From: an uncultured Bacteroidota bacterium
GTDB taxonomy: Bacteria; Bacteroidota; Bacteroidia; AKYH767-A; JABDAW01
Length of the DNA: 64,000 bases
Assembly: GCA_903844645.1 (NCBI GenBank)
Contig: CAIMUP010000027.1
Span: 6,547 to 70,546 of the forward strand
Direction: 5' to 3'
Part shown: positions 1-64,000 of the stretch, one piece after another
Layout: every line of letters starts with the position of its first letter
Position numbering within the stretch: the stretch's first letter is position 1
The notes under the pieces: generated by a model
Databases searched by the model: none
What the model was told of the DNA's origin: nothing
The model's input: the letters and a program-made list of their open reading frames with translations, nothing else
Position numbers and translations under genes: made by a program

Positions 1-83
1 ACTCCTTCGCAAATATATTGCGGATTATTCATCGGGTTTGCCTGCGAATTCGGGATGCTTTGGATGAAACAAATCTGATTCCG

Positions 84-956
84 ATGCAAGCCCTCACCTT
101 CTACCTGCTGCTGCCGTTTATTTATTTGTTATCGGTTCTTCCGTTTTGGATTATGTATCGGATTTCAGACTTTATGTACTTCATCTTGTATTACATTATT
201 CGGTATCGGAGGGAGGTGGTGTACAAAAACTTGCGCAAGTCATTCCCCGAAAAAAGCGACGAGGATCTCATTAAATTATCCAAGAAATTCTATGCCTATC
301 TCTGCGACTTAACCCTCGAGGCGTTGAAGAAATTAACCATGACCGAGGCGCAAACCCTAAAACATATCAAGTTTAAAGACACCACCGTCCTGGATAAATT
401 ATATGCCGAAAACAAAAGCATTATCCTGCTGATGGGGCATTACGGAAACTGGGAATGGGCGGGGTCTGCCTTCACTTTGCAAAGCAAATACCAGCTTTAT
501 GTCATCTACCAGCCGCTCTCGAATAAGCATTTCGAGAACCTGATGGTGAAAACTCGGACGATGTTCGGCACGAAGCTCATCAAAGTAAATGCTACCTTGC
601 GAGACATGATTGCGCTGAAGAATACGATGACCGCGACTGCCTTTATTGCCGATCAAACGCCGCCACCGGAGAGTGCTTATTGGACTTCTTTTCTGAATCA
701 GGAAACGCCAGTTTTTACCGGTGCCGAGAAGATTGGGAAGAAGTTGGATTTCCCCATCGTTTTCATTAATATTGACCGCATCCGGCGGGGGTATTATGAA
801 ATAACAGCCGAGCTTTTGGTGGAGCATCCCAAAGAGACGGCGGAGAATGAAATCTCTGAACTTTTCATCCAGCGATTGGAGCAGGAAATTCATCGAAAAC
901 CGGAGATATGGCTCTGGTCTCACAAAAGATGGAAGCACAAACGGGTGAAGAATTAA
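84..956 (+). CDS. LpxL/HtrB-family lipid A biosynthesis (lauroyl/myristoyl) acyltransferase
   Basis: N-terminal TM helix, then 'RYRREVVYKNLRKSFPEKS' and 'LLMGHYGNWEWAG', typical of the LpxL/lysophospholipid acyltransferase family. The ORF track starts at a TTG at 18; the ATG at 84 (MQALTFYLL...) fits the family N-terminus better. Start is uncertain. Confidence 0.7.
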   Translation: MQALTFYLLLPFIYLLSVLPFWIMYRISDFMYFILYYIIRYRREVVYKNLRKSFPEKSDEDLIKLSKKFYAYLCDLTLEALKKLTMTEAQTLKHIKFKDTTVLDKLYAENKSIILLMGHYGNWEWAGSAFTLQSKYQLYVIYQPLSNKHFENLMVKTRTMFGTKLIKVNATLRDMIALKNTMTATAFIADQTPPPESAYWTSFLNQETPVFTGAEKIGKKLDFPIVFINIDRIRRGYYEITAELLVEHPKETAENEISELFIQRLEQEIHRKPEIWLWSHKRWKHKRVKN

Positions 957-1020
957 GCAAACTTTCGTATTTATTCGTTGTAAAGAGGTCTAATTCCTGT
1001 TTGGGGAGGAGTAAAACCTG

Positions 1021-1196
1021 TTTGGATTGCTCCTCCCCAAGTTTGGATTGTTCCTCCCCAAGCTTGGATTGCTTCTCCCCAAGCTTGGATTGTTCCTCCC
1101 CAAGCTTGGATTGTTCCTCCCCAAGCTTGGATTGTTCCTCCCCAAGCTTGGATTGCTCCTCCCCAAGCTTGGATTGCTCCATTCCAAGCTTGGAAT
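1021..1196. repeat. Tandem array of 21-bp units (ttggattgttcctccccaagc), about 8 copies; begins with an 11-bp-stem hairpin (ttggggaggag...ctcctccccaa)
   Basis: Direct reading of 1000-1235. It lies between the convergent ends of the lpxL-like gene and the giant T9SS gene. A degenerate copy follows at 1211-1235. Confidence 0.9.
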
Positions 1197-1339
1197 TGTT
1201 TAAAACCAATTGGTTTTGCTCCTCCCCAAACAGGGAATATTCCAAAAGAAAAAGGTTTTGCCATTCATCCCGAAGGGAAAAATGCAAAACCTTTTTGAAT
1301 AAGATGGATGAAATCTTAACGGGGAATGGTATTTAGGAG

Positions 1340-4300
1340 CTATTCCACGACCACCTTCCGCTGCATCACACCGTCCTCATTCTGCATCAAAACAAGGTAC
1401 AGTCCTTTTGGAATTTCAGACAGATTCAATTCAATTTGGTTGTCGCCAACGACGGAAGTATGGTTTTGATTCATCATAATCCTGCCCATCACATCTATCA
1501 AACGGAGGGTGTAGGCTTGCTCTTTATCTGATGAAAAAACGATCGTCAAATGGTCCTTTGCGGGATTGGGATAAATGTTGAATGTCGCTAAACTCGCAAC
1601 ATCGCCCTCCTCCATTCTTGGTGCAGTCGTAAAAGTTTGCGCTGCACTGAAGCCCGAATTAACGGTTCCGCTGGCATTGCAATTGGCTTGAATTTGCCAA
1701 TCGTAAGCCGTATTATGCGTCAGTTGCGAGAAGGTATAATGGGTATTCGGGCTTATCGTGTGGGTACTCCAAATAGTAGCATTGTGCTTGCTGATTCGGA
1801 TGGTATAACCATAGTAACAAGTCGGCTGAATCCAATTAGCCATAGCCGTAGTTGCCGCGATATTGGTGGTCGCATTCACAGGGAATGTCGGGAAATTGCA
1901 AGCCCCTGGAATAAGAGTCGAAGCCATACCGGTGCAGCCATTCACGCTGGTAACGGTTACAGAATAAGAGCCTCCGGTATTAATAATAATGCCTTGGGAG
2001 GTAGCATTGGTATTCCAAAGATAAGCCGCGAAAACGGGGCTTGCCGTAAGCGAGGCATTACCGCCGCCACAAATATTGGCGAGGTTCGCAGAAATAATAT
2101 TGGGGATAGGAGCCGTAAGCACCGTAACCGATTGGTGTGCCGCAGCCGAACAATTCCCGCCATTAGAAACGGTTACATAGTAGATGCCCGTAGCAGAAAT
2201 AGTGATGGATTGAGTCGTTGCACCATTGCTCCAAAGGTATGCGGAATAAGTATTATTAGTTGATAAAGATGAATTGCCACCAGTGCATGTAGTGGTTGCT
2301 CCAACAATCGCCAAGCCTGTAATAGTAGGCGTTACCGTAATATTAATTTGAGCAGCGGCGGCAGTACAACCATGCGCATTGGTAACCGTAACTCGATATG
2401 GATTTGATGCAACAACGGTGATGGATTGGGTGATTGCTCCATTGCTCCAAAGGTACGATGAATAGGCACCGGCATTCAGCAATACAGAGCCTCCCTGGCA
2501 GAATGTAGTAGGACCATTCGGGATGATGGTAGGAATCGGATTCTGGTAAACAGTAACGGTAGTAGAAGCCGATGCCGAACATCCCTGGCCATTAGAAACT
2601 GTAACAGAATAAGTACCGGAAGCGGAAGCATTGATTGTCGCTGTTGAAGCTCCGTCGCTCCAAGAATAAGCCGTTCCACCCGATGCCGTTAAAGCAACGC
2701 TGCCACCAGCACAGAAGGCAGTGGGACCATTAGGAGTAATAATTGCAGTCAGGTTAGAATAGACCGTAACCGACAAGCAGGTAGTTCCTGAACATCCGTT
2801 CACATCCGTAACCGTAACACAGTAGGGCTGTGTACCGAATGCAGTAATAGTTTCAGCAGAAGAACCATCGTTCCATAAGTAGGAAGCATAACTCCCGGCA
2901 TCTAATGAAACCGAACCACCATCGCAGAAAGTAGTAGGACCATTAGGAGCAATGGATGGTGTAGGCAAAGCATTAATAGTAACATAAGTCGAGGCAACAC
3001 CAGTACAACCATTACCATCAGTTACGGTAACTTGTATAGCACCACCCGTCGCAGTTGTGATTAATTGAATAGTTTCAGAAGTACTCCACAAATAGGAAAT
3101 CCATGAACCAGCATCCAAAGAAACGGGTGTTCCTGCACATGTACTTGTAAGCCCCATAATAGTTGGTATTGGATTTGGATTCACAGCAACCGCAATTGAA
3201 GCCGTTCCGGTGCAGGTGTTAGCATTAGTAACTGTAACGATATAAATGCCACCGATTGTAGTAATGATTGTTTGGGTTGTTGCTCCATTGCTCCAAGAAT
3301 AAGAAATAAATGTTCCTGCATCAAGCATAACAGAGCCACCATCACAAAAGGTAGTGGAACCAATTGAGGTAATTACAGGAGTGGGATTTGGATTAATAGA
3401 AACTGTAATTGAAGCAGTACCGGTGCAGGTGTTCGCATCGGTAACAGTAACGCCGCAAATACCACTGCTCGCAACGGTGATTGTTTGAGTCGTTGCCCCA
3501 TTGCTCCAGGAATAAGAAGTAAAAGTACCAGCATCTAAAGTTACATTGCCACCATCACAAAAGGTAGTGTTTCCATTAGATGTAATAATTGGAGTTGGAG
3601 GGTTGGCACAAGGAGTACAATTTAAACTGAAAGATTCCGAAGCATCAATATCTCCACTTACAACAGTCCAATTAGCAGTTGAATACACAATGTCATCTAC
3701 CTGTATGCAAGAAAGATTAGGGTTATGGCTTGCCCAAAAGTGAGCGGTAGTTATGTTGTGATTATGTCCATTTGCAACATTCAAATTGTGAAGGTCATTA
3801 TAAGGACAAAAGAAATAAATTAATTCAGGATTGTGGCTCACGTCTAAGCTACTTATGTTATTATGATTACATTCCAAGACCGTGAGAGCAGTATTGTTGC
3901 TCACATCAAGGCTATTGATGAAATTGTTGGCAGGAGTAAGTTCAATAAGCGAGGTATTGAGACTCACATCTAAACTCGTCAGGTTATTATATGCACACTG
4001 CAAATAGAGAAGTGCCGTATTGTGGCTAACATCTAAATTATTTAGACTGTTGTCATAACATACCAAATCTGTAAGTGCGATGTTATGGCTTAAATCCAAG
4101 CTGCTTAATACGGTATTGTCGTAACAATACAATGTATTAAGCGCAGGGTTATTTGTAACATTTATGCTGGTAAGCAAATCATTCCAACAATATAAATCCG
4201 TAAGGGCTGTACAGTGGCTCACATCCAAGCTACTTAAAGAATTATTGCCAGAGCAATCCAAATACGTGAGTGCTGTGTTGTGACTCATATCTAAACTAAT

Positions 4301-7300
4301 TAAGTTGTTATAGTTAGAATAAATATTATTGTTACAATAAAGTGTTATAAGTGCAGTGTTGTGGGTAACATCTAAGTTATCTAACATATCATCAGCACAA
4401 TGCAATTCCGCAAGTGATGTATTGTTGCTCACATCTAAGTTGCTAATTTGATTTTGAGAACAATCCAAATATGTAAGGGCTATGTTGTGAGAAATATCAA
4501 AACTATTCAAGTAATTGTTGAAACATATTAATCCGGTAAGTGAGGTGAATGCTTCAATGCCAGTTAAACTAGAAATGAAAAGATGAGAAACATCCATAGT
4601 ACCATGAAATGCCTCCGCCTCACAAAATTGAATCTCTCCATCTCCATTAGTATTAATTGCAGTGTCAGCAAGCAAAGCTGTTTTGAACGCAGCATTGGGG
4701 ATGTTCACAATATCGGAGCAATTACAATTCAAACTAAAATGAGCATTAGCATCTACGTTATCAATCCAATAATTAGTTGAATAATCAACATCATCAACCT
4801 GTACACAGAAAAGGTTAGGATTATTAACGGCATTAAAAAACTCTAAATTGGTATTGTTGCCATTCGCAAGATTCAAACTAGTTAGAGTATTAAAGCTACA
4901 ATCAAAATTATTAAGAAGTGGATTGTGACTGACATCTAACATTGTTAATGAATTATTATAAGTTACTAATGCCTGAAGAGCCGCATTATTACTAACATCT
5001 AAGCTGCTTAACATATTATCATAACAATAAATATAAGTAAGAGCTGTGTTTTGGCTAAAATCTATATTAGTAAGTGAATTGCTGGAACACTCTAAATAAG
5101 TTAGTGCCGTGCAGTTCATCAGGTTTAAACTGTTTAATGAATTATTGGAACAATAGACTGTGTTGAGGGCAATGTTATGGCTGAAATCTAAACTTCCTAT
5201 AGGATTGCTGTAACAATATAAAGTAGCAAGTCCAGTAAAGGCTTCTATTCCAGTAAGGTCTGTAATACCTAAACTTGGTACATAAATATAATCTGCGAAA
5301 GCAGTTGCTTCACATACCTGTATTTCATTATCACCATTAGTGTTGATGGCTGTATTTGCAAGTAAATAGGCTTTAAAGTTAGCATCTGGAATGTTTACTA
5401 TGGGTGCACAAGCAGCACAATTTAAACTAAAGGAAGCAGTGGCATCAATACTTCCATTTCCAACTGTCCAATTAGCAGATGAATAAAAAATATCATCTAC
5501 CGTGATACACGAAAGATTTGGATTAAGGGTTGCATCGAAAAGTGTGATGTTTGTGTTGTTGCCATTGGCTACATTTAAACTATTCAGATTGTTATTGGCA
5601 GTGCTGAAAAGTATAAGTGCGGTGTTGTTAGTAACATCCAAAGTTGTCATTGAATTACCATAACATCTTAAATATTGAAGAGCGGTGTTGTGGCTAACAT
5701 CTAAAGTGGTTAGTATGTTTCTTCCACAATTCAAATCAGTTAAGGCAGTGTTGTGGCTCAAGTCCAAAGACAAAATGAAGTTATCGTAGCAATCCAACAT
5801 CACAATATTTGGAAAAGCTTCGATACCTGTAAGATCAAATATTCCACGGCTGTCAACTTGAATGTCTCCTGCAAAAGCATTGGCTTCGCAAACTTGTATT
5901 TCTCCATCTCCATTCGTATTGATGTCTGTTCGTCCAACTAAGTAGGCTTTAAAAATAGCATCGGGAATATTGACTACGACAATGCAATTGCAATTCAAAC
6001 TAAAAGTTGCTGATGCATCAATATTAAAATTAGAAACCGTCCAATTGGCATTTGCCCAAATAGTATCATCAACTGATATGCAAGATAGAGCAGCATTATT
6101 AATGGCACTAAAAGTAGTCATGTTGGTGTTGTTTCCATTAGCCACAGTCAGGTTAGTAAGTGCATTGTTTGTACATTGCAAATTGGTGAGCGAAGTATTA
6201 TGACTCATGTCTAAATTTGTGATGGAATTGTAGTTGCAATTCAGCGTGGTCAGAGCTGGATTGTTGCTGACATCTATGCTTGTTAGCATGTTATTATAAC
6301 AATTAATAGTAGTCAGAGCAGGATTGTGGCTGACATCTAAACTACTGAAATTATTATGGTCGCAGTACAAATAAACAAGCGCATGGTTATAAGATAAATC
6401 AACAGTGCTAATAGTATTCCCTCCGCACAACAAACCAGTGATATTTGGAAAATTCTGAATACCGGCTAACTGTGCAATACTCAAACCATTCACATCAATT
6501 GTTCCGGTAAAAGCATCGGCTTCACAGACTTGTATTTCGTTGTCGCCATTGGTATTAATAGCAGGATTCGCAAGCAAGGCTGCTTTGAAATTGGCATCAG
6601 GAATGTTTAAGATAGCAGTACAGGCACAATTGAGACTAAAACTTGCCCCTGAATCTATGCTGCCATTACCCACTGTCCAAGTAGTTGTTGCATAAGCTAC
6701 ATCATCCACTTTGATACAGGTAAGATCAGGATTATTACTTGCATCAAAAGCAGAGAAATCTGTATTGTGACCATTGGCAATGTTTAAGGTATTTAATACT
6801 GGGTTACCACTGCAATAAAAATTAGAAAGGGTAGTGTTTACACTAACATCCAAATGGAATATTGAATTATGAGTACAATCGAAGGTTATAAGCGCACTGT
6901 TATGGCTTATATCAATATCGGTAAGGTTGTTATAATCGCAATACAATTTACTAAGTCCCGCATTGTTGCTCACATCTAAAACTCCTAATGAGTTATCGCT
7001 ACAGCCCAAAATATTAAGGGCTGTATTATGACTCACATCTAAAAAAAACAAAGGGTTCGAGTAACAATATAGATAGCCAAGAGCCGAATTGTGACTCACA
7101 TCTAAACCAACAAGACTATTGCCATTGCATTGTAAACCTACGAGATTTGAATTCTGGCTTACATCTAAATGTACAATACTATTATAACTGCAATCCAATG
7201 TTTGCAAACTGGTATTTTGGGTAACATCCAGGCTATTGAAATTATTATGATTACAAACCAATACCGTAAGAGCCGTGTTATGACTAACATCCAAAGTATT

Positions 7301-8473
7301 CAAGCTATTATCATAACAATACAATTCTGTAATTCCAGTAAATGCTTCAATGCCTATCATATCCTGTATTCCGAGTAAAGAAACATTAATTGCCCCATGA
7401 TATGCAGCAGCTTCATAGACTTCTATTTCATTGTTATGGTTTGTATTAATAGTAGTATCGCTCACCAATGCAGCTTTGAAAATAGAATCCTGAAAATAGA
7501 CTATATCTGGAGTGGGACAAAACAGGCTGAAAGATGCTGCATTATCTATATTAACTGAAGCCAGCCAATGGGCAGTTGCCCAGGCTACGTTGTCCACTTG
7601 TATGCAGGTCAGGTAGGGGTTACCATTGGCATAAAAGGTGGAATTTAAGGCGGCATTATTTCCATTGGCTATATTCAAATAAATAACACTATTATTGAAA
7701 CAATCGAAAAAAGTAAGTGCAGAGTTGTGGCTTGCATCTATACTGGATATATAATTATTCCAACAAATGAAATAAGTAAGCGCAGGGTTGTGGCTTAAAT
7801 CTATATCGGTTAATAAATTATTGAAACAGGTAAAATATGTAAGTGTTGGGTTATTACTTACATCTATATGTGTGAGATAATTATAGGTACAGCTAAGGTT
7901 GGACAGATTCAGATTATGGCTGACATCTAAGCTGGTCAGGTGATTTTGATCGCAATCAAGCATAAAAAGTTGGGTGTTATTACTCACATCTAAAGTAGTC
8001 AAGTTATTCTCAGAAATTTCTAAGGAATCTAAAACTGGATTATGACTTATATCTATGCTGGTTAGGTTATTATTGAAGGCATTAATATGAGTAAGAGAGG
8101 TATTGTTGCTAAAGTTTAAGCTGCTTAGACGATTTTCATAGCACCCCAGACGAATAAGTGCAGTATTGTGGCTCAAATCTAAATCATATAGTACATTGGT
8201 ACTACAATCCAGGTTTAATAAATTTATAAAAGCCTCTATACCGGTTAAGTCGTGAATGCCCAAATTCGAGACATTAATTCCATTTATCTCTGTTCCGATA
8301 AATGCTTCTGCCTCCGACACCTGAATTTCTCCATCACCATTCGTGTTAATGTCCAATCTTCCTACCAAATAAGCTTTAAAAGCAGGGTCAGGAATATTCA
8401 CGTTTTGACCAGCAGCATTCATTACCATCAAGAATGCCAGAACAAGAGTTACTGTTGTTAAGATTTGTTTCAT
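1340..8473 (-). CDS. Giant T9SS-secreted surface protein (2377 aa): signal peptide, 6 tandem modules (N-cap 'NIPDxxFKAxL..INTNGDGEIQ' + about 10 22-residue LRR-like repeats 'LDVSHNTALTxLxCxxNxLTSLDVS'), about 10 Cys-containing Ig-like domains, an FN3-like domain, and a Por_Secre_tail C-terminal domain
   Basis: Signal peptide MKQILTTVTLVLAFLMVMNAAGQ. The N-cap motif recurs six times. The Ig-like domains follow the pattern '...TFCxGGSVxLxAG..SYxWSNGATTQTITV...'. The C-terminus 'IYPNPAKDHLTIVF...LSEIPKGLYLVLMQNEDGVMQRKVVVE' matches the T9SS sorting-domain consensus. Confidence 0.85.
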   Translation of the reverse strand: MKQILTTVTLVLAFLMVMNAAGQNVNIPDPAFKAYLVGRLDINTNGDGEIQVSEAEAFIGTEINGINVSNLGIHDLTGIEAFINLLNLDCSTNVLYDLDLSHNTALIRLGCYENRLSSLNFSNNTSLTHINAFNNNLTSIDISHNPVLDSLEISENNLTTLDVSNNTQLFMLDCDQNHLTSLDVSHNLNLSNLSCTYNYLTHIDVSNNPTLTYFTCFNNLLTDIDLSHNPALTYFICWNNYISSIDASHNSALTFFDCFNNSVIYLNIANGNNAALNSTFYANGNPYLTCIQVDNVAWATAHWLASVNIDNAASFSLFCPTPDIVYFQDSIFKAALVSDTTINTNHNNEIEVYEAAAYHGAINVSLLGIQDMIGIEAFTGITELYCYDNSLNTLDVSHNTALTVLVCNHNNFNSLDVTQNTSLQTLDCSYNSIVHLDVSQNSNLVGLQCNGNSLVGLDVSHNSALGYLYCYSNPLFFLDVSHNTALNILGCSDNSLGVLDVSNNAGLSKLYCDYNNLTDIDISHNSALITFDCTHNSIFHLDVSVNTTLSNFYCSGNPVLNTLNIANGHNTDFSAFDASNNPDLTCIKVDDVAYATTTWTVGNGSIDSGASFSLNCACTAILNIPDANFKAALLANPAINTNGDNEIQVCEADAFTGTIDVNGLSIAQLAGIQNFPNITGLLCGGNTISTVDLSYNHALVYLYCDHNNFSSLDVSHNPALTTINCYNNMLTSIDVSNNPALTTLNCNYNSITNLDMSHNTSLTNLQCTNNALTNLTVANGNNTNMTTFSAINNAALSCISVDDTIWANANWTVSNFNIDASATFSLNCNCIVVVNIPDAIFKAYLVGRTDINTNGDGEIQVCEANAFAGDIQVDSRGIFDLTGIEAFPNIVMLDCYDNFILSLDLSHNTALTDLNCGRNILTTLDVSHNTALQYLRCYGNSMTTLDVTNNTALILFSTANNNLNSLNVANGNNTNITLFDATLNPNLSCITVDDIFYSSANWTVGNGSIDATASFSLNCAACAPIVNIPDANFKAYLLANTAINTNGDNEIQVCEATAFADYIYVPSLGITDLTGIEAFTGLATLYCYSNPIGSLDFSHNIALNTVYCSNNSLNSLNLMNCTALTYLECSSNSLTNIDFSQNTALTYIYCYDNMLSSLDVSNNAALQALVTYNNSLTMLDVSHNPLLNNFDCSFNTLTSLNLANGNNTNLEFFNAVNNPNLFCVQVDDVDYSTNYWIDNVDANAHFSLNCNCSDIVNIPNAAFKTALLADTAINTNGDGEIQFCEAEAFHGTMDVSHLFISSLTGIEAFTSLTGLICFNNYLNSFDISHNIALTYLDCSQNQISNLDVSNNTSLAELHCADDMLDNLDVTHNTALITLYCNNNIYSNYNNLISLDMSHNTALTYLDCSGNNSLSSLDVSHCTALTDLYCWNDLLTSINVTNNPALNTLYCYDNTVLSSLDLSHNIALTDLVCYDNSLNNLDVSHNTALLYLQCAYNNLTSLDVSLNTSLIELTPANNFINSLDVSNNTALTVLECNHNNISSLDVSHNPELIYFFCPYNDLHNLNVANGHNHNITTAHFWASHNPNLSCIQVDDIVYSTANWTVVSGDIDASESFSLNCTPCANPPTPIITSNGNTTFCDGGNVTLDAGTFTSYSWSNGATTQTITVASSGICGVTVTDANTCTGTASITVSINPNPTPVITSIGSTTFCDGGSVMLDAGTFISYSWSNGATTQTIITTIGGIYIVTVTNANTCTGTASIAVAVNPNPIPTIMGLTSTCAGTPVSLDAGSWISYLWSTSETIQLITTATGGAIQVTVTDGNGCTGVASTYVTINALPTPSIAPNGPTTFCDGGSVSLDAGSYASYLWNDGSSAETITAFGTQPYCVTVTDVNGCSGTTCLSVTVYSNLTAIITPNGPTAFCAGGSVALTASGGTAYSWSDGASTATINASASGTYSVTVSNGQGCSASASTTVTVYQNPIPTIIPNGPTTFCQGGSVLLNAGAYSSYLWSNGAITQSITVVASNPYRVTVTNAHGCTAAAAQINITVTPTITGLAIVGATTTCTGGNSSLSTNNTYSAYLWSNGATTQSITISATGIYYVTVSNGGNCSAAAHQSVTVLTAPIPNIISANLANICGGGNASLTASPVFAAYLWNTNATSQGIIINTGGSYSVTVTSVNGCTGMASTLIPGACNFPTFPVNATTNIAATTAMANWIQPTCYYGYTIRISKHNATIWSTHTISPNTHYTFSQLTHNTAYDWQIQANCNASGTVNSGFSAAQTFTTAPRMEEGDVASLATFNIYPNPAKDHLTIVFSSDKEQAYTLRLIDVMGRIMMNQNHTSVVGDNQIELNLSEIPKGLYLVLMQNEDGVMQRKVVVE

Positions 8474-8716
8474 GTTATTTATTATTAAAATTGTTTAAAA
8501 GATTCCATATTTATTTGGATTTGGCAAACCTACTAAAACATTCGACACTTCCGCTCGATGCAAAATAGGGTGTCCCCCGATCATCCATCAGCACCTTGTA
8601 ATTTCATTCATTTTTTTTAATTTTAATTGGATTAATATATATTAATTTTACTGTATTCTACTTGAAATCGCAGTGTTTGTAACTCCCTCCATCCCAGAAA
8701 GAGTTATCGCTGGCTT

Positions 8717-8864
8717 GGAAATAGTTATGGCTGCCGTGGAAATAGTTATGGCTGGCGTGGAAATAGTTGTGGCTGCCGTGGAAATAGTTATGGCTGGCGT
8801 GGAAATAGTTATAGCTGGCGTGGAAATAGTTATGGCTGGCGTGGAAATAGTTATCGCCAGCCCA
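8717..8864. repeat. Tandem array of 21-bp units (gaaatagttatggctggcgtg), about 7 copies, in a divergent promoter region
   Basis: Direct reading. It lies between the divergent starts of the 2377-aa gene (8473) and the SBBP gene (9053). The terminal unit carries an inverted variant (gctggc/gccagc). Confidence 0.9.
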
Positions 8865-9009
8865 GACGGAACTCTATTTTTCGGAATTTTATACCCCATC
8901 GCGAACCATTTTGAAGAAGTTTTCCTGCGAACAGGTACCGCCGAAGCTGACCTTGCAGCTTCGGGTAAAAGTAGTACAGTTAATACCAAACCTCTTTCCA
9001 TTCCCCTGC

Positions 9010-9030
9010 CATTTCCTATTTTCGCGGCAT
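9010..9030 (+). promoter_or_regulatory. Candidate Bacteroidota sigma-A -7 element 'TATTTTCG' inside a motif (ttttcgcggc[a/t]ttaataa) that recurs upstream of paaZ
   Basis: 'tattttcgcggcattaataa' sits about 30 bp upstream of the ATG at 9053. The near-identical 'tattttcgcggcttaataa' sits about 30 bp upstream of the ATG at 24112. It resembles the Bacteroidetes TAnnTTTG -7 consensus. Confidence 0.3.
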
Positions 9031-9052
9031 TAATAACATAATAAAAAGTAGT

Positions 9053-10705
9053 ATGAAGACAATAATAGGGTTCGTAATTCAATTAGTAATGATGGCTGGC
9101 ATCGCGAATGCGCAGAATCAAACGTGGCAATGGGCACATGGCTTCGGGGGAGGCAATGGCGACCAAAGCCTTTGCATCGCTGCCGATAGCTGGGGCAACT
9201 CCTACATCACGGGGTTTTATGGAAGCGACAGTATTCACTTCGGCAATTCGACGATTATTAATCATGGCAGCTCCGATATATTCATCGCGAAGTACAATAC
9301 CCTTGGCGACGCTATCTGGGCAAAAGGGTTCGGGAATGCAGGAGCCGATATTGCCCATGGTATCACGACGGATAGTTACGGCAATATCTATATCACAGGA
9401 TATTTTACCAGTGCTACCATCACCTTCGGGACATTCACGCTGAATAACCAGGGCGAGAACGACTTCTTCCTCGTAAAGTTAGATTCCGCAGGAACGGTGC
9501 AGTGGGCTAAGAGTGCCGGCGGGCAGTGGAATGAATATGGTTACTGCATCACGGCAGATCACGTTGGGAATATTTATGTGAGCGGGTATTATGAGAGTCC
9601 TATCATCACGCTTGGGACTGCCACCTTCACGAATTGGTATAGCTGCGGACAATACATCAGTTGGTTCGTGGCGAAGTTCGATGGTTCGGGGAATAACCTC
9701 TGGAGCACCTGCCCGAATAGTTGCGGAACCATCTACGGAATGCATTGCGACGATGCGAATAACCTCTTTCTTGCTGGTACTTACCAAAGCGACAGCACGG
9801 ATTTCGGGAATAATATCTACCTCTTAAACAATGGCGGAGCAGATGCCTTCATAGCCAAATACTCTTCCACAGGAACCATTCAGTGGGCGAAACAAATTGC
9901 AGGAACTGACTACGACTGGGGGCAGTGTGTTACCACAGACCCTGCCGGCAATGCGTACATCAGCGGGGACTTCTTAAGTCCTACGTTATCGGTTGGGAAT
10001 ACCACGCTCACGAACCACGGAAACTACGATATTTACCTTGCCAAATATACCAATGCAGGCAACTTCGTGTGGGCACGATGTGTCGGCGATACCGCCAGCG
10101 ACAATCCCATGGCAATCTGCACGGACAACTGGTGTTATGTCTATTTAAGCGGTGCGTATGGCAGTGGGCATCTCACCTTTGGCACGCATACGATTGCGAA
10201 TAATGGCTTCACGAATGCCTTCATTGCCAAATACGATTCCGCTGGCACTGCCGTCTGGGCAACGAACCTCGGAGGCAGCAATTTCGATTACGGCTACTCC
10301 ATCACTACTGATGGAAACAACAATATTTACCATACCTCCACCTTCAGCAGCAGTACGATTACGTATGGCAGTCAGGAGGTCTCCGACATTGGCAACTATG
10401 ACGGAGTGGTGGGCAAATTGTCTTACCTCGCGACGGATGTTATGAACCCATTTCAGCCCTCCCCTACCGCCCTTTACCCGAATCCCAACAACGGTTCGTT
10501 CACTATTACTAACACCAACCATTCTCTCGCTACCCGCCTGATGATTACCGATCTCTCGGGCAGGGAAATTGTTGGTTATACTCTGAATCCGAACAGGGAT
10601 ACCGAAGCCATTACGTTGCATCTATCAAGTGGCATTTACTTCTGGCAATTAATCACCGCAGAAGGCACGGTAGATAAAGGCAAATTGGTCATTATCGGTA
10701 ATTAA
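9053..10705 (+). CDS. T9SS-secreted beta-propeller (SBBP-type repeat) protein
   Basis: Signal peptide. Repeated 'SYGNIYITGYF / GNIYVSGYY / GNAYISGDF' beta-propeller-repeat motifs. C-terminus 'ALYPNPNNGSFTITNT...LSSGIYFWQLITAEGTVDKGKLVIIGN' is a Por_Secre_tail. Confidence 0.8.
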   Translation: MKTIIGFVIQLVMMAGIANAQNQTWQWAHGFGGGNGDQSLCIAADSWGNSYITGFYGSDSIHFGNSTIINHGSSDIFIAKYNTLGDAIWAKGFGNAGADIAHGITTDSYGNIYITGYFTSATITFGTFTLNNQGENDFFLVKLDSAGTVQWAKSAGGQWNEYGYCITADHVGNIYVSGYYESPIITLGTATFTNWYSCGQYISWFVAKFDGSGNNLWSTCPNSCGTIYGMHCDDANNLFLAGTYQSDSTDFGNNIYLLNNGGADAFIAKYSSTGTIQWAKQIAGTDYDWGQCVTTDPAGNAYISGDFLSPTLSVGNTTLTNHGNYDIYLAKYTNAGNFVWARCVGDTASDNPMAICTDNWCYVYLSGAYGSGHLTFGTHTIANNGFTNAFIAKYDSAGTAVWATNLGGSNFDYGYSITTDGNNNIYHTSTFSSSTITYGSQEVSDIGNYDGVVGKLSYLATDVMNPFQPSPTALYPNPNNGSFTITNTNHSLATRLMITDLSGREIVGYTLNPNRDTEAITLHLSSGIYFWQLITAEGTVDKGKLVIIGN

Positions 10706-10744
10706 GCTCGCCTCCCGCAGCGCGAGGCGGTACCTCCCACAATA

Positions 10745-10825
10745 TTTGGCAAAGGAGGCATCTAATATTCCCTCCCAACCACTCCTATTATATAGGCACC
10801 GTTTTGGGGAGGAATGTGAAATAAG
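10745..10825. repeat. Inverted-repeat arm A (~55-bp core ttcctccccaaaacggtgcctatataataggagtggttgggaggg, reverse-complemented here); partner at 23985-24070
   Basis: The reverse complement of 10770-10825 aligns at about 80% with 24000-24060. Confidence 0.75.
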
Positions 10826-10837
10826 TGATTTATAGCG

Positions 10838-11060
10838 TAACCGACTTCTGTTTCGACCTAAACCATGTGCTTTACTACGAAACAGAAGTCTGCTTCGGTC
10901 TAAAGCATGTGGTTTACTGCGAAACAGAAGTCGGCTTCGGTCTAAACCATGTGGTTTACTGCGAAACAGAAGTCGGCTTCGGTCTAAACAACATGGTTTA
11001 CTACGAAACAGAAGTCGGCTTCGGTCTAAACAACGTTGTTTAGACCGAAACAGAACTTCC
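10838..11060. repeat. Tandem array of 42-bp units (gtttactgcgaaacagaagtcggcttcggtctaaaccatgtg), about 5 copies, bounded by inverted partial copies
   Basis: Direct reading. The first partial unit 'gtaaccgacttctgtttcgacctaaacc' and the last 'gtttagaccgaaacagaac' are inverted relative to the internal units. There are no spacers, so it is not a CRISPR array. Confidence 0.9.
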
Positions 11061-11240
11061 TGAACATGCAAAGCACTCGATTTTGATGGAAATTCTTGCC
11101 GATTTTCGCAAAAGTGGCGTTATTTGGAATTTCGGCAAGTTTTCGGATGATTTGAAATAGATGGATTTTCCCCTAAATTCTTGCCGATTTTGAGGAAATC
11201 GTAGGTTTTGATGAAAACGGGAGGAAATCATCCAAAAAAA
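11041..11240. repeat. Inverted-repeat arm B (~190 bp; internal duplication of '...atcggcaagaattt...'); partner at 23440-23620
   Basis: The reverse complement of 11060-11238 aligns at about 85% with 23443-23615. Example: 'atcgtaggttttgatgaaaacgggaggaaatcatcc' against 'ggatgatttcctcccgttttcatcaaaacctacgat'. Confidence 0.85.
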
Positions 11241-11351
11241 TTATATGGGATAAAACCTCCATCGCGTAGCGACTCCAGCATCGCATCCTGAATTAATCAA
11301 AAACCGCTTGCCCCACTTTTTAATACTTTTGCATCCCTAAGAATAACAATT

Positions 11352-12053
11352 ATGCACCTCGTTTTCGCCCCCGATATTGCCGCCAAAGACTATGTCTTGA
11401 ACAAGGAAGAATCTATGCACATCATCAAGGTTTTGCGCCAACGGATGGATGATAAAATTATGCTGACAGATGGGAAAGGGAACTTTTATACGGCATTAAT
11501 TATGGATGATAACTCGAAGGGATGTGGCGTAAAAATCATCGAAACAACCCGAGAAAAGGAACGGGGATTTGCGCTTCATATCGCCATTGCTCCTACCAAA
11601 AATATGGATCGAATGGAATGGTTCGTTGAGAAGGCAGTGGAGATAGGGATTGATGAAATAACACCCATTATATGCACCCACTCCGAACGGAAAGTAGTGC
11701 GAATGGATAGACTCGAGAAGGTGATGGTTGCTGCGATTAAGCAATCTGTCAAGGCTACGCTGCCGGTACTTAATCCTCTGATTCCGTTTAAAGATTTTAT
11801 TAAAATACCGACTACGGCAGAGCGGTTTATTGCCAATTGCGAGGAGGATGCGGCGACGCATTTAGGGATAAAATATAGTAAAGGTGCGAAGGCGATTGTC
11901 TTGATAGGACCGGAAGGCGATTTCGCTCCCGAAGAGCTTGTGAATGCCGCGAAATCGGGCTATCAATCCATCAGCCTTGGGGCATCACGATTGCGCACTG
12001 AAACTGCGGGTGTAGTGGCATGCCATACCATTAATCTGATGAATGATATTTAG
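11352..12053 (+). CDS. rsmE: 16S rRNA (uracil1498-N3)-methyltransferase RsmE
   Basis: The length (233 aa), the N-terminal 'FAPDI...EESMHIIKVLR' and the C-terminal 'GPEGDF...ELV...G...ISLG.SRLRTETA' are characteristic of the RsmE/SPOUT family. Confidence 0.8.
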   Translation: MHLVFAPDIAAKDYVLNKEESMHIIKVLRQRMDDKIMLTDGKGNFYTALIMDDNSKGCGVKIIETTREKERGFALHIAIAPTKNMDRMEWFVEKAVEIGIDEITPIICTHSERKVVRMDRLEKVMVAAIKQSVKATLPVLNPLIPFKDFIKIPTTAERFIANCEEDAATHLGIKYSKGAKAIVLIGPEGDFAPEELVNAAKSGYQSISLGASRLRTETAGVVACHTINLMNDI

Positions 12054-12733
12054 TTGATGGTAGGATCGTTTTCGCGATACATATAAATTACTCTTGGTTC
12101 CTCGGGATTGTTTGGCGGTAAAAGATTATCATCCTCATCCTCGTCTTCAAAGGGATCTATCGGAGGTGGCGGTCCTTGGTTGCGGAAGATTAAGGCACAG
12201 AAAAAACCCATCAATAAACCGAATAAATGGGACTCCCATGATACTCTCAAATCCATTGGCATGATGCCCCAGACAATGCTTCCATAAAGAAAAGTTACTA
12301 GAAAGGTGATGGCTAATAACGGGATATTCCTTCTGATAATTCCACTTAAAAACAGGAAACCGAACAGCCCGTAAACAACCCCACTTGCACCGATGTGAAC
12401 ATTCTGCCGGGCAAATATCCATACTAATATTCCTCCGCCAAGATAGATGATAAAGAACGTTTTATATGCAAGGCTTCGGTAGAAATAGACCATCAGCAAA
12501 CAACATATAAACAGTGGAATGGTATTAGAGATTAGGTGAGAAAAGTCAGCATGAATCAGCGGGGCAGTAAGGATGCCGATCATGCCGGAAGCTTTGCGAG
12601 GGACTAAGCCGAGGGAGCCTAAACTACCGGTAAAGAATTGATAGATGTGGATTAGCCACAGTATTAAAATGAAGATTCCCGGCAGGTAGATGCTAAGGAA
12701 TATGCGGTTCTTTTCTTCTTTGTCTAATGCCAT
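12050..12733 (-). CDS. Rhomboid-family intramembrane serine protease
   Basis: Multi-pass membrane protein with the catalytic 'GASGVVYGLFG' (GxSG) motif and a downstream His-containing TM helix (ESHLFGLLMGFF). Confidence 0.8.
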   Translation of the reverse strand: MALDKEEKNRIFLSIYLPGIFILILWLIHIYQFFTGSLGSLGLVPRKASGMIGILTAPLIHADFSHLISNTIPLFICCLLMVYFYRSLAYKTFFIIYLGGGILVWIFARQNVHIGASGVVYGLFGFLFLSGIIRRNIPLLAITFLVTFLYGSIVWGIMPMDLRVSWESHLFGLLMGFFCALIFRNQGPPPPIDPFEDEDEDDNLLPPNNPEEPRVIYMYRENDPTIN

Positions 12734-12841
12734 ACTTTTCGGGATGCAAAGAAATAGAAAATTCGGACAATCAGATGCTGGAGATAATGTTCATATTTAT
12801 TATTCTATTTTTCTACTTTTGCCGCCACAAATAAATAACGA

Positions 12842-14071
12842 ATGAAGAAGATAATAGCATTACTAAGCTGCCTGATGACAGGAGTATTACTAACGATGGC
12901 GCAATCGCCGGAAGCATTGATGACACAGGCTTCTACGGAATACAAGAACGGAAATTATGTAGGCGCAATATCGCTTTGCAGTAAGATTATCCAGCAGAAG
13001 CCTGATGCTTACCTTGCCTTCTGTACGCGTGGGCTTTCGTATTATCAATTGGCAAAGTATGATGCCTCGATTTCTGATTATAATAAGGCTATTGAATACA
13101 ATCCGAACTTTGCGGAGGTGATCTATTATCGTGGTTTAGTCTATGATAAGATGAATAAATACGAGTCCTCTGTTTCTGATTATACCCGTGCCATCCAAAT
13201 CAATCCGAACTACATAGATGCCTATTACAAGCGGGGTTTGGCGTATTACCAGATAGGCAAGTACGATTATTCTGTGCTCGATTTCAGTAAGACAATTACT
13301 ATTGGAGGCGATAAGGCAGATGCTTACTTTAATCGTGGTCTTTGTTATTATAAGATGGATAAGTTCGAGGCTGCGATTGCTGATTTCGGGAAGACGATTA
13401 CCACGAATCCCAATTACAAAGAAGCCTTATATAATCGAGGTTTGTGTAATTATCGCTTAGATAATTTTGAGCCTGCTATTCAGGACTTTACGAAGGCAAT
13501 AACTTTAGATTTGAATTATACAGATGCTTATTTCAACCGCGGTTTGACGTATAATAAGTTGGATAAATACAACAACGCCATCCTCGATTTGTCGAAGACT
13601 ATTCAATTAAAAGTTGATTATGCCGATGCGTATTGCAACCTTGGTTACTCCTGCTTCAAGTCATCTAAATTCGATGATGCTCTTACTAATCTTAATAAAG
13701 CAATCAGCCTTAAATCTGACTTCTCGGATGCGTATTTCTTCCGTGGTTTGGTGAGGAATAAACAGAAGCAGTATGAATCTGCGGTCATTGATTTCTCTAA
13801 GTCATTGGATTTGAAGAAGGACAAGGATGCCTTTCCGCAGGGGTATTTCAACAGGGGTGTTTCCTTTATGTCTATCAACAAAAATGATGAAGCTGTTGAA
13901 GATTTCGACCGTGCAATCAAGTTAAATCCAGAGTACGCGGAGGCTTATTCCAAGCGGGGTTTGGTGAAGATTGCGATGAGTAAGAAAGCTGAAAGCTGTG
14001 CTGATTTAAAGAAGGCTGCCGACATGGGTTTGGAGGAAGCCATCAACGCTTATGTTAAGAATTGCGATTAA
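12842..14071 (+). CDS. Tetratricopeptide-repeat (TPR) secreted/lipoprotein
   Basis: Signal peptide, then about 10 consecutive 34-residue TPR units ('AY.NRGL.YY...KY..AI.DF.KAI..NPNY'). Confidence 0.8.
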   Translation: MKKIIALLSCLMTGVLLTMAQSPEALMTQASTEYKNGNYVGAISLCSKIIQQKPDAYLAFCTRGLSYYQLAKYDASISDYNKAIEYNPNFAEVIYYRGLVYDKMNKYESSVSDYTRAIQINPNYIDAYYKRGLAYYQIGKYDYSVLDFSKTITIGGDKADAYFNRGLCYYKMDKFEAAIADFGKTITTNPNYKEALYNRGLCNYRLDNFEPAIQDFTKAITLDLNYTDAYFNRGLTYNKLDKYNNAILDLSKTIQLKVDYADAYCNLGYSCFKSSKFDDALTNLNKAISLKSDFSDAYFFRGLVRNKQKQYESAVIDFSKSLDLKKDKDAFPQGYFNRGVSFMSINKNDEAVEDFDRAIKLNPEYAEAYSKRGLVKIAMSKKAESCADLKKAADMGLEEAINAYVKNCD

Positions 14072-14134
14072 TAATAAGTTGCGAATTACCCCAATTAAAT
14101 GCAATCAAACAGTGTAATCAGTAGCCATTAAAAG

Positions 14135-14788
14135 ATGATCAAAGCGCAGCAGATATTCAAAGCATACAACGACCTGAAGGTGCTTCAAGGCATTGATGTG
14201 GTGATCGAAACGGGAGAGATCGTTTCTATCGTTGGTCCTTCGGGTGCTGGCAAAAGTACGTTACTGCACATCCTCGGAACGCTGGATAAGGCAGACAAAG
14301 GCGTGGTCGAAATCAATGATATTAAAATAGGTGAATTGAATAGTAAACAACTCGCTGCGTTCCGCAATAAAAACATTGGTTTCATCTTTCAGTTTCATCA
14401 TTTGCTCCCTGAATTCACGGCGTTGGAGAATGTGTGCATCCCTGCTTTCATCGCTCATGCCAGCAAAAAAGATGCTGAAAAACGTGCTGCCGAACTTCTC
14501 GATTTCCTCGGTTTGAAAGATAGGTTAAATCATAAACCAAAAGAATTATCTGGTGGTGAACAGCAACGCGTCGCTGCTGCCCGCGCCTTAATTAATAGCC
14601 CTACCGTGATTATGGCGGATGAACCTTCGGGCAATCTGGACTCTCATTCCGCGACCGAACTCCACAATTTATTCTTCCAATTGCGGAAGGAATTCAACCA
14701 GACCTTTGTCATCGTAACGCACAATGAGGAGTTGGCGAATATGGCTGATCGAAAGCTGGTGATGAAGGACGGTAAATTGGTTGATTAA
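14135..14788 (+). CDS. ABC transporter ATP-binding protein, LolD/MacB-like
   Basis: Walker A 'GPSGAGKST', ABC signature '[15 protein letters not shown]', Walker B 'IMADEP'. The length (217 aa) is typical of LolD/FtsE-type ATPases. Confidence 0.85.
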
Positions 14789-14870
14789 TCCTCTTCTTTT
14801 ATCCTTCAGAATCCCCTCTTATTTTACCCTCGACAAAACATCTGGGGTTGGTTCAGGAATTAGATAATAT

Positions 14871-15138
14871 ATTGTAATACTTCCCTGTGACATTGTAATA
14901 CTTCCCTGTGACATTGTAATACTTCCCTGTGACATTGTAATACTTCCCTGTAACATTGTAATACTTCCCTGTAACATTGTAATACTTCCCTGTCACATTG
15001 TAGTACTTCCCTGTCACATTGTAGTACTTCCCTGTGACATTGTAATACTTCCCTGTGACATTGTAGTACTTCCCTGTGACATTGTAATACTTCCCTGTGA
15101 CATTGTAGTACTTCCCTGTGACATTGTAGTACTTCCCC
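14871..15138. repeat. Tandem array of 21-bp units (cattgtaatacttccctgtga), about 13 copies
   Basis: Direct reading. Intergenic, between the ABC ATPase stop and the next TPR gene. Confidence 0.9.
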
Positions 15139-15277
15139 ATCACTTTAGTAGTTTTCTCTGTTTTTAAACCCTATTTTACGTTGTAAACACCATTATATAA
15201 GAAGTAGAAATCGGAATTCGGAGCCACGAAACCCCCATTTTCAGTGTTTTTATCCGGAATTTTCCTTTCTTTGCCAG

Positions 15278-16348
15278 ATGAAAACATACCTCCATTTCCT
15301 GGCGAAGATTATTTGCATCTTTCTTCTGATGCTAATTACCATCAATAGTATTGGGCAAAACAAAAGTAATATTGATACCTTCCGAGTCATGTTAAAGAAA
15401 TACGATGAATTAAAAAAAGAACCGGCTAATAAAGTGAATTTCTCATTAGATAGTATGAAGGTTGAAATTCTAAATGCAATGAGTTATGAATACGCGAATA
15501 TTAATACTGATTCTGCCCTTTTGTATGCTAATAAAGCATTAAAATTCTCTGAAAAGATTCATTCTAAAAAGGGCATGGCGGATGCCTATTATTATACGGC
15601 TGTTGTATTTACTGAATTAGGTAAGTATGACAAGGCATTGAAATATCATAAAAAGTCTTTAAAGGTTCATTTAAGAATAAATGATATGAAAGGTTGCTCT
15701 ATGTCCTATACCAGTATGGGTATTATTTATGACCTTCAAGGCTCTTATTCCAAGGCTATAAAATATTATACAATGGCGTTGAAGTTCTCACTATTGTTGA
15801 AGGATGACAAAGGAATCGCAGCAGACTATGGAAACATAGGGGTGGTGTATATGAATGAAAAGAAATATGATAGTGCGCTATCTAATTTCTTTACATCGCT
15901 GAAGATAGAAGAAGAAATAAATAATGTATCAGGTATTGCTCAAACTCTTAATAATGTTGGCATGATTTATCATAAACAAGGAAAGTATCCTGAAGCATTA
16001 GAGAGCCTTAATTTATCCCTGCAAAAGAAAGAAGAGATAGGAGATAAACGGGGTATTTCTTATTCTTATAATAACATTGGCGATGTGTATTGTGCACAAG
16101 GCAATTGCCAGAAAGCATTGGATAATTGCTTGCTTTCAATCAAGATGAAAGAAGACCTTGGCGACAAGTATGGCATTGCCTATTCTTACAACAGTATAGG
16201 GCTTATTTATAAGAGTTTTAATAAGTACCAAGAGGCGATGGAGTATGCGCAAAAAGGACTTGCATTAGCCCATGCAATCGGTGCGAAAGACTTGGAACAA
16301 GAGCTACTTAAACACATCGAGGAGTTAAAAACTTTGATGAAGAAGTAG
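15278..16348 (+). CDS. TPR-repeat protein with N-terminal signal/anchor
   Basis: Hydrophobic N-terminus, then repeated 'GMADAYYY.A.V...GKYDKALKY..K.L' TPR-like units. Confidence 0.7.
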   Translation: MKTYLHFLAKIICIFLLMLITINSIGQNKSNIDTFRVMLKKYDELKKEPANKVNFSLDSMKVEILNAMSYEYANINTDSALLYANKALKFSEKIHSKKGMADAYYYTAVVFTELGKYDKALKYHKKSLKVHLRINDMKGCSMSYTSMGIIYDLQGSYSKAIKYYTMALKFSLLLKDDKGIAADYGNIGVVYMNEKKYDSALSNFFTSLKIEEEINNVSGIAQTLNNVGMIYHKQGKYPEALESLNLSLQKKEEIGDKRGISYSYNNIGDVYCAQGNCQKALDNCLLSIKMKEDLGDKYGIAYSYNSIGLIYKSFNKYQEAMEYAQKGLALAHAIGAKDLEQELLKHIEELKTLMKK

Positions 16349-16363
16349 ATTAATAAAGGCTTC

Positions 16364-17410
16364 TTAATTGTTTATATAAATAGCAAATTCATCCCTCGCG
16401 ATGAACTGTCCAATAGGCTTATTCGTGATAGAGGACAAGCCGAAATCGTGCATCACTTCTTGGAATTGATTAACCGTATCGGGATTCACAGAAACCAGCA
16501 AGCCACCAGAGGTTTGCGGGTCGCAAAGCGTGATAAAAGACATGCCTTCAATGCCACTTACTTTCTTTTCATAACTGTTCCAATTGCGATAGACATTATC
16601 GGGGAAACAAAACTGGTTGGTGTAGTATTCAATACCGTTAATCAAGGGAATATCCTGGTAATTCAATGCTGCCGAAAGGTCACTCCCATCAGCCATCTCG
16701 ATAAGATGACCGAGTAATCCGAATCCCGTAACATCTGTCATGGCAGACACTCCCTGCATCTTGCTTAATTCGACACCGACCTTGTTCAATTGGCACATTA
16801 AATCGAGAGCTGTTTTATAATCTTCATCCCGAACGATGCCACGCTTGAGTGCAGCAGTAATAATGCCGATTCCCAGGGGCTTGGTAAGGTACAATTGATT
16901 ACCGATATGGGCGGTGTTGTTCTTCTTTAAGTGAGCGGTTTCGATGATGCCATTCACCGCCAAGCCGAATATGGGTTCCGTGGTGGAAATACTGTGCCCG
17001 CCTGCCAATGGAATGCCTGCTTCTTCGCAGATAGCGCGACTGCCTTGCAATACTTGGTGCGCCAGTTCGGGGGTTAGTTTATCCATGTTCCAACCAAGGA
17101 TGGCGATGGCTAAAATCGGCTTGCCACCCATCGCATAAACGTCGTTGATGGCATTAACAGCGGCTATTCTCCCAAAATCAAAAGCATCATCCACGATAGG
17201 CGTGAAAAAGTCGGTCGTCGCGATGAGTGCCGAGCCATTACCCATGTCGAAAACGGCAGCATCATCGCGAGAATGATTCCCTACCAACAATTCTTTGAAG
17301 GCGTTTCTGTTCTCGCCGTCCTGCAAAATGATATCTAACTGCGAAGCCGGTATTTTGCAGCCACAGCCCGAGCCTTTGCTGTATTGCGTTAATCTGATTT
17401 GTTCGTTCAT
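16364..17410 (-). CDS. selD: Selenide, water dikinase (selenophosphate synthetase) SelD, Cys-type
   Basis: N-terminal 'LTQYSKGSGCGCKIPASQLDIIL' (SelD GxGCK motif with Cys, not Sec). AIR-synthase-related fold motifs 'DAAV...TTDFFTP..DD' and 'AMTDVTGFGLLGH'. Confidence 0.85.
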   Translation of the reverse strand: MNEQIRLTQYSKGSGCGCKIPASQLDIILQDGENRNAFKELLVGNHSRDDAAVFDMGNGSALIATTDFFTPIVDDAFDFGRIAAVNAINDVYAMGGKPILAIAILGWNMDKLTPELAHQVLQGSRAICEEAGIPLAGGHSISTTEPIFGLAVNGIIETAHLKKNNTAHIGNQLYLTKPLGIGIITAALKRGIVRDEDYKTALDLMCQLNKVGVELSKMQGVSAMTDVTGFGLLGHLIEMADGSDLSAALNYQDIPLINGIEYYTNQFCFPDNVYRNWNSYEKKVSGIEGMSFITLCDPQTSGGLLVSVNPDTVNQFQEVMHDFGLSSITNKPIGQFIARDEFAIYINN

Positions 17411-17460
17411 GTTGCAAAACTAAGAAAGAAAAGCGTTATCGCGTTTCGAGGATGCAAACA

Positions 17461-18033
17461 TCACTGAATGGTAGCTGCGATATGCGTGTCAGTGTAGGCG
17501 GCATACTTGCTCAATTCTGTTGCTATGTGGGCATTCCAGAGCTGTTGGTTGGCGGTATTGATATGATGATTCGTTTCTTTGTCGTACCGGTTCTCTTCCT
17601 TCTCCCACGCCTTGGAATTACTCTTATAAAGGTCGTTTAATTTCGCTTTTACGTTCCTTTTATTAAACGATGCATCGCGCAAAGCCTTCCTTAATTTACG
17701 GGCATACAACTCTGCAAGATCGAAATGCCCTTGTTCGTGTTTCAATCCTGATTCATCGCGACCGATGGGCTTCACCCACGACTGTTTTCTATAAAATATC
17801 GCCTTTACTTCGATGGTAATCGCGGCTCCTTGGTAGTGATAGTTGTACGACATGCCCGAACTCGTAACAGCCCCGTAGTTACTGGCGTTGTTAGGCGTTC
17901 CCTGGAAGTCATCCCACGATAATTGATGGGCAGTCCAAGGTATTTCATCGCCTTCTTTTGCTCTGTTATTCCCGAAAGAAAACAGTACAAAGGCGATACA
18001 CAGCAGGGCGGTTATAGAACTTGTTTTTTTCAT
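17461..18033 (-). CDS. DUF922-family protein (predicted Zn-metallopeptidase-like, HExxH)
   Basis: Signal peptide MKKTSSITALLCIAFVLF, then the 'KHEQGHFD' motif characteristic of DUF922. The ORF track extends the reading frame to 18309 through the repeat array; the true start is most likely the ATG at 18033. Confidence 0.65.
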   Translation of the reverse strand: MKKTSSITALLCIAFVLFSFGNNRAKEGDEIPWTAHQLSWDDFQGTPNNASNYGAVTSSGMSYNYHYQGAAITIEVKAIFYRKQSWVKPIGRDESGLKHEQGHFDLAELYARKLRKALRDASFNKRNVKAKLNDLYKSNSKAWEKEENRYDKETNHHINTANQQLWNAHIATELSKYAAYTDTHIAATIQ

Positions 18034-18099
18034 CAAATTAAGACTATACAAAAACGATTCCAAAGTTTTTTTATTGGATAAAAGCGACCTCGCGTTCGC

Positions 18100-18243
18100 C
18101 AATCGCGTACATGCCGTTACAATTCGCGTACATTGACTCGGAATTAGCGTACATGCCGTTAGAATTAGCGTACATTGACTCGGAATTAGCGTACATTTCA
18201 TGACATAAACACGTGTTTTTGTCATGAAATGTACGCTAATTTT
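18100..18243. repeat. Tandem 21/42-bp array (gcgtacatgccgttacaattc / gcgtacattgactcggaatta) ending in a ~58-bp near-perfect palindrome
   Basis: The palindrome 'aattagcgtacatttcatgacataaacacg|tgtttttgtcatgaaatgtacgctaatt' spans 18185-18242. It lies between the DUF922 start and the nnr stop. Confidence 0.9.
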
Positions 18244-18256
18244 AGCCTCAATTATG

Positions 18257-19792
18257 CTATCGGAGGAGGGAAAATCCGTTACTGATGCCTTCAATAATAT
18301 CTCTGGCAATCATGAATTCTTCTCCGAGTTTTTCTTTAGCAATATCGCCTGCAAGCCCATGCAAAAAGACCCCGATCATACAAGTCGCGGCAGCGGTATA
18401 ACCCTGTGCCATCAAGCCTGTCAGCATTCCGGTCAGCACATCGCCACTACCCGCCGTCGCCATCCCGGGATTGCCCGTAGAATTGAAAAATAATTGCCCA
18501 TCAGGGAAAGAAATACAAGTATGCGCCCCCTTCAGAATGACATAACATTGGTTTTTGATAGAGAACGCTCGCTGCATTTCCATCCGATTGAAATTATCGG
18601 ACGATTTCCCCACCAATCGCTCGAATTCCTTCGGATGTGGCGTAAAAACACATCCCTTCGGGAGGAAAGCGAGCCACGTTTTGTTCTCCGCAAGGATATT
18701 TATCGCATCGGCATCGAGGATTAAGGGGAGCGTGGTTTGCTGAATGAGCACTTTGAGGAAGTTTTGGGTAGATGAATGCATGCCGATGCCCGGTCCGATG
18801 CCGATTGCGGTATAATTATCGGGCTTAATGGGAGTAGAAATCATGTTTAATTCAGCATCGCACACCACCATCGCCTCCGGAATACTTGTTTGCAGAATGT
18901 CGTATCCGCATTTCGGAATGTTAGTAGTCAATAATCCCGCACCGACTCGCAAAGCCGCCATAGAAGCGAGAACTGCGGCACCTATCTTACCATAGCTGCC
19001 GGCAATAAGTAGCGCATGACCATAATTTCCCTTATGAGAGAAAGGGCTTCGCCGATGAATCATCGGTTTGATGCTGTCTTCGGTAAGGTAATGGAACATT
19101 GTGGATGTATTTTGGAGAAATTCCTCCGAAAGATGGATGTTTATCACCTCCCAATTCCCGATATATTCAGCATTTTCAGGCATCATAAAAGCAATCCTCG
19201 GCACTTGGAACGTGAGCGTACTATTTGCTTTAATAATCGGACTGTTTCTGGTAATGGAAGTACCATCGCCATGCAAGCCGGAGGGCATATCCACCGCTAT
19301 CACACGGGCATTGCCATTGTTAATTCTATTAATGACCTCGGCAGCCAGCCCTTCGACAGGTTTGTTCAGCCCCGAGCCAAAAATAGCATCAATAATAAGG
19401 TCGTCAGGATGAATTTCGGGGATGTCATTCTCGGAATTAATATCAACGATTCTATTTTTCTTCACCTCCACCATCTTAGAATGAAAAAAAAGGAAATCGT
19501 CGGAGCAATGCTCACTGTATCTCACAATATAAGTTTCGACTTTGAAGTTCCGCCTGCTCAATTCTCGAGCTATCACCAAGCCATCGCCACCATTATTCCC
19601 CGTTCCGCAAAAGATTTTGATAGTATGGTCATCAGCAATACTACTTCTGAAATGCCTATCCTCGATTATCTTAATAATTTCTTCAGTACACGCCTTGGCA
19701 GCCCGCTCCATGAGGCGAAAAGATTCGATAGGTTCATGGATTATCGTGTAAGCATCCCACTCTTTGATCTGTTGTTGAGAAAATAGCTTCAT
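18257..19792 (-). CDS. nnr: Bifunctional NAD(P)H-hydrate repair enzyme Nnr (NAD(P)HX epimerase / ADP-dependent dehydratase)
   Basis: N-terminal YjeF-N domain ('QQIKEWDAYTI...CGTGNNGGDGLV'). C-terminal YjeF-C/carbohydrate-kinase domain ('LILDADAIN...GSGDVLTG'). Confidence 0.85.
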   Translation of the reverse strand: MKLFSQQQIKEWDAYTIIHEPIESFRLMERAAKACTEEIIKIIEDRHFRSSIADDHTIKIFCGTGNNGGDGLVIARELSRRNFKVETYIVRYSEHCSDDFLFFHSKMVEVKKNRIVDINSENDIPEIHPDDLIIDAIFGSGLNKPVEGLAAEVINRINNGNARVIAVDMPSGLHGDGTSITRNSPIIKANSTLTFQVPRIAFMMPENAEYIGNWEVINIHLSEEFLQNTSTMFHYLTEDSIKPMIHRRSPFSHKGNYGHALLIAGSYGKIGAAVLASMAALRVGAGLLTTNIPKCGYDILQTSIPEAMVVCDAELNMISTPIKPDNYTAIGIGPGIGMHSSTQNFLKVLIQQTTLPLILDADAINILAENKTWLAFLPKGCVFTPHPKEFERLVGKSSDNFNRMEMQRAFSIKNQCYVILKGAHTCISFPDGQLFFNSTGNPGMATAGSGDVLTGMLTGLMAQGYTAAATCMIGVFLHGLAGDIAKEKLGEEFMIARDIIEGISNGFSLLR

Positions 19793-19801
19793 TGTATGAA
19801 T

Positions 19802-20788
19802 TTAATTGAGAATCCCGACATCAATTCCCTGCATAGAATAATGATATTGGAGATGTCTGCCATCGCCATGCACAGTTAATATCTTCTTCGGACTGACTTT
19901 CTCGACAAGTACCTGCAAATCCTGCCAATCGGCATGGTCGCTGATGTGTAAACGTACCGATGCGCTCTTGTAAAACCAATCCCAGCCCGTCGCAAATGTA
20001 GAATGGAACTTGGAATTATCCTTATAGCGATGATAAATATACGGCGGGACAATGTAGATACAATTATCAGAGAGTTTAAAGAGGTTTCGGCTGTATGGAA
20101 GCCAATTTCCAAGGTCGTAATTATGGGCTTTGTAAAGATGATGGAAAGGAATGATAGATGTATGGATCATTACAATCTTGTCGGGACAGTTCTTTAGTGC
20201 AAGATGCGTGATTCGCTGCGCTTTGCCAATAGCATAAGTACCAATAAGGATATTTCTGGCATCAAGATTATTCAATTTCTGTATTTCGAGGTCAGCATCG
20301 GGATGGATATGTCGAGGATTGGCAAAAGTAGTTTCAGTCATCAGCACATCGGCACTAACAATTTCGATGGGTTCACAAGATGCATCAGGCTGGAGTTTAA
20401 AATCACCGGTGTATAGGTATTTAATACCATCGTACTCCATCAAAACCATTGCACTTCCGAGCATGTGCCCTGCCGGATATAGCGTAATACGAACATCGTT
20501 AATATAAAATGGAGAACCGTATTCCTTTACATGAAACACCTCTGTAGATTTCTTATTAGGATTTCGGATATTCATCAAATCTTTGGTAGGAGCCGTACAA
20601 TAGATGTTCTTATTATTCTTAACAGCATGATCCGAGTGAGCATGGGAAACAACAGCATGGGCTACGGGCTTCTTCGGATCAAGATAAAACTCGCCGGCAG
20701 CACAATAAATCCCAGAAGGCGTTACCGTCAGAAGGTTATATTGCAAAGGATTAGCCGTATCGAAAATAGAAAGTTGAGAAAGATCCAA
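19802..20788 (-). CDS. MBL-fold metallo-hydrolase (beta-CASP-like, possible nucleic-acid processing exonuclease)
   Basis: 'VVSHAHSDHA' HxHxDH metallo-beta-lactamase motif plus downstream His/Asp ligands. About 330 aa. Confidence 0.6.
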   Translation of the reverse strand: MDLSQLSIFDTANPLQYNLLTVTPSGIYCAAGEFYLDPKKPVAHAVVSHAHSDHAVKNNKNIYCTAPTKDLMNIRNPNKKSTEVFHVKEYGSPFYINDVRITLYPAGHMLGSAMVLMEYDGIKYLYTGDFKLQPDASCEPIEIVSADVLMTETTFANPRHIHPDADLEIQKLNNLDARNILIGTYAIGKAQRITHLALKNCPDKIVMIHTSIIPFHHLYKAHNYDLGNWLPYSRNLFKLSDNCIYIVPPYIYHRYKDNSKFHSTFATGWDWFYKSASVRLHISDHADWQDLQVLVEKVSPKKILTVHGDGRHLQYHYSMQGIDVGILN

Positions 20789-20793
20789 AGCTA

Positions 20794-21396
20794 TTATCTA
20801 TAATCTTTGTACTGCTTTAAAAAGCTTTCATGCAATTCCAAAACCTGCGGTATGACGAGGTATTGATTGTCGTTGGTCACTACAAAGTCGGAACGCTTTA
20901 TCTTTTCAGTGCTCGACATTTGGTTCTTCATGATTGCCTCCACTCGTTCTTTGGTTACCTCATCGCGTTCCATGACTCTTTTAATCCGTAAATCGTTCGG
21001 TGCTACCACAGTTACAATCCGATCACAGTCTTCATCTGCTCCACTTTCAAAAAGTATGGCTGCTTCTTTTACCAAGTATTTGGAGTTCATATTCTCTTTC
21101 TTCCACTTCTGAAAATGTTTCTTTACGAAGGGATGAACGAGGTTGTTCAGTTTCTCTAATTGCTCTTTATTTTTAAAAACTACTTCTGCCATTTTCTTAC
21201 GATTCAAGCCTTCTTTGGCACTATACATATTGGCTCCGAATTGTTTCTTTATTTCTTTGATTAAAGCGGTATCGGTGTTCATTAAATTCTTGGCTTCGGT
21301 ATCGGCATTGTAAACAGCAATGCCTAAGCGTTCAAAAATTTTACAAACGACGGACTTGCCGCTGCCAATACCCCCTGTAACTCCTATTATCAACAT
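20794..21396 (-). CDS. coaE: Dephospho-CoA kinase
   Basis: 'IIGVTGGIGSGKS' P-loop directly at the N-terminus, 200 aa. Sits in the yajC-YbbR-coaE arrangement conserved in Bacteroidota. Confidence 0.85.
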   Translation of the reverse strand: MLIIGVTGGIGSGKSVVCKIFERLGIAVYNADTEAKNLMNTDTALIKEIKKQFGANMYSAKEGLNRKKMAEVVFKNKEQLEKLNNLVHPFVKKHFQKWKKENMNSKYLVKEAAILFESGADEDCDRIVTVVAPNDLRIKRVMERDEVTKERVEAIMKNQMSSTEKIKRSDFVVTNDNQYLVIPQVLELHESFLKQYKDYR

Positions 21397-21407
21397 ATCT
21401 GTATCCT

Positions 21408-22409
21408 TTATTTTATCATGATATAATCCACATAAGGCGGCGTTATCAGAATAGTTTTGACATAATCAGGAAAGGCGGATAAGGCGACCTTCACCTTCGT
21501 ATTGTTTTCAGGTGTAAAGTCTTTGAAGTCTGCTTCTGCCTTAAACAAATTTGCAGTTGCCCTGTTGTAGTCCTCAATAGATACCATGCAGGTTATCGTT
21601 GCCTTGGCGGGTAGTATCTTGATGTTATACTTTGGTTTCAGATTCGTAATCTTGATAGGTATCTCTATGGTCTTTTCGGTGAATTTCTCGATGGGTATTG
21701 TTACGAATACTTTGTCTGTCGAATAAAACGTAATCCCCGTTGTCTTCTTCTCGATGTTCATCATCTCCGAGATAGTCCTGTCTGCTTCCTTGAACTCCTC
21801 ATGCACGGTATTGATATAGGTCAACGAATCCAATTCCTCGCGAGAGCCTGAAACCGTGATGCTATCAGGAGAAATCGTTGCTTTTCCTTTTCGTTCGTAT
21901 TGCTTGCGACAACGAATTTCCACGTTTAATTTGATAGGGACTTTCTTAGACAAGAGATCGCTAAAGTAGAGCTTGATAGTATCCGGAGTGATGGAATTAA
22001 TGTCTATCTCATCGCCCATATATTTCTTTATTTCCGGCATAAAATTCGACGTCGCGATGTCGAATTCCTTTTCTTGTTTAGGAGATACCTTGAGATTACT
22101 TTTCGACAAATCCACAGTGATAGGAAGCTTATTGTTTTTGAAATAATACTTCACCAAGTCATATCCCTTTGCATTGATACCGATGCTAAATTGTTTCGGC
22201 AAGTTATTAGTTAACGTCTTATCGGTAGGCAAGTTCATATAGTCTATATTCAACCGAATCTTATAATCAAAATTGTTCTCCAGCACCAGCAAAATCCAGA
22301 AACCGCTGGCGATAAACACACAGGTTCCGAAGGCATATAACTTGGTTCGTAGCTTCGGCTCATTGGTAATGGTGTAGCCTCGGAGGAAGGAGAATAAGCT
22401 TGATTTCAA
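21408..22409 (-). CDS. YbbR-like domain protein
   Basis: N-terminal TM segment followed by repeated beta-rich YbbR-like modules. Lies between yajC and coaE, as is typical in Bacteroidota. Confidence 0.55.
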   Translation of the reverse strand: MKSSLFSFLRGYTITNEPKLRTKLYAFGTCVFIASGFWILLVLENNFDYKIRLNIDYMNLPTDKTLTNNLPKQFSIGINAKGYDLVKYYFKNNKLPITVDLSKSNLKVSPKQEKEFDIATSNFMPEIKKYMGDEIDINSITPDTIKLYFSDLLSKKVPIKLNVEIRCRKQYERKGKATISPDSITVSGSREELDSLTYINTVHEEFKEADRTISEMMNIEKKTTGITFYSTDKVFVTIPIEKFTEKTIEIPIKITNLKPKYNIKILPAKATITCMVSIEDYNRATANLFKAEADFKDFTPENNTKVKVALSAFPDYVKTILITPPYVDYIMIK

Positions 22410-22439
22410 GTCCGTATTGCATGGAGTGATTCCACTCTT

Positions 22440-22793
22440 TTATTTTCCCTTGCCGGCAGGAGCTGCAGCGATTTTCGGGTTCAGCGATTTCGTCGCATCC
22501 ACAGCTATAGAAGTTTTCTCTATCTTCAATCTGTTTTGTCCTTCAACCTCGATGATATAGGTGCCATTTTCATCGTCAATATCAAGAATCTTTCCGTGAA
22601 TACCGCCTATGGTAATCACTTTATCGCCCTTCTTGATGGTTTCCTTAAATTCTTTTTCCGTCTTTGCCTTCTTCATTTGAGGACGTATCATAAAGAAATA
22701 GAATACGATACCCATCATCGCAATCATGATTAAGGTGGACATCCCGCTGCCACCGCCTGGGGTGCCTTGTAATAAAATTGTACTTAGTTGCAT
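22440..22793 (-). CDS. yajC: Preprotein translocase subunit YajC
   Basis: 'ILLQ..GGGS.MSTLIMIAMMGIVFYFFMIRPQ.KK' matches the YajC consensus. Confidence 0.85.
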   Translation of the reverse strand: MQLSTILLQGTPGGGSGMSTLIMIAMMGIVFYFFMIRPQMKKAKTEKEFKETIKKGDKVITIGGIHGKILDIDDENGTYIIEVEGQNRLKIEKTSIAVDATKSLNPKIAAAPAGKGK

Positions 22794-22850
22794 ATTAATA
22801 TATATTATTTATTGTTTATTCCTTGTTAATTCTTCCCTGATTTTCTCCTA

Positions 22851-23351
22851 TTAATTCGTCCCCTCTGCCTTTACATCTCCGGTTATGGTAAGTGTATGCG
22901 AATTCGGGATGGTGTTCGCAATAACGGTAACGGTTTTATGGTTCGAGCCTGACTTGCCGGTACTGTTGAACGTAACTTCGATGATGCCGTCTTCGTTAGG
23001 GGCGACAGGCTTTGAGGAATACGTAGGGATGGTACAGCCGCAGCTTGCATGTGCATTGCTGATGACCAAATCCGTCGTCCCGACGTTTTTAAATTTGAAG
23101 GTATGATGCACCTTCTGTCCCTCTTTTATCCTACCAAAGTCGAAAGATTCTTCGGCAAATTTGAAGATAGGAATATTCTTAACCGAGTCCTTCGATGCCG
23201 CAGTGGCGGGGTTCGAGACCATGTCGGTATCTAATGTTTCGTCTTTCGGTTTCTTGCTATGTTCGCAAGATGCGAGTACTATGAGCAAGGGCATCAGCAG
23301 TATTAAAATAATTTTATTCATCACCATAACCGTTTTCTTATCAAGCCGCAA
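22851..23351 (-). CDS. DUF1573 domain protein (secreted)
   Basis: Signal peptide, then 'FKFKNVGTTDLVISNAHASCGCTIP', the hallmark of DUF1573. The start may be the internal Met (MNKIIL..., 23321). Confidence 0.7.
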   Translation of the reverse strand: MRLDKKTVMVMNKIILILLMPLLIVLASCEHSKKPKDETLDTDMVSNPATAASKDSVKNIPIFKFAEESFDFGRIKEGQKVHHTFKFKNVGTTDLVISNAHASCGCTIPTYSSKPVAPNEDGIIEVTFNSTGKSGSNHKTVTVIANTIPNSHTLTITGDVKAEGTN

Positions 23352-23439
23352 ATGTACGATTATTATGGGTAATGATACTATCGAAAATTTTATTCTTTAC
23401 TAAATCTTTCATTCCCCGCGGCTTTTATCCCGAATATTT

Positions 23440-23620
23440 TTTTAGGATGATTTCCTCCCGTTTTCATCAAAACCTACGATTTCCTTAAAATCGGCAAGAA
23501 TTTCGGGGGAAATTCATCTCCTTTAAATCATCCAAAAACAGGTCAGAATTCCAAATAACGCCACTTTTCCGAAATCCGGCAAGAATTTAGGGTAAAATCG
23601 AAGTGGTTTGCGTTTCATTC
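23440..23620. repeat. Inverted-repeat arm B' (partner of 11041-11240)
   Basis: See arm B. It carries the internal duplication 'aatcggcaagaatttcgggg / atccggcaagaatttaggg'. Confidence 0.85.
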
Positions 23621-23632
23621 TGCTCGCCTTCG

Positions 23633-23828
23633 GTATATATCACATGATATATAGCAATCGGGAGTTCGCCATCGCAATATATCATATGATATATTGCGAT
23701 CCCGAGCATAATAAAAGTGCATATCATATGATATATTGCAATCCCGAGCATAATGAAAGTGCATATCACATGATATATTGCAATCCCGAGCATAATGAAA
23801 GTGCATATCATATGATATATTGCGATCC
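23633..23828. repeat. Tandem array of 42-bp units (atatcatatgatatattgcaatcccgagcataatgaaagtgc), about 4.5 copies; each unit holds the palindrome atatcatatgatatat
   Basis: Direct reading. The first unit is partly inverted (gcaatcgggag against ctcccgat...). Confidence 0.9.
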
Positions 23829-23984
23829 CTAACTCCCGAACGTAGTAAACCATCTGATTTTGCCTTTTGGGGAATTCCGGAAATGTGCATACCATTTCGT
23901 TTAGACCGATGCCGACGAGCAGATTTTTGCATCTCATCTGATTTTTCCCAATCCCGACGAGTGGGTTTTGATAAATTTTCAAGT

Positions 23985-24070
23985 TTATTCCATTCCCCGA
24001 AAAGATACCTATATAATAGGAGTGGTTGGGAGGGAAATCGGGATGGCGGTGGCGCGGAATGGTATCATCC
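23985..24070. repeat. Inverted-repeat arm A' (partner of 10745-10825); overlaps the putative paaZ promoter
   Basis: 'gatacctatataataggagtggttgggaggg' against the reverse complement of the left arm, 'ggtgcctatataataggagtggttgggaggg'. Confidence 0.75.
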
Positions 24071-24111
24071 ATCGTTTTCGTATTTTCGCGGCTTAATAAA
24101 ATTTAATAATT

Positions 24112-26157
24112 ATGAATAAACTGAAAAACTATGCCCAAGGAATTTGGCAGGAAGGGGAAGGTACGGGAACGGCGTTGATTCACGCGGTTACGGGAGAACA
24201 GATTGGGGTGGCGACCTCGAAGGGATTGGATTTTAAAGCGATGCTGAACTATGCAAGAATGACCGGCAGCCCTGTGTTGCGGAAGATGACCTTCCACGAC
24301 CGAGCGTTGATGTTGAAGGCTTTGGCATTATACCTGACCGAAAAGAAGCCCTTGTTTTACGCTCTTTCGGCTTCCACCGGAGCGACCAAGGCAGATTCTT
24401 GGATAGATATTGATGGCGGTATCGGCAACCTGTTCGTCTATGCGAGTAAGGGCAGAAGGGAGTTGCCGAATGAGACATTTTATGTGGATGGCAAGGCAGA
24501 GCGGATCTCGAAGAATGGGACTTTTATAGGGCATCATATCTGCGTTCCGATGGAGGGCGTGGCGGTACATATTAATGCCTTCAACTTTCCGGTATGGGGC
24601 ATGTTGGAGAAGATTGCGGTGAACCTTCTGGCGGGGATGCCAGCCATCGTGAAGCCCGCCACCGTAACCTGTTACCTGACGGAATTAGTGGTGGAGGAAA
24701 TCATCAAATCGGGTATCTTGCCAGCGGGAAGTCTTCAGTTAATCTGTGGCAGCGCAGGCGATATATTAGACCATGTAACGGAACAAGATGTGGTAACCTT
24801 CACGGGCAGTGCATCTACTGGGAAAATGCTCAAAACCGGCAAGGCGATGATTGAAAATTCGGTGCGATTTAACATGGAGGCTGACTCCTTGAATTGCTCT
24901 GTCTTGGGTTTGGATTGTAGTCCCGACACGGAAGAGTTTAAACTATTCATTAAGGAAGTATCGCGAGAGATCACCGTGAAAGCAGGACAGAAATGTACCG
25001 CCATCCGTAGGGTAATCGTGCCAGAGAATTTGACAGAAGCCGTCATCAAATCCCTCTCCGAAAGATTAAAGACCACTACCCTCGGAAACCCCGCCGTAGA
25101 GGGCGTACGTATGGGACCCTTGGCAAGTATGGAGCAAGTGAAAGATGTACGAGCAAAGGTAGACGAACTGCGCCATTCCTGCGAAATAGTATTCGGGAAC
25201 TATGATAGCTTCGAGGTCATGGGAGCCGATCGAAATAAAGGAGCTTTCTTGCCCTCCCTCCTACTCTATTGTAAAGATCCTTTCAATAATAGTGAACCCC
25301 ACCAGGTAGAAGCCTTCGGACCCGTGAGTACGGTCATGTCTTATAAAACCACCGATGAAGCCATTCAGTTAGCGAAGCTCGGGCGTGGCAGTTTGGTAGG
25401 CTCTGTCTTCACTTCTGATGATGATTTCGCGAAAGATATGATACTCGGTTCGGCATCAATGCACGGCAGAATGATGGTCGTGAACGCGGCATGCGCTTTG
25501 GAGTCAACCGGTCATGGCTCTCCGATGCCACATCTGGTTCATGGCGGTCCCGGCAGGGCAGGTGGCGGAGAAGAGATGGGAGGTATCCGCGGAATCTTTC
25601 ATTACATGCAACGTACCGCCATTCAGGGTCATCCCACTACGCTGACCAAGATAACCAATGTATATCAACTCGGCGGATTCCAGAAAGAAGATTTGGTGCA
25701 TCCCTTCCGTAAGTATTTCGATGAATTGGAGATAGGAGAAACCTTGGTTACACATAAACGCACCGTTACCGAAACCGATATCGTGAACTTTGCAAACATC
25801 AGTGGCGACAACTTCTATGCCCATATGGATATTACTTCCTTAGAAGGTTCGATATTTACATCAAGGGTAGCGCATGGGTACTTCATCCTTTCCGCGGCAG
25901 CGGGGCTTTTTGTGGATCCTAAGAAAGGACCAATCCTCGCTAATTACGGGCTTGACGAATGTCGCTTTCTGAAGCCCGTCTATGTCGGAGCTACGATCGG
26001 TGTTCGCTTAACCTGCAAGGAAAAGATTGCGAAAGAAAAGCGCGAAGGCGAAACCCCGCAAGGCGTAGTGAAATGGCAGGTAGATGTATATGATGAAACT
26101 GGCGATACCGTAGCATTGGCAACGATCCTTACCCTTGTAGCAAGGAAGGAAGTATAG
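24112..26157 (+). CDS. paaZ: Bifunctional PaaZ (ring-opening oxepin-CoA hydrolase / 3-oxo-5,6-dehydrosuberyl-CoA semialdehyde dehydrogenase): N-terminal ALDH fold, C-terminal MaoC hot-dog hydratase
   Basis: 681 aa. The N-terminus 'YAQGIWQEGEGTG...LRKMTFHDRALMLKALA' follows the PaaZ-type aldehyde dehydrogenase layout. The C-terminal ~140 aa 'HAMDITSLEGSIFTSRVAHGYF' is a MaoC/R-hydratase hot-dog fold. Confidence 0.8.
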   Translation: MNKLKNYAQGIWQEGEGTGTALIHAVTGEQIGVATSKGLDFKAMLNYARMTGSPVLRKMTFHDRALMLKALALYLTEKKPLFYALSASTGATKADSWIDIDGGIGNLFVYASKGRRELPNETFYVDGKAERISKNGTFIGHHICVPMEGVAVHINAFNFPVWGMLEKIAVNLLAGMPAIVKPATVTCYLTELVVEEIIKSGILPAGSLQLICGSAGDILDHVTEQDVVTFTGSASTGKMLKTGKAMIENSVRFNMEADSLNCSVLGLDCSPDTEEFKLFIKEVSREITVKAGQKCTAIRRVIVPENLTEAVIKSLSERLKTTTLGNPAVEGVRMGPLASMEQVKDVRAKVDELRHSCEIVFGNYDSFEVMGADRNKGAFLPSLLLYCKDPFNNSEPHQVEAFGPVSTVMSYKTTDEAIQLAKLGRGSLVGSVFTSDDDFAKDMILGSASMHGRMMVVNAACALESTGHGSPMPHLVHGGPGRAGGGEEMGGIRGIFHYMQRTAIQGHPTTLTKITNVYQLGGFQKEDLVHPFRKYFDELEIGETLVTHKRTVTETDIVNFANISGDNFYAHMDITSLEGSIFTSRVAHGYFILSAAAGLFVDPKKGPILANYGLDECRFLKPVYVGATIGVRLTCKEKIAKEKREGETPQGVVKWQVDVYDETGDTVALATILTLVARKEV

Positions 26158-26281
26158 TATCATAAAGAATATCCAATACAAATCTCCCCCTGTTATTTTT
26201 ATTTGGGAATTCAATTTCTTTTCATTAACTTTGTGGTTCAATAATCTTAAATTAAGAACTAACCAATTAAAAACTACGATC

Positions 26282-27688
26282 ATGAACAACAACTACCGAA
26301 TCCTCGTCCTTCTTACCCTGAACACCTTGTTCTTTTTCCTTCATTCAATGGCACAATGGAATGCCCCTTTCCCACTATCTCCTAATGCTGTCAATGCGAA
26401 TCTGAATGAAAGCATGGGTTCTTGCCTTGGCGTTAGCGGGGATTCGGTGCATGTGGTCTGGACTGATAAAATCAATTCCACCCATGCCATTCTGTATTAC
26501 CGTCATTCGTTGGATACGGGCTTAACTTGGTCTGCCCCTATTGCTATCACCAATGCTACTGGTAATGCCTGGAATCCTGCTATTGCGGTCAATGGCCGCA
26601 ACGTGCATGTGGCTTGGCGAGAGATTGATACCGTTACCAATCGTCGTGCTTCGTGGTATAAACATTCGTTGGATGGAGGCACTACCTGGAGCCCCAGTAT
26701 GTTCCTTGATTCCACTGCTGATTGGCCCGCAATAGCAGTATCTGGAAGTATGGTGTATATTGCGAACGACAGGGTGGTTTCTCAAAATCCTTATAACACC
26801 GAAATATTTTTTATGAGATCATTAGATAATGGAAATTCATGGAGTATTCCGCAGCAACTCACCGACTCTGTGGGGCGGTCAGAGGATGAATCCATCACGG
26901 CGGAGGGTGCCCACATTTTCATGTCGTGGAATGATAACCGAACCAATCAATTCCAAATATTATACAAAGAATCTGCCGACTATGGCGCAACATGGGGACC
27001 CGATGTGGTTGTGGATTTACCCTTCGATTACAATACGATGGTGAATGTGAATGGCAGCTTCGTGGATGTTATTTCATGCGGCGCACCGTCTGGTCATTAC
27101 CAACTGTTGTTGGCGCAATCAGCCGATACGGGGGCTACCTGGAGCGTAATGAACAACAATTTATCGCACGATACGGCGCATACTTTTTTCCTGCCGCACA
27201 TGACTCGCGATGGCTGCGAACTGCATATCGTGGTGAATTCCAGTGGGGGTGCGAAATACTTCCATTCCCTTGATGGTGGGGCAACGTGGGACCTTCCCTA
27301 CGTTATGAGCGGCGTGAGTTTTATTGCTTATACCTATCACGTGTTGCATGTTATTTATGTTACCTCGGGACGTATTTATTATCTTCATAACAGCACCGGG
27401 AATGCCGGTATGCCGTGCATTACGACGGAGGTTATGCAGCCTGATAACTTGCATTCTATAATTACAATTTATCCGAATCCTGCGACATCCAGCATCACTA
27501 TTCATTCTCCGTTCTCAACGCTCCATTCCCTACTCTCGATTAAAAATATGATGGGGCAAACGGTTTTAAATATGATATTAAACGATGAAACTACGGTGAT
27601 AGATATTTCAAAATTCAGCAAAGGAATTTATTTTATCGAGACAAGAAACGGGGCTGAATTGATTCATCAAAAAATAGTGATAGAATAA
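26282..27688 (+). CDS. T9SS-secreted BNR/Asp-box repeat protein (sialidase-like beta-propeller)
   Basis: Six 'S.D.G.TW' Asp-box motifs (SLDTGLTWS, SLDGGTTWS, SLDNGNSWS, SADYGATWG, SADTGATWS, SLDGGATWD). C-terminal 'IYPNPATSSITIH...KGIYFIETRNGAELIHQKIVIE' Por_Secre_tail. The start is taken at the internal Met before the signal peptide. Confidence 0.8.
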   Translation: MNNNYRILVLLTLNTLFFFLHSMAQWNAPFPLSPNAVNANLNESMGSCLGVSGDSVHVVWTDKINSTHAILYYRHSLDTGLTWSAPIAITNATGNAWNPAIAVNGRNVHVAWREIDTVTNRRASWYKHSLDGGTTWSPSMFLDSTADWPAIAVSGSMVYIANDRVVSQNPYNTEIFFMRSLDNGNSWSIPQQLTDSVGRSEDESITAEGAHIFMSWNDNRTNQFQILYKESADYGATWGPDVVVDLPFDYNTMVNVNGSFVDVISCGAPSGHYQLLLAQSADTGATWSVMNNNLSHDTAHTFFLPHMTRDGCELHIVVNSSGGAKYFHSLDGGATWDLPYVMSGVSFIAYTYHVLHVIYVTSGRIYYLHNSTGNAGMPCITTEVMQPDNLHSIITIYPNPATSSITIHSPFSTLHSLLSIKNMMGQTVLNMILNDETTVIDISKFSKGIYFIETRNGAELIHQKIVIE

Positions 27689-27850
27689 ATCGTATCTTTG
27701 CCCCCTCAAATAAAAAAGATGAATTCAAGAAATCATAAAATAATCCTAAACCAGTTTCTCTCGGAGCTTAACGCCCTTCGCCTGTCTTTGCCTACTCGCG
27801 AAAGCTCCAAAAGATGGTCGTAAATTATTCTTGTAAAATCGCCTTTTTCA

Positions 27851-28069
27851 TGCATGTAATCTCGCTTTTGTCGCGAGTAAAATTGCTTTTATTGCATGTA
27901 ATATCCTTTTTGTTGGATGTAATTTCATTCCCGCTGCATGAAACGTCATTCCGGTTGCATGAAATGTCATTCCGTCTGCATGTAATCTCCTTTTTGTTGC
28001 ATGTAATTTCATTCCCGTTGCATGAAATTTCATTCCCGTTGAGTGAAATTTCATTTTTCACTCAACGGG
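27851..28069. repeat. Tandem array of 21-bp units (tgcatgtaatttcattcccgt), about 10 copies, ending in a 13-bp-stem hairpin (ccgttgagtgaaa...tttcactcaacgg)
   Basis: Direct reading. The hairpin at 28034-28069 lies about 60 bp upstream of the ATG at 28131. Confidence 0.9.
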
Positions 28070-28130
28070 CAAAACTATATTATGCTATAAATCAGTACAT
28101 TAAATAAACAATAATCAAAAAATATAAATT

Positions 28131-28814
28131 ATGAGTTTCAAAAAAGCAATTAAAAAAATGATCGTAGTGCTGGGTTTGGCACACAAAACAGACGACGAAA
28201 AAATCACGAAATACGAAGAAGTCATCGCCGGTTTGGATGCCAATATTCCGATCTTCGGCGTGATGACTCCGACAACGGCTTCGACAACCGTAAAAATCAA
28301 TTTCGTGGTGAACGAAATGAGTGTTCGCGATGGACATATTGCTTCGGCACACACGCTGGCATTGTCCATTTTTGGACACATGAACGAGTTGAACGATATT
28401 TATGTGGATAATTATTTGCCTGTTATCCAAACAAAAGCGGCTGGCGATTCAGCAAAAGTAGCGTTGGTTCATCTGACCACTAAGGCAGATGCCGGCGTCA
28501 ATCCAGACGAAATTCCGGAGGTAGAAAATTTGAGCATAACGACCGGACATGTGAACCGTTCTTTCGACGTTCATTGGGATACCTTGGATAAAAAAAAGGT
28601 GCGCGGATATAATGTTATGATCTCCGTAAACCCTACTGCCCCCGTGCCTTTGTACACATTGTACTTATTCACAAAAAAGTCGAAATGTATCATCAAAGAC
28701 CAAATTCTTGGCACCGATGTAGGGATAAAAATTGTATCCCTCGGCAAGAAAGACGGGGTACAAAGCGATGGCAGCAACATCATCATCCGGAAGGTGGTGA
28801 ATCCGCATAATTAG
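28131..28814 (+). CDS. Hypothetical protein
   Basis: Clean 227-aa ORF with a terminator-like hairpin plus T9 downstream. No motif I can recognise. Confidence 0.5.
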   Translation: MSFKKAIKKMIVVLGLAHKTDDEKITKYEEVIAGLDANIPIFGVMTPTTASTTVKINFVVNEMSVRDGHIASAHTLALSIFGHMNELNDIYVDNYLPVIQTKAAGDSAKVALVHLTTKADAGVNPDEIPEVENLSITTGHVNRSFDVHWDTLDKKKVRGYNVMISVNPTAPVPLYTLYLFTKKSKCIIKDQILGTDVGIKIVSLGKKDGVQSDGSNIIIRKVVNPHN

Positions 28815-28824
28815 GTCTAATAAA

Positions 28825-28851
28825 AGCCATCGGAAACGGTGGTTTTTTTTT
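28825..28851 (+). terminator. Rho-independent terminator candidate (ccatcg-gaaa-cggtgg + T9)
   Basis: A 6-bp stem (one G-U pair) with a GAAA tetraloop, followed by nine T's immediately after the stop at 28814. Confidence 0.5.
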
Positions 28852-28984
28852 GGATATTAGTTTTTATTAACAAAATCGGGGTTGGATATTTTGAAATGTT
28901 AAAAGAATTTCTTGCTGGAGAACGAAATTTTTTGTAATTTTGTACCCTTAAATAAAAGGAGTATTTCCAAGAAACTAAATTACC

Positions 28985-31900
28985 ATGATTCAAAACTTAC
29001 AAAATGCCGTCAGAATGCTTGTCGTGAGCCTGTTCTGCATCGTTTCCATCAATGCCTTCGGGGTATTAAACCAGTATAATGTACAACGATTACAACTTTA
29101 TACCAGTGGTAACCACCCGACCAGTATATACTGGCAAGATATGTACAGTGCAACGTATAACTCTGGGCGGGTGCTTCCCACTTGGAATTATACTGCGACT
29201 ACCTACACAGATAATAACTTGAGTACACCGCAGGCATTGCCTTTTACTTTTAACTATGATGGAATAAATAATAATTATTTTTATATCTCAACGAATGGCT
29301 TTATTGTATTAGATACCCTCTCATCGGCTACCCTTGCCTCGAAGCAATTGCCGATGTATGCATCTAATGCCAATCGTGGTCGCAATGCAGGAACAGCCTC
29401 TGCTGATACGGCTTACAATGGAAGTTATTTGTCATTTGTTCATAGCCCAAATCCGGTATCACCCTACTCGAATAATAAATCCTATTCGGCACGAACGATT
29501 GCCCCGTTTTATACGGACCTTGTACCAGGAACTGTAAATAGCACTCCAAGTACGCTTGCTGCGGATATTTGCTGGTATTACAGTCCTGGAAATATTACCA
29601 CAGGCGATACCATGGTTATTATTGAATGGAGGCAATTAAAATTAGTGGCTTGGACGGGTGATTATCGCAGATGCTGGTTTCAGGCAAGGCTTCATAAGAC
29701 TACAGGTATTATTGAATTCTATTACTTCTGGAATGCAAATCAATATACCACTGCTTATCCCCAAAATTACCTTTGCGGCTTAAACTCTGCAACCTGGGCA
29801 GCAGCACCTACTTATGCTAATAATTTTATGCAATCAACGGCGAATAGTACCACCTTTGCCGCCTCGAGTACCGCATCGGCATTGTCTGCTCCCGAAGCCC
29901 AAAAATATAAATTGGTCTTTACAAAAGTCGTTGCAACCGCCGATCTCACCGTATCTAATATTTCACCACCAATTTCCGATACTTGTGGATATAGCAGTTC
30001 GCAAATCATTGTAGATTCTATTCATAATACCGGTAGTACCTTGACTTTTGATGCTACGCACATCCTGAAAGTATATTCCCAAATTACCGATAGCGTAAAT
30101 GGTGCACAAGTGTGGACTGCCTTGGATTCCGGGACTTATACCAGCACCTTCACCACCAATACTACCATCGGAGTTCAGATGCTGCATACCTGGAATTTTT
30201 CTGCCGGAGGGCAATATACCATTCGGACATACTTGAAAGATTCTGTTTACTGTAATCCAACTACGCTCATTGATGGTAATCTTCTTGATAATTCTACGAC
30301 AGTTACAATATACAACAGCAAAGTAACAGCCTCATCGGATGTATCAACTATGTGCAGTGGAGTCTATACTTACCTTCATGCCTCACCAACAATAAATCAT
30401 GCTGTTGATTCTTTGTACTATACTCACTACACAAAAATGACCTACTCTGCACCTGCTGTCCCAACCCACCAAATTACATCTTGGACAGGAGGAAGTAATG
30501 ATGGAACAGCTTATGTTGCTTTACCATTTACATTTCATTTTTTCGGGTATAATAGAAGTGCCTTATATGTTTGCACAAATGGGTTTGTTGAATTTGAATG
30601 TGCTTATACGACTCCTTCAACATCGTTACCAGACAATAATGCAATCTGTCCAAGTGCTTTGGATTGTATTGGAGTTGCTTGGTCTGATATGAGACTTGAT
30701 CTTGGAGGTTCCATTTACTGGGATACTGTTGGAACCACTCCAAACAGAGAGTTTATTTTAAGGTATAATAGAGTTTATGATTCTACAAATGCCACCGCAG
30801 TTTCTGCGTATATGATTTTGCATGAAACAACAAATCTTATCGAATTTCAAAATGATACAATTCCTAGCGGTTCCTATACCCAAGGGATACAGGATTCATT
30901 AGGAGTTAATGCTTATGCTTTAAGTAGCCGGAATTTTAATACCTGGTCAGCTACCCACGATGCTTATTTGTTTTCATCCCAACCGACTTACTATTGGACA
31001 GCATCTCCTACGGATGCATCGCTTACATCTACCGAAGCCTGCAAACAAAATCCTTATGTTTCTCCAACGGTAACTACGATATATACCGTTACGATGAATG
31101 GAGGAAACACCGGCTACCCGGATAGCATCGGCATCTGTCCGAAAACAAGTACTGTTACCGTAACGGTTACTGCTGGCTTGGGAGCTATCGGGGCTATATC
31201 AGGACCTGCCACCGTTTGTGCATACACAAACGTAACCTACATCGTTCCTACAGTAACCAATGCAACAAGTTATATTTGGGATTATTCTGGTTTGACAGGT
31301 TGTACTTTTTTGAGTCAACATACTGATACCATAAACTTAACATTAGGCGGAAGCCCAGGTGGATACATCAGAGTAAGAGCATACATGTCATCTTGCGGAA
31401 CCTATACCGCTTGGGCACAATTGTATGTAACCATCGTTGATAATGTGTACGGAGCAGGGCAATGGGTGGGCGGAATCAGTACCGACTGGTTCACGGTTCT
31501 TAATTGGTGTGGTGGTCTTCCAACCTCCACGATTGATGCCAATATTGATAACACGTATTATACTTCTACCTACTTCCCTGTCATCTATTCAAGTGGTGCC
31601 GTTTGTAAAGATTTAAGAATGGGTGGCGTCAACGAAGCTCTGACAATTAATACCGGATATAATTTAGATGTCTATGGATCATGGTGGAATGGATGGAATG
31701 GGTATTCCGCAACTGTTACCGCAAATTCTGGTAGCACAGTAACTTTCAAAGGAACAAGCTCCTTAGAATATATTGATGGATACATCCCTACCACATTTGC
31801 TAATATTATCATTAACCGAGGAAGTGATACAACATCTGTTATCGAAAATATTTACGGCAACTCACCTCCTTCAACTATGAACATGACTGGAAACTTAACC

Positions 31901-33754
31901 ATTACAAATGGTTTATTCAGAGTGAGTGAAACAACTTCTTCCGTTCAATATACTGCTTCGACAACCATGACCATTCCTTCGACAGGTGGTTTGGAATTGA
32001 ATGGTGGAAATCTTGTTTCCGGTAATTATTCTATAACTAATAATGGTTTATTCCGAATGACATCTTTAGCTGCCGATGATACATTAGGAACAACAGCGGG
32101 CAATTCCATTACCAATAGCGGAGCTGGTTCCTTAATGGATATTCAGGGTGGTAAATTAACTGTGGCATCACAAATTATTGTGAAAAGCGGTGCCACTTTT
32201 AAGTTTGATGATATGAACACCAATAACTACATCAACAACGGCGGTCAGCAAGATACCATCGTTCTTAATAAACAAGGAACTACCAATAATACCCAAGCCC
32301 TTTTTGAAGTAGATGCCACCTCGAAAATGTACATCACCGATGGATACTTTATTTTCCACAATCCTAATTCAGGTACTGGGTATGATTTAAGATTCAGCAA
32401 CGGGTCAGGAACAAAATTCTTAGACGCAAATAACAGCAGCACCTTCCAATTTGGTGAGGCAAGCACCACTTCGGCTTCCGCAATTTTCAAAATGGTAGAT
32501 ACTGCCGGGCTGGTGTTCAGTAATATCACCATCAATCCGGGTGGAGGTCATGATACAGTCTATTTTTATTCCCCAATTTCGTTGAATTCAAACGGAGCAT
32601 TTGCCTTGAATAGCGGAATATTAAAATTGAACAGCAACAAGCTCACTTTAATGAACTCCAGTACCAACGCCATCACCCGTACTACCGGTTTTGTAATCTC
32701 TGAAAGTGCTACAAATTTAAGTTCTATCAAGTGGAATATCCCTATTGATTTCGTTGCCCATCGGTATCCTTTTGCGAATAGCAGCGGTACGTTCATCCCC
32801 TTCTATTTCCAAGGAACGGGAGGCACCGGAACGTATGTAACAGTAGCCACTTATGCCCCTACTACCAATGTTATTTCGCATACACCGTACCCGCCTACCG
32901 TTACCCATATCCGGAATACCGCAGGCGTGAACGATAGCGCATATATGGTCAATAGATTCTGGCAAATTGATGCCGATACCTCTATCGGACATCCTACAGC
33001 AACGATGTATTTCAAATATGCCGCTGCCGAAGCTCCCGCAATAAATAATACCACCGCCCTCAATGCCCAACGATGGAATGCAGGAAATACAGGATGGTTT
33101 CAGCCAACAGGTTCCCAATCGTGGGTCGGTGGTGCAAGCGATTCGGTGAGAACACCCAGTGTTTCTACATTTTCTCCCTGGACATTAGCCCAAACAGGGC
33201 ATTCATTGCCGATTGAATTATTAAACTTTACAGCGACATATAATGGATTGAATGTGGACTTAAACTGGTCAACAGCCTCTGAAACGAACAACGAATATTT
33301 CACTATTTTAAGGACAGTAAACAATTCAGATTTCGATTTCATTACCTCCGTTGCAGGTGCGGGGAATACCAATATTTTTACCAATTACCACGCCGTAGAT
33401 TACAAGCCCTTGACCGGACTTTCTTATTATCAATTGAAGCAAACCGATTTCGATGGGCATACCACGCTGTCGGACCTGAAACCGATTACCATCGGCAACA
33501 CGGTGTTCGAGATTAAGAACATTTATTCCAATCACGATGAAAGCACCATCCACGTGTTGGTGAATGATAATGTGAACGAAAATATCACCGTGCTGTTGGT
33601 AGATGTATTGGGGAATGTGATGGTTCGTCAAAAAGAAGCTCTCACAAGCACCGCTTCCGACATTAAAATTAATGCCGCCAATCTCCCACTCGGCATCTAT
33701 TTTATCACCGTCCAATCCGATACCAAGGTGATTACCGGAAAGGTGATTTATTAA
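28985..33754 (+). CDS. Large T9SS-secreted surface protein (1589 aa), function unknown
   Basis: Signal peptide. Duplicated 'PFTFNYDG..NYFYISTNGFIVL / LPFTFHFFGYNRSALYVCTNGFVEF' domains. Long Thr/Asn/Gly-rich beta-helix-like middle. C-terminal 'KNIYSNHDESTIHVLVND...LPLGIYFITVQSDTKVITGKVIY' Por_Secre_tail. Confidence 0.75.
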   Translation: MIQNLQNAVRMLVVSLFCIVSINAFGVLNQYNVQRLQLYTSGNHPTSIYWQDMYSATYNSGRVLPTWNYTATTYTDNNLSTPQALPFTFNYDGINNNYFYISTNGFIVLDTLSSATLASKQLPMYASNANRGRNAGTASADTAYNGSYLSFVHSPNPVSPYSNNKSYSARTIAPFYTDLVPGTVNSTPSTLAADICWYYSPGNITTGDTMVIIEWRQLKLVAWTGDYRRCWFQARLHKTTGIIEFYYFWNANQYTTAYPQNYLCGLNSATWAAAPTYANNFMQSTANSTTFAASSTASALSAPEAQKYKLVFTKVVATADLTVSNISPPISDTCGYSSSQIIVDSIHNTGSTLTFDATHILKVYSQITDSVNGAQVWTALDSGTYTSTFTTNTTIGVQMLHTWNFSAGGQYTIRTYLKDSVYCNPTTLIDGNLLDNSTTVTIYNSKVTASSDVSTMCSGVYTYLHASPTINHAVDSLYYTHYTKMTYSAPAVPTHQITSWTGGSNDGTAYVALPFTFHFFGYNRSALYVCTNGFVEFECAYTTPSTSLPDNNAICPSALDCIGVAWSDMRLDLGGSIYWDTVGTTPNREFILRYNRVYDSTNATAVSAYMILHETTNLIEFQNDTIPSGSYTQGIQDSLGVNAYALSSRNFNTWSATHDAYLFSSQPTYYWTASPTDASLTSTEACKQNPYVSPTVTTIYTVTMNGGNTGYPDSIGICPKTSTVTVTVTAGLGAIGAISGPATVCAYTNVTYIVPTVTNATSYIWDYSGLTGCTFLSQHTDTINLTLGGSPGGYIRVRAYMSSCGTYTAWAQLYVTIVDNVYGAGQWVGGISTDWFTVLNWCGGLPTSTIDANIDNTYYTSTYFPVIYSSGAVCKDLRMGGVNEALTINTGYNLDVYGSWWNGWNGYSATVTANSGSTVTFKGTSSLEYIDGYIPTTFANIIINRGSDTTSVIENIYGNSPPSTMNMTGNLTITNGLFRVSETTSSVQYTASTTMTIPSTGGLELNGGNLVSGNYSITNNGLFRMTSLAADDTLGTTAGNSITNSGAGSLMDIQGGKLTVASQIIVKSGATFKFDDMNTNNYINNGGQQDTIVLNKQGTTNNTQALFEVDATSKMYITDGYFIFHNPNSGTGYDLRFSNGSGTKFLDANNSSTFQFGEASTTSASAIFKMVDTAGLVFSNITINPGGGHDTVYFYSPISLNSNGAFALNSGILKLNSNKLTLMNSSTNAITRTTGFVISESATNLSSIKWNIPIDFVAHRYPFANSSGTFIPFYFQGTGGTGTYVTVATYAPTTNVISHTPYPPTVTHIRNTAGVNDSAYMVNRFWQIDADTSIGHPTATMYFKYAAAEAPAINNTTALNAQRWNAGNTGWFQPTGSQSWVGGASDSVRTPSVSTFSPWTLAQTGHSLPIELLNFTATYNGLNVDLNWSTASETNNEYFTILRTVNNSDFDFITSVAGAGNTNIFTNYHAVDYKPLTGLSYYQLKQTDFDGHTTLSDLKPITIGNTVFEIKNIYSNHDESTIHVLVNDNVNENITVLLVDVLGNVMVRQKEALTSTASDIKINAANLPLGIYFITVQSDTKVITGKVIY

Positions 33755-33819
33755 GGCAATGTTGCCATTTAATCAAACTATCCTTTATAACAATAACGCT
33801 GTTCAGGCATTGAATAACG

Positions 33820-34138
33820 TAAGTCGGGGACTGACTTACATCATTCAATCCCCGAACAACGAAGTTCGGGGACTGAATGATGTACTTCGGGGACTGAATG
33901 ATGTACTTCGGGGACAGAATGATGTACTTCGGGGACTGAATGATGTAAATCGGGGACAGAATGATGTACTTCGGGGACTGAATGATGTAAATCGGGGACT
34001 GAATGATGTACTTCGGGGACCGAATGATGTACTTCGGGGACTGAATGATGTACTTCGGGGACTGAATGATGTACTTCGGAGACCGAATGATGTACTTCGG
34101 GGACTGAATGATGTACTTCGGGGACCGAATGATGTAAT
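33820..34138. repeat. Tandem array of 21-bp units (ggactgaatgatgtacttcgg), about 13 copies, preceded by two short hairpins (gtaagtc-ggggact-gacttac; ccccgaac-aacgaa-gttcgggg)
   Basis: Direct reading. It fills the gap between the 1589-aa gene stop and the next T9SS gene start. Confidence 0.9.
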
Positions 34139-34252
34139 CCTTACACACAAATGCCCATTCCTTATATACAATAGCGAAGTCCGGGTATATGACAGGGATG
34201 TTATCTTGGAAAATCTTAAATAAATTATAGTAACGAATAAAAATTAAAGACA

Positions 34253-35179
34253 ATGAAAAGAAAACTTACAACAATCGTAATCATGTTGCCGCTTGTGTTC
34301 TTTGCATTGAGCAGCCACGCACAGTTGATGCTACTGTTCAATGAGGACTTCAATGCTGGCGGCGGAACTTTCACCCTTAACGGCACCGGTGTCGGCACAA
34401 ATACCGGCAGCAATCTATGGGTCGTGAATAACCATTACTTCCCCACGAACTGGGCTTTTCCTGCCACAATTGATGAGGACCAGGTATGTAGCACCGGGCA
34501 TATTACGGCTGCACCCTTCAGCGGATATTTGCATATCAATAATGTGTCATTGCCTACCGATAGTAATTCGGATTATAACCCTATGCATGCATCGGACCGA
34601 TTTGCTTATATGACCAATGGTGTTTCCACGATTGGCAGAGATAGCGTAGAGGTAGCGTTCTTCTACAACTGTCAAGGCTCTTCGACTGCATACGCAGAGT
34701 TCTATTATAGCAAGAACAACGGTCCGTGGATACAGGCAGGGCTGCCGAATTATAACAACGATTCTTGCTGGAAGTATGAAACAATTACCGACACGAATTT
34801 TTTAAATGCAGCGAGTTTCAGAATTGGTTTCCGATGGGTGAATGACTCCAGTTTTACCGATACTGTAAGCCAGGGAATGGGTATTGATGATATTTTTATC
34901 GTCGGACATACAGCAACAGGTGTGGAAGAAATTGCTGGAAAGTCAGCTATTACCCTCTTCCCCAACCCCGCCTCCACCATTCTTAACATGCATCAATCCA
35001 CCCCATCCCCAAATCAGCAATTAATCATCACAGACCTTCTCGGCACTGAAGTTTATAAAGAAATGCTTACCGGCATTGATAATACCATCTCTATCTCCAC
35101 TTGGAGCGCAGGTATTTATTTCTATGAAGTAAGAACCGAAAAAGAAAGCGCAAGAGGGAAGTTCGTCGTGCAGAAGTAA
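34253..35179 (+). CDS. T9SS-secreted hypothetical protein
   Basis: Signal peptide. C-terminal 'ITLFPNPASTILNM...SAGIYFYEVRTEKESARGKFVVQK' Por_Secre_tail. Confidence 0.75.
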   Translation: MKRKLTTIVIMLPLVFFALSSHAQLMLLFNEDFNAGGGTFTLNGTGVGTNTGSNLWVVNNHYFPTNWAFPATIDEDQVCSTGHITAAPFSGYLHINNVSLPTDSNSDYNPMHASDRFAYMTNGVSTIGRDSVEVAFFYNCQGSSTAYAEFYYSKNNGPWIQAGLPNYNNDSCWKYETITDTNFLNAASFRIGFRWVNDSSFTDTVSQGMGIDDIFIVGHTATGVEEIAGKSAITLFPNPASTILNMHQSTPSPNQQLIITDLLGTEVYKEMLTGIDNTISISTWSAGIYFYEVRTEKESARGKFVVQK

Positions 35180-35207
35180 AGCATACTACCTAAATCATAA
35201 AATAAAA

Positions 35208-35236
35208 AAGCGGTACAAAGCGTGCCGCTTTTTTAT
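35208..35236 (+). terminator. Rho-independent terminator (agcggtac-aaag-cgtgccgct + T6)
   Basis: GC-rich 8-bp stem with one mismatch, then TTTTTT, 30 bp after the stop at 35179. Confidence 0.6.
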
Positions 35237-35278
35237 GATGATAAATGTCATATTTAAGATTCCCATTTCTTTTTAATT

Positions 35279-36475
35279 TTGCCCCAACAAATAAATAAAA
35301 ATACTATGCCACAATATCACTCCCAAGGGAAGTTCCCCCACAAGCGTCACACCATCTATCGCAAGCCCGATGGAAAACTCTATGCCGAAGAATTGGTCTC
35401 CTCCGAAGGCTTCTCCAACATCTATTCTTTAATCTATCATGCCCACCCGCCGACCATGATTAAACACGTCGGCGAATCCTATTCCGTCGAACCAAAAGTC
35501 GCCTATCAAAGGCATTTGAATCATGAAAGTTTCATCGGCTTCATGGTAGCTCCCGAGAATGATTATCTGCAAAGCCGCAAACATATTCTCGTCAATAACG
35601 ATCTGAATATTTGCCTCGCCTCGCCATTGGATTCCATGAAAGATTATTTCTATAAGAATGCCGATTCCGATGAAGTAATTTTTGTCCATATCGGCTCCGG
35701 AACTTTGAAAACAATCTATGGCAGCATCGAATTCTCCTATGGCGATTACCTGGTCATCCCACGAGGCACAATTTATCAAATAGAATTCAACAGTCCCGAC
35801 AACCGCCTCCTGATTGTAGAATCCCATTCCCCGATAATTACCCCGAAGCGATACCGCAATGAATACGGGCAACTCCTCGAACATTCCCCCTACTGCGAGC
35901 GCGACATCCGCAAGCCCATGAACCTCGAAACGCATGATGAAAAAGGCGACTTCAAAGTCATGATTAAAAAGCAAGGAATGATGTATCCCTTCACCTACGG
36001 AACCCACCCTTTCGATGCCATAGGCTGGGATGGAAACCTCTATCCCTGGGCGTTCTCCATCCACGATTTCGAGCCCATAACAGGTCGCGTGCACCAGCCG
36101 CCTCCCGTGCATCAAACCTTCGAAGCCCACAACTTCGTCATCTGTTCATTCTGCCCTCGCCTCTTCGATTATCATCCACAATCCATCCCTGCGCCCTACA
36201 ACCACTCCAACATAGATTCCGACGAAGTGCTCTACTATGTTGATGGCGATTTCATGTCCCGCAAAAGTGTCGTAAAAGGACAGATAACCCTGCATCCCGG
36301 CGGCATTCCACACGGTCCCCATCCCGGCACAGTAGAGAAAAGCATCGGAGCAAAAGAAACCCTCGAACTCGCAGTAATGATAGACACCTTCAAGCCCCTC
36401 TGGCTCACCGAAGACTCTCTTAAAATCAAAACCGATGACTACCATTTATCATGGATGGAATTAGGATCAGAATAA
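35279..36475 (+). CDS. hmgA: Homogentisate 1,2-dioxygenase (Bacteroidota short form)
   Basis: About 390 aa cupin-type protein. N-terminus 'YHSQGKFPHKRHTIYRKPDG.LY.EEL...GF' and conserved His/Glu ligands ('HIGSGTL', 'HPGGIPHGPHPG') typical of HGD. The start could also be the Met at 35309. Confidence 0.65.
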   Translation: MPQQINKNTMPQYHSQGKFPHKRHTIYRKPDGKLYAEELVSSEGFSNIYSLIYHAHPPTMIKHVGESYSVEPKVAYQRHLNHESFIGFMVAPENDYLQSRKHILVNNDLNICLASPLDSMKDYFYKNADSDEVIFVHIGSGTLKTIYGSIEFSYGDYLVIPRGTIYQIEFNSPDNRLLIVESHSPIITPKRYRNEYGQLLEHSPYCERDIRKPMNLETHDEKGDFKVMIKKQGMMYPFTYGTHPFDAIGWDGNLYPWAFSIHDFEPITGRVHQPPPVHQTFEAHNFVICSFCPRLFDYHPQSIPAPYNHSNIDSDEVLYYVDGDFMSRKSVVKGQITLHPGGIPHGPHPGTVEKSIGAKETLELAVMIDTFKPLWLTEDSLKIKTDDYHLSWMELGSE

Positions 36476-36552
36476 TCATCATCTTCCTTTTATTGCAGCA
36501 CCGCCAGAGCGGGTGGTAGCATAAAAGGATGAAAGAAAAAATTGAACAATGG

Positions 36553-37392
36553 TCAAATTGGAAAATCAATAATTGAAATATCTAAACCATTCTCTGCAAT
36601 AACAGATTTCTTAAATTCAACATGTGGAATATTGATTCTTGCAATTTTAATAATTTCATTAATATTTTCTTCAGTCATTAATGAGCCGAAAATAATTTCT
36701 TTATAAGCAATTGAAGGCAATGTTTTTGTCCTTGTTTCTCTGGTATATGGAATTTGAGACCACCGAAACGCCCTATATTCTTCTTCAAAATTCCAGTTAT
36801 CTAATTTGTTAAAAATTTGCGTAAGCATTTGTTCCTCAAAACACATTCTTGGATACGGCATAATTTTCGGTAATTCATTACGATATTTAACAACATCACC
36901 ACCACCTACAAATTTAAACAAGATTTTTGACTCGAATCCAATACAAAAGCCTTTATGATTATTGCTATACTTTTTCCACATTTCAAAATTACTTGGGTTA
37001 GCAGTTAAACTGAGAATTCCAACAGTACTGTCAAATTCATTAAAACTCTCCCCTTCAAGTTTTTTTAAGTATTCTTTGTTTTTAAAAGGATTGCTGCTTG
37101 CAAAATCACTTGCATTTTTTCTGCGCTGTATTCTACTCAATCCTTCATTAGACTCTTTTGATAATTCCGCATGTCTTTTTTTAATTTCGTCTCTTTTTAA
37201 CAAATCATATCTTGTTGGATTTTTACAGTCAAAAGGATCCTCAAACCCTGAAGCTGGAGACAAATAGACTTGTAAATCTTGAATTATAGATTTATGAAAC
37301 TTATCACCCCAATCTCTATATTTATAAATTGGATTGGGGAATTTTAGGTCTTCGTATTTAATTTGTACTGTTTTGCATTTTGATTTCATCAC
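36553..37392 (-). CDS. DUF2971-family protein
   Basis: 'IYKYRDW...YLSPASGFEDPFDC' matches the DUF2971 'FNDPFE' signature. The gene is markedly AT-rich compared with its surroundings. Confidence 0.55.
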   Translation of the reverse strand: MMKSKCKTVQIKYEDLKFPNPIYKYRDWGDKFHKSIIQDLQVYLSPASGFEDPFDCKNPTRYDLLKRDEIKKRHAELSKESNEGLSRIQRRKNASDFASSNPFKNKEYLKKLEGESFNEFDSTVGILSLTANPSNFEMWKKYSNNHKGFCIGFESKILFKFVGGGDVVKYRNELPKIMPYPRMCFEEQMLTQIFNKLDNWNFEEEYRAFRWSQIPYTRETRTKTLPSIAYKEIIFGSLMTEENINEIIKIARINIPHVEFKKSVIAENGLDISIIDFPI

Positions 37393-37517
37393 GCAAAACT
37401 ATAAAAAAGCCCGCATGTATGAGATTTCTTGGTCTAATAAAATTTCCTTCTCCAAGGATTCTACACTTAGAAACCCGCCGAATCCTTGAAAAACCCAATT
37501 TTGCCCCCCCTCACTCC

Positions 37518-37783
37518 CAACTTTGGTCGTCTCGGGTTTAACTTTAGCCTCCACGGGTTTGACTTTGGTCGTCTCGGGTTTAACTTTAGCCTCCACGGGT
37601 TTGACTTTGGTTGTCTCGGGTTTAACTTTAGCCCCCAAGTCTCCAACTTTAGCCCCCTCGGGTTTGACTTTAACGCCCACGAGTCCAACTTTAGCCCCCT
37701 CCGGTCCGACTTTAAGACCCACTGGTTTAACTTTAATCGCCTCCATTTTAACTTTACTCCCCCTGCCTCCAACTTTAATATTC
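37518..37783. repeat. Tandem array of two interleaved 21-bp units (gactttggtcgtctcgggttt / aactttagcctccacgggttt), about 12 copies
   Basis: Direct reading. Lies upstream of the DUF2971 gene start. Confidence 0.9.
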
Positions 37784-37810
37784 TCAAGTCAGATAAATAT
37801 TGGCAAGTAA

Positions 37811-38085
37811 ATTCCACAACACTCATGTAAATCTGGAACACTCATGTAAATTCCACAACACTCATGTAAAACCCAAGAACACTCATGTAAGCATCAAGAA
37901 CAGTCATGTAACTACCAACAACACTCATGTAAGCACCAACAACACTCATGTAAAACCCAAGAACACTCGTGTAACTCCCAACAACACTCATGTAAGTACC
38001 AAGAACATTCGTGTAACTACCAAGAACACTCATGTAAGCACTAAGAACACTCATGTAATTACCAAAAACACTCGTTACAAAACCC
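37811..38085. repeat. Tandem array of 21-bp units (aacactcatgtaaaacccaag), about 13 copies; only about 25 bp from the preceding array
   Basis: Direct reading. Two unrelated arrays sit back-to-back between the DUF2971 gene and the fadD-like gene. Confidence 0.9.
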
Positions 38086-38110
38086 TAAACCTTAGACTTT
38101 AAACCTTAAA

Positions 38111-39907
38111 CTATTCTTCATAAATCCTCTCAATCAACCCCGCATTCCTCCCCATAATAATCTTCCTCTTCAACTTCATAGTAGGTGTCAAATCGCCTGA
38201 TTCCACAGTCCATTCAGCAGGTAGCAACTCAAACTTCTTGATTTGTTCCACATGCCCAAGGTCGTTATTAAACCTTGTAACTTCTTCCTGTATTCTTTCA
38301 ATCACAGAAGCATTTTTGCAAATATCTTCATGACTATTCGGCAATGCAATTCCTTTTATCTTAGCCCAATCTTTTATGTAATGAATATCAGGAATAATCA
38401 ACGCAGCAGGGAATCTCTGGTTCTCACCGATAACCATTATCTGCTCGATGAAAGGCGATTCCTTAAACTTATTTTCGATAGCCTGTGGCGCAATATATTT
38501 CCCTCCCGAAGTCTTGAATATCTCCTTCTTCCGATCCGTGATCTTCAAAAACTTCCCATCAAACATCCCGATGTCGCCGGTATGAAAGTAGCCATCCTTA
38601 TCAATGGCTTCGGCAGTTAAATCAGGGCGTTTGTAATATCCCAGCATCACATTCGGACCTCTCACAATGATCTCTCCATCCTCTGCTAGCTTAACTTCAA
38701 CATCCTTAATTACCGGACCAATAGTCCCGAATTTACAATCCCCCTTATCCAAAGTATTGACAGAAATAACAGGTGAAGTTTCCGTTAATCCATACCCCTC
38801 AATAACAGGAATCCTCGCCGCCCAAAAGATGCGTTGTAAGCGAGGTTGAAGCGCAGCGCTGCCGGTAACAATCCCACGAATATTCCCTCCCAAAGCCTCT
38901 CTCCATTTGCTAAAGATAAGTTTGTTGGCGATCTTCAACTGGAACTCGTACCACCAACCATTCGCCCCATCAAATTCATATCGCAATCCCAAATCAACTG
39001 CCCAGAAGAAAAGAAATTTCTTAATGCCTTTCTGTTCCTTTCCCTTGTTAATAATCTTTGCATAAACCTTCTCAATCAATCGCGGCACAGCAGAGAAAAA
39101 ATAGGGTTTAATCTCCCGAATATTATCCCCGATCTTATCAATACTCTCTGCATAACAAATCGTTGCGCCAAGATAAATATACATGTAAACAATAGTCCGC
39201 TCGAAGATGTGATTGATAGGCAAAAAACTCAGCACCTTCTCCCGAAAAGAAACCGGCACAAGATGATCGCAAGAAATAATATTACTCAAGATATTCGCAT
39301 GAGACAACATCACTCCTTTCGGCGTGCCAGTAGTGCCCGAAGTATAAATGATAGTAGCCAGATCATTCCCCTTGATGCTATCTTTCAGCCTGTTTAATTT
39401 CTCCAAATCAACATGCTGATTGCCTAAATCTCTAACCTCTGTCCAATGCTTTGCACCATCAATTTTATTAAAAGTATAAACAGCTTTTATTGTGGTAGAA
39501 TCTTTAAGGATACTTTGAACCTTATTATATAAAATCTCATCCGAAACAAACACCAACTTCACCTCCGCATCATTAAAGATAAACTTAAATTCCTCCTCAC
39601 TAATGGTAGGATAAATCGGAACATGCACAGCCCCGATCTGCAACATAGCCATGTCCAAATAATTCCATTCAGGACGATTATTCGAGATGGTAGCAATCTT
39701 ATCTCCAACACCAATCCCCAATGAAATCAAGCCATAGGAGAGGCTTTCAGAATTCGCAACAAATTCATCAATGGTATGATTAATCCATTTTCCATCTTCT
39801 TTGTAAACAAAAATATCTCCCTCTTTGTATGTCTCTTTGAGGCGTGTCAGCAGATCGAACAAGCGTGTTGGTTGGTTGGTAATGTTCATTATGTTTATTG
39901 AGTTCAT
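38111..39907 (-). CDS. Long-chain fatty acid-CoA ligase (AMP-dependent synthetase/ligase family)
   Basis: AMP-binding signature 'IYTSGTTGTPKGVMLSHANI', 'YGLTE' motif, C-terminal 'GDLTPTMKLKR'. Confidence 0.85.
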   Translation of the reverse strand: MNSINIMNITNQPTRLFDLLTRLKETYKEGDIFVYKEDGKWINHTIDEFVANSESLSYGLISLGIGVGDKIATISNNRPEWNYLDMAMLQIGAVHVPIYPTISEEEFKFIFNDAEVKLVFVSDEILYNKVQSILKDSTTIKAVYTFNKIDGAKHWTEVRDLGNQHVDLEKLNRLKDSIKGNDLATIIYTSGTTGTPKGVMLSHANILSNIISCDHLVPVSFREKVLSFLPINHIFERTIVYMYIYLGATICYAESIDKIGDNIREIKPYFFSAVPRLIEKVYAKIINKGKEQKGIKKFLFFWAVDLGLRYEFDGANGWWYEFQLKIANKLIFSKWREALGGNIRGIVTGSAALQPRLQRIFWAARIPVIEGYGLTETSPVISVNTLDKGDCKFGTIGPVIKDVEVKLAEDGEIIVRGPNVMLGYYKRPDLTAEAIDKDGYFHTGDIGMFDGKFLKITDRKKEIFKTSGGKYIAPQAIENKFKESPFIEQIMVIGENQRFPAALIIPDIHYIKDWAKIKGIALPNSHEDICKNASVIERIQEEVTRFNNDLGHVEQIKKFELLPAEWTVESGDLTPTMKLKRKIIMGRNAGLIERIYEE

Positions 39908-39941
39908 TAAGATTAATTAGTTTTGCAAAAATAGAAAAGCG

Positions 39942-40958
39942 ATGACAATAGAAAACGACCTCACCCAAATGCTGAATATTAAGTTCCCGATGATCATGGC
40001 ACCAATGTTTTTAGTATCCAACGAAGAGATGATGAAAGCAGCGATGAACAGGGGAATTATGGGCGTATTCCCGACATTGAATTATCGGAAGGAAGATGAA
40101 TTATCAACCATTCTGAATCATCTTAACGAACATAAATTAACCCCTCCGCCCAAGACCGGCAGCTTCGGTGTAAACCTGATTGTTCAGAAAACGAATCCCT
40201 TTTTCCAGAAGCATTTGAAGATTTGCATAGATAAGAAAGTTCCCTTTTATATCACGTCTCTCGGCAATCCCAAAGAGGTCATTGAGGCAGCGCACAGCTA
40301 TGGTGCCAAGGTCTTTTGCGATGTCACCAATCTCCTACATGCAGCCAAGGCAGCCAGTGTTTCCTGCGATGGATTCATAGCCGTTGGGCAAGGTGCTGGC
40401 GGTCATGCGGGTCCCCATCCCTTGTCGGTTTTGATACCTGCTTTGAAGCGCGATTTTCCACATATTCCCGTCATTGCCGCAGGTGGAATAGCCAATGGAC
40501 ACGGCATCGCATCTGCCCTGATGGCTGGGGCTTCAGGCGTTTCCATCGGCACACGATTCATTGCCTCCGATGAAGCCAAAGTCAGCCAGGCATACAAAGA
40601 TGCCATCGTGAATTCCGGTATGGATGACATCGTCATGACAGACCGTCTTTCGGGCACTCCAAGCTCCATACTCAATACCGATTATGCAAAGAAAATCGGA
40701 ACGAAACAAAATTTCATAGAGCGATATTTATCCAATCACAAAGCCACAAAAAAGTATTTCAAGATGCTCATCCAGCTACGCGGCATGAAGAAATTAGAAC
40801 AAGCCATCATCCCCGGCAATTACAAAACCCTGTGGGAAGCCGGGCAATCCGTCGAGCTAATCACCGACATAAAACCCTGCTCCGAAATCATCAAAACATT
40901 AATCCAAGAAACCGAAGCCGCTATTCAGGAATTCGAGAAGACAATTCGTAATTCCTAA
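39942..40958 (+). CDS. Nitronate monooxygenase / FabK-like FMN-dependent oxidoreductase (NMO family)
   Basis: 'GFIAVGQGAGGHAG' and 'IAAGGIANG' TIM-barrel FMN-binding motifs of the 2-nitropropane dioxygenase family. Confidence 0.8.
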   Translation: MTIENDLTQMLNIKFPMIMAPMFLVSNEEMMKAAMNRGIMGVFPTLNYRKEDELSTILNHLNEHKLTPPPKTGSFGVNLIVQKTNPFFQKHLKICIDKKVPFYITSLGNPKEVIEAAHSYGAKVFCDVTNLLHAAKAASVSCDGFIAVGQGAGGHAGPHPLSVLIPALKRDFPHIPVIAAGGIANGHGIASALMAGASGVSIGTRFIASDEAKVSQAYKDAIVNSGMDDIVMTDRLSGTPSSILNTDYAKKIGTKQNFIERYLSNHKATKKYFKMLIQLRGMKKLEQAIIPGNYKTLWEAGQSVELITDIKPCSEIIKTLIQETEAAIQEFEKTIRNS

Positions 40959-41095
40959 TTTTAATTTCCTGATACTATTCATCATCGTTTTGTTGCACCT
41001 CCCCGAGGTCGGTATCACAAAACGATGATAAAATAAAAAATGTAAATCCCACGAATGAATCCTGACAGCTGCCCCCTGCTGCTGTCAGGTTTCAT

Positions 41096-41704
41096 TCAGC
41101 TTAATAAACTCGACTTATTATACATTTTAATAAACTCCTGAAACCCCTGATAATAGTCAAAAGGCATACTAAGTTCATCATACATTTTCTCATATTTATT
41201 CAACCAAGGAAGATAATCTTCTTTAGTTGAATTAGCAGAATCAATTATTGAAACTTCCTCTAATGCTCTATTACAAATCTCAAGTGTAGATAGATACCAC
41301 TTTGAAGGAACGTAATCAGCTTTCTCATCAGTTCCAAAGATAAGAGATAGACCTCCCATAGATTTTACTCCAGGAGCATCAGTTATAAATTCAGAACAAT
41401 GGTAAATATCAGTAACATCTGTCTCGCTTCCAAAAAAGATTAAGTTGATATATTTCCTCGAATGATTACCCATAAAACAATAACCCTTACTACCAAAATT
41501 ACAACTTTTCAATCCACACTCCCCTTTATGAATCTCCAATTCACTATCACCAAACTTTTTAAATTCCTCGAAAACTCCATTCACCTTCCTCAAAAAGACA
41601 TCCTTCTTTACACCATAATAAATGCTCGAATCATCAATAACCATCCCAAGCATCTCAATATCCATTTGAGAAAAGTATTTTACTATTGCATCTTTTTTAA
41701 GCAT
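41096..41704 (-). CDS. Hypothetical protein (Cys-rich; co-transcribed with the Cas4-like nuclease gene)
   Basis: 202-aa ORF ending 40 bp downstream of the nuclease gene on the same strand. Very AT-rich. Contains a 'HKGECGLKSCNFGSKGYCF...YHCSEF' cysteine cluster. No recognisable family. Confidence 0.5.
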   Translation of the reverse strand: MLKKDAIVKYFSQMDIEMLGMVIDDSSIYYGVKKDVFLRKVNGVFEEFKKFGDSELEIHKGECGLKSCNFGSKGYCFMGNHSRKYINLIFFGSETDVTDIYHCSEFITDAPGVKSMGGLSLIFGTDEKADYVPSKWYLSTLEICNRALEEVSIIDSANSTKEDYLPWLNKYEKMYDELSMPFDYYQGFQEFIKMYNKSSLLS

Positions 41705-41743
41705 ATCATTTACTTAAATTTTTTATCATTGGAAATTTTTTTG

Positions 41744-43531
41744 TTACAAAGGAAGATCATCAGAACTTTCATTCCCTGGCAAAAATTCTTGAAGAGTTCG
41801 CCTCTCATAAGGCAAAGTAAGTTCATCTAATCTCCCTGTTTTATGATAACAGTATTTACAAACTCCACAATTAACACATTTGTTTGAATTCAATTCGTCA
41901 ACAGCAAAAAGAGATATTTTATCCTGTTTAAATTCCTTAACATTTTGAAGAACTTTAGCTAATGTTTCTTTATCATTTTGGTCAGGAGTAATTTTGAAAA
42001 TACTAAATCCCTTTATCTTGTAATGTGCCTTAGAGTTTTCTTGGTGGGGTTGTTCTTGATTATTTTGTTTTACAAAATCCCAATACCAGTATATTAGAAT
42101 CCCATATTTTGAATCCAGTTCATTTAGCTCTAGTATATGATTTAGGATTTCTATTCTATGATTGGGAAATTCTGTTTGAACTTGTTCCTTATTCAATTGA
42201 TATTTCGAAAATTTTTCTTCAACAACATAAACCGTTTGATTAGAATCTTTGAATACATAATCAGGGGCACCACAATTATCCGTTGAGGTGTTATAAAATA
42301 CTTTGGTTGTTTTACCCGATTTATTTTCAAGAAGTAAAGTTGAGCTAAAAATATTTTTGATTAGAGCATTAACAGTCGGATCAATCCCTATTTCTAAAAA
42401 ATCAGCAAAAGCTTTTTCAATGTTTTGCGTTGCCTTGAAAATATTGAGTCTGTCTAATAGTAACTTTTTTTCAGTCCAAACTAATTCTATATTAATGTCA
42501 TGATCATCTTCAGTCGGGATAGATTGTTGTATTGCAAAGCTAACTGGGCAATACACAAAGTCAGCAATTTTACTTGAACTGATAATCTCAGTTTCAATTC
42601 TGTTAGTTGTCCAAGTTTGTGTTTTAAAATCAATTTCTATAAGAATCTTCTTTATTGCATTACCGATTGATTTAAGTTCCCAAGATGCTTCATAATCATT
42701 CAAGCCATTAAAATTATTCTCCCAATGTTTTAGATATTGAATTTGCCCGCTCATAAGTGACATTAAGTAATTGTCTCTTATTTCATCATTTGAAAATCCG
42801 ATTTTAGAAAGTAGTAGATTGAATAGATTTTCTCCCTTAGAATGTAAAATGATTGCTGTATGAAAGGCTAAAGTTTCTACAAGATCAGGATACTCTTTAA
42901 GCCCAATAAGAGCTATCCCTTTGAATTTTTCATAATCGTTCATGTAAAATAATGCTATTGAATAGAGCTTAAAATATTTTTTTCTTTCTGGTTCATTGTT
43001 TATTGGAATACCATATTCGTTTATAAAAGTCGAGTTGGTTTGTAATGAATTTGGGTCAAGTGGTTTCAACCATTCAATAACCTTTTCATATTCTCTTTGA
43101 CCATTGTAATACTCTACTACCGAAAAAATTGCTTTATAATATGGGGAGTATTTTTTATCTAACTGGGATTGGTATTGAATTTTTATCTCGGTACCATATT
43201 TTAATAAAACATCTTCTTTATTGTAAATATATTCCTTTTGATTTTCGTCCCATTTCTTTTTAATTTTAGTGTAGTAAATGTTCCAATAGTAATCATCGAT
43301 TATTGTGTCTTTCCATTCAGGATAACGAGACATGATAGTTTCACAAATCATTAGTGCTTCTTCATATTGCCCATTTTTCCTTAAACAAAATGCATAATTT
43401 TTTCCATAAAAAATACTCAAATTTGAAGGTGGATTCTCCCAAAGTTTTTTAAAAATGGGAATAGCCGCTTTGTATTTTTTGTCTTTTAAAAGTTGGTTAG
43501 CTTGCTTATATATTTCTTCTGATGTTGGCAT
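41744..43531 (-). CDS. TPR/helical N-domain fused to a Cas4/RecB-like PD-(D/E)xK nuclease with a Cys cluster (Fe-S or Zn)
   Basis: About 330 aa N-terminal TPR-like helical region. Then 'ADFVYCP' (Cas4-like N-terminal Cys), 'GAPDYVF' (motif II Asp), 'VYVVEEK' (ExK) and C-terminal 'CVNCGVCKYC' (CxxCxxCxxC). Confidence 0.55.
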   Translation of the reverse strand: MPTSEEIYKQANQLLKDKKYKAAIPIFKKLWENPPSNLSIFYGKNYAFCLRKNGQYEEALMICETIMSRYPEWKDTIIDDYYWNIYYTKIKKKWDENQKEYIYNKEDVLLKYGTEIKIQYQSQLDKKYSPYYKAIFSVVEYYNGQREYEKVIEWLKPLDPNSLQTNSTFINEYGIPINNEPERKKYFKLYSIALFYMNDYEKFKGIALIGLKEYPDLVETLAFHTAIILHSKGENLFNLLLSKIGFSNDEIRDNYLMSLMSGQIQYLKHWENNFNGLNDYEASWELKSIGNAIKKILIEIDFKTQTWTTNRIETEIISSSKIADFVYCPVSFAIQQSIPTEDDHDINIELVWTEKKLLLDRLNIFKATQNIEKAFADFLEIGIDPTVNALIKNIFSSTLLLENKSGKTTKVFYNTSTDNCGAPDYVFKDSNQTVYVVEEKFSKYQLNKEQVQTEFPNHRIEILNHILELNELDSKYGILIYWYWDFVKQNNQEQPHQENSKAHYKIKGFSIFKITPDQNDKETLAKVLQNVKEFKQDKISLFAVDELNSNKCVNCGVCKYCYHKTGRLDELTLPYERRTLQEFLPGNESSDDLPL

Positions 43532-43628
43532 AGTATTTTAAATCAACTTTGGTAATTCCTTTCTACAAGTTCAATCCTATTATATAATATCTTATTTCAT
43601 CGCGACAAAACTAACAAATCTCCATAAA

Positions 43629-43662
43629 ACAAAAAAGCCCAACACTTCGTGTCGGGCTTTCC
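43629..43662 (-). terminator. Rho-independent terminator for the 43678..44706 gene
   Basis: Read on the minus strand: gaaagcccgacacgaagtgttgggcttttttgtttt. A 10-bp GC-rich stem followed by a T-run, 15 bp after the stop. Confidence 0.6.
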
Positions 43663-43677
43663 TGTTATTTAATTCCC

Positions 43678-44706
43678 TTATACCAAAGGAGGTGTCGGAG
43701 CACTCGAAGAACTCTTCCCCTTAGCCAATATCCCCGTCACATGAGCATCATCAGTAGCACTCAAACTCTCCACTATTACATTATGCCCGAATACACCACC
43801 AAAATCATCAGGAATAGACAATTTAATTTCACTGTCGGGAGCTAAAACATAGCCACCTGTAGCGGGTACCGTCGTCCCATCAGAAATAAAAACTTTCACG
43901 CTCGCCAATACACTATGATTCCTCAAAGTCAAAGTATCACCAGGCAAATATTTATTATGAAACCAAGCCACATGTTCCCCTGGGTGCAACACATCTTCTT
44001 CTGTCTTCATCGTCTTTCCGAGGTCAATAATTTTCCTTCCGTTATCGTAAGTCGTAACAAAAGTTCCGTGAAGCAGTCTATAAGTATGAATCAAATTATC
44101 CTGCTTTTTCATTGCCTTTTTCAACAGTTTCATTTGAGCCACGATGTCGCCGGTAGCAGCACTTTTCACCACCTGTGCTATCCTGAATTGAGGATTCGCC
44201 AAAGTCAATGCCGCAATGTCAGAAGTATAAGTAGTAATCTGTAAAGGAGTGATATTAACATTCGGCAACTCCAAAACAGGAATCGCATTTACTTTACCTA
44301 AAATAAAATTCATTTTCACCAAAGCCTCCTGAATAGCACACTGTGTCAGATCAGTATAAGTATAATGCATCGCCTCCGCCAAAACAGGTTGTTCAGGAGT
44401 AGTATTCTCCGCCCAAGCCTTCGTCCCGATATTCATGTGAACACCCATCGTAGCAGTATCTTTCCACAATTGCTCCTTGTTCGTGGTATTGCCATGCAGG
44501 TCAGCTTCCGTCAATCCTGCATCCAAAAGAATCTGGTCAAATATCTGTTGCACCTTGGCCTTAGCCTGCACCACAAAAGTATTTCCAATCCATATTGCAC
44601 TGTTGGTTGGTATGTCCAAAACTCCCCGCTCCACGGGTACCATTCTCAAATAATTTAATTGCTTGTCGGTCATTGTATTTAATTTTAACGGAGCGAAGAT
44701 AAACAA
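43678..44706 (-). CDS. Hypothetical protein
   Basis: 342-aa ORF with its own terminator hairpin. A second in-frame Met (MTDKQLNYL, 44673) is a possible start. No recognisable motifs. Confidence 0.5.
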   Translation of the reverse strand: MFIFAPLKLNTMTDKQLNYLRMVPVERGVLDIPTNSAIWIGNTFVVQAKAKVQQIFDQILLDAGLTEADLHGNTTNKEQLWKDTATMGVHMNIGTKAWAENTTPEQPVLAEAMHYTYTDLTQCAIQEALVKMNFILGKVNAIPVLELPNVNITPLQITTYTSDIAALTLANPQFRIAQVVKSAATGDIVAQMKLLKKAMKKQDNLIHTYRLLHGTFVTTYDNGRKIIDLGKTMKTEEDVLHPGEHVAWFHNKYLPGDTLTLRNHSVLASVKVFISDGTTVPATGGYVLAPDSEIKLSIPDDFGGVFGHNVIVESLSATDDAHVTGILAKGKSSSSAPTPPLV

Positions 44707-44766
44707 ACTTTCATCAGTTCAAAGAAAAATCGTCTATCCTACCAAAAAAATATTCCCCTGCCAGAT

Positions 44767-45018
44767 TAGTATTTGCATGTCAGAACCACTATTTACTGGT
44801 CAGCATCAAATATTTGGTAGGCAGCATTAAGTATTTACTGGTCAGCATCGTATATTTGGTTGGCAGGAACAAGTATTTAGTAGGCAGCAACGAGTATTTG
44901 AAGGTCAGCCTCAAGTATTGACAGGTCAGCATCGTCTATTTGAAGGTTAGCACCAAGTATTTGGTAGGCAGCATCAAGTATTTAGTCGTCAGCACCATGT
45001 ATTTGAATGTCAGCACCA
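44767..45018. repeat. Tandem array of 21-bp units (agtatttggtaggcagcatca), about 12 copies
   Basis: Direct reading. Lies between the start of the 43678..44706 gene and the stop of the FAH-family gene. Confidence 0.9.
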
Positions 45019-45025
45019 ACAAAAA

Positions 45026-45637
45026 CTATTTCACCTCCACCTTCAGCAATTCTTTCCCCTCAATAAAAGCGGTAAGCACATCCCCGATCTTCACAGCACC
45101 AACACCCACAGGAGTTCCGGTAAATATCAAATCGCCCTTCTTCAAAGTAAAATAAGAAGAAACATGAGCAATAATATCATCAATAGAATGCAACATAAGT
45201 CCGGTATTCCCCTGCTGAACCGTCTTGCCATTAATATCCAAATGAAAGTTGATATTGCGAAGATTCTCGAAATTACTTTTGCTCTGAAACTTCCCGATAG
45301 GCGCCGACCCATCGAAGCCTTTCGCCTTCTCCCACGGCAATCCGTCGGTCTTGCATTTGTTTTGAATATCACGAGCAGTGAAGTCAATTCCTATCCCGAT
45401 CTCTTCGTAATACTTGTAAGCAAATTGCTTAGCAATATTCTTTCCGGTCTGCGAAATCTTATAAACAATCTCTACCTCGTGATGAATGTTTTTGGAGAAT
45501 TCAGGATAATAAAAAGGATTATTATTAATAATAATAGCCGAGTCAGGCTTCATAAAAATCACAGGCTCATCCGGAATAGGAGAGTTCATTTCCTTGGCAT
45601 GTTCAGCGTAGTTTCTACCTATAGCAACTATTTTCAT
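45026..45637 (-). CDS. Fumarylacetoacetate hydrolase (FAH)-family protein
   Basis: 'MKIVAIGRNYAEHAKEMNSPIPDEPVIFMKP...' and 'GTPVGVG' are typical of the short FAH/HpcE-type hydratase-isomerase family. Confidence 0.8.
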   Translation of the reverse strand: MKIVAIGRNYAEHAKEMNSPIPDEPVIFMKPDSAIIINNNPFYYPEFSKNIHHEVEIVYKISQTGKNIAKQFAYKYYEEIGIGIDFTARDIQNKCKTDGLPWEKAKGFDGSAPIGKFQSKSNFENLRNINFHLDINGKTVQQGNTGLMLHSIDDIIAHVSSYFTLKKGDLIFTGTPVGVGAVKIGDVLTAFIEGKELLKVEVK

Positions 45638-45649
45638 GGGAGTATAAAT

Positions 45650-46441
45650 TTATTTTATTGTAACGATTCGTTTACGAATCTCTGTGATGACTTTCTTGGT
45701 ATTGGCAGCGAAATCGCCTTGCATCATCCAATCGTAATACGATAATTCTTTTCTGAAAACATCCTCCACAATCTTGCCTTTGTGCTTTCCGAAGTTGAAG
45801 ATTTCTTTGCCATTTTCATCACGCACAATCCTCGCCGCGAAGTCCACATTGTTCTTTTGTTGAGAGAAGTTATGTAAGAATTCAATATCGTTCTTCAATT
45901 CAGAATAACGCAACAATTGAGCTTTGAAAACCTCGAAGGTAGCGACTATATCAGCTTCTGCACTGTGAGCATTGTCAAGGTTTTTGCCACAATAAAACTT
46001 GTATGCAGCACCGAGATTTCTTGACTCCATTTTATGGAAAATTGTTTGCACATCCACCAATCTCCGATTGTCCATACTGAAGTCAATCCCTGCACGGGAG
46101 AACTCTTCATTCAATAAAGGCACATCAAATTTATTGGAATTGAAGCCCCCTAAATCACAATCAACAAGCACAGAAATTAAGTTCGTTGCATCATCTTTAA
46201 AGGTGATACAATCCTTGACATCGGCATCATATATACCATGCACTTTCGAAGCACCAATGGGAATCGGAATCGTAGGATTGTAACGCTTGGTATAGATTTC
46301 TCGTGAATTATTTGTGGCGATTTTAAGAATAGAAATTTCAACAATTCTATCACTGCTTACTTCAACTCCCGTAGTTTCTAAATCAATAAAAGCAAGAGGT
46401 TTTGTGAGATTAAGAAAGAAGGAAGTTTCTAAAGTCTCCAT
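45650..46441 (-). CDS. DEDD-family 3'-5' exonuclease (DnaQ/RNase T-like)
   Basis: Exo I motif 'AFIDLETTG', then 'HGIYDADV' and 'HSAEADI' (Exo II/III), plus a C-terminal extension. Confidence 0.8.
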   Translation of the reverse strand: METLETSFFLNLTKPLAFIDLETTGVEVSSDRIVEISILKIATNNSREIYTKRYNPTIPIPIGASKVHGIYDADVKDCITFKDDATNLISVLVDCDLGGFNSNKFDVPLLNEEFSRAGIDFSMDNRRLVDVQTIFHKMESRNLGAAYKFYCGKNLDNAHSAEADIVATFEVFKAQLLRYSELKNDIEFLHNFSQQKNNVDFAARIVRDENGKEIFNFGKHKGKIVEDVFRKELSYYDWMMQGDFAANTKKVITEIRKRIVTIK

Positions 46442-46444
46442 TCT

Positions 46445-48085
46445 TTATTTGGTGATGTAAAATGATTTTTGCATTTCGGCAGGTTGCATTTTATCAGGGA
46501 TAATAAAGTCTTCGGTATAGGTCTTCAATCCAGCAGATTCAGCAGCAAGATGATATTTACCGGCGGGAAGAATCATGATAAATTTACCACCTTTTATTTT
46601 TGAATTATAGATTCCTACTGTTTTGTTTTCAGCATTTGTCAAAGTTACTTTTACTTTTCCATCAGCAGCGGAATCACCAGAAATAGTTCCCTGAACAATA
46701 GTGGTTCTTGAATTGCTTACACCCGGCTCGGTATTAAAGGTAATTCGGTAAATATCTAAATCGCCCATGCCATCCTCGCGTTGTGCAGCAATGTAGGCGT
46801 GTTTTTTATCGGCTGTAACAGAGAAATAAATATTATCATCACTGGTGTTAATCGGAAAGCCAAGATTGACCGGTTCCGACCACTCATCTTTGTCGGCATT
46901 GTAATCAGATTTAAAATAATCATAGCCACCCATCGAGTTAAATCCTTTAGAGCTAAAGTAAAGAGTTTTATCATCAGCGGTGAGAAACGGACCATCTTCA
47001 TCTTCTTTAGAATTGATTGTATTTCCAAGGTTTTCGGGAGTGCTCCAATCTCCGTTAGGCAGGCGTTTCGACTTATATAAATCCTTACCACCGAAGCCGC
47101 CCTTTCTATCGCTCGAAAAAATTAGAAACTTCCCATCAGATGAAAGTGCACCACCCGATTCTACACTTTTCGTATTAACATTAGAACCCATAGTTTCTGG
47201 TTTAAGCCATTGCTTTGATTGCAATGTTGATAAGTATAGATCAGAAAAATCAGTTTTTGAATCAAAGAACAAAATCATCTTATCACCTGTTGCATTCAAA
47301 CCCACACACTCTTCCGATTCTTCAGTATTAATAGTATATCCAATGTTCTTTGCCTTTTGCCATTGTCCGTCTTTCATAACAGAAAAATAAACATCGGCAG
47401 GGTTTTGACCTATGTCTTCTGGGTTATCGTAACTCCCTCCAGTATTGCCTTGTCGTTGACTTGAGAACACAAGAAATGTTTCACTTGCATTTACATAAGG
47501 ACCATAATCTGCACCCGAAGAATTAATCATTTTGCCTAAGTTTTCAAATTTTACATCTACAGGTTTGGCAACCAATTCCCTCGCATTTTCACAATATTCT
47601 AATAGTTTGTCAACATTCGTCAAAGTTTCTACTTTAAGTTTACTTCCTTCTTTGTAAGTATTTAAAGCTGCTATTGCCTCGTCGAATTTATTAGCATATT
47701 GATAAGCTTTTCCAAGTAATAGAAACACGTCTTTAGGAGCATCTTTTTGTTTAGAGGCATATTCTAAATAAGATACCGCTTTAGATCTCCCTAAAGTCGT
47801 TTTAAGATAACATAAACCTATTTTATAATTTACTAAACCATCCTTAGGGTTATCCTTATATACCTCCAGAAACGCCATCAAAGCAGCATAATAATTATCT
47901 GCGGATAGATAACTATTTGCTTCTTTCTTATCAAAGTTTACTGTTGTTGCAGTACTTGCTTTTTTTACATGCGGAGGACGAGCTGCCTTTGTTGTATCGT
48001 GAGCAGCATGATGCTGGGCGTTAGTATTAGAGGCAAAAATAAATAATACTAAAAGGCTAATGAAAAACTTATTAAAATAGTTCAT
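46445..48085 (-). CDS. Secreted TPR + PD40/WD40-like beta-propeller repeat protein (TolB-like)
   Basis: Signal peptide, TPR-like N-domain, then repeated 'S.D...L.FSS.R.GG.GG.DLY' PD40 units. Confidence 0.6.
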   Translation of the reverse strand: MNYFNKFFISLLVLFIFASNTNAQHHAAHDTTKAARPPHVKKASTATTVNFDKKEANSYLSADNYYAALMAFLEVYKDNPKDGLVNYKIGLCYLKTTLGRSKAVSYLEYASKQKDAPKDVFLLLGKAYQYANKFDEAIAALNTYKEGSKLKVETLTNVDKLLEYCENARELVAKPVDVKFENLGKMINSSGADYGPYVNASETFLVFSSQRQGNTGGSYDNPEDIGQNPADVYFSVMKDGQWQKAKNIGYTINTEESEECVGLNATGDKMILFFDSKTDFSDLYLSTLQSKQWLKPETMGSNVNTKSVESGGALSSDGKFLIFSSDRKGGFGGKDLYKSKRLPNGDWSTPENLGNTINSKEDEDGPFLTADDKTLYFSSKGFNSMGGYDYFKSDYNADKDEWSEPVNLGFPINTSDDNIYFSVTADKKHAYIAAQREDGMGDLDIYRITFNTEPGVSNSRTTIVQGTISGDSAADGKVKVTLTNAENKTVGIYNSKIKGGKFIMILPAGKYHLAAESAGLKTYTEDFIIPDKMQPAEMQKSFYITK

Positions 48086-48115
48086 AGATAAAAATTAAAA
48101 AGATAAATGCTTTTT

Positions 48116-49429
48116 TTAAATGGTTCTTTTGATATCGAAAGCTTCGAGATAATCAGCAACGCGCCTCAAGAAACTCCCTCCCAATGCTCCATCAACAACC
48201 CGATGATCATAAGACAATGAAAGAAACATCATCTGGCGGATACCAATGAAATCTCCTTGAGAAGTTTCAATGACCGCTGGTTTCTTTTTGATTGCCCCAG
48301 TAGCCATAATCGCAACTTGTGGTTGATTGATAATTGGTGTCCCCATTGCGTTACCAAAAGTGCCGACATTGGTTACAGTAAAGGTTCCTCCTTGAATATC
48401 ATCGGGACTTAGCTTATTATTCCGTGCTTTACTGGCAAGGCTGTTCACCGCTTTTGTTAAGCCGAGAAGATTCAAGGTATCAGTTTTTTTTATTACCGGG
48501 ACAATCAAATTTCCAGTTGGAAGAGCTGTTGCCATGCCTATGTTAATATCTTTCTTCACAATGATTTTTGTTCCGTCAACAGAAACATTTACCATCGGGA
48601 AATCTTTCAATGCTCTTGCAATTGCTTCAATAAATATCGGGGTGTATGTAATCTTTTCATTCTCTCTTTTCTCAAATGCCGCTTTATTCTTTTCTCTCCA
48701 AACAACCATGTTTGTAACATCCACTTCAACATAAGAAGTTACATGTGGAGAAACTCTTTTCGACATCACCATGTGCTCTGCAATCAACTTACGCATACGA
48801 TCCATCTCAATGATTTCGTATTCGCCACTTACTGAAACAGCCGCTGCTGCTGGTTTCTCGGCAACAGATGCTGTAGAAGTAACTGGTTGTTTAGTTTTGT
48901 TTGAAAGATAATTCAGTAAATCATTTTTTGTTACTCTTCCTTCATTTCCAGAACCTTGAATCCTATCCAATTCCTCAATAGAAACATTTTCCTGCTTCGC
49001 AATATTCTTTATCAAAGGAGAATAAAACCGATTGCCTGAATTAGTGGGTATTGGTGTTGAACTTGGGATAAATGGGACTACTCTTCCAAGTATTTCAACT
49101 TTAGTTTCGGTAAATGGTGTTTCTGTAACAACTTGTTTTGTTGATGGAGCAACAGGAGTTCCATTTGATGAAGGTGTAACAGCTTTCGCATCACTTTCAA
49201 TCAAAGCAATCACTGAACCAACTTGTACCACTTGCCCTTCTTCAAAAAGCCTTTTAGTTAATATCCCTGATGAAGGAGAAGGAATATCAGAATCCACTTT
49301 ATCAGTGGCTATCTCAAGGATAGACTCATCCGCTTCGATTTTGTCACCAACATTCTTTAACCATTTCAGAACGGTTGCTTCTGCAACGCTCTCGCCCATT
49401 TTGGGCATTATCATTTCTACTATCGCCAT
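48116..49429 (-). CDS. 2-oxoacid dehydrogenase complex E2 component (dihydrolipoamide acyltransferase)
   Basis: Lipoyl domain 'LEIATDKVDSDIPSPSSGIL', a Pro/Ala-rich linker, and the catalytic 'DHRVVDGA' motif. Confidence 0.85.
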   Translation of the reverse strand: MAIVEMIMPKMGESVAEATVLKWLKNVGDKIEADESILEIATDKVDSDIPSPSSGILTKRLFEEGQVVQVGSVIALIESDAKAVTPSSNGTPVAPSTKQVVTETPFTETKVEILGRVVPFIPSSTPIPTNSGNRFYSPLIKNIAKQENVSIEELDRIQGSGNEGRVTKNDLLNYLSNKTKQPVTSTASVAEKPAAAAVSVSGEYEIIEMDRMRKLIAEHMVMSKRVSPHVTSYVEVDVTNMVVWREKNKAAFEKRENEKITYTPIFIEAIARALKDFPMVNVSVDGTKIIVKKDINIGMATALPTGNLIVPVIKKTDTLNLLGLTKAVNSLASKARNNKLSPDDIQGGTFTVTNVGTFGNAMGTPIINQPQVAIMATGAIKKKPAVIETSQGDFIGIRQMMFLSLSYDHRVVDGALGGSFLRRVADYLEAFDIKRTI

Positions 49430-49530
49430 GTCATTATTTATCTTTTCAGAGCGTCAAAATTAAAAATAAAAAGGGAAAAAAATCTGCAGCAAATTTCACG
49501 AAGAATAATTTCTGAAATCAGTAGCAAAGA

Positions 49531-51390
49531 TTATTTAGGAGATGGTTCGTTGTGCTGTATTAAATCCAACTTGCCTTGAATGACTTTAGGATTATCGGGA
49601 GCTTTCTCGAAACGTAAATCTTGGAACTTAGACATTACCCCACTTGGCATTTCAGCATCGGCAACATTACAAACAATAGTATAAGTGAATGGTGTGTTTG
49701 ATGTGCCACCATTAAGTTCTACAACATCAAAACCTGTTGCAGTTTTATTTTTTACAACTACCCCTTTACAATTTTCATTATCCTCTAATTGGATAAAAAC
49801 ACGTAGCGGATGTTGAGAGCTTATAGCAACATTCTTTGCAAGAATTGGGTCTAAGTTGATATGCACAGACCCATTTACCAATTTCCCTTGTCCATAATCT
49901 TGAAAATAAAATTCAGGGGTTTCGGCGCAATGCATCACAACATATTTTCCATTCAAATCCTTGACAGCACAAGAAACGGAGCCTACTGTCGCTTCTAAAA
50001 TTTTATAATTTGTTCCATTATAATAATTAAGATATTCAAAAGTATTGTTGATGGCGTTATACATTTCAATTGATGCAGATGGGTTAGCAGCGTTGTTGGT
50101 GGTTGCTGCATAAAGCCCTACCGTTGTCCCGAAGAAAGCTGCTCCAGAACCCGATGACAAAACTCCTGGTGTAGAGTTATTCCCTATCGCAACAATACCT
50201 GTAGATGAAGCTCCCGCTGCCTGTGCATAGAACCCATAACCATGACCTTTTGTTGAATAACTAAAAGCTCCAATAGAATCTCCATTGAATGCTCCACCCG
50301 CTCCACAGGATAGTACCGTCGGGTTGTTTATTGCATTTCCTGCACCCACAACACCAGTGGCTGAAGTGCCTGATGCTTGCCCATAAACTCCGAAGCCATG
50401 CGTCTTTGTTTCATATCCAAAAGCTCCAACAGAATCTCCTTTGAACGAGCCGCCCGAACCACCCGGAGCATAGGTCGCATTGCCAAGATTATTCCCTACG
50501 CCGATGACTCCCGTGCCTGATGAATTCGTATTCTGTCCCCATACGGCTGCTGCATTTGATGACAAGGTACAGTATGCCAAAAGACCACATGATACCGATG
50601 AATAAGCAATAATTGCCGATGCAATATTAGTCCCTGAACTCGATGCTATGATTGCTGGTGTGCCGCCACTTCCCGCTGTTAATGGGGCATTGGCATACAC
50701 GACTGGTTTTTTATAAGGATTCCCCGCAATCGTTATCGAGCCGGTATATCCTAAAAACACTTCATCTGTCGTGGTATCTACTGCATGCAGTGCATAACCA
50801 GTCGCAGAAGTATTTGCTGTTGTAATATTTATTCCGCTTATCGAACCGCCCGCCACAGTAAGCATTTCGGTGCTTGTCGGTGTTATATTTATTCCTGCCA
50901 TTCCGGTAGAAAGAAAACGCATCCGTTCGACATTAGTGGTTTTAAAAACCAAATCTTTCGCATCGGTTGTTCCTAAAAAATTAGTCCCTGGTACGGTTCC
51001 GGTATTCCCTGTCAATGTCCATTGTGTGGTGGCGGTGGTATAAAACATTTGCCATTGTGTTCCATCATAATACCAAAATCCGATAGAGCCACTCGTCATC
51101 GAGGCATTGGTATTATACACCAGCAAACTGGTGGCAGGACTGCTGATGGTTACTACATCGGTAGTGGATAGCAGGGCTACACGCGGCATTAAAAAACCTG
51201 AACTGGTGCTGGTAATATCCAGCATGGCGGAGGCAGCTGGTGATGCTCCGGTGGAATTGATTCCTACGTTTTGGCTTTTCGCTGTGGAGATAAAAATCAG
51301 GACAGAAAAAAATAAACCTACAAGCGTACGGGTCTTGGAAATCTTCTTCTCAAGAACTTTTTCTTTGCTGTTTGTAATGATCTTTTTCAT
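49531..51390 (-). CDS. Secreted Gly/Thr/Ala-rich protein (tail-fibre-like beta-helix?), function unknown
   Basis: Signal peptide. N-terminal 'QNVGINSTGASPAASAMLDITSTSSGFLMPRVAL' resembles tail-fibre/collagen-like domain openings. Low-complexity G/A/S/T body. No T9SS sorting domain visible. Confidence 0.5.
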   Translation of the reverse strand: MKKIITNSKEKVLEKKISKTRTLVGLFFSVLIFISTAKSQNVGINSTGASPAASAMLDITSTSSGFLMPRVALLSTTDVVTISSPATSLLVYNTNASMTSGSIGFWYYDGTQWQMFYTTATTQWTLTGNTGTVPGTNFLGTTDAKDLVFKTTNVERMRFLSTGMAGINITPTSTEMLTVAGGSISGINITTANTSATGYALHAVDTTTDEVFLGYTGSITIAGNPYKKPVVYANAPLTAGSGGTPAIIASSSGTNIASAIIAYSSVSCGLLAYCTLSSNAAAVWGQNTNSSGTGVIGVGNNLGNATYAPGGSGGSFKGDSVGAFGYETKTHGFGVYGQASGTSATGVVGAGNAINNPTVLSCGAGGAFNGDSIGAFSYSTKGHGYGFYAQAAGASSTGIVAIGNNSTPGVLSSGSGAAFFGTTVGLYAATTNNAANPSASIEMYNAINNTFEYLNYYNGTNYKILEATVGSVSCAVKDLNGKYVVMHCAETPEFYFQDYGQGKLVNGSVHINLDPILAKNVAISSQHPLRVFIQLEDNENCKGVVVKNKTATGFDVVELNGGTSNTPFTYTIVCNVADAEMPSGVMSKFQDLRFEKAPDNPKVIQGKLDLIQHNEPSPK

Positions 51391-51521
51391 ATTTATTAAT
51401 TACGATGTCAAAAGGAAAATAGTTGGTTCGCGGCACAAAATTAAGTAAAATTTCGGAAATACCAAAATATTGTTAAAAAAAGTTTTTTTGAACAAAAGAA
51501 CTTTCCTTCCCTTTTTCCTAA

Positions 51522-51571
51522 AAAAAAGCAGATGAGAGCTATAAAATTTACAGCCGCCATCTGCTTTTTCA
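51522..51571 (-). terminator. Hairpin with a T-run; putative terminator for the 51589..52227 gene
   Basis: aaaaagcagatg...catctgctttttttt (9-12-bp stem, large loop), followed on the minus strand by T8. Confidence 0.4.
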
Positions 51572-51588
51572 TCACCAAAATCTTATTC

Positions 51589-52227
51589 TTAATGGAAAGG
51601 AAATCCGCCAAAAGGGTCTGACCATACGCCATCGCCAGTGGTATTTCGACCAAAAATCCGATAAGTCGTCTTGATGTCTTTATTTTTCGGATATACCACG
51701 CCGCCTCTTGAATTATTAAAAGAAGTAGGGTTGGCAGGATAATACACCGCCTCATTCGTAATATCGGCACTTTGGGTTTCCATTACCTGATAAGAATCCG
51801 AATGCGACTCTTTATGCATGTGCATCAAGCCTTGACCGGTGTGGTCGCCTTGCACTACCGAACATCCATCCACCTTGCCCGGAACGGGGCGTTTATGATT
51901 TTCCTCCGTCAAAACAATCCCCAAACCGGTCAGTTTTGCCTCGTTATGAGGATAAATTTCATTCGCCTTATCTACCCCGGCATTATAGCTAAGGATGAAG
52001 GTTGCTTTCGCAGTTTCCTCCACCACTCTTGCTTCCAAGAGGGCGATTTCGAGGTTCTCTACGATTAATTTTTTCGCAGCCAATGCCGCCACATCGGTAT
52101 TGATGACATCGCCCTTGGCAATGACCTGCGCATTGGCATCGGAGTGCATTAAGGGTCCGACTATTTCTCCCTGGTCAATCAAGTCCTGGATGGTTTCATT
52201 TGGTGAAACATGTTTTCCTTTTCTCAT
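51589..52227 (-). CDS. Hypothetical protein
   Basis: 212-aa ORF directly upstream of the Gly-rich secreted protein, on the same strand. Confidence 0.45.
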   Translation of the reverse strand: MRKGKHVSPNETIQDLIDQGEIVGPLMHSDANAQVIAKGDVINTDVAALAAKKLIVENLEIALLEARVVEETAKATFILSYNAGVDKANEIYPHNEAKLTGLGIVLTEENHKRPVPGKVDGCSVVQGDHTGQGLMHMHKESHSDSYQVMETQSADITNEAVYYPANPTSFNNSRGGVVYPKNKDIKTTYRIFGRNTTGDGVWSDPFGGFPFH

Positions 52228-52332
52228 TTTCTTAAATTTTAATTGTTAATTTATGGTTATTACTATTTATTTTATTACTAATTCACTGATAATGAAGATC
52301 ATAAAATGTCTTTTACCTATCTCATCCATCTT

Positions 52333-52538
52333 GTTATTTGGTAAATAACAACTGTTATTTACCAAATAACAACTGTTTTCTGCCAAATAACAACTGTTAT
52401 TTTCCAAGAAACAACTGTTATTTTTCCGGCAACAGTTGTTATTTTCCAAAAAACGACTGTTATTTTTCAGCCAACAGTTGTTATTTTCTAAGAAACAACT
52501 GTTATTTTAGAGATAACACCTGTTGTTTTCCAAAAAAC
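52333..52538. repeat. Tandem array of 21-bp units (ccaaataacaactgttatttt), about 9 copies; each unit holds the palindrome aacaactgtt, and some copies are inverted
   Basis: Direct reading. Lies upstream of the 51589..52227 gene start. Confidence 0.9.
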
Positions 52539-52745
52539 AATCCCTCCAAACCCGTCTCTCTTTTTTCCAACCTGTTAAAGAACCTCTACTTTTTTCTGTG
52601 GGATTTTTTACCCTCCTTCTCTTCGTATAATTTTTCTTCGGAAGGGCAGTAGAAAGATTGTCATTTCAATTTCCTACTCAACTCTGAAAGTTATCGGCGG
52701 CAAATATAGAAAAGTTTTCGGGAATGGAATGGGAGAGGGAAAGAT

Positions 52746-53711
52746 TTAATGAAAGATAAAGGAGAAAACATAAATGGTACCTATTACTAAAAACATTGCC
52801 AAATCTATAATCCCAATGGCTAATCCAATATAGGCATACGTTTTACCATCATATTCTACTCGCCTGTCGTCCGTTTTTTCAAGGCATGCAATGCTAAAGG
52901 CAAAGCCTAAAATTCCAAATAATAACAGCAATAGCATCGCTATCCCGAACGATGAATTTACTATCATTCCAAAACAAATTAATGCGATAATACTAAACGC
53001 TAAACCCAGCAAGGCATAGGTATTTCCTTTCGTTTGTTCGGATAGAATTTGTTCTGAAGTAAGGGGTGGAATAATTTTCTTTGGAGGCTTTGGTTCGGCA
53101 TGGTTTGGCGTTCTGAAATATTCAAGTAATAATATTCCTCCGACAATTAAAATAGAAGGTGGGGAAGTACGCGAAGCTGGCATAAGCAAGAACATGTATG
53201 TCGCGATTGCCAATAAAATGATGGCTATTGTTAAATAATTATTTTTCTTTTTTAATTGCCCTGGATCAATCGTTGTGTCCTCCTTTTTCAAAGAATCCTT
53301 TTCCTGAATAATAAAAGGAAGGGCATGGTGAATAAAAAGCGTTGTATTACTAATGGATGCGGTGAAGTTGCCATCCACAAAATCCCGAAGGGATTCCATG
53401 TTTATAGCAAAAGAATGGGGCAATGAATCCGACCCTTTCAGGGTCGCAGCGAGTAGTTGCGAATTATTATTTCTATAAACATTGGATGCCTTCGGCATCT
53501 CTTCGGGAGGCATCGCTTTGGTATTCTTCGCTGCCCAATCTATATGGTAGCCCTTGTTGTATTTCCTCTTTTGGAGGAAGCCTCCCGCAGCAAACTTACG
53601 GGAAGTATTGCAGGAGGAAAGTATCGCAACCATAATTAATGTCGGGATTACAAATCCCAACCAGCATTTTATTTTCATGGAAGCAAAAGTAGGAAATATT
53701 ATATAAAACAA
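52746..53711 (-). CDS. Membrane protein (lipoprotein-like N-terminus, C-terminal multi-TM DUF4190-like region)
   Basis: 'ILSSC' lipobox-like. C-terminal TM helices rich in G/A/I/L. The start is possibly the internal Met at 53678. Confidence 0.45.
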   Translation of the reverse strand: MFYIIFPTFASMKIKCWLGFVIPTLIMVAILSSCNTSRKFAAGGFLQKRKYNKGYHIDWAAKNTKAMPPEEMPKASNVYRNNNSQLLAATLKGSDSLPHSFAINMESLRDFVDGNFTASISNTTLFIHHALPFIIQEKDSLKKEDTTIDPGQLKKKNNYLTIAIILLAIATYMFLLMPASRTSPPSILIVGGILLLEYFRTPNHAEPKPPKKIIPPLTSEQILSEQTKGNTYALLGLAFSIIALICFGMIVNSSFGIAMLLLLLFGILGFAFSIACLEKTDDRRVEYDGKTYAYIGLAIGIIDLAMFLVIGTIYVFSFIFH

Positions 53712-53777
53712 AACCGCCCCTCCATTGCTGAAGGGGCGGTAAGTTTTAAGAAATTAGATTTCTAATTCCTATTGGAA

Positions 53778-56700
53778 TTACTGAACCATAATCTTAGTTT
53801 GTAATGTCTGTCCACCTGTTTCGAGGCTTAAGAAATATACACCCTTAACGATGTTTGCAGTATTTAATTCAACTTGGTTATCGCCGATTGCAGAAGCATT
53901 CACTTGGCTCATGATAACTCTTCCTGTAAGATCTACTAAACGCAAGGTATAGTTGTCAGATGTTTGAGAATTGAAGACAACAGTAGCATGGTCAGTAGCT
54001 GGATTTGGATAAACATTGAAAGCAGAGATTGTTTCGATGTCGCCATCAGCCATTCTTGCAGCAGTGAATAATTGTGGAGCACTTGGACCTGAATTCGTTG
54101 TTGTGCTACAGTTAGTTTGGATAGTCCATGAATAGTTATGTCCATGAGTTAAACCAGAGAACGTGTAGTGAGAATTCGGTGCGAAAGTGAAAGTAGCAAC
54201 TGCCAATGTGTTCAAGTCTGTACGAACGATTGTATAACCAGAAACGCATGAAGGCTGATTCCAAGAAACATAAGCAGAGTTCGTAGTGATGCTTGAAGTA
54301 GCCATGTTAGTAGGCAATACGCAATCAACACTTAAATTAACACATGCAACTCCTGAACAACCGTTAGTGCTTGTAATTGTTACACAATACAATCCTGGAT
54401 GACCTGGAGTAATTGTGATAGAAGCTAAAGTAGCACCTGTGCTCCAGTTGTAAGCATAACCAGCTTGAGCAGCTAAAGTTACGTTACCTGTGTTAGCGCA
54501 ATACGTAGCAAGACCGGTTGTGGTAATGTTAGTATTAACACCTGTTAACACCTGTACAGAGTGAGTAGCTGTTCCTGTGCAACCACAAGCATTGGTAACG
54601 GTTACTGTGTAACCAGCAGAACCAGAAGCAATAGTAGTTGTTTGAGTAGTAGCGCCATTGCTCCATAAATAAGCAGCATAGCCAGCACCAGCATTAATGG
54701 TTACAGGACCACAATTTGCGAAAGAAGGAGAAGCTGTCATTGTAACAACTGGTCTTGGGCAGAAACTGGTAGTAGTGTAAGAAGCTGTACCGCTACATCC
54801 ATTTGCATTAGTTACAGAAACAGTGTATGTTCCTGCAGCAGTAATGTTAATGTTTTGAGTAGTAGCACCAGTGCTCCATAAGTAAGTAGCGAAACCAGAG
54901 TTAGCACTTAATACCATTGAAGAGGCAGTACAAGGAGCAGGAACTGGACCAGCAGTGATTATTGGAGTTACGAAATCGGTTACTGTAACAGTAGCACAAA
55001 CAGTACCTGTACAACCATTGGAATAAGAAACGGTTACGCAATAAGTTCCTGAAGTGGTTATAGTAGTTCCATAATCTGCAACTGTAGAGCCATTACTCCA
55101 AATATAAGAAGTATAATGTGGATTGTAAATAACATTTAAGTTAACAGAACCACCTTGACAGAAAGTCAAAGGACCATTTGAAGTAATATTTGGAACAGGT
55201 GCCACACCAACAGTAATTGAATGGTGAGCAGTACCTGTACAACCTGCAGCATTAGAAACAGTTACTATGTAATTTCCTGTATTAGTAACAGTGATAGATT
55301 GGGTTGTTGCACCAGTACTCCATAAATAACCTGCATAAACACCAGTAGTTAAAATAGAAGAACCACCTTGACAGTCATAAACAGCACCAGAGATGGTAGG
55401 AATTGGATTCTGACTAACTGTAACAGATTTGCAAGCAGTTCCTGTACATCCGTTACCATCAGTAACAGTTACACAATAGGTACCAGCAGCAGTAACTGTA
55501 ATAGAAGAAGAATGAGAACCATTGCTCCATGTATAAGAAGCCCAAGTACCAGCATTTAATGTTCCTGAACCAGGAGCACAAATTTGAGATGGACCAGAGA
55601 TAGTTGGAGTTGGAGCAGAATTAATCGCTACTGATTGACAAGCTACACCTGTACATCCGTTACCATCGGTTACAGTTACACAATAGTTTCCTGAAGTAGT
55701 AACAGTTGCAGAAGCATTAGTTCCACCATTGCTCCATGAATAAGAAGCATAAGTTCCAGTGCTTAAAGTAATAGAACCACCGCAAGAACTGGAAGGACCA
55801 GAAACAGCAGGAGTTGGAGCAGAATGAACGCTTACTTGTTGACAAGCAACACCTGTACAACCATGAATATTTGCAACAGTTACACAATAGTTACCACTAG
55901 ATGTAACAGTAATAGAACCATTAGTTCCACCATTGCTCCATGAATAAGAAGCCGCTGTTCCTGTACTTAATGTTAAAGAACCAGAGCATGAACTTGTAGG
56001 TCCAGAGATACTTGGTTGAGGATTATCATAAATTGTAACGCCTACACATGTAGAACCTGAACAACCATGACCATCAGTTACAGTAACACAATTTTGTCCT
56101 GTAGAACATGCTGAAATAGTTTGGTTAGTTCCTCCATTTGACCAGTTGTAACCAGCATAAGAACCAGCGTCTAAAGTTACGCAAGAACCAGCACAAGCAG
56201 TAGTAGCACCAGAGATAGAAGGAGTTGGGTTATCATAAATTGTTACATCAACACAAGTAGAACCTGAACAACCGTTACCATCAGTTACAGTTACACAATT
56301 TTGTCCTGTAGAACAAGCTGTAATAGATTGGTTTGTTCCTCCATTTGACCAGTTGTAACCAGCATAAGAACCAGCATCTAAAGTTACGCAAGAACCTGCA
56401 CAAGCACTAGTAGCACCAGATATAGAAGGAGTTGGATTATCATAAATTGTAACATCTGTACAAGCAGTTCCCATACATCCATTACCATCAGTAACCATTA
56501 CACAATAGTTACCTGATGAACATACAGTAGTATTTTCGGAATTATCTCCTGTTGTCCAAGCGTAATCAGCCCAAGAACCTGCATCTAAAGTTACGCAAGA
56601 ACCAGAACAAGCAGTAGTAGTACCAGAAATAGAAGGAGTTGGATTGTCATAGATAGTTACCCACTGACAAGCTGAACCCATACAACCGTTACCATCAACT

Positions 56701-58520
56701 ACAGTAACACAATAGTTATCTGAAGAACAAGCAGAAGTTGTTGGTGTCATATCTCCATTGCTCCAAGAATAACCATCCCAAGAACCTGCATCTAAAGTAA
56801 CACAAGAACCTGCACAAGCAGAAGTATTTCCAGAGATTGAAGGAGTTGGATTTGCATTAAAAGAAACAAATTGGCTAGCTGAACCCATACAACCATTTCC
56901 ATCAGTAACAGTTACTATTTCGGTAGCAGCACCACTTGTAAAGGTATAACTTTCATCTGTTGAAAAATAACCTGTAATACTATTATACCAAGAATAACTT
57001 GCCCAAGAACCAGCATCCAAAGTTACTGTATTACCATCACATACTGTTGTAGGTCCATTAGATGTAATAACTGGAACTGGATTAGTATTAACTGTTACAT
57101 CCATACAATCTTCACCTGTACATCCATTAGGATCTGTAATAACTACACAATATGTTCCTGAAGTAGTAGCTGTAACAGTTTCGTCTGTTCCGCCATTATA
57201 ATTCCAAGAATAATTATCCCATGTTCCGCCATCTAAAACAACTGAACCTCCATCGCAGAAAGTAGTGTTACCACCAGCTGTGATATGTGGATGAGGTGTT
57301 GGATTAACAGTTACATCTTGACAAGCAACGCCTGTACAACCATTATCATCAGTTACTGTACAGCAGAATGTTCCGCCATTGTCTAAAGTAATCATTTCAG
57401 CTGATGAACCGTTGCTCCAGCTATAAGAAGCATAAGTTCCTGCATCTAAAGTTACATTTCCTCCATTACAGAATACTGGAGGTGAGCTATAAGTAAGTGT
57501 AGGTGTTGGAGAATCATGAACCACTACATCAATACAACCTACGCAAGTACATCCACCTGCATCAGTAACAGTACAGCAATAAGAACCTGCAGTTACAGCA
57601 GTAAGAGTTTGAGAATGTGAACCATTGCTCCAGGTATAAGCTGCCCAAGAACCAGCATCTAAAGTTACATTACCGCCTGAACAGAATGATAAATTACCAG
57701 AAGCGGTGATTGAACAAGAAATGTTGTTGTTTCCACCTGTTACATCATGGCAAGCAGCGGCTGTACAGCCCCAGAAAGAAGTAGCAGTTACGCAATAAGT
57801 GCCTGCTGATGTTACATCAATACTTGGTGTGTTTGCGCTGTTGCTCCAAGAATAAGCATTAACTCCCCAGCTACCATTAGCAGTAAGGGTTGCATGTCCG
57901 CCTCCGCAATTCAAATTGCCTGTTTGGCTGATTGAAACTGATGGATTTGGCAATACAATAATAAAACGATACGCGACGCCTGTACATCCCCAAACATTGG
58001 TTACTGTACAAGAATACCAACCGATGTTGGTAGCCGATGTGGTTTGTGTGGTAGCACCGTTGCTCCACATGTAAGAAGAATACCCTGCGCCTGCATCCAA
58101 ATTCATGTGACCTGCGCACCAGTTAAATGGTCCGCCGATGTGAATGACTGGATGTGGACGTGGATGAACCGTTACGTGAATCGAAGCTACACCTGTGCAG
58201 CCGTTCGAAGCAGTAACCGTTACATGGTACGTGCCGGTGAAAAACGCATTAATACTTTGCGTGTTTGCACCTGTGTTCCAATGATAATGGGAATAATTCC
58301 CTGTGCTTAAATGCACATGTCCACCAGCACAAATGGTCGTCGGACCATTCGCTGTAATGGTTGGAGGTACCGGAATAGTACATTCCGAATTCACCGAAAT
58401 TTCGGTGTTGATAGAAGGTGTCCCATTTCCTTCTGTAGTCGGGGTTTTTGCAGACAGGTTAGTGCCGAATAAGGCAAGAACCAAGCAAAGGATGACTGGT
58501 AAAAGTTTTAATTTGTTCAT
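53778..58520 (-). CDS. Giant T9SS-secreted adhesin-like protein (1580 aa): about 18 Cys-containing Ig-like repeats, FN3-like domain, Por_Secre_tail
   Basis: Signal peptide. Repeats of '...TxCxGxxVTLDAGS.A.Y.WSNG...TIT...G.YCVTVTDGNGC.G..C..VT....P.P' including near-identical copies. C-terminal 'ISAFNVYPNPATDHATVVF...KGVYFLSLETGGQTLQTKIMVQ'. Confidence 0.85.
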   Translation of the reverse strand: MNKLKLLPVILCLVLALFGTNLSAKTPTTEGNGTPSINTEISVNSECTIPVPPTITANGPTTICAGGHVHLSTGNYSHYHWNTGANTQSINAFFTGTYHVTVTASNGCTGVASIHVTVHPRPHPVIHIGGPFNWCAGHMNLDAGAGYSSYMWSNGATTQTTSATNIGWYSCTVTNVWGCTGVAYRFIIVLPNPSVSISQTGNLNCGGGHATLTANGSWGVNAYSWSNSANTPSIDVTSAGTYCVTATSFWGCTAAACHDVTGGNNNISCSITASGNLSFCSGGNVTLDAGSWAAYTWSNGSHSQTLTAVTAGSYCCTVTDAGGCTCVGCIDVVVHDSPTPTLTYSSPPVFCNGGNVTLDAGTYASYSWSNGSSAEMITLDNGGTFCCTVTDDNGCTGVACQDVTVNPTPHPHITAGGNTTFCDGGSVVLDGGTWDNYSWNYNGGTDETVTATTSGTYCVVITDPNGCTGEDCMDVTVNTNPVPVITSNGPTTVCDGNTVTLDAGSWASYSWYNSITGYFSTDESYTFTSGAATEIVTVTDGNGCMGSASQFVSFNANPTPSISGNTSACAGSCVTLDAGSWDGYSWSNGDMTPTTSACSSDNYCVTVVDGNGCMGSACQWVTIYDNPTPSISGTTTACSGSCVTLDAGSWADYAWTTGDNSENTTVCSSGNYCVMVTDGNGCMGTACTDVTIYDNPTPSISGATSACAGSCVTLDAGSYAGYNWSNGGTNQSITACSTGQNCVTVTDGNGCSGSTCVDVTIYDNPTPSISGATTACAGSCVTLDAGSYAGYNWSNGGTNQTISACSTGQNCVTVTDGHGCSGSTCVGVTIYDNPQPSISGPTSSCSGSLTLSTGTAASYSWSNGGTNGSITVTSSGNYCVTVANIHGCTGVACQQVSVHSAPTPAVSGPSSSCGGSITLSTGTYASYSWSNGGTNASATVTTSGNYCVTVTDGNGCTGVACQSVAINSAPTPTISGPSQICAPGSGTLNAGTWASYTWSNGSHSSSITVTAAGTYCVTVTDGNGCTGTACKSVTVSQNPIPTISGAVYDCQGGSSILTTGVYAGYLWSTGATTQSITVTNTGNYIVTVSNAAGCTGTAHHSITVGVAPVPNITSNGPLTFCQGGSVNLNVIYNPHYTSYIWSNGSTVADYGTTITTSGTYCVTVSYSNGCTGTVCATVTVTDFVTPIITAGPVPAPCTASSMVLSANSGFATYLWSTGATTQNINITAAGTYTVSVTNANGCSGTASYTTTSFCPRPVVTMTASPSFANCGPVTINAGAGYAAYLWSNGATTQTTTIASGSAGYTVTVTNACGCTGTATHSVQVLTGVNTNITTTGLATYCANTGNVTLAAQAGYAYNWSTGATLASITITPGHPGLYCVTITSTNGCSGVACVNLSVDCVLPTNMATSSITTNSAYVSWNQPSCVSGYTIVRTDLNTLAVATFTFAPNSHYTFSGLTHGHNYSWTIQTNCSTTTNSGPSAPQLFTAARMADGDIETISAFNVYPNPATDHATVVFNSQTSDNYTLRLVDLTGRVIMSQVNASAIGDNQVELNTANIVKGVYFLSLETGGQTLQTKIMVQ
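56020..56460. repeat. Near-identical 213-bp (71-codon) tandem duplication inside the 1580-aa gene
   Basis: 'atcataaattgt[a/t]ac...agatagaaggagttgg' occurs twice in succession with only a few substitutions. Lower-identity copies extend to about 56900. Confidence 0.8.
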
Positions 58521-58619
58521 TGATAATTTATTTAATTAATTTATTTTTTTTGCTTACTCTATTAGGTTTTCGGCATCCCCTTTTTTAATTATTTATTTAA
58601 GTTCTCTATAATTTTAATT

Positions 58620-59282
58620 TTATGAAATAATCCCCAAATACCGTGTCGCGGCTTTCCCTAACTTCTTATCCCCTGTCAAATACCGAGTATAACTTACGAA
58701 GCTCATGCCCAAATTTTCCGCATCATATACTATAACATCTTTCCCACTATTAATAACATCGGTTTGGGTACACTGTTTTTCGGTCGGAATCGGTCCGCCC
58801 AACAAATAAAACCCTGTTTTAATCCGAAAACTCGCCTGCCCTACCGGTTTTTTCCTCGGCGTAAATTTATATTTTCCGACCAAGGTAGCCTTATTTGTAT
58901 ATCCCACGGCTGGTGCTACTTCGCTTGCCACCGATTTCGTCTTCGATTTCGGGGCGTTCGGAACACCGATTTCGGTACGGTTTTCATCAGGAATCAAGGT
59001 ATTATTCTTCACCTCCTCCTTCGTGATTTTCCGGATATACGCTATCAATGCCACCCTCGCCGTTTCGGTATTGTCATAATCAATCTGTCTCGCCGTCGCA
59101 GTAAGCTTCGAGATAGCATAATATGCTGCATAAGTGGTATGAAGCCCTTGCAAAATCGTATTCTTACCAGTCGTAATGTGCCATGCCGAAATATTGGCAC
59201 CGATTTCCGAACAAAAAGTCGTCTGAAACGTGTCAAACGCCTCCACTGCAATAGGTATCCAATCTTTATTTCCGCCTGCCAT
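58620..59282 (-). CDS. Hypothetical protein
   Basis: 220-aa ORF with no recognisable motifs. Confidence 0.45.
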   Translation of the reverse strand: MAGGNKDWIPIAVEAFDTFQTTFCSEIGANISAWHITTGKNTILQGLHTTYAAYYAISKLTATARQIDYDNTETARVALIAYIRKITKEEVKNNTLIPDENRTEIGVPNAPKSKTKSVASEVAPAVGYTNKATLVGKYKFTPRKKPVGQASFRIKTGFYLLGGPIPTEKQCTQTDVINSGKDVIVYDAENLGMSFVSYTRYLTGDKKLGKAATRYLGIIS

Positions 59283-59317
59283 AATCTATTTTATTGACTA
59301 ATTTTATACGTAATAAG

Positions 59318-59478
59318 GTACAATGTTGCCAACATTGTACTTCTTTTCATTAACATCGTTCCACCTTTCATTGACATCGTTCCTTTTGTCATTAACATCG
59401 TTCCACTTGTCAATAACATCGTCCTAAATTCCATTAACTTCGTCCTACTTTTCATTAACTTCGTTCCACAATTTAATA
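59318..59478. repeat. Tandem array of 21-bp units (cattaacatcgttccacttgt), about 7 copies, beginning with an 11-bp-arm palindrome (gtacaatgttg c caacattgtac)
   Basis: Direct reading. Lies upstream of the 58620..59282 gene start. Confidence 0.9.
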
Positions 59479-59790
59479 CCATCGCCAAGCCCCCTTTGGT
59501 AAGGGATTCTATCGTTGAGGCATTAAAATTTAAGGTCATCATGTATGTTTTGTAAGGCGTTATTTTGTTATTTAGCGGCTGCAAAGATAAGGAATGGAAT
59601 CATACCATCCAAATTTTTCTTCATATTTAATGATAATTTATTCTTGGAAACCATAAAATACAACTTGAAATAAGTAAAAAAGCAACCGACAACCTTCCGT
59701 TGCCGATTGCTAATTTTTAATTCGCTATTGCTTCTCGTGGAATTCGTCATCAAAAAATGCGCTCTATATATAAGGAGTGTTTTGACGGAA

Positions 59791-60177
59791 TTAGAATGGT
59801 AAATCGTCTCCAGTAGCTAACGGAGTTTCCGTTTCGGCAGGTATCGGCGGCGCACTGGCGATGCTTGGTGCAGCACTTCCAGAAGCTGAAACCAGTTCCA
59901 CTTTCCAAGCTTCGAGGTTCGTAATATAACCCGATTTACCATCTTTTTCCCAATGGCGACCCCTCACATTGAAGGTAACTTTCACTTCCATCCCTTTCTC
60001 GAACGGGTCAATGATGGCGCATTTATCATTGTTCAATTGAAATTTGATTTGGTTCGTGGACATGAAATCCTGCCTTTGTTCCACCAACTCCACGACAAAT
60101 TCGCGGTTCTTAAATTTTTCTGTCTTCTGGACAGCATCAAATTTTTCGATTAATTTTCCTGTAAATTCGTAACTCAT
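59791..60177 (-). CDS. DUF3127 domain protein
   Basis: 'MSYEFTGKLIEKFDAVQKTEKFKNREFVVE...FQLNNDKC..ID.F..G..V.V.FN..GR.W' matches the DUF3127 pattern. Acidic/Pro-rich tail. Confidence 0.6.
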   Translation of the reverse strand: MSYEFTGKLIEKFDAVQKTEKFKNREFVVELVEQRQDFMSTNQIKFQLNNDKCAIIDPFEKGMEVKVTFNVRGRHWEKDGKSGYITNLEAWKVELVSASGSAAPSIASAPPIPAETETPLATGDDLPF

Positions 60178-60229
60178 AATCTTTAGTATTTAATAATTTA
60201 TTTGCGGGGCAAAGATAAATAAACTTTCG

Positions 60230-61264
60230 TTACTGCAAAACAATTTTGCGAATCACCGATTCTTTATCCGTAATAATCTGAATGAAATAAATGCCCTTTG
60301 CGAGGTCTTTCAGGTCTATCATTTTGTTAAATTCTCCCGTCGTTGCGTCATTCATCGAGGTATAAACCGTTTGTCCTTCGGGATTCAAAATATTTAATTT
60401 CAGCGAAGAATTATCATTAGTAATAAAATTTAGATGAACCACCCCCGTCGCCGGATTCGGGAAGATATTCAAGGAATTGGCGATCGTATTTTCCTCCGCC
60501 ACGCCCGTCGTAGTTAAATAACTCAATCGCACCGAATCAATCGCAATCGAAGGATCACCGCCCATAGCATCATCATTATTAGTCCAGTTAAACCCAATCT
60601 TTACATTAGGATTATTATTCGCCGAAGCGGGCAAAATAACCATCGGATATGCCGTCCAGGTTCCTTGCGGAATGCAAGCCGTATTATCGCTGAAGGCGAT
60701 TTGTTGAAGCGTGCTCCAGGTAATTCCATCATAGTAATCTATCCTCGCATAATCGTAGGCAGTATCGCCATCCGCCATGTAATTAAAGTTAAGATGGATA
60801 GAATACTTTCCCGTGCAGTTAATGGTCGGTGAAGCGGCTCTGGCATTGGCTTTCACGCTGCCATCGGTAATACCGGCATCGTACGCCGCGCCACAGTCGC
60901 CAGTAGGGCAAAACAAAGTGGAAAGTGGCGATCCGGCAACATTGCCCACATGAAGGGTAGCGTTGTTCGAGGTGCAAGAAGTTCCGCAGTCGCCCACGGC
61001 ATTTCCGTTCTCTGCGCAGCTTACGAACCATGTGTTCGCAAAAGAATTGTTTGTACCTGTGCTCATCCATGTCCACGCACCGTTAGGACCGGTGGTATAC
61101 GATGAAACGAGGCACCCCGAGGAGCAATTGTTGGTAAAGTTTTCTGTCCAAAAAACCGTCTGGCTTTTGGTAATTGTAGCATTTAAGAAGATAAAGATAA
61201 ACGCAAGAACCATGATGGTTAGTGCCTTTCGGAATGTTTCGGTGTTTGTAATTTTTGATTTCAT
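60230..61264 (-). CDS. T9SS-secreted hypothetical protein
   Basis: Signal peptide. C-terminal 'LNIFPNPATGVVHLNF...LAKGIYFIQIITDKESVIRKIVLQ' Por_Secre_tail. Confidence 0.75.
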   Translation of the reverse strand: MKSKITNTETFRKALTIMVLAFIFIFLNATITKSQTVFWTENFTNNCSSGCLVSSYTTGPNGAWTWMSTGTNNSFANTWFVSCAENGNAVGDCGTSCTSNNATLHVGNVAGSPLSTLFCPTGDCGAAYDAGITDGSVKANARAASPTINCTGKYSIHLNFNYMADGDTAYDYARIDYYDGITWSTLQQIAFSDNTACIPQGTWTAYPMVILPASANNNPNVKIGFNWTNNDDAMGGDPSIAIDSVRLSYLTTTGVAEENTIANSLNIFPNPATGVVHLNFITNDNSSLKLNILNPEGQTVYTSMNDATTGEFNKMIDLKDLAKGIYFIQIITDKESVIRKIVLQ

Positions 61265-61424
61265 AAGAATAATTTTTGATACTAATTTAATTTGTTCGAG
61301 GGCACAATATTATAAATAATTTGAGAGATTGCAAACAGATGTCAGCGGTTAAATTATGGTTAAAGTCTGCTACATGATGAACTTTAAGCTAATTTTGCCG
61401 TCTTAAAGAATATAAAATTCCACA

Positions 61425-63944
61425 ATGAACACAAAAAATAATGAACAAAATACACAGCAAACATTCCCTTTCCATCTCGGGTTTTGCATGCTTGTAATGA
61501 TGCTTTTTTTGCATGCCATCGCTTATTCACAAAACTATAACCGGATGGGCGGCGGTGCCGGCAAAGTGTATGGAATCATCCAAGATTCAGCCGATAATAA
61601 AGCGATAGAATATGCTACCATCACCCTGCTTCGAGCTTCCGATTCGAGCGTCATCAGCGGCACCGTAAGCGATGGTAAGGGAGAATTCAAGATGGAAGAC
61701 ATTGCCAACGGGCAGTACAAACTTAATGTTTCTTTCATCGGGTATAAGGCGTTTATGTCGGCAGCGTTTTATGTCTCCAATCAAAACTCGGAAGTGGATA
61801 AAGGGAAGATAAAAATTTCATCCGGTGCCAAGAAATTGGAAGAAGTAATTGTATCCGCCGAGAAAGCCGATTTCCAAAATACATTGGATAAAAGAATTTA
61901 TAATGTGAGTAAAAACATTACTAATGCTGGTGGTACGGCTACCGATTTATTACAAAACATTCCTTCCGTAACCGTGGATATGAATGGTACGGTGAGCTTC
62001 CGCGGCAATGCCAATGTTACTGTTTTGATTGACGGTAAACCCTCTGGATTAACGGGTGGCGACCGTCAGGCATTGTTAGATCAGTTGTCTGCAAGTTCCA
62101 TCGAATCCATCGAAATAGTGACCAACCCTTCCGCAAAATATGATGCAGAAGGAATGGCAGGTATCATCAATATCATTACTAAGAAAGATAAACTGAAAGG
62201 TATCAACGGGAATGTATCTGGAGGTGCCGGAACGCACGAAACATATCATGGGTCGTGCGGGATTAATTACCGCACCTCGAAGTATAACATCTATGGCAGT
62301 TATAATTACCGCCACGAGATACGATTAATCACTAACCGCGGCCTTCAGCATAACTATTTAAGCGATACATCTTATACCTATAGCACCAATACCTCCAGCG
62401 AACACGAAGGGAATAATAATAACGGAAAATTGGGTGTTGATTTCTTTTTGAGCAACTATACCACGCTGGGCATTTACGGCACCTTCGGCACCCGAAACCA
62501 GAACGAACCCGGGACTAACATCTATGAATATAAAACTATAGATGGAGTACCTATAAAAACTTACACCAAGGATGATTACAACTCCGATAGAAACAAAACA
62601 TTCCAAGGGAATTTCGATTACAAACATTCCTTCCCGAATTCAAAAAGAGAGTTAAACATTAGCGGCAACTTTTCGCAGAATGTAAAGAATGAAAACACCT
62701 CCTTCCACAACAGTCTTTATGATGCCGAGATAGGCGATTCCATTTACCAATATAACTACACCACGGCGAAGTATATTACCTCCGTTGCGCAGGCTGATTA
62801 CATCCATCCATTCAATGCAAAATCGAAGCTGGAGGCGGGATTGAAGGGTAACTACCGAATCAATGATAACAACCAGCAGACGGATACTTACGACTTCCTT
62901 GCCCAGAATTATCCGAACGATCCTTTATACACAAATCACTATAAATATACCGAACAAATATATGCCACATATCTGATGTACACTGGCTCGTATAAATACT
63001 TCGATTACCATGTCGGATTGCGCAGCGAACAGACCCTGACCAGCATCCAGCAAGAGACTATTGACTCTGTTTATCACAATAATTATCTGGGCTTGTTTCC
63101 CAGTGCTTCCGTCAAGGTTTCATTGGGATATCAGGAGGATATTCAGTTTAGTTACAGCCGCAGAATCAACCGCCCGAACGTGTGGTCTATGAACCCTTTC
63201 AAGGATATTACCGATTCCATGAACATCCGTCAGGGCAATCCCTATCTGCATCCTGAATACATCAACTCGTTTGAATTAGGCTATACCAAATCAACCAATA
63301 AAATCTCTCTGGGTGCCACGATTTATTACAAACACTCTACCGATTTGATTTCTTATTACCGCATTTTTGATCCTCAAACAGGCAAGTCCATCCTTACGCA
63401 TCAGAACTATAGCTCTTCAGAAAACATGGGCGTGGAAGGATTCTTTCGGTATGATTTAGGCAAGGCTGGGAGTTTGCAGTGGAGCTTCAACGGATACAAC
63501 AATAAAGTGAATGCGACCAACCTCCAAACAGACCTCCAGAGCAGTGCCATTAATTGGAATACCCGCTTGGTCGCGAATCTCAAATTAGCCCGATATACCT
63601 CCATGCAAATTACCGGGTATTATGCCGCGCCTTCGACCTCGCCACAAAGCACTGTCAAGGGTTTCAGCACGGTGGATGGAGGCATCAAACAAGACTTTTG
63701 GAAGAGTAAAGCGTCCTTGAGTTTCAACTGCGGGGACATCTTTAATATCCGCGAGATGGACATGAGCAGCCAGACGATTATTAATGGCAAAACGGTCTAT
63801 ACTTATGAAGGTGTTCGGAAGCGCGAATCGAGAATTGCGATGCTTACTTTCTCCTATCGGTTTGGGACGAATAATGATAAATCGAAGAAGAAAAAGCAAG
63901 ACACCAACCAACTCGAATCAGGCGAGGAACCAGTCGGGTATTAA
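61425..63944 (+). CDS. TonB-dependent receptor / outer-membrane beta-barrel protein with N-terminal carboxypeptidase-regulatory-like domain
   Basis: 'KVYGIIQDSADNKAIEYATITLL...GEFKMEDIANGQYKLNVSFIGY' (CarbopepD_reg). Plug-like 'TVDMNGTVSFRGN..VTVLIDGKP'. Long beta-strand-rich C-terminus ending in an aromatic residue. Confidence 0.8.
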   Translation: MNTKNNEQNTQQTFPFHLGFCMLVMMLFLHAIAYSQNYNRMGGGAGKVYGIIQDSADNKAIEYATITLLRASDSSVISGTVSDGKGEFKMEDIANGQYKLNVSFIGYKAFMSAAFYVSNQNSEVDKGKIKISSGAKKLEEVIVSAEKADFQNTLDKRIYNVSKNITNAGGTATDLLQNIPSVTVDMNGTVSFRGNANVTVLIDGKPSGLTGGDRQALLDQLSASSIESIEIVTNPSAKYDAEGMAGIINIITKKDKLKGINGNVSGGAGTHETYHGSCGINYRTSKYNIYGSYNYRHEIRLITNRGLQHNYLSDTSYTYSTNTSSEHEGNNNNGKLGVDFFLSNYTTLGIYGTFGTRNQNEPGTNIYEYKTIDGVPIKTYTKDDYNSDRNKTFQGNFDYKHSFPNSKRELNISGNFSQNVKNENTSFHNSLYDAEIGDSIYQYNYTTAKYITSVAQADYIHPFNAKSKLEAGLKGNYRINDNNQQTDTYDFLAQNYPNDPLYTNHYKYTEQIYATYLMYTGSYKYFDYHVGLRSEQTLTSIQQETIDSVYHNNYLGLFPSASVKVSLGYQEDIQFSYSRRINRPNVWSMNPFKDITDSMNIRQGNPYLHPEYINSFELGYTKSTNKISLGATIYYKHSTDLISYYRIFDPQTGKSILTHQNYSSSENMGVEGFFRYDLGKAGSLQWSFNGYNNKVNATNLQTDLQSSAINWNTRLVANLKLARYTSMQITGYYAAPSTSPQSTVKGFSTVDGGIKQDFWKSKASLSFNCGDIFNIREMDMSSQTIINGKTVYTYEGVRKRESRIAMLTFSYRFGTNNDKSKKKKQDTNQLESGEEPVGY

Positions 63945-64000
63945 TTTATTAACCATCTTCAATAAATTTAATAAAATAGATCAGTTAAGCAAAAACAAGC

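What the first reader, a model, noticed from the sequence alone, without database searches (positions are those of the whole stretch)
18185..18242. Arrays end in long perfect or near-perfect palindromes (this one ~58 bp)
Array 5 ends in the palindrome 'aattagcgtacatttcatgacataaacacg|tgtttttgtcatgaaatgtacgctaatt'. Other arrays have similar ends:
- Array 7 ends in 'ccgttgagtgaaa-tttcatttt-tcactcaacgg' (28034-28069).
- Array 13 begins with 'gtacaatgttg-c-caacattgtac' (59318-59340).
- Array 1 begins with 'ttggggaggag...ctcctccccaa'.
- Array 8 is preceded by two hairpins.

In each case the hairpin arms are built from the local repeat unit. So the arrays are capped by an inverted copy of their own unit. 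This resembles iteron/cruciform geometry or the footprint of a hairpin-resolving replication or recombination process. It is not what simple slippage produces.
Basis: seen in the sequence. Interest (0 to 1): 0.6.

Follow-up and report, generated by a model that had tools for sequence, protein, structure and literature searches.

The report
In an uncultured Bacteroidota genome whose long intergenic regions are filled with unrelated 21-bp tandem repeats, over half of the arrays carry a reverse-complement copy of their own unit; this looks like the footprint of replication template-switch errors, not of a dedicated hairpin-processing system.

Summary
The palindrome lies at 18184-18241, one base off the stated coordinates. 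It has 29+29 nt, one mismatch and no loop; as single-stranded DNA it folds at -25.6 kcal/mol (z = -11). The four other examples cited are also present.

Formal tests support the general claim. Nine of 32 array flanks carry an inverted copy of their own unit, against 1 of 960 in cross-array controls. All three further arrays in the 10 kb beyond the window also carry one.

"Capped ends" is too tidy, though. Five of 16 arrays in this organism have no inverted copy. Some inverted copies sit inside an array or at both ends. A third of all units are themselves palindromic.

The inverted copies usually overwrite one unit slot without breaking the 21-nt register. They also include multi-base changes that perfect quasi-palindromes, an in-place spacer inversion, and one whole array mirrored unit by unit. 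These are signatures of short-range template switching during replication.

Their position relative to genes is inconsistent. They lack T-tracts, and canonical terminators sit beside several of them. The window encodes no Rep protein, transposase or telomere resolvase. Iteron, terminator and hairpin-resolution readings are therefore not supported.

The more surprising feature is the lineage-wide system of strictly 21-bp arrays. Its cause remains unexplained.

The parts
18184..18241 (.). 58-bp near-perfect palindrome (29+29 nt, one mismatch, no loop) at the right end of array 5. It lies 15 nt from the yjeF-like gene's stop codon (18257-18259).
   Evidence: (I12), (-25.6 kcal/mol, z -11.1)
18097..18201 (.). 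Array 5: period 21, with a 42-nt superperiod. Each unit has a conserved 13-nt core (AATTAGCGTACAT) and an alternating 8-nt variable part. It lies upstream of the DUF922 gene, whose likely true start is the ATG at 18033.
1001..1040 (.). Array 1 left cap: TTGGGGAGGAG / CTCCTCCCCAA, 11 bp, loop 18. The left arm sits in the unit slot before the array.
1020..1229 (.). Array 1: period 21, between convergent genes. The unit junctions form the palindrome CCAAGCTTGG.
10843..10890 (.). Array 3 left cap: an inverted half-unit GACTTCTGTTTCG paired with CGAAACAGAAGTC, 13 bp, loop 22.
11020..11049 (.). Array 3 right cap: a 30-bp perfect palindrome. It is the last unit's quasi-palindrome made perfect by multi-base changes (ACTGCG to AGACCG, CCATGTGG to CAACGTTG).
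   Evidence: (I24)
10858..11055 (.). Array 3: 42-nt unit. It lies inside one copy (10768-11255) of a dispersed MITE-like element.
23672..23699 (.). Array 6 left cap: 28-bp perfect palindrome TCGCAATATATCAT|ATGATATATTGCGA. It was made by overwriting 12-14 nt of a unit slot in register.
   Evidence: (I23)
23679..23829 (.). Array 6: 42-nt unit. It lies inside the second, inverted copy (23423-24036) of the MITE-like element. Degenerate units of the array-3 type persist at 23835-23980.
28035..28069 (.). Array 7 right cap: CCCGTTGAGTGAAA / TTTCACTCAACGGG, 14 bp perfect, loop 7. The slot at 28046 begins as a direct unit and continues as the inverted copy.
27851..28058 (.). Array 7: period 21. Its units contain the palindrome ATGAAATTTCAT.
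33837..33884 (.). Array 8 left cap: an inverted full unit (20 of 21), loop 6. Two degenerate direct units at 33801-33842 lie beyond it in the same register, so the inverted copy is internal.
33865..34136 (.). Array 8: 13 units of period 21.
59318..59340 (.). The right arm is a degenerate in-register unit.
59343..59469 (.). Array 12: period 21.
8834..8862 (.). Array 2 right end: a weak 8-bp inverted copy, GGCTGGCG / CGCCAGCC, loop 13. This is borderline and not above the null.
52332..52540 (.). Array 11: the unit is itself a palindrome (GTTATTTGG.TAAATAAC), so the array is both direct and inverted. There is no separate cap.
14871..15137 (.). Array 4: 12.7 near-identical units with no inverted copy. 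This is a counter-example.
37517..38073 (.). Arrays 9a (37517-37790) and 9b (37807-38073): no inverted copy of their own units. These are counter-examples.
44790..45019 (.). Array 10: no inverted copy. This is a counter-example.

Best explanation
The palindromes are reverse-complement copies of the neighbouring repeat unit. They were written into 21-bp minisatellite arrays by short-range template switching during DNA replication or repair. In this process the polymerase briefly copies the nascent or complementary strand and then returns.

In a tandem array the return is easy, because every unit offers microhomology. The result is one unit slot, or part of one, overwritten in inverted orientation with no change of length. 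Repeated events perfect existing quasi-palindromes, invert spacers, and occasionally mirror a whole array.

The 58-bp palindrome at 18184-18241 is the largest such copy. It comprises the 13-nt core of array 5 plus 16 nt of adjacent sequence, duplicated in inverted orientation.

Shown here: the geometry, the statistics, the register preservation and the multi-base perfecting changes. Inferred: the mechanism, and the idea that the hairpins have no dedicated function. Once present they can still form hairpins or cruciforms. They may incidentally stall forks, promote unit gain and loss, or stabilise the 3' end of the yjeF transcript. The origin of the strict 21-bp period is not explained by this.
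For: 1. Specificity. Inverted copies match the array's own unit: 9 of 32 flanks against 1 of 960 cross-array controls. With the whole array region scanned, 12 of 23 arrays reach score 11, against a null 99.9th percentile of 11.5.

2. Length-neutral, in-register overwrites.
- The A7 slot at 28046 is direct AAATTTCATT followed by inverted TTTCACTCAACGGG.
- In A8, direct units at 33801 (76% identity) and 33822 (67%) continue beyond the inverted unit in the same register.
- A6 slots 23625 and 23667, B1 slot 12638 in L008, and C2 slot 3 in L014 behave likewise.

3. Multi-base changes that perfect a quasi-palindrome in the last A3 unit.

4. In-place inversion of the segment between arms in B3, L008 20538-20600. 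Arm homogenisation and spacer inversion are the described outcomes of template switching (PMC8794818 abstract; PMC8604942 abstract, seen).

5. A six-unit array faces its own mirror image, variable parts included. The inner 53 nt are perfect and identity decays outward.

6. Arms are 97.5% complementary, whereas the same segment is only 80.6% identical to neighbouring direct units. The copy was therefore templated locally.

7. Dyad symmetry is pervasive: 8 of 24 units are self-complementary, against 4.7% of shuffles, p = 8e-6.

8. No consistent side or distance relative to gene starts and ends. Canonical T-tract terminators sit next to several arrays. No cognate enzyme genes are present.

9. Arrays are not conserved at orthologous positions in relatives, while the trait itself persists.
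Against: - No ancestral or derived sequence pair was available.
- For array 5 itself the inner 16 nt of each arm are not array-derived. A pre-existing hairpin that later seeded the array fits equally well.
- The arm-versus-neighbour comparison is biased, because arms were chosen as the best-pairing stretches.
- Near-perfect stems could also be maintained by selection. Two diverged copies of the MITE-like element keep a perfected palindrome at the homologous end despite complete turnover of unit sequence. That could mean function.
- Conserved cores with clustered variable positions inside units hint at constraint.
- Template switching does not explain why every array has period 21.
Confidence: 0.5

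Rival explanations
1. Hairpin first. Pre-existing intergenic hairpins, such as terminators, mRNA 3' stabilisers or protein-binding palindromes, were the seeds. One arm plus adjacent bases was then amplified by slippage into a 21-bp array, so the cap is the ancestor and not a derivative.
For: In array 5 only the outer 13 nt of the 29-nt arm are shared with the units. The inner part is unique, and the palindrome lies 15 nt after the yjeF stop codon. A relative with 67% YjeF identity (L007) also has a long but unrelated hairpin directly after yjeF. Hairpins are known to promote slippage (general knowledge).
Against: In A7, A8, A6, B1 and C2 the inverted copy sits in a unit slot, with direct-unit sequence on both sides or in the same slot. 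The array therefore existed first. B2 mirrors already-diversified units. Caps are found at either end and in divergent promoter regions where no terminator is expected.
Confidence: 0.2
2. Transcript-level function. The hairpins act as terminators or 3'-end stabilisers, in the manner of REP elements, and the palindrome at 18184-18241 serves the yjeF mRNA.
For: Stable stems. Five or six of 12 caps lie within about 140 nt downstream of a stop codon.
Against: The consensus scan calls no terminator at 17400-18700. The stems are AT-rich and lack T-tracts, whereas this genome has canonical T-tract terminators, several of them right beside arrays: 1249-1296, 51523-51569, and L008 12563-12594, 17080-17117 and 20664-20700. 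Other caps lie just upstream of start codons or between divergent genes (A6, A7, A12, C2).
Confidence: 0.12
3. Protein-binding architecture like iterons. Direct repeats phased at two helical turns bind monomers, and the inverted copy binds a dimer to nucleate or limit the complex.
For: The strict 21-bp period. A conserved core with a variable spacer inside units in 8 of 18 arrays. Dyad symmetry. Architecture kept despite sequence turnover in the two MITE-like copies.
Against: The units of 19 arrays tested share no motif. With about one array per 5 kb this would need hundreds of different specific binders. There is no Rep or other dedicated DNA-binding gene next to the arrays. Arrays are not conserved at orthologous sites.
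Confidence: 0.1
4. Ends or internal structure of mobile elements, that is MITE terminal inverted repeats or transposase hairpin substrates.
For: Arrays 3 and 6 lie in two inverted copies of a roughly 500-600-nt dispersed element. Its flanks are 86-91% identical and it has short TIR-like ends (ATTCCCTCCC...GGGAGGAAAT). The motif TCCCTCCNAAC also abuts arrays 11 and 9a. BrickBuilt of P. gingivalis is a MITE with an internal 23-nt minisatellite (PMC4596501).
Against: The caps are copies of the local unit, not of a shared terminal sequence. Most arrays show no shared flanks. No transposase is encoded in the window. The element has no match in the plasmid collection or in JGI metagenomes, and the array 5 region has none in the phage collection.
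Confidence: 0.05
5. Assembly or library artefact, for example chimeric fold-back reads or de Bruijn-graph loops (21 is also a common k-mer size).
For: Highly homogeneous arrays are unstable in assembly: a 100-N gap in array 4 of L002, and fewer units in arrays 1 and 2 of L011.
Against: Array 5 and its palindrome are identical in five assemblies made from different samples and by different assemblers. Arrays contain diverged units that no graph loop would invent. Arrays and caps recur in L008, L009 and L014.
Confidence: 0.02

Closest known systems
Template-switch (quasi-palindrome) mutations in replication
   Same: Both create reverse-complement copies of adjacent sequence, perfect existing imperfect stems through several simultaneous base changes, and invert spacers, all without changing length (PMC8794818; PMC7202029; PMC8604942 abstract). 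All three signatures are seen here.
   Different: Known cases are scattered single events. Here they are concentrated on a genome-wide population of 21-bp minisatellites and affect more than half of them, in one case copying a whole six-unit array.
BrickBuilt MITE of Porphyromonas gingivalis (a minisatellite inside a MITE; PMC4596501)
   Same: Same phylum (Bacteroidota). Intergenic, spacer-less tandem repeat of about 21-23 nt, flanked by a leader and tail with small inverted-repeat ends. Arrays 3 and 6 sit in such a dispersed element.
   Different: BrickBuilt is one 23-nt sequence repeated at 19 loci. Here each array has its own unit, the period is strictly 21, most arrays have no shared flanks, and the inverted copies are of the local unit.
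Iterons with inverted half-repeats in plasmid and phage origins (own knowledge)
   Same: Direct repeats spaced about two helical turns apart, plus an inverted copy nearby.
   Different: Iterons share one sequence, belong to one replicon, and sit beside their rep gene and an AT-rich unwinding element. None of that is found here.
REP/BIME clusters of enterobacteria (own knowledge)
   Same: Intergenic, hairpin-forming, arranged in direct and inverted order, and often located after stop codons.
   Different: REPs are one conserved family per genome, linked to a RAYT transposase. Here the units are unrelated between loci and no RAYT gene was seen.
Tandem repeats with hairpin-forming units in animal mitochondrial control regions, the 'illegitimate elongation' model (own knowledge)
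   Same: Secondary structure within or beside repeat units is thought to drive misalignment and changes in copy number.
   Different: That is a different replicon and mechanism (D-loop strand competition). It has no fixed 21-bp period and no inverted terminal units as a class.

Membership tests
Intrinsic (rho-independent) terminator | GC-rich stem of about 5-20 bp and a short loop, followed by a T-tract | tested here: not met
   No terminator-like site in 17400-18700. The stem is 29 bp, about 34% GC, and is followed by CCGAG on the yjeF strand. Canonical T-tract terminators exist elsewhere in the same genome.
Intrinsic (rho-independent) terminator | Located just downstream of a gene's 3' end, in the sense orientation | tested here: inconclusive
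   Met for array 5 (15 nt after the stop), A1 and A8. Not met for A6, A7 and A12, which lie upstream of start codons or between divergent genes.
Iteron-type replication origin | One repeat sequence recognised by a Rep initiator encoded nearby | tested here: not met
   No shared k-mer among 19 units after correction for multiple testing. No rep gene among the window genes.
REP/BIME | A single conserved palindromic unit dispersed in many copies across the genome | tested here: not met
   Units are unrelated between arrays. The null of other arrays' units against each flank gives 1 of 960.
CRISPR array | Repeats separated by unique spacers of similar length, with a leader and cas genes | tested here: not met
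   The total period is 21 nt with no spacers. Rfam gives no CRISPR direct-repeat hit. A Cas6-like gene lies about 9 kb beyond the left edge on a longer contig but could not be examined.
MITE with internal minisatellite (BrickBuilt-like) | Conserved leader and tail with terminal inverted repeats, in several copies per genome | tested here: inconclusive
   Met for arrays 3 and 6 only: two copies with flanks 86-91% identical and TIR-like ends. Array 5 and most others show no shared flanks. A genome-wide copy count was not possible (one search found nothing).
Hairpin-telomere / protelomerase target site | A long perfect palindrome next to a telomere-resolvase gene on a linear replicon or prophage | tested here: not met
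   No such gene in the window. The context is housekeeping chromosome. There are many palindromes of differing sequence and loop size. The array 5 region has no similarity to phage records.
Template-switch mutation product (a process, not a family) | The reverse-complement copy is adjacent to its template, length-neutral, and consists of multi-base patches that improve pairing | tested here: met
   In-register overwrites, a perfected quasi-palindrome and a spacer inversion. The arms match each other better than they match neighbouring direct units.
Template-switch mutation product (a process, not a family) | Ancestral and derived states that show the event | not testable with these tools
   All available assemblies of this organism are identical at the caps. 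Relatives at 62-67% protein identity lack the orthologous arrays.

The most novel reading that the evidence does not exclude
The 21-bp arrays and their dyad-symmetric caps are not mutational debris. They would be the cis-elements of a lineage-specific, structure-based system: hairpin or cruciform junctions nucleate a sequence-independent protein or replication-coupled process that measures two helical turns. That process would generate and maintain unrelated 21-bp arrays in essentially every long intergenic region, about 4% of this window.
Probability: 0.12. Interest if true: 0.85.

Novelty: new variant of a known kind. Interest (0 to 1): 0.55.

Why it matters
If the reading is right, this lineage is a natural laboratory for template-switch mutagenesis. 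It holds dozens of independent, datable events on a uniform substrate, showing how perfect hairpins arise de novo and how they interact with minisatellite turnover.

There are also practical consequences. The arrays and palindromes break assemblies. They inflate gene calls: the DUF922 gene is called 64 codons too long through array 5, and small 'hypothetical proteins' are called on other arrays. They are potential fragile or cruciform sites.

The larger open question is why every array in this lineage has a period of exactly 21 bp. The caps give one concrete handle on the process that makes the arrays.

Tried and rejected
1. Polar growth. I tested whether units are homogeneous next to the cap and decay away from it. 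This holds for A1, A7 and A12 but is reversed in A8 and B3, so I dropped it.
2. A motif shared by all units, such as GTAC or ATGTAC. The best p-values (0.004-0.02) do not survive 136-2045 tests.
3. A claim that array 4 is six units longer in another sample. I retracted it: the difference is a 100-N scaffold gap.
4. A general 21-nt duplication bias across the genome. There is no excess of 21-nt-spaced repeats outside the array-bearing intergenic regions.
5. Finding the genome or close relatives in the GTDB species representatives. Only one relative at 44% identity turned up, and it has no arrays.
6. Finding more copies of the MITE-like element in JGI metagenomes with a 26-mer. This gave 0 hits.
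7. Similarity to plasmids or phages. None was found.
8. Rfam. The only hit is an unrelated DUF805b RNA.
9. Literature on genome-wide 21-bp bacterial arrays. Nothing was found.
10. Coding potential of the arrays (21 nt = 7 codons). Several frames are open at once, and the DUF922 extension ends at an internal Met followed by a signal peptide. I rejected this.
11. Strain variation at array 5. A variant-strain contig (L012) is identical there.

Full report
**Context.** The window is ordinary chromosome of an uncultured Bacteroidota bacterium. It carries T9SS-sorted proteins and housekeeping genes, with no transposase, rep or recombinase genes. The exact YjeF-like protein (18257-19792, minus strand) occurs on contigs from several metagenome assemblies. 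The nearest GTDB species representative is only 44% identical.

Tandem Repeats Finder reports 13 intergenic arrays, all with period 21, 42 or 63. By my ORF map, each of the 12 intergenic regions longer than about 220 nt contains at least one array, and none of the shorter ones does. Arrays make up about 4% of the window. Their units are unrelated in sequence.

**The observation.** The palindrome is at 18184-18241, one base off the stated coordinates. It has 29+29 nt, one mismatch and no loop. As single-stranded DNA it folds at -25.6 kcal/mol, z = -11. Only the outer 13 nt of each arm, AATTAGCGTACAT, which is the conserved core of the array-5 unit, are repeat-derived. The inner 16 nt are unique. 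It lies 15 nt beyond the yjeF stop codon. Array 5 lies upstream of a DUF922 gene.

The last is built from a degenerate unit only.

**Is it more than chance?** Three tests say yes.
- I scored the best ungapped stem (+1 match, -2 mismatch, loop at most 40) in windows of about 100 nt. Ten of 26 array boundaries reach 11 or more, against 3 of 555 tiles elsewhere in the window.
- I compared each 70-nt flank with the reverse complement of its own consensus unit, using the units of all other arrays as the null. Nine of 32 flanks reach 11 or more, against 1 of 960.
- Scanning each whole array region, 12 of 23 arrays from this organism and its relatives reach 11 or more. The null 99.9th percentile is 11.5.

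Two perfect caps, A7 and A12, are missed by the consensus test because they pair with a variant terminal unit.

A contig from another sample extends 10 kb past the right edge of the window (L008). It holds three more arrays, and all three have inverted units:
- A two-unit array followed by an inverted unit (L008 12613-12667).
- A 42-nt-unit array ending in a perfect 17-bp inverted repeat with a 21-nt loop (L008 20584-20638).
- A six-unit array facing its own six-unit mirror image (L008 17275-17535). The variable parts of the units are mirrored too. The inner 53 nt are perfect and identity decays outward, to 87% overall.

A paralogue-bearing contig from the same sample set (L014) adds one array with an inverted unit in its third slot, one with hairpin-containing units and one with neither.

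Relatives with 62-67% YjeF identity also have 21-bp arrays, with internal palindromes or inverted copies in some (L005, L007). So does a further contig found through a paralogue search (L016). Relatives at 54% and 44% have none in about 21 kb each.

**Where 'capped ends' is too simple.**
- Five of the 16 arrays in this organism have no significant inverted copy.
- One array is palindromic within the unit.
- A3 has inverted copies at both ends.
- In A8 and in C2 of L014, direct units continue beyond the inverted one.

Dyad symmetry is broader than the termini. Eight of 24 consensus units are self-complementary at score 10 or more, against 4.7% of shuffled units (p = 8e-6).

**What the anatomy says about mechanism.** Writing each locus in the 21-nt register of its array shows that inverted copies occupy unit slots without disturbing the register.
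- The A7 slot at 28046 starts as a direct unit (AAATTTCATT) and continues as the inverted copy (TTTCACTCAACGGG).
- In A8, degenerate direct units at 33801 and 33822 (76% and 67% identity to the consensus) lie beyond the inverted unit, exactly in phase.
- In A6, 12-14 nt of two successive slots are replaced.
- The last unit of A3 differs from its neighbours by clustered substitutions (ACTGCG to AGACCG, CCATGTGG to CAACGTTG). These turn the unit's quasi-palindrome into a perfect 30-bp palindrome.
- In B3, a half-unit between two arms is inverted in place.

Reverse-complement copying of adjacent sequence, multi-base perfecting of stems and spacer inversion, all length-neutral, are the described products of replication-associated template switching (PMC8794818; PMC7202029; PMC8604942 abstract, seen).

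The arms are 97.5% complementary, while the same segment is only 80.6% identical to neighbouring direct units. The copies were therefore templated locally, and are either young or continually re-copied. This comparison is biased by how the arms were chosen.

**Against the functional readings.**
- The caps have no consistent side or distance relative to genes. Some follow stop codons (A1, A5, A8). Others lie just upstream of start codons or between divergent genes (A6, A7, A12, C2). Others lie between convergent genes (B1-B3).
- They lack T-tracts, and no terminator is called at array 5. The genome does have canonical T-tract terminators, several directly beside arrays.
- Iteron or hairpin-telomere readings lack their defining partner genes and the required shared sequence.
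- Arrays are not conserved at orthologous positions. After yjeF, L005 has a plain spacer and L007 has an unrelated hairpin made of 7-nt repeats.

**What remains open.**
- For array 5 itself, a pre-existing hairpin that seeded the array cannot be excluded.
- Two diverged copies of a MITE-like element (10768-11255 and 23423-24036, inverted) have 86-91% identical flanks but completely different 42-nt array units. Both nonetheless keep a perfected palindrome at the homologous end.
- Variable positions cluster within units in 8 of 18 arrays. Both this and the MITE observation could reflect constraint.
- Nothing here explains the strict 21-bp period. It is not a general duplication bias. The arrays are not a k-mer artefact, since they are identical across different assemblers.
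- I found no paper describing such arrays. The nearest described object is the BrickBuilt MITE minisatellite of P. gingivalis (PMC4596501).

**Verdict.** The iteron and hairpin-resolution analogies are not supported. The best-supported mechanism is short-range template switching acting on an unusual, lineage-wide population of 21-bp minisatellites (confidence about 0.5).

Noticed in passing
window 10768-11255 and 23423-24036 (inverted): Two copies of a roughly 500-600-nt dispersed MITE-like element. The flanks are 86-91% identical, with TIR-like ends (ATTCCCTCCC...GGGAGGAAAT). Their internal 42-nt arrays have unrelated sequences. The second copy keeps degenerate units of the first copy's type beside its new array.
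   Followed up: partly
window 10769, 24025(-), 52541, 37511: The motif TCCCTCCNAAC (10 matches at up to one mismatch, against 2.9 expected) occurs at the MITE-like ends. It also directly abuts array 11 (right end) and array 9a (left end). It may be a shared boundary motif.
   Followed up: partly
all arrays, e.g. window 18097-18201, 37849-38075; L008 17275-17400: Within units, variable positions are clustered: a conserved 9-13-nt core plus a variable 4-10-nt segment. The lag-1 autocorrelation of entropy has p<0.05 in 8 of 18 arrays. This points to constraint or patchy homogenisation.
   Followed up: partly
window 17461-18309 (-); L002 11568-12332: Gene callers extend the DUF922 gene 64 codons through array 5 and into the palindrome (254 aa). 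The internal Met at 18033 is followed by a signal peptide, so 190 aa is the likelier product. Small 'hypothetical' ORFs of 80-140 aa are likewise called on other arrays.
   Followed up: yes
window 1020-1229 and 8697-8854 versus L011: Another assembly has two fewer units in array 1 and one fewer in array 2. L002 has a 100-N scaffold gap inside array 4. Copy number is either polymorphic or not reliably assembled.
   Followed up: partly
window 58551-58583 (-): Rfam DUF805b RNA motif (42.4 bits, gathering score 35.6) upstream of the 1580-aa T9SS protein gene. It is the only Rfam hit in the window.
   Followed up: no
about 9 kb left of the window on a 31-kb contig (no DNA available): A stand-alone Cas6-like gene (PF01881, 273 aa) lies near the window. 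It is of interest because Cas6 enzymes recognise repeat hairpins, but it could not be examined.
   Followed up: no
L014 2273-2370 and 14862-14960: A GC-rich dispersed repeat of about 100 nt (CATAGCCCCGATAGTAGCGGCAGCCCGCTGC...GCGGCTACAGCGGATAGCGGGACTGG) occurs twice on one contig. It may be a structured RNA or another small mobile element.
   Followed up: no
L007 2495-2579; window 38076-38110; L008 17853-17870: Short 7-nt repeats of the AAGTTTA/TAAACCT type occur near gene 3' ends. In L007 they form a 34-nt-arm hairpin directly after the yjeF stop codon.
   Followed up: no
window 1340-8473 (-): The 2377-aa LRR/T9SS protein gene has a strong 63-nt (21-codon) periodicity. This is coding LRR repeat structure and is unrelated to the intergenic 21-bp arrays, despite the shared number.
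   Followed up: no

Follow-up and report, generated by a model that had tools for sequence, protein, structure and literature searches.

The two repeat arrays placed back-to-back between the genes for a FadD-like and a DUF2971 protein exemplify a habit that extends across the genome, in which nearly every long gap between genes contains a different 21-base tandem repeat. The window analysed here, a stretch of 64,000 nucleotides from an uncultured Bacteroidota bacterium, contained 13 arrays as detected by TRF, each with a period of 21 or 42 bp, and no other period appeared among its non-coding arrays (Table 1). All 13 were intergenic, though only about 11% of the non-array DNA is non-coding; arrays accounted for about 29% of the non-coding DNA, and of the 13 gaps with 300 bp or more, 12 contained one. 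Three to four further arrays, again of period 21/42, were found in the following 10 kb of the same genome (contig L099, beyond the window), for a density of about 200 per Mb. The congener L088 (89% FadD identity) showed four to five arrays of period 21/42 in 10 kb, and relatives with 55–60% identity only about five in 1.3 Mb. Either orientation was observed, and the arrays occupied convergent as well as divergent gaps; their settings included the region upstream of rsmE, a divergent gap beside a PaaZ-like gene, and convergent gaps between housekeeping genes. When units from different arrays were compared, their best circular matches followed the shuffled null, a few borderline pairs excepted. 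We consider it fairly probable that arrays A and B belong to a class of non-coding repeats whose size is constant and whose sequence varies, and that this feature is genome-wide rather than specific to this locus. They are probably neighbouring members of a lineage-wide set of minisatellites, with a fixed 21-bp period, equivalent to two turns of B-DNA, and a sequence particular to each array.

Constant-size, variable-sequence tandem repeats of bacteria have been described by Subirana and Messeguer (Int J Mol Sci 2021, PMC8161180; reportedly also J Bacteriol 2020), and to our knowledge the class has been catalogued without a known function, partner, or origin. The arrays of the window resemble this class in having one length throughout (20–21 nt, two helical turns) and a sequence that differs by array, and in being non-coding, present in at least four copies, species-specific, and poorly conserved in relatives. 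In PMC8161180, 20–21 nt tandem repeats are likewise described as constant in size, variable in sequence, non-coding, and species-specific; the size recurs in unrelated phyla (Firmicutes, Cyanobacteria, and Actinobacteria are named), and protein polymerisation on DNA, or small RNAs, is suggested for them. In contrast to that class, the arrays here are some 30–40 times as dense as in the richest of the Bacillus genomes that PMC8161180 lists, where “21-nt-rich” genomes carry 22–29 arrays per 4.4–5.5 Mb, and the host, unlike those of PMC8161180, is an uncultured freshwater Bacteroidota. Also prominent here are 42-bp superunits of alternating type and arrays paired back-to-back or as mirror images. 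A species-wide short motif, as found in many (not all) species of the class, was not detected, and the search for a 5- or 6-mer common to the arrays gave none beyond column-shuffled controls (20 arrays, low power). The repeat class is, then, one already described, and the present lineage appears to be an extreme case of it, with an array in almost every gap longer than 300 bp.

The earlier note had reported two arrays of 21-bp units in the gap between both genes, and both were recovered, with around 13 units each. In array A, the pentanucleotide ACTTT was invariant in 13 of 13 units, other columns reaching up to 54% non-consensus, and the run of invariant columns was longer than expected by chance (P = 0.016, run test). 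Close to the DUF2971 gene its units are almost perfect, and they become progressively degraded in the direction of array B (position 37792). The alternation of units previously noticed in this array holds for its first 2.8 superunits, each of them composed of the two types gactttggtcgtctcgggttt and aactttagcctccacgggttt. A young end directed toward the downstream gene was suggestive for A7, A9 (array A), A11, and A12, and is not a general feature of the arrays. The unit of array B, read on the + strand, consists of the core AACACTCATGTAA plus 8 less-conserved nucleotides, columns 14–16 and 21 being the most variable. This core gave 11 matches with at most one mismatch, against 0.12 expected by chance, and none elsewhere in the window; the leftmost three units of the array are spaced at 19–20 bp, not 21. 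Both arrays are separated by about 15–25 bp and, instead of filling the whole gap as had been claimed, cover 76% of its 721 bp. The 130 bp left over beside the DUF2971 gene contain a C7 tract, a -7 box of the Bacteroidota type (TAGTTTTG), and an inverted repeat whose arms measure 23 nt. The claim that the arrays are unrelated was nearly right: the best match of an array A unit with the reverse complement of an array B unit reached 14 of 21 positions (null P of about 0.004 per pair), and no extended inverted repeat between A and B was found when looked for. This is the densest repeat locus by copy count only, and 12 other gaps hold comparable arrays.

Table 1. Arrays of the window and features of the gap between the FadD-like and DUF2971 genes (positions within the 64,000-nucleotide window).
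Feature	Position	Strand	Description
A1	1022..1229	.	unit TTGGATTGCTCCTCCCCAAGC; convergent gap
A2	8697..8854	.	unit GAAATAGTTATGGCTGGCGTG; divergent gap
A3	10858..11055	.	alternating 42-bp units; upstream of rsmE
A4	14871..15137	.	unit ATTGTAATACTTCCCTGTGAC, 12.7 copies
A5	18105..18197	.	alternating 42-bp units
A6	23679..23829	.	42-bp units containing palindrome ATATCATATGATAT
A7	27851..28058	.	unit TGCATGTAATTTCATTCCTGT
A8	33865..34136	.	unit TTCGGGGACTGAATGATGTAC, 13.0 copies; same copy number in L081
DUF2971 gene	36553..37389	-	278 aa; Pfam DUF2971, 4e-06
Intergenic gap	37390..38110		721 bp; DUF2971 ATG at 37389, FadD-like stop at 38111
-7 box TAGTTTTG	37394..37401	-	matches Bacteroidota -7 motif TAnnTTTG, 4 nt upstream of DUF2971 ATG
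Inverted repeat	37439..37502	.	23-nt arms, 78% complementary, loop 18 nt
Homopolymer tract	37504..37510	.	C7 on + strand, G7 on gene strand
Array A (array 9, A9)	37520..37792	.	13 in-register 21-bp units
Young part of array A	37520..37637	.	2.8 copies of 42-bp superunit (TRF period 42, 97% matches)
Array B (array 10, A10)	37807..38078	.	about 13 units of 21 bp; TRF 12.9 copies, score 282
FadD-like long-chain acyl-CoA ligase gene	38111..39889	-	Pfam AMP-binding, 2.6e-75
A11	44790..45019	.	unit TATTTAGTGGTCAGCATCAAG; upstream of 331-aa gene
A12	52332..52540	.	unit TGTTATTTTCCAAATAACAAC, hairpin-like
A13	59343..59469	.	unit CTTTTCATTAACATCGTTCCA

The identities proposed for the two flanking genes were supported by Pfam matches (Table 1). 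The FadD-like product, of 592 aa and recorded in several metagenome assemblies, also matches NCBIfam FadD-type ligase models, below the model cut-offs; its stop codon lies 32 nt from array B, and the divergent NMO-fadD gene pair is kept in relatives. The description of the DUF2971 gene as low in GC and probably acquired was likewise borne out: its GC content is 0.299 versus 0.409 for the window, its nearest homologue is only 47% identical, with homologues scattered over Bacteroidota, and it is missing downstream of fadD in relatives with FadD identities of 89, 83, 76, and 74%. Since the arrays are also missing after fadD in relatives with 74–89% identity, gene and arrays were found absent in relatives and not conserved in all of them at identical copy number. 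The encoded protein shows a full-length match to the PADLOC defence candidate PDC-S31 (1.1e-93) and is a candidate single-gene phage-defence protein. The proposal that the arrays mark or insulate foreign DNA was left unsupported, as many of them flank ordinary core genes: 13 such arrays are found in 64 kb of ordinary chromosome, and the genes downstream of them have average GC. Regarding the small elements of the gap, the inverted repeat sits between the arrays and the DUF2971 promoter, has a perfect 9-bp core (CAAGGATTC/GAATCCTTG), and was not called as a canonical intrinsic terminator. The TAGTTTTG box is likely the core promoter of the DUF2971 gene; its TAnnTTTG consensus is the one established for Bacteroidetes sigma-A promoters, and in the window the motif also closely precedes the starts of many other genes.

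Other identities for the arrays were rejected by computation. Protein coding was discarded, as the variation among units falls in column blocks and is not 3-periodic, and open frames occur at the level expected by chance for stop-free 21-mers. Gene callers predict ORFs of 70–115 aa across the arrays, which a stop-free 21-bp unit would yield anyway; for annotation, the “genes” of 70–154 aa called there are almost certainly spurious. In CRISPR arrays, repeats of 23–47 bp alternate with unique spacers about as long, and cas genes usually accompany them; here, a complete unit measures 21 bp, its variable 3–8 nt correspond to diverged copies and not to unique inserts, and cas genes were not found. 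An iteron-type replication origin, for which an adjacent initiator gene and one array family per replicon would be expected, was rejected on account of the flanks (FadD-like and DUF2971 genes) and of the window itself, which is chromosomal core with 13 different arrays. Neither phage origin (units of A and B without match in viral contigs) nor a dispersed repeat of the REP/BIME/MITE type (array sequences not repeated at multiple loci of the window) was upheld. Sigma-70-type promoters and intrinsic terminators within the arrays gave nothing above shuffled expectation, and the Bacteroidota -7 motif was absent when searched for in arrays A and B. Finally, hidden ancestry from a heptamer, as in the cyanobacterial STRR/TAACTGA type (PMC4679880), was rejected, as no excess of self-identity at lag 7 was detected.

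The contigs most closely related to the window come from short-read metagenome assemblies, where repeats may collapse or be truncated, and in them the length of array A varies between near-identical strains by a single superunit, exactly 42 bp. The long form is found in the window and L082, and the short form in L081/L084 and L085; the C tract has a length of 7 in the window and L085, and of 9 in L081, L082, and L083. All four combinations of long or short array with C7 or C9 were present among contigs 99.7–100% identical, which would imply recurrent change, and three contigs break within array A. Arrays B, A7, A8, A12, and A13 had the same copy number among contigs of the same species, so at this scale hypervariability is not evident for most arrays. 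These data bear on a reading in which array A and the C7/C9 tract form a contingency (phase-variation) switch, stochastically altering DUF2971 expression in the population, which we regard as very improbable. Such a switch would explain why near-identical strains differ by a single superunit of array A and carry either 7 or 9 C, and would suit the downstream gene, a candidate defence gene of a class often under phase-variable control, as is established for R-M systems. Whole-unit length polymorphism between very close strains, beside a gene of an often phase-variable class (defence or surface), is also what is seen in contingency loci and promoter VNTRs of host-adapted bacteria. However, the variable elements lie outside promoter spacing and ORF, over 100 bp upstream of the -7 box, with the arrays themselves ending 119 bp from it; a change of 42 bp leaves the helical phase as it was; copy number does not differ in array B or the other arrays; and repeat and homopolymer lengths are the most error-prone features of short-read metagenome assemblies. 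Unlike contingency loci and VNTRs, with units of 1–7 bp, the unit here is 21/42 bp, outside the core promoter and the ORF, and most arrays are length-stable among the strains sampled.

Between species, the arrays turn over fast. The congener with 89% FadD identity has other arrays at other positions, and positional orthology of arrays between species was rejected, the 331-aa proteins of the window and L088 being unrelated. Homologues of array B, with the core retained, were detected in L097, L095, and L096. In L097, a different organism, the homologous array occupies another locus, where the homologue of the 331-aa gene carries this B-like array in place of A11; the neighbouring gene is only 71% identical in nucleotides to its window homologue, and the array 84% identical. 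L095 and L096 show a blockwise swap of unit type inside the array with the period unchanged, and L099 (17274–17537) contains a mirror-image array pair in a convergent gap. Unit-type replacement, inverted duplication of whole arrays, and homologous arrays at differing loci all occur, and the arrays are DNA-level repeats confined to intergenic spacers that change by whole units or 42-bp superunits. Units would be gained and lost via slipped-strand mispairing or unequal recombination.

This behaviour is also what could be expected of neutral or selfish minisatellites, generated by slippage and unequal recombination and tolerated in intergenic DNA, with no function at the DUF2971 locus, an explanation that we find possible though doubtful. 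The 21-bp period could then be inherited, with arrays spreading by duplication, inversion, and recombination and later drifting through concerted evolution, or could be a mutational bias of the replication or repair machinery of the lineage. The switch of unit type in L095 and L096, the inverted duplications, the relocated homologue in L097, and the lack of conserved positions at 89% FadD identity all favour it, as do arrays in convergent gaps, where a promoter is unexpected (A1 and the pair in L099), and the searches for a shared motif, RNA structure, and curvature signal, which found none. On the other hand, descent cannot explain why the 20–21 nt size recurs across unrelated phyla (PMC8161180), strongly uneven conservation is unexpected in old diverged units (such as ACTTT in array A), and no array was found in genes, although 21 is divisible by 3 and genes often tolerate insertions that keep the frame.

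Column variation was uneven in five of the six arrays tested (per-column variance/mean of 1.7–2.9, with 0.99 for A13), and the contiguity of conserved columns was significant for array A only. Each array would present 5–13 copies of a short core on one face of the helix, where a DNA-binding protein could be loaded in a cooperative manner, much as at iterons and LytTR sites. A function of the arrays as protein-binding platforms is tentatively considered on these grounds, and the suggestion of the earlier note that they form a long phased binding platform upstream of DUF2971 is plausible, given the 21-bp period of two helical turns, the uneven column variation, and the conservation of the array B core across species. 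Such a platform would extend from about 120 to 690 bp upstream of the putative DUF2971/PDC-S31 core promoter, directly after the fadD stop codon, a position from which it could tune or buffer DUF2971 expression against fadD read-through. Against it, 13 different cores in 64 kb would need more specificities than the genome likely encodes, the conservation of the array B core across organisms could reflect recent transfer and not selection, and no LytTR domain or other candidate regulator was found among the scanned window proteins.

Known binding arrays offer partial parallels to such a platform. Plasmid and phage iterons and centromere arrays include, for example, the 22-bp iterons of R6K and the 43-bp sopC repeats of F. 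The arrays described here resemble them in being built of direct repeats, about 17–22 bp long (43 bp where there is an internal palindrome) and spaced by two or four helical turns, with a conserved core plus spacer and 4–12 copies per array. In contrast to them, no Rep/Par gene, DnaA boxes, or AT-rich unwinding region was found near arrays A and B, and there are 13 arrays with 13 sequences in ordinary chromosomal DNA. LytTR regulators bind 9-bp direct repeats 12 bp apart (PMC2766830), and the geometry of the arrays is similar, with a 9–10 bp core, a separation of 11–12 bp, and a 21-bp period. Nevertheless, LytTR sites consist of two repeats directly upstream of the promoter, whereas the 5–13 repeats found here are over 100 bp away from the -7 box, with too many distinct cores for one-to-one regulators and no LytTR gene found in the window.

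Two more explanations were weighed against lineage-wide minisatellites. The arrays could act as RNA, in the form of long 3'/5' UTRs or small RNAs whose units would be protein-binding sites, sponges, or antisense regulators, which seems quite unlikely. No intrinsic terminator was found between the fadD stop and the arrays, the sole hairpin being located after array A, and a 52-nt class of B. coagulans is reported to be transcribed, with a small-RNA role proposed (PMC8161180, PMC8625621); both points would agree with an RNA role. However, structured RNA or a long A/B duplex was rejected, as there was no Rfam match, no A-B inverted repeat, and no strand that folds better than its shuffles, the + strand folding worse (z of +0.66 and +3.5); in addition, the arrays run in either orientation, whether the flanking genes converge or diverge. 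A reading in which the arrays supply intrinsically curved DNA, bent in phase every 2 x 10.5 bp, to organise the nucleoid or activate promoters, is extremely improbable. In two wedge models, the curvature predicted for random units made tandem peaked at a period of 21 bp, and A3, A8, A10, A11, and A12 fell in approximately the lowest 6% of the genomic background (0–5.8%) for end-to-end ratio. Despite this, the real units were not more curved than random tandemised genomic 21-mers and were, if anything, straighter (Mann-Whitney P = 0.048 and 0.37), and array A was predicted to be straight (quantile 0.90–0.99), so that in silico the curvature reading appears largely refuted.

Within the preferred reading of arrays A and B as members of a genome-wide repeat class, it is conceivable, if unlikely, that the lineage carries a dedicated mechanism that creates or maintains arrays of 21-bp period in nearly every long intergenic spacer. 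Candidates would be a period-measuring DNA-binding protein that polymerises in two-turn steps, or an enzyme that adds units by template. If such a mechanism existed, the arrays would represent a level of chromosome or transcription-unit organisation that had gone unrecognised, and no natural case for identifying the machinery would be more extreme than this lineage. Array evolution is visible in public metagenomes, including superunit gain and loss, blockwise replacement, mirror-image duplication, and relocation beside different defence-type genes. Together with the extreme density, this makes the lineage a good comparative system for addressing why the period is exactly two helical turns and which gene family tracks array-rich genomes.

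A minisatellite of another kind, BrickBuilt, is found in Porphyromonas gingivalis. In PMC4596501, it is described as one family contained in a mobile MITE at many loci, whereas in the window each locus has its own sequence, and neither terminal inverted repeats nor dispersed copies were seen there. BrickBuilt shares with the arrays described here that it is a non-coding minisatellite of a Bacteroidota genome.

The two tandem arrays that the earlier note had placed between a FadD-like gene (long-chain acyl-CoA ligase) and a DUF2971 gene, here arrays A and B, are real and far beyond chance. The first 118 bp of array A consist of a 42-bp superunit in 2.8 copies at 97% identity, which confirms the alternating unit types described for this part, and ACTTT was present in all 13 units, though these decay toward position 37792. 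The core of array B, AACACTCATGTAA, occurred 11 times at no more than one mismatch (0.12 expected), and no occurrence was detected outside this array when the whole window was searched. Array A and reverse-complemented array B showed a borderline likeness (14/21; null P ~0.004 per pair), and an extended inverted repeat linking both was looked for and not found. Together, the arrays take up 76% of the 721-bp gap and not the whole of it, as had been claimed; the 130 bp remaining on the DUF2971 side include a C7 tract, an inverted repeat, and a sequence that fits the Bacteroidota -7 promoter box. This motif, TAnnTTTG, lies ~5–40 nt upstream of many start codons of the window and is usable there as a promoter marker, though its total count in the window showed no excess over shuffled expectation.

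Coordinates of features in the window and, where a contig is named, in related contigs
Feature	Position	Strand	Remark
FadD-like gene	38111-39889	minus	
DUF2971 gene	36553-37389	minus	ATG at 37389
Array A	37520-37792		13 in-register 21-bp units
Array B	37807-38078		~13 units
C7 tract	37504-37510		~115 bp upstream of DUF2971 start
Inverted repeat	37439-37502		23-nt arms
TAGTTTTG	37394-37401	minus	matches Bacteroidota -7 promoter box, 4 nt before DUF2971 ATG
TAnnTTTG example	39918-39925	plus	
TAnnTTTG example	39926-39933	minus	
TAnnTTTG example	28935-28942	plus	
TAnnTTTG example	11324-11331	plus	
Public gene call over array A8	33759-34223	plus	154 aa
Public gene call over array B	37842-38054	minus	70 aa
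Public gene call over array A	37399-37746	minus	79-115 aa
Giant type IX secretion cargo gene	1340-8473		
Giant type IX secretion cargo gene	53778-58520		
Back-to-back differing 21-bp arrays, L088	2647-3164		
Back-to-back differing 21-bp arrays, L088	5487-5705		
Back-to-back differing 21-bp arrays, L045 (more distant relative)	12762-13286		

Within the window, this locus is not special. TRF analysis of the 64 kb detected 13 separate non-coding arrays, all of period 21 or 42 and each with a different unit. Every one of them is intergenic, although non-coding DNA makes up only ~11% of the window outside the arrays, and their summed length of 2.7 kb corresponds to ~29% of the non-coding DNA. Of the 13 intergenic gaps that reach 300 bp or more, 12 contain an array (22410-22850 is the sole gap above 300 bp without a 21-bp array). 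The gene content consists of ordinary chromosomal genes, among them those for lipid A acyltransferase, RsmE, CoaE, a 2-oxoacid dehydrogenase E2 subunit, and NAD(P)HX repair, plus type IX secretion cargo, and this cargo assigns the organism to Bacteroidota. In addition, L099, a contig of the same genome that runs past the right end of the window, showed three additional array loci in 10 further kb, and L088, from a congener with 89% FadD identity, contained 4–5 arrays in 10 kb, here too arranged in back-to-back pairs, with units carrying inverted cores (GCAGCCG...CGGCTGC; TGCATTGCA / TGCAATGCA). Relatives at 55–60% identity presented only about five 21-bp arrays in 1.3 Mb. This density in L099 and L088, together with the sparsity in the latter relatives, indicates that the arrays were strongly amplified in this genus.

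The DUF2971 gene had been regarded as low in GC and probably acquired, and our analysis supports this: its GC content (0.299, against 0.409 for the window as a whole) is the lowest in the window, its nearest homologue shows 47% identity, homologues are dispersed across Bacteroidota, and the protein matches over its full length the PADLOC candidate defence family PDC-S31 (1.1e-93). The accompanying proposal that the arrays mark foreign DNA was not sustained, as they were also found upstream of rsmE, beside a PaaZ-like gene in a divergent gap, and in the gaps between convergent housekeeping genes, and GC is average in the genes downstream of them. As a class, the arrays are not linked to acquired genes. 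A search of viral sequences with the array units gave no matches.

Same-species contigs from other samples (L081–L087, L099, and L100) were 99.7–100% identical to the window, and the only length differences among them, which rest on short-read assemblies with possible assembly error and with three contigs breaking inside array A, were one 42-bp superunit at array A's young end and two C-tract lengths, C7 and C9. All four combinations of long or short array A with C7 or C9 were seen, which suggests recurrent change at the array and at the C tract. Array length appears to change by whole superunits; growth and shrinkage would occur via slippage or unequal recombination, and a role in phase variation is a less likely reading. 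In relatives at 89, 83, 76, and 74% FadD identity, fadD and its divergent neighbour NMO are retained, and the next gene lies 4–120 bp after fadD, with no arrays and no DUF2971. A metagenome scan using two cores of array B as query recruited three other arrays, in contigs L095, L096, and L097. The L097 array is 84% identical to array B, with specific variable segments in common, and is located upstream of a homologue (71% nucleotide identity) of the window gene at 43678-44706, which itself carries a different array, A11. In L095 and L096, GAACACTCATGTAAGATGGAA units are interspersed with blocks of a diverged unit type in one common register; these mixed blocks show that the unit sequence is replaceable with the period kept. 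In addition, L099 carries at 17274-17537, in the gap where pdxA and an M20 peptidase gene converge ~4.7 kb past the right end of the window, two back-to-back 21-bp arrays (cores CGGTACATT / AATGTACCG) that form a mirror-image pair, a 264-bp palindrome in which the variable unit parts are mirrored as well. Our results showed that array turnover is rapid and that, in another organism, a homologue of an array occupies a different locus.

A protein-coding nature was rejected, as unit differences cluster in column blocks instead of third codon positions, and the number of open frames is at chance level for stop-free 21-mers; the 70–154 aa ORFs called over A8, B, and A are almost certainly spurious stop-free frames of the repeats. 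A hidden 7-bp sub-period was tested for in the arrays and was absent. A role at the RNA level is less likely: an Rfam search of the arrays gave no match, and folding was not better than that of shuffles on either strand (z +0.66, +3.5). Neither sigma-70-like promoters nor terminators were in excess in the arrays, and no short motif common to them was detected beyond the null. In two wedge models, the curvature of random tandem units peaked at a 21-bp period, the real units were no more curved than tandemised random 21-mers from the genome, and array A was predicted to be straight; on these models, selection for curvature was rejected and a curvature explanation is largely refuted in silico. 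The arrays were shown to be DNA-level, intergenic elements with conserved period and divergent sequences.

A class of non-coding, species-specific tandem repeats of 20–21 nt has been described, whose authors remarked that this size equals two helical turns and proposed that such repeats may serve as small RNAs, stabilise the nucleoid, or support the polymerisation of proteins on DNA (PMC8161180). The array pair belongs to this described, unexplained class, as the arrays here share those of its features that were examined, except for a species-wide short motif. Whereas Bacillus genomes "rich in 21 nt repeat" contain 22–29 arrays per 4.4–5.5 Mb (PMC8161180, table), the density here is ~200 per Mb over 74 kb, ~30–40 times higher, and the pair is notable chiefly because its lineage seems to be an extreme case. 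LytTR regulator sites, in which a 12-bp spacer separates 9-bp repeats (PMC2766830), and iterons have their geometry in common with the arrays but not their other defining features.

Conservation within the unit was uneven (variance/mean 1.7–2.9 in five of six arrays), and the invariant run of array A had P = 0.016. Such short cores would lie on one helix face, suited to the cooperative loading of a putative DNA-binding protein, and the pair would be a candidate platform, as the earlier note had suggested, between the fadD end and the DUF2971 promoter that could modulate or buffer the latter. The main rival is that the arrays are minisatellites, neutral or selfish, with a period that is inherited or set by mutational bias; against it stand the 20–21 nt size, fixed in unrelated phyla, and the cores that stay invariant in old, diverged units, although it retains some probability.

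Other repeats and short genes were also observed. The 947-bp "gap" at 59283-60229 holds a 128-aa DUF3127 gene, shorter than the ORF cut-off used, to which public L099 calls add two short ORFs of 82 and 60 aa, the former over array A13. Inside it, a strong terminator-like hairpin lies at 59711-59681 (minus); A13 follows it downstream, 60 bp ahead of the start of the next gene. Long coding repeats of 204–213 bp (3171-3569 and 55441-56912), inside the two giant type IX secretion cargo genes, differ in kind from the 21-bp arrays. A 63-bp-period repeat at 7691-7869 (2.8 copies, 76% matches), within the 5' ORF part of a 2377-aa LRR protein as called, is, given that ORF start, the only multiple-of-21 period that is not intergenic. 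Finally, the gene at 43678-44706 (minus) encodes a 331-aa protein with no match in Pfam, NCBIfam, or PADLOC. In L097 (74-2285), its homologue is directly followed by a 368-aa C5 DNA cytosine methyltransferase, which suggests the 331-aa protein as a candidate restriction endonuclease of an R-M pair; the window copy has, instead of this partner, low-GC genes after it (GC 0.30–0.32), whose products are a TPR protein of 595 aa and a protein of 202 aa.

Follow-up and report, generated by a model that had tools for sequence, protein, structure and literature searches.

CRISPR-associated Cas4 proteins (PF01930/DUF83), such as SSO0001, Pcal_0546, the type I-C protein and the Cas4-Cas1 fusion, have a motif II aspartate, a motif III ExK, one N-terminal cysteine and a C-terminal CxxCx5C cluster. 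Outside CRISPR loci, solo Cas4-family nucleases are widespread and nearly unstudied, the characterised ones being ACE1, which is associated with an Argonaute, and a handful of solo-Cas4 enzymes from archaea. ACE1 with pAgo is a case of a solo Cas4-family nuclease in non-CRISPR defence (PMC12094033), and defence or repair roles have been predicted for solo-Cas4 proteins (PMC5704561). The Cas4 phylogenomics paper contains no occurrence of 'tetratricopeptide' or 'Bacteroidetes', and a TPR fusion is not mentioned there.

The 595-aa protein described here shares motifs II and III, the N-terminal cysteine and the CxxCx5C cluster with CRISPR-associated Cas4; however, it is only ~14-15% identical to it, has no cas1, cas2 or CRISPR, carries a 315-aa N-terminal extension made of TPR and helical segments, has family-specific HKTG...PY motifs after the cysteine cluster, and has the motif-I His and the Gln and Tyr of QhXXY replaced. 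As with solo Cas4 and ACE1 nucleases, for which defence has been proposed or shown (PMC5704561, PMC12094033), it is stand-alone and non-CRISPR, but in contrast to ACE1 its locus encodes neither an Argonaute nor a fused or neighbouring UvrD, and it belongs to a separate sequence family. The iron-staple repair nucleases (AddB, Dna2, Exonuclease V, MGME1) are conserved repair genes, whereas this gene is patchy, AT-rich and islet-borne, and its product has no helicase domain or partner; the SF1 helicase of the AddAB/RecBCD helicase-nucleases, fused or adjacent, is absent from the flanks in the window (the whole 64-kb stretch of DNA that was analysed), and none recurs in 27 family loci. A homologous N-terminal TPR module is found in the TPR-DUF7017-CSD proteins (PDLC01170, 'TPR repeats containing protein fused to cold shock-like domain'), in which DUF7017 and CSD stand in the place of the Cas4-like nuclease.

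DSR2 and the Avs/STAND-TPR proteins are single-chain defence proteins that join a repeat sensor to an effector, with or without an NTPase. The analogy is functional only, as the 595-aa protein is not homologous to them and lacks SIR2 and the STAND NTPase; it would similarly combine a helical repeat suited to a protein ligand with a destructive effector. Here it is proposed, at a probability of about 0.5, that the 595-aa protein is a single-polypeptide sensor-effector nuclease in a horizontally acquired two-gene AT-rich islet.

Layout of the islet and domains of the 595-aa protein

The features of the locus are the following:

41031..43625: extent of the AT-rich islet, with the 595-aa and 202-aa genes
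41031..41097, minus strand: terminator-like element at the islet 3' end, hairpin and T-run (41031-41040)
41096..41704, minus strand: ORF of the 202-aa protein, separated by 39 nt from the nuclease gene that precedes it
41744..43531 (stop codon included), minus strand: ORF of the TPR and Cas4-like nuclease, 595 aa
41747..41791, minus strand: acidic disordered C-terminal tail, aa 581-595, ending ...SSDDLPL (pLDDT <50 at aa 587-595)
41792..42586, minus strand: RecB/Cas4-type PD-(D/E)xK nuclease domain, aa 316-580
42587..42847, minus strand: helical segment, aa 229-315, common to the whole nuclease family
42848..43531, minus strand: TPR-like helical solenoid, aa 1-228, with one small beta-hairpin (aa 168-178)
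43532..43625, minus strand: intergenic region preceding the nuclease gene; contains a promoter-like site
43626..43660, minus strand: intrinsic terminator of the 331-aa gene lying upstream, AAAGCCCGACAC-GAAG-TGTTGGGCTTT followed by TTTTGTTTT

All three minus-strand ORFs of the initial annotation were recovered with the same boundaries, and its codirectional 595-aa and 202-aa genes, said to be about 40 bp apart, are separated by 39 nt from stop to start. The third ORF (342 aa, or 331 aa from the first ATG, the start used by most gene callers) had been placed after the nuclease gene; on the coding strand it is actually upstream. Its own terminator was correctly recognised: it is a canonical, insulating intrinsic terminator (43626-43660) that forms the upstream boundary of the islet, and GC falls across it from 0.428 to 0.299. 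The 595-aa gene (GC 0.299, z -2.6) and the 202-aa gene (0.322, z -2.1) have, together with the nearby PDC-S31 gene, the lowest GC among the 40 window ORFs (~0.42). The segment had been described as AT-rich throughout, which holds for these two genes but not for the 342/331-aa gene (0.428). Horizontal acquisition is likewise supported by composition for the pair but not for a three-gene unit, and the three-gene cassette as such falls, with the 331-aa gene having normal GC, its own terminator and orthologues (33-77% identity) in unrelated neighbourhoods without nuclease or 202-aa genes. No PADLOC model matched the 342-aa protein.

At the opposite end, the closing hairpin has 20-nt arms (41053-41072 / 41078-41097; 90% complementary) and overlaps the TGA stop of the 202-aa gene; the ~100 bp downstream of this gene are also kept in another copy (L001). 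The promoter-like site, TTGTCG-18-TATAAT at 43608..43579, is a consensus match alone, and such matches are no commoner than in shuffled sequences. The reported lack of CRISPR-cas context was confirmed, with no cas gene or helicase within +/-10 kb by Pfam labels, and no CRISPR array or family and no tRNA in the 64-kb window. The immediate flanks are metabolic genes and no defence island; a PDC-S31/DUF2971 defence-candidate gene is found 4 kb from the islet.

The AF2 model of the 595-aa protein has a pLDDT of 90.6 and a pTM of 0.86. The structure of its N-terminal domain matches BamD and other TPR proteins, Pfam TPR models match aa 4-76 under their gathering cut-offs, and the PADLOC 'TPR' model PDLC01170 matches aa 4-206 (1.2e-10). 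The earlier division into a ~330-aa TPR/helical N-domain was right about TPR, but the TPR part covers ~228 aa and residues 229-315 belong to the nuclease family: the family HMM match begins at residue 228, and the segment (consensus LLxxxGF...Y...E299) is also found in TPR-less members, with E299 kept in 128 of the 150 family representatives over which motif conservation was counted. For the nuclease domain, structure searches returned Cas4, Dna2, Exo5 and MGME1, including SSO0001 Cas4, ACE1 and type I-C Cas4 in Foldseek and phage Cas4 and PD-(D/E)xK proteins in BFVD, which bears out the restriction-endonuclease-like Cas4/RecB-type C-domain of the initial annotation. At the profile level, the Cas_Cas4 Pfam model did not match the protein at E<=1, the nuclease-family profile matched none of the PDB chains at E<=1, and none of the PADLOC, PHROG and NCBIfam models recognises the nuclease part. 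No PADLOC system model covered the nuclease, only the TPR part being matched (PDLC01170).

The 202-aa protein and its family

The 202-aa protein, which had no match in Pfam, NCBIfam, PADLOC or PHROG and has an AF2 model with a pLDDT of 37, represents the short version of a small family, members of which close several AT-rich islets at the 3' end. Its homologues (70-75% identity) sit behind unrelated upstream genes, and all four short-form copies are directly downstream of a differing AT-rich cargo gene, encoding the TPR-nuclease, a pentapeptide protein, a DnaJ-domain protein, and a 393-aa protein faintly similar to Vsr/DUF559. Long forms are found at two loci: as two tandem copies behind a PDC-S31 gene and a gene for a GajB-like helicase (L050), and as a distant homologue (E 2e-8) located two genes from a family nuclease that heads the same operon, with an NsnB/AriA-like ATPase (L034). 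The copies kept at 70-75% identity also show signs of gene conversion between them.

The bicistronic arrangement, with its 39-nt gap and common terminator-like boundaries, the cargo genes of the four short forms, and the L034 and L050 loci could all be read as a two-gene toxin-antidote or effector-adaptor module, in which the nuclease would be the toxin and the 202-aa protein an antitoxin, immunity protein or regulator, or, more broadly, in which the 202 family would be a shared component of interchangeable upstream proteins. A specific antitoxin, however, should co-vary with its toxin, while the 202-aa protein is kept at 70-75% behind unrelated genes, and 26 of the 27 other nuclease loci have no 202-like gene (a close homologue occurs in 0/27); we consider this module unlikely. 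Conservation of the 595-202 pair, which the initial annotation had suggested checking, was not found, nor was the steady co-occurrence expected of a toxin-antitoxin or immunity pair; 202 homologues follow unrelated genes. We infer that the 202-aa protein, presumably co-transcribed with the nuclease gene, is a lineage-specific accessory and no universal partner of the nuclease.

A further conjecture, which we hold to be quite improbable, is that the 202 family is the shared part of modular conflict systems of two or more genes in this Bacteroidota lineage, with interchangeable upstream sensor/effectors. The TPR-Cas4-like protein would be one plug-in effector of a hitherto undescribed defence architecture, and the remodelled active site of its clade would represent a new substrate mode. 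The upstream plug-ins would in that case be TPR-Cas4-like nuclease, pentapeptide DNA-mimic-like, J-domain and Vsr-like proteins. As a marker of several AT-rich variable islets, the 202 family could help to find new cargo genes.

Distribution, neighbours and proposed role of the nuclease family

The nuclease family includes about 274 representative homologues (sequence clusters), mostly in Bacteroidota, with single members in Proteobacteria, Acidobacteria, Chlorobiota, Kiritimatiellia, Cloacimonadota and Firmicutes; its distribution is patchy, with 36 motif matches among 185,579 species genomes. Relatives match the nuclease domain of the 595-aa protein at E down to 1e-60, and among 84 of them PDDEXK_1 (PF12705) is matched by 49 (best 8e-10) and Cas_Cas4 by 21 (E<0.01). 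Going by transitive homology, the 595-aa protein is a PDDEXK_1-type nuclease with a cysteine staple, outside CRISPR loci. The family is a distinct solo Cas4-like family, and the TPR-fused protein is a new architectural variant among solo Cas4-like nucleases. Its nuclease core is joined to TPR (~15/150), LRR, WG repeats plus S1, CSD, or to no partner (117/150), and the TPR module is also joined to DUF7017 and a cold-shock domain in protein P0002, which matches the N-terminal domain of the 595-aa protein at 1.9e-17 in a local search. The family keeps an iron-staple nuclease core and swaps protein- or nucleic-acid-binding modules, and such swapping on a constant core is a signature of NTPase-free sensor-effector immune proteins. 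No nuclease homologues were found in phage or plasmid collections, and related MAGs carrying the 331-aa and 202-aa genes have no nuclease orthologue at the same position or elsewhere.

In a survey of +/-2 genes at 27 family loci, known defence genes adjoin about a fifth of the loci (a raw count). These include mad3 (three times), mad8, DndD/PbeC (twice), a CBASS cyclase with a 2TM effector, a DRT reverse transcriptase, and ATPases similar to AriA or GajA (AriA-like twice); Sa_NUDIX, RmuC, KAP_NTPase and DUF4062 were found among the Pfam labels of the neighbours. The majority of neighbours have housekeeping functions (urate oxidase, DnaB, PurL, ClpB, FtsZ) and no neighbour gene family recurs across the 27 loci, helicases included, so the apparent association with defence islands is only moderate.

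The 595-aa protein probably works by itself as a nuclease directed against phages or surveying DNA, given the patchy taxonomy, the low GC, the interchangeable sensor-like fusions (TPR, LRR, WG, CSD, S1) and some defence neighbours; the case for defence is a plausible one built on circumstantial evidence. In the proposed mechanism, the TPR solenoid (aa 1-228) would pack against the Fe-S-stapled Cas4/RecB-type PD-(D/E)xK nuclease and recognise a phage protein or a complex of the host as its protein ligand, and this binding would gate or target the nuclease, which would then cut or resect DNA ends or ssDNA and thereby restrict the invader, or the host as abortive infection. If phage restriction were shown, a compact single-gene type of defence would be gained and the origin of Cas4 would be linked to stand-alone immune nucleases; as the defence systems of Bacteroidota are poorly charted, the gain would be direct there.

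The same protein might instead be a housekeeping or auxiliary DNA repair or recombination nuclease, a solo Cas4-like end-processing enzyme comparable to AddB, Dna2, Exo5 and MGME1 and with no role in phage conflict, which the TPR domain and the acidic tail would bring to DNA ends or to DNA coated with SSB. Dna2, Exo5 and MGME1, among its closest folds, are repair or replication nucleases, many family neighbours are housekeeping genes, and the ...DDLPL tail, which we take to resemble the C-terminal tip of SSB, would fit such recruitment (~9/150 relatives have ends like [DE]x[LIF]P[FLI]). An evolutionary pattern typical of ordinary cellular genes has also been reported for solo-cas4 (PMC5704561). 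A repair role is nevertheless distinctly unlikely in view of the patchy distribution, the low GC of both genes, the lack of orthologues in the related MAGs, the highly variable fusions, and the absence of a helicase or repair gene partner in the window flanks and at the 27 loci.

Catalytic motifs and cysteine staple

The invariant signature of the family is Cys...PDY...EEK...KCxxCx5CxHKTG, and the motifs initially picked out in the 595-aa protein (FVYCP, GAPDY, EEK) are the family-invariant ones. C328 of FVYCP (42548-42550) is kept in 142/150 representatives, D424 of GAPDY (42260-42262) in 146/150, E439 and K440 of VVEEK (42212-42217) in 149 and 146/150, and C552, C555 and C561 (within 41849-41878) in 149/150 each. 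The 'CVNCGVCKYC' cluster of the initial annotation was correct for these three cysteines, in the Cas4 spacing CxxCx5C, but C558 is not conserved. The spacing is the same as in SSO0001 (C188/191/197) and Pcal_0546 (C200/203/209), in which one N-terminal and three C-terminal cysteines are Fe-S cluster ligands (PMC4176176). C328, C552, C555 and C561 are the predicted cluster ligands here.

Of the Cas4 motif-I His, a metal ligand, and the QhXXY motif (both defined in PMC4176176), the 595-aa protein has neither the His (T353) nor the Gln and Tyr (E461, H465), while all three are intact in 120/150 relatives. Its clade (27/150) lacks the motif-I His and its closest members also lack the Gln and Tyr; D424, E439 and K440 are kept in every member, which argues for continued selection on catalysis. 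With His, Gln and Tyr absent, the protein could have a weak or changed nuclease activity, metal and substrate handling are likely to differ from canonical Cas4, and the subclade may have an activity different from that of Cas4.

That the domain is catalytically degenerate and acts by binding DNA ends or ssDNA or as a scaffold, perhaps as a regulator or anti-defence decoy, is very unlikely: the lost residues, the nearly inactive Pcal_0546 mutants in the equivalent Q and Y (PMC4176176) and a passage of PMC4625639 on a Cas4 derivative turned nucleocapsid protein would fit, but D424, E439 and K440 are strictly kept, a passage of PMC8610317 describes a LinCas4 Tyr mutant as still active, and the phage and plasmid collections held no homologues. 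By keeping D-ExK and the cysteine staple without His and QhXXY, the subclade represents a natural experiment on the roles of these motifs.

Layout and composition of the islet

The three reverse-strand genes that the initial annotation had grouped as one AT-rich defence cassette, together with the signals between and after them, are as follows, in transcription order:

43678..44706, reverse strand: 342-aa ORF, first of the three
44673, reverse strand: first ATG of this ORF, giving a 331-aa form; the start preferred by most gene callers for 100%-identical copies
43626-43660, reverse strand: intrinsic terminator of the textbook type, 3' of the 331-aa gene (AAAGCCCGACAC-GAAG-TGTTGGGCTTT, then TTTTGTTTT)
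41744..43531, reverse strand: 595-aa ORF (TPR-nuclease), second of the three
41096..41704, reverse strand: 202-aa ORF, third of the three
41031-41097, reverse strand: hairpin with 20-nt arms overlapping the stop codon of the 202-aa ORF, with a T-run after it

Relative to 40 non-overlapping window ORFs (per-gene GC, mean 0.419, sd 0.046), the genes for the 595-aa and 202-aa proteins are of foreign composition, with GC of 0.299 (z -2.6) and 0.322 (z -2.1), respectively, and only 39 nt separate the stop of the former from the start of the latter. This GC contrast, the terminator and the closing hairpin together delimit a bicistronic AT-rich islet of ~2.6 kb, flanked by a nitronate monooxygenase (NMO)-like gene on one side and the 331-aa gene on the other. 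The cassette thus contains two genes instead of three, because the 331-aa gene has a GC of 0.428, ordinary among the 40 ORFs, its own terminator and varying contexts elsewhere. Its product, called at 321 aa in one of the 100%-identical copies, is homologous to 15 proteins from related Bacteroidota MAGs, at 33-77% identity and almost all of 321-331 aa; the three contexts examined have different neighbours each time, with neither a family nuclease nor a 202-like gene in any of them.

The window search found neither a tRNA nor an integrase around the islet, nor any flanking repeat of note. Candidate att sites or terminal inverted repeats were discarded, the flanking direct and inverted repeats being short and at chance level except for the terminator hairpins, and a phage or plasmid origin was discarded on tblastn searches of 50,697 phage records and 72,556 plasmid records, which gave no match. 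Between the 202-aa gene and the NMO-like gene convergent with it, a second hairpin at 40978-41032 (16-nt arms that are 94% complementary, loop of 23 nt) forms a double terminator-like region together with the hairpin at 41053-41097.

The sole further gene among the 40 ORFs as AT-rich as the nuclease gene (36553-37392, reverse strand, GC 0.299) encodes a 279-aa DUF2971 protein matching the PADLOC defence-candidate model PDC-S31 (1e-93); it is 4 kb from the islet, with acyl-CoA synthetase and NMO-like genes between. Between the PDC-S31 and acyl-CoA synthetase genes, 21-nt units are tandemly repeated in two distinct arrays (37519-37722, ~9 copies, and 37807-38073, ~12.9 copies; 72-97% matches). 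They give heptad-repeat ORFs on both strands (e.g., 37399-37746, 'KVKPE...'), gene callers place ORFs of 70-115 aa on them, and they are not CRISPR-like, since they have no spacers.

Architecture and conservation of the nuclease family

Direct assignment of the 595-aa protein failed. Single-sequence searches of Pfam, NCBIfam, PHROGs and the PDB gave no nuclease match, nor did a PDB sequence search with the family profile; the N-terminus had weak TPR signals in the single-sequence library searches, the C-terminal half had none, and a word-indexed homologue search returned, apart from the query, a single TPR protein. The PADLOC model PDLC01170, titled 'TPR repeats containing protein fused to cold shock-like domain', matches aa 4-206 (1.2e-10). 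The nuclease assignment was therefore made by exhaustive HMMER search and structure prediction.

A phmmer search of 1.84 billion representatives with aa 285-595 found 274 proteins at E<=1e-3, 202 of them at E<=1e-10. The columns that stay invariant when 84 of these are aligned are the Cys in FCPVS, P-D-Y, E-K in VVEEK, and K-C-x-x-C-x5-C-x-H-K-T-G followed by P-Y, exactly the motifs picked in the initial annotation, with one correction to its terminal 'CVNCGVCKYC' cluster: C552, C555 and C561 are conserved, but the fourth Cys, C558, is not. Pfam PDDEXK_1 is matched by 49 of the 84 relatives and Cas_Cas4 by 21.

The AlphaFold2 model, built with 75 sequences (pLDDT 90.6, pTM 0.86), has the following parts:

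To roughly aa 228: TPR-like solenoid of ~14 helices
aa 229-315: helical segment, part of the family-wide core
aa 316-580: alpha/beta nuclease domain
aa 581-595 (window 41747-41791): disordered acidic tail

The predicted fold includes a restriction-endonuclease-like fold and, with the motifs, bears out in essence the earlier call of a TPR domain fused to a Cas4-like nuclease. A pTM this high suggests that the TPR and nuclease domains are packed against each other.

Cas4 proteins are defined by RecB motifs I, II and III, a QhXXY motif and four Cys, one N-terminal and three C-terminal, as in SSO0001 (C32/C188/C191/C197) and Pcal_0546 (C64/C200/C203/C209), with CxxCx5C spacing (Lemak et al., PMC4176176). 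The corresponding residues were counted in 150 family representatives.

Conservation of Cas4-type residues among 150 representatives (numbering of the 595-aa protein)
C328: 142/150
D424: 146/150
E439: 149/150
K440: 146/150
C552, C555 and C561: 149/150 each
Motif-I His: 123/150
Gln of QhXXY: 125/150
Tyr of QhXXY: 133/150

With His, Gln and Tyr all intact in 120 of the 150, the family overall thus qualifies, by its residues, as a bona fide Cas4-like iron-staple nuclease family.

Most members (117/150, median length 383 aa) consist of the core only, while 23 have an N-terminal extension of >150 aa and 14 a C-terminal extension of >100 aa. The TPR domain is common to ~15/150; other fusions include LRR, WG repeats with S1, an N-terminal cold-shock domain and McrBC-like segments, and in homologue P0002 the same TPR module is joined to DUF7017 and a cold-shock domain, the architecture described by PDLC01170. 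The family appears, from these architectures, to be a constant destructive domain with interchangeable protein- or nucleic-acid-binding modules, and this combination is the main structural argument for a putative sensor-effector role.

Acidic tails ending in DDLP[LF] or similar are found in ~9/150 members (including P0009, P0015, P0150, P0117, P0077, P0090, P0010 and P0068) and resemble the C-terminal tip of SSB; dozens of other members have '(V/E)FPEELKK' C-terminal to the LPY motif. Both look like short linear docking motifs. A carboxylate clamp, in which the TPR domain would bind a C-terminal acidic peptide (its own ...DDLPL tail or the SSB tip), was considered and set aside as low-probability speculation. 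In a pairwise alignment, K9, N12 and N45 align with Lys/Asn at the carboxylate-clamp positions of the CHIP TPR; against the clamp, these residues are not kept in the closest homologues, only the ~9/150 members have such a tail, and the model leaves it undocked (pLDDT <50).

The 202-aa protein and its islets

The 202-aa protein has no match in Pfam, NCBIfam, PADLOC or PHROGs, and its AlphaFold2 model (pLDDT 37) is unusable. Just three close homologues (70-75% identity) were found in 5.8 billion clusters, at least two of which share their ENA samples with the window genome, so that two of these copies may be paralogues within one genome. Each of the four copies closes its own AT-rich islet on the 3' side (islet GC 0.25-0.34 vs 0.40-0.49 in the flanks), with different cargo:

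Window 41096-43531: TPR-nuclease
L003:5937-8979: 512-aa pentapeptide-repeat protein
L001:6868-10612: J-domain protein, with a TPR/Aca2-like and an ExoX_C-like gene ahead of it
L005:6734-9375: DUF4760 protein and a 393-aa protein with faint Vsr/DUF559 similarity

DNA similarity between the copies is limited to the ORF, except that the window and L001 also share ~100 bp beyond its 3' end. Similarity of the window copy to that of L003 is 92-98% over the first ~150 nt and 60-70% later, a mosaic that suggests gene conversion between copies.

Longer forms were found in two further loci. A metagenome scan gave L050, an AT-rich array (586-6446) encoding, in order, a GajB/Nhi-like SF1 helicase, a 274-aa protein, a PDC-S31/DUF2971 protein, a 226-aa protein and a tandem pair of long forms (344 and 348 aa; 45% identical across the 202-aa region), with a small DUF2281-like ORF after them; the array resembles a defence island centred on the 202 family. 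The PDC-S31 homologue there (2653-3501) is two genes upstream of the long forms. The Cys residues of the 202-aa protein were rejected as a family-defining zinc or metal site, being absent from the long-form paralogue L050a. In L034, from a Chryseobacterium MAG, a reverse-strand operon (252-5154) encodes a 409-aa Cas4-like protein of the nuclease family (PADLOC Cas4, weak match at 3e-6), an AAA_15/AAA_21/DUF3696 ATPase (NsnB 9e-39, AriA 4e-24), a 314-aa protein and then a 312-aa protein matching the 202-family profile over the whole 202-aa region (E 2e-8). This operon may be a multi-gene system linking the two families.

Members of the 202 family are rare and reside in defence-like AT-rich islets. 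The family co-occurs with the nuclease family twice, in the window and in L034, and it is not an obligate partner, because 26 of the 27 other nuclease loci have no 202-like gene; a conserved 595+202 pair was accordingly dropped as a family-wide feature. Set between the close bicistronic arrangement in the window and this scarcity elsewhere, the reading of the two proteins as a toxin/adaptor pair is unlikely, if the best placed of the alternatives to a defence nuclease.

Neighbourhoods, candidate function and alternatives

Loci of the nuclease family were collected with a degenerate DNA pattern for KCxxCx5CxHKTG, unique in the window, which matched 36 loci in 185,579 species genomes, at least 27 of them encoding family members; the count is a lower bound, since around half of the family escapes the pattern. 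Three IMG/VR matches to the pattern were rejected as unrelated small proteins outside the family. The loci are mostly from Bacteroidota (Cytophagales, Chitinophagales, Flavobacteriales and Sphingobacteriales), with single matches in Thiobacillus, Oceanobacter, Maricaulis, Geopsychrobacter, Acidobacteria, Chlorobiota, Kiritimatiellia, Cloacimonadota and Pelotomaculum. An all-against-all comparison of neighbours at the 27 family loci found no recurrent partner family, and the nuclease is a stand-alone gene.

Among 68 neighbours within two genes of family loci, checked against defence models (E<1e-5), matches were to mad3 (three), mad8 (two), DndD/PbeC (two), AriA/GajA/LmuB-like ATPases (two), a DRT reverse transcriptase and a CBASS cyclase accompanied by a 2TM effector; further matches were to Sa_NUDIX, RmuC, KAP NTPase and DUF4062. 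By estimate, a known defence gene adjoins roughly a fifth of the loci, and enrichment beside defence genes is suggestive only. The majority of the 68 are housekeeping genes (urate oxidase, DnaB, PurL, ClpB, FtsZ). A repair or recombination nuclease, set against these mixed surroundings and the foreign composition of the islet, is somewhat less likely still than the toxin/adaptor pair.

Solo Cas4 and Cas4-like PF12705 proteins are already a known kind (PMC5704561), and ACE1 is a solo Cas4-like protein with a demonstrated defence role alongside pAgo (PMC12094033). Literature searches turned up no account of a TPR-fused NTPase-less Cas4-like protein, of a TPR-Cas4 fusion or of this Bacteroidota-centred family, and PADLOC has no model for the nuclease. 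DSR2 and the TPR-bearing Avs proteins combine a repeat sensor with an effector and are, by analogy only, functional analogues of the 595-aa protein, which differs from them in having neither an NTPase nor a SIR2 domain.

A defence role is a reasonable but unproven interpretation of these sequence features. The TPR domain would bind a protein ligand and thereby gate or target the nuclease, and the family-wide helical segment (aa 229-315) could serve in DNA binding or in oligomerisation. The nuclease might act on ssDNA or DNA ends, as do Cas4 enzymes, which are 5'->3' or bidirectional ssDNA exonucleases/endonucleases (PMC4176176), and the result would be restriction of invading DNA or abortive infection.

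The 595-aa protein itself has T353, E461 and H465 in place of the His, Gln and Tyr. These positions vary among its closest relatives (P0007, P0008, P0010, P0016, P0033 and others), and 27/150 members lack the motif-I His; the D, E, K and Cys residues are kept in all of the closest relatives. In Pcal_0546, Q149A and Y153A are almost inactive (PMC4176176), and a Tyr mutant of LinCas4 is reported to be still active (PMC8610317). Catalysis is probably retained, because the D/E/K triad is strictly conserved; metal coordination and substrate handling appear to have diverged, and activity may be lowered or altered. That the domain is only a degenerate DNA-binding derivative of a Cas4-like domain is, between these substitutions and the kept triad, the least probable alternative. 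The locus would be of greater interest if the 202-family pattern, a shared downstream gene with interchangeable upstream genes, were a functional system.

Elsewhere in the window, the sole Rfam match at the gathering threshold is a DUF805b RNA (RF02914; 58551-58583, reverse strand, 42.4 bits, E 1e-8), just upstream of a 1580-aa ORF (53778-58520) whose GC3 of 0.207 is the window minimum. A 356-aa ORF at 15278-16348 (forward strand) also has low GC (0.342, z -1.7), and a giant ORF of 2377 aa is located at 1340-8473 (reverse strand).

Follow-up and report, generated by a model that had tools for sequence, protein, structure and literature searches.

GhpA of Aureispira sp. CCB-QB1, a substrate of type IX secretion (by the T9SS), is a heptameric protein of 5898 residues, whose stem consists of 52 disulfide-rich Ig-like repeats and whose hook is formed by residues 26-1402, a module of about 1400 N-terminal residues; the ghpA gene adjoins homologues of PorP and PorE (ghpB/ghpC), and the GhpA authors pointed out a similarity to SprB (bioRxiv 10.1101/2024.01.29.577165). 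Structures are available as PDB entries 9flp, 9fls-9fly and 9g8b. T9SS cargo with a type A C-terminal sorting domain is covalently anchored to anionic LPS (PMC9143113). Here we describe a gene for a 1580-aa protein built on homologous repeats, found within a 64-kb stretch of DNA from an uncultured Bacteroidota bacterium (the window, to whose numbering all coordinates refer).

The coding sequence spans positions 53778-58520 of the minus strand, the strand of all features given below, and comes from the list of open reading frames, with the exact protein present on at least five public contigs. Inspection of the translation places a Sec-type signal peptide at residues 1-24 (58449-58520; MNKLKLLPVILCLVLALFGTNLSA ahead of KT), which is conserved in the three closest homologues, P0002, P0004 and P0009. 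The array itself starts after 47 residues, signal peptide included: a search with a repeat-derived profile resolves residues 48-1398 (54327-58379) into 19 contiguous PKD/Ig-like domains of 68-75 residues and 64-103 bits each, numbered R1 to R19 from the N-terminus. Downstream follow a fibronectin type III (fn3) domain at residues 1403-1482 (54075-54314; Pfam fn3, 27.5 bits versus a cut-off of 25) and a T9SS type A sorting domain at residues 1503-1580 (53781-54014), recognised by both TIGR04183 (54.3 bits, cut-off 23) and PF18962 (52.1 bits, cut-off 27). Profile matches of this strength identify the protein as a T9SS type A cargo, which bears out the reading frame and the secretion class proposed in an earlier note on this DNA, drawn up from the letters and their translations; the same note's adhesin label is a guess, because the protein has no distinct ligand-binding head, and a Pfam scan detected neither a catalytic nor a head domain in it.

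A hairpin resembling an intrinsic terminator, with a 12-bp stem containing 8 GC pairs and a T-rich tail, was located by a promoter/terminator scan at 53713-53740 and starts 38 nt past the stop codon. The neighbouring genes encode a DUF4190 membrane protein, a 220-aa protein devoid of Pfam matches and a DUF3127 protein; Pfam scans found no PorP/SprF or OmpA-like (PorE) domain among them, and the same kind of scan over the neighbouring reading frames, combined with the promoter/terminator scan, gave no sign of a recombinase or an invertible promoter. The O-glycosylation sequon D(S/T)(A/I/L/V/M/T), canonical for Bacteroidota, is absent from the 1580-aa protein, so that heavy glycosylation of the GhpA kind is not inferable from the sequon motif. 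Seven reading frames in the window carry a type A sorting domain, from which we deduce that the source organism uses a T9SS; T9SS machinery genes (SprA/Sov, PorU, PorV, GldKLMN) were not seen within the 64 kb. The product of a neighbouring E2 acyltransferase gene is at most 64-67% identical to its counterparts in MAGs of uncultured "Bacteroidia bacterium", which points to an organism lacking close representatives.

A second T9SS cargo of the same family lies 45 kb away, as the earlier note had recognised. This 2377-aa paralogue (1340-8473) begins with leucine-rich repeat (LRR) modules, continues with eight repeats of the family (1907-3607; 41-59% amino acid identity to those of the 1580-aa protein) and closes with fn3 and type A sorting domains. 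The cassette formed by the fn3 and sorting domains is 48% identical between the two proteins, and together with the repeats it supports an LRR head of 1600 aa in the 2377-aa protein and, according to their domain lists, other domains in further homologues. The suggestion that the two genes offer each other targets for ectopic recombination is one that we reject: by blastn and exact-match scans their DNA is too diverged, with a best alignment of 65 nt at 83% and no exact match beyond 21 nt. For recombination of the RecA type, 21 identical nucleotides lie at or under the shortest segment that is usually required, and sequences this divergent are kept from recombining by mismatch repair.

To place the repeat structurally, we modelled R10 by itself and a run of four repeats with AlphaFold. 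The R10 model is all-beta (pLDDT 94.6) and is matched by solved PKD-like domains, in line with a PKD/Ig-like beta-sandwich and with the Ig-like nature proposed at the outset. For the four-repeat model (pLDDT 95.1, pTM 0.67) the predicted inter-domain geometry is less sure than the pLDDT implies, because the alignments consist of paralogous repeats from the window and one of them, A2, is partly out of register. A profile built from all 27 repeats of the two window proteins aligns to GhpA (9flp) over more than 23 stretches with an E-value of 4.2e-62, and the four-repeat model superposes with all four domains on seven GhpA fragments (TMq 0.69-0.80, E 1e-17 to 1e-20), against a TMq of at most 0.38 for other multi-Ig structures. 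Profile and model thus agree in identifying the GhpA stem as the closest solved relative of the 1580-aa protein. The family is large, the repeat profile recovering about 110,000 representative proteins, and in Pfam it lies nearest to PF19081 (Ig_7), which 17 of the 27 repeats match at E ≤ 1 (best E 3.9e-5) and which scores 16.2 bits (E 0.013) on the whole 1580-aa protein, under its gathering cut-off of 27.3. Across Pfam and NCBIfam no family calls the repeat in this protein above its curated threshold; the repeats are, judged by these scores, related to PF19081 yet not called as members.

Only Y30, W32 and C59 are invariant in the 27 aligned repeats. The motif CxGSCVTLDAGS...C...CVTVTDGNGC..C with its six cysteines, a pattern ascribed earlier to all repeats, is indeed common to R8-R11 and is confined to them, the remaining 15 repeats following a looser consensus with two to four, occasionally five or six, cysteines. 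Among 5247 distinct repeats sampled from 249 proteins, 99% have a cysteine at profile column 17 and 99% at column 61, while extra cysteines occur in both of columns 52/66 in 114 repeats and in one of them in 3, and in both of columns 21/46 in 39 and in one of them in none; these covarying repeats come mostly from a few related proteins, so that the counts do not represent independent events. In the R10 model, residues 50 and 64 occupy facing positions of the predicted F-G hairpin, whose strands cover residues 47-54 and 60-68. Covariation and strand register are the basis of the disulfide pairing that we propose. From the strictly paired gain and loss of the extra cysteines we predict, in a form open to testing, that each 69-aa domain contains between one and three disulfides; for R10 the predicted pairs are C15-C59, C19-C43 and C50-C64 in repeat numbering.

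At the nucleotide level, Tandem Repeats Finder detects two arrays, one of period 207 at 56020-56912 (4.3 copies, 79% matches, score 891) and one of period 204 at 55441-56006/56092. The first corresponds to block A (R8-R11, 56037-56864), which has a 207-bp period and the six-Cys, or three-Cys-pair, pattern, and the second to block B (R12-R14, 55416-56030), of 204/207-bp period and four-Cys subtype. Within block A, R10 (residues 691-759, 56244-56450) and R11 (residues 760-828, 56037-56243) are the near-identical adjacent pair that the earlier note had singled out; their unit is 207 bp or 69 codons, not the 213 bp or 71 codons given there, and the copies are separated not by a handful of nucleotides but by 17 of 207 (91.8% identity), with five amino acid changes. 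Lengths of 71-75 codons do occur in the array, in repeats other than these two. The lower-identity copies said to continue to about 56900 are R8 and R9 (56451-56864), which extend block A at 71-75% nucleotide identity, and every repeat pair other than R10/R11 remains at or below 75%. Identity of 92% over 207 nt in a 19-unit array cannot have arisen by chance. The 17 differences are scattered over the whole unit, leave a longest exact run of 41 bp and comprise 12 synonymous and five non-synonymous changes (dS 0.27, dN 0.033, dN/dS 0.12); given this extent and pattern of divergence, R10/R11 is an old duplication under purifying selection rather than a fresh one. Block B, in which R12 and R13 share 71% amino acid identity, is a tandem expansion of the four-Cys subtype that predates that of block A.

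When the array is compared with those of the closest homologues, P0002, P0004 and P0009, the reciprocal best matches of R1-R6 and R16/17-R19 run collinearly, whereas R8-R11 collapse onto one or two repeats in all three, R12-R14 all map to one repeat in P0004 and to one in P0009, and at this mid-array position the homologues instead have a 63-aa unit, in five, two or one copies. We use the term closest homologues for all three since P0004 alone shares the upstream 220-aa gene, and the different gene contexts of P0002 and P0009 make their orthology uncertain; as P0004 and P0009 occur in one sample, some of the differences between lineages may moreover be differences between paralogues. With the ends of the array corresponding one-to-one and the middle differing in number and type, the alignments indicate that copy number shifts over evolutionary time and that mid-array repeats were duplicated in the lineage of the 1580-aa protein.

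We consider it likely that the protein forms a cell-surface fibril or stalk of PKD/Ig-like domains, the length of which changes on evolutionary time. In such a model, the 1580-aa protein would be exported by Sec, and its 19 domains would fold and oxidise in the periplasm, each around one invariant cysteine pair and most with one or two extra pairs. Passage across the outer membrane would then be through the type IX secretion system, which would recognise the type A C-terminal domain. As in other type A cargo, the sorting domain would afterwards be cut off and the protein fixed to the cell surface by its C-terminal end. The domains may form a straight beads-on-a-string rod like a single strand in the stem of the GhpA grappling hook, and C-terminal attachment of a straight rod would put the conserved R1-R3, which contain the His-rich motif HVHL...HYHW, at its far tip. 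The near-duplicates would be remnants of lineage-specific duplications that took place mid-rod, first giving R12-R14 and later R8-R11, each of which would have lengthened the stalk; because these copies diverged under purifying selection, the changes in length belong to evolutionary rather than generational time. That change is centred mid-array and leaves the tip and base repeats in one-to-one correspondence fits a stalk with evolving length and constant end function.

The duplication could alternatively mark a contingency locus, at which 207-bp units recombine or slip often enough to yield in-frame length variants, with the 2377-aa paralogue as ectopic partner. The units are indeed in tandem and in frame, R10 and R11 do share a 41-nt identical run, and the closest homologues differ in repeat number in just this zone, which is the part of the suspected copy-number variability that stands. 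We nevertheless judge frequent length switching unlikely. Contingency genes are expected to show near-100% identical units and length polymorphism; here the two most similar units show 91.8% identity and a dS of 0.27, their differences are spread along the unit, no homogenisation is evident, and the other pairs do not exceed 75%, which makes the designation of a textbook substrate for copy-number change an overstatement for copies 8% diverged with at most 41 identical nucleotides in a row. All public contigs that carry the protein encode the same 1580 residues, in a sample that is small and nearly clonal, and a further two assemblies, each produced from another sample by another pipeline, are identical to the window over the 4743 nt of the gene, their flanks differing from it at 3/20223 and 1/6054 nt. 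The population comparison called for in the earlier note yields no near-identical length variant, whether in exact-protein and cluster look-ups or in a homologue search of 5.8 billion protein clusters, the next-best protein there being 54% identical, and scans of JGI metagenome contigs and GTDB genomes returned no related locus at all. The paralogue, at no more than 83% over 65 nt and 21 identical nucleotides, makes a poor partner.

Equally improbable, in our estimation, is a protein that is released or forms a coat, acting as a soluble polymer-binder in the manner of the PKD-like domains in collagenases and glycoside hydrolases or as a component of a surface layer. Some type A cargo is released into the medium, the next-best structural matches after GhpA are PKD-like domains of collagenases and carbohydrate-binding modules, and the protein is free of catalytic and head domains, all of which would suit this role. 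The nearest relative in both structure and sequence is, however, a cell-attached appendage, the same cassette serves as C-terminal support for the LRR head of the 2377-aa paralogue, and covalent anchoring to anionic LPS is the fate described for type A cargo (PMC9143113), which together favour the surface stalk.

The GhpA relationship itself invites a third reading, in which several copies pack laterally to build a stem that is hollow and rigid, and act as a short grappling hook that catches other cells. Both proteins are T9SS substrates built on homologous Ig-like stem repeats, and the predicted four-domain geometry fits GhpA strands. The differences nonetheless make such a multimer highly improbable: GhpA has 52 repeats of about 80 aa in 5898 residues, against 19 of 69 aa in 1580; its N-terminal hook of some 1400 residues is replaced by the 47 residues that precede R1; and the genes next to it encode PorP and PorE homologues, whereas those here encode the DUF4190 protein and the 220-aa protein. 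With about 110,000 member proteins, repeat homology also says little about oligomeric state. A bolder variant, which we regard as a long shot, would make the protein a short, head-less GhpA relative that forms a multi-stranded rigid surface spike, its length tuned in a mid-array growth zone and its inserts stiffened by two extra co-varying disulfides per 69-aa domain. In the growth-zone picture, lineages would independently amplify different subtypes, the 69-aa six-Cys unit here and the 63-aa unit in P0004 and P0009. Were it true, appendages of the GhpA type would be modular and common among uncultured Bacteroidota, and not peculiar to ixotrophic predators.

An origin of the near-identical copies in misassembly, by collapse or duplication, is a concern raised at the outset that has practically no chance of being correct, because two independent assemblies give the same gene (identical at 4743 nt, flanks 3/20223 and 1/6054), R10 and R11 differ at 17 sites and share at most 41 consecutive nucleotides, which is within the resolving power of ordinary short reads and of assembly graphs with k=141, and the 12 synonymous versus five non-synonymous differences follow a pattern of purifying selection. 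The duplication is real, and its size is now measured correctly.

Returning to the surface stalk as the preferred reading, the 1580-aa protein would be a surface protein of an ordinary, secreted kind, and since large repetitive Ig/PKD-like T9SS cargo is very common in Bacteroidota, the finding changes mostly nothing in the general picture. Its wider use lies in the GhpA stem as a structural template for annotating thousands of "hypothetical" giant proteins, the abundant repeat being called by no Pfam model at its curated threshold in the 1580-aa protein.

Among other known systems, the PKD-like domains of clostridial ColG/ColH and of KIAA0319L/AAVR share 14-19% sequence identity with the repeats, do not have the conserved cysteine pair, and occur in one or two copies beside an enzyme rather than in a 19-unit array. 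SprB and RemA of Flavobacterium johnsoniae are likewise large, repetitive, Ig-like surface proteins exported by the T9SS. The SprB repeat family PF13573 matches two of the 27 repeats (E ≥ 0.038), and SprB carries a type B sorting domain and is encoded next to SprF; the sorting domain here is type A, and no PorP/SprF neighbour was found. The PF19081 Ig_7 family is associated with CHU_C and occurs in those large, repetitive Bacteroidota proteins that are named for a "gliding motility-associated C-terminal domain", many homologues combining PF19081 with CHU_C (PF13585) or a T9SS tail; unlike the CHU_C (type B) proteins, the 1580-aa protein has a sorting domain of type A at its C-terminus.

The 1580-aa protein is encoded by an intact open reading frame on the reverse strand (53778-58520), in which anchoring of the repeat borders, first on the invariant Y-x-W motif and afterwards on a repeat-derived profile, resolves 19 contiguous repeats of 68-75 aa each (R1-R19 from the N-terminus), spanning aa 48-1398. 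At the DNA level, Tandem Repeats Finder reports a period-207 array at 56020-56912 (4.3 copies, 79% matches, score 891) and a period-204 array at 55441-56006/56092. The most similar pair consists of R10 (aa 691-759, window 56244-56450, reverse strand) and R11 (aa 760-828, 56037-56243, reverse strand), so that the back-to-back, near-identical Ig-like units described in the earlier note do exist in a real reading frame; however, the unit measures 207 bp (69 codons) rather than 213 bp (71 codons), and its two copies differ at 17/207 nt (91.8% identity, 5 amino acid changes, longest identical run 41 nt) and not by a handful of nucleotides. R8 and R9 (56451-56864) show 71-75% DNA identity to R10/R11 and to one another. 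The six-cysteine motif previously attributed to all repeats holds in R8-R11 but is confined to these four, and only Y30, W32 and C59 are invariant in the 27 aligned repeats that the protein and its 2377-aa paralogue, a T9SS cargo of the same window, jointly contribute. The initial description was broadly right, but its reading as a recombination hotspot finds little support except on an evolutionary time scale.

The array is followed by an fn3 domain (aa 1403-1482; 27.5 bits, cut-off 25) and a type A T9SS sorting domain (aa 1503-1580; 54.3 bits, cut-off 23), both assigned by Pfam/NCBIfam on the same strand, and a putative Sec signal peptide, identified by inspection, opens the protein and is kept in the closest homologues. 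In composition, the protein holds 28% Ser+Thr, 84 Cys and only 13 Lys+Arg. It lacks the Bacteroidota O-glycosylation sequon D(S/T)(A/I/L/V/M/T) altogether against a shuffle expectation of 6.5 +/- 2.3, and 0.15% of residue shuffles reach so low a count, a depletion that, given the non-independence of the repeats, is no more than suggestive.

A strong terminator-like hairpin follows the stop codon at a distance of 38 nt, and the locus is flanked by reverse-strand ORFs of 220 aa (58620-59282) and 212 aa (51589-52227) with no Pfam match. The former also sits upstream of the closest homologue, P0004, which suggests a possible functional link with the stalk gene. An intergenic array (52332-52540), with the 212-aa ORF on one side and a DUF4190 ORF on the other, comprises about ten tandem 21-bp units (consensus TGTTATTTGCCAAATAACAAC), each internally palindromic (GTTATTT...AAATAAC); it could be an array of protein-binding sites or a structured RNA/DNA element, and the mechanical ORF 52338-52652 on the forward strand is merely this array read in frame. 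Type A sorting domains also end six further ORFs of 2377, 550, 485, 1589, 308 and 344 aa (1340-8473, 9053-10705, 26231-27688, 28985-33754, 34253-35179 and 60230-61264), a concentration of secreted or surface proteins that is unusual for 64 kb. The heads of the seven vary among LRR, SBBP beta-propeller, BNR/sialidase-like, PKD_6 or none; the remainder of the window consists of housekeeping genes, including an E2 acyltransferase gene whose only matches, at 64-67% identity, are in uncultured Bacteroidia MAGs, so that the host is an uncultured Bacteroidota lacking a near reference genome.

The repeat falls below the cut-off of every Pfam family: the nearest, Ig_7 (PF19081), scores 16.2 bits against 27.3 for the whole protein, and single repeats match Ig_7 weakly (17/27) or a K319L-like PKD (14/27); at threshold, neither Ig_7 nor PKD calls the protein. 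The PKD/Ig-like fold is evident in the AlphaFold model of R10, calculated from an alignment of the 27 window repeats, which is all-beta with a mean pLDDT of 94.6, and Foldseek agrees. Searched against the whole PDB, the repeat profile has a sole significant match, the stem of Ig-like repeats of grappling hook protein A (GhpA) from Aureispira sp. CCB-QB1 (PDB 9flp; E 4.2e-62, more than 23 stretches), followed by collagenase PKD domains at E about 0.07-0.1. The four-repeat model of R8-R11 (pLDDT 95.1, pTM 0.67) superposes along its full four-domain length on seven fragments of GhpA (TMq 0.69-0.80, E 1e-17 to 1e-20), every other multi-Ig structure reaching a TMq of at most 0.38. The domains are accordingly predicted to be arranged as in a GhpA strand, in a straight rod, by models whose alignments hold only paralogous repeats from the window, with one alignment, A2, partly out of register.

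As a building block, the repeat is very widespread: searched against 1.84 billion library entries, the 27-repeat profile matches 109,753 representative proteins with E <= 1e-3 (22,657 with E <= 1e-30), some with up to ~89 repeats and more than 7000 aa, and a word-based search queried with the complete protein gives more than 4600 matches at E <= 1e-10, many named "T9SS type A sorting domain-containing protein". Among 5247 distinct near-full-length repeats from 249 retrieved proteins, cysteines at profile columns 17 and 61 each occur in 99%, and 93% of the repeats have exactly two. The additional cysteines of the 1580-aa protein come strictly in pairs: columns 52 and 66 carry both in 114 repeats and one only in 3, and columns 21 and 46 both in 39 and one only in none; these counts trace back to a handful of related proteins and do not represent independent events. 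The F-G hairpin of the R10 model (strands 47-54 and 60-68) places residues 50 and 64 opposite one another. We infer one family-wide disulfide, a second in 13/19 repeats and a third in R8-R11; the GhpA stem likewise has many intramolecular disulfides (bioRxiv 10.1101/2024.01.29.577165).

An assembly duplication as the source of the R10/R11 pair is contradicted by the identity of the gene at 4743/4743 nt in two further assemblies of different sample and assembler origin, whose flanks differ from the window at 3/20223 and 1/6054 nt, and by the ease with which short reads resolve copies sharing at most 41 identical nt; the exact protein is present on at least five public contigs.

The 2377-aa paralogue (1340-8473, reverse strand) does contain the same repeat family, as had been claimed, with eight repeats at 41-59% amino acid identity to those of the 1580-aa protein and an fn3 and sorting-domain cassette at 48% identity (E 5e-58). 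RecA-dependent recombination requires about 20-30 identical nt, and once the partners diverge by a few per cent, mismatch repair strongly suppresses it. The best DNA alignment between the two genes is 83% over 65 nt, with a longest exact shared run of 21 nt, and they are thus poor recombination partners, contrary to the proposal of ectopic targets. The paralogue has at least six LRR modules (LRR_4 and EndoS-type LRR in Pfam), each closing with a conserved '...IQVDDV.Y...W...ID..A.FSLNC' segment, ahead of its eight PKD-like repeats, fn3 and type A sorting domain, and from this layout looks like a head-on-stalk adhesin; the stalk cassette is common to several proteins, combined with an LRR head here and with different domains in homologues.

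Nor is there any sign of recent duplication or gene-conversion homogenization of R10/R11 in Nei-Gojobori counts (12 synonymous and 5 nonsynonymous differences; dS 0.27, dN 0.033, dN/dS 0.12) or in the spread of the differences, which are scattered along the whole unit; both repeats have long been maintained under purifying selection.

In-frame copy-number change is seen among homologues and not within the species. The closest homologues, P0004 (1621 aa, 54% identity), P0002 (1455 aa, 52%) and P0009 (1435 aa, 48%), have the signal peptide and overall layout in common with the 1580-aa protein, and in a repeat-by-repeat comparison each of the three contains collinear reciprocal best matches to R1-R6 and R16/17-R19. 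R8-R11 correspond to just one or two repeats per homologue, and R12-R14 collapse onto one repeat in P0004 and one in P0009, their best matches in P0002 being weaker and divided between two. R10 and R11 cluster at 93% amino acid identity, against at most 71% for cross-protein pairs. Exactly at the position of the R8-R11/R12 junction, the homologues hold a distinct 63-aa unit (NPTVTAGDVSGC...; 'NPTVTAGDVSGCAGSNITLLGSPAGGTW..YTYSYTDGNGCSGQATSNITV') in five (P0004, aa ~624-938), two (P0009, aa ~628-753) and one (P0002) copies, and the 1580-aa protein in none; its copies are 84-89% identical to one another in amino acids (81% in nucleotides in P0009) and score only 3-10 bits against the PKD-like repeat profile. 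The repeat-by-repeat comparison therefore shows repeat turnover in the mid-array, as a zone of independent domain gain and loss in different lineages between stable ends, although some comparisons may be between paralogues, because only P0004 shares a neighboring gene with the window locus and P0004 and P0009 co-occur in one sample. Within the species, all public copies, a small and almost clonal sample, are 1580 aa long, and no near-identical length variant was found in the protein database.

Following Sec export, the protein would fold and become oxidized in the periplasm, be translocated by the T9SS, lose its sorting domain and be attached to the surface as for type A cargo, which is linked to anionic LPS (PMC9143113). 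It would then form an extended rod of ~70-80 nm, by our estimate of 3.5-4 nm per Ig-like domain, with the conserved N-terminal R1-R3 at the distal tip. Identity across homologues is 63-87% in R1-R2, which are among the best-conserved repeats, 49-74% in R3 and about 51-72% in R17-R19. R1 (58167-58379, reverse strand) carries a His-rich motif, GGHVHLSTGNYSHYHWNTG, shared by P0002 and P0004 and in part by P0009, and may be a metal- or ligand-binding tip.

Compared with known systems, the protein is not a GhpA family member, because it has no hook module, no adjacent PorP/PorE genes and a third of the repeats, and SprB-like identity is not supported by the SprB repeat model. It belongs to a known, very large kind of protein and would act like a single strand of a GhpA- or SprB-type stalk.
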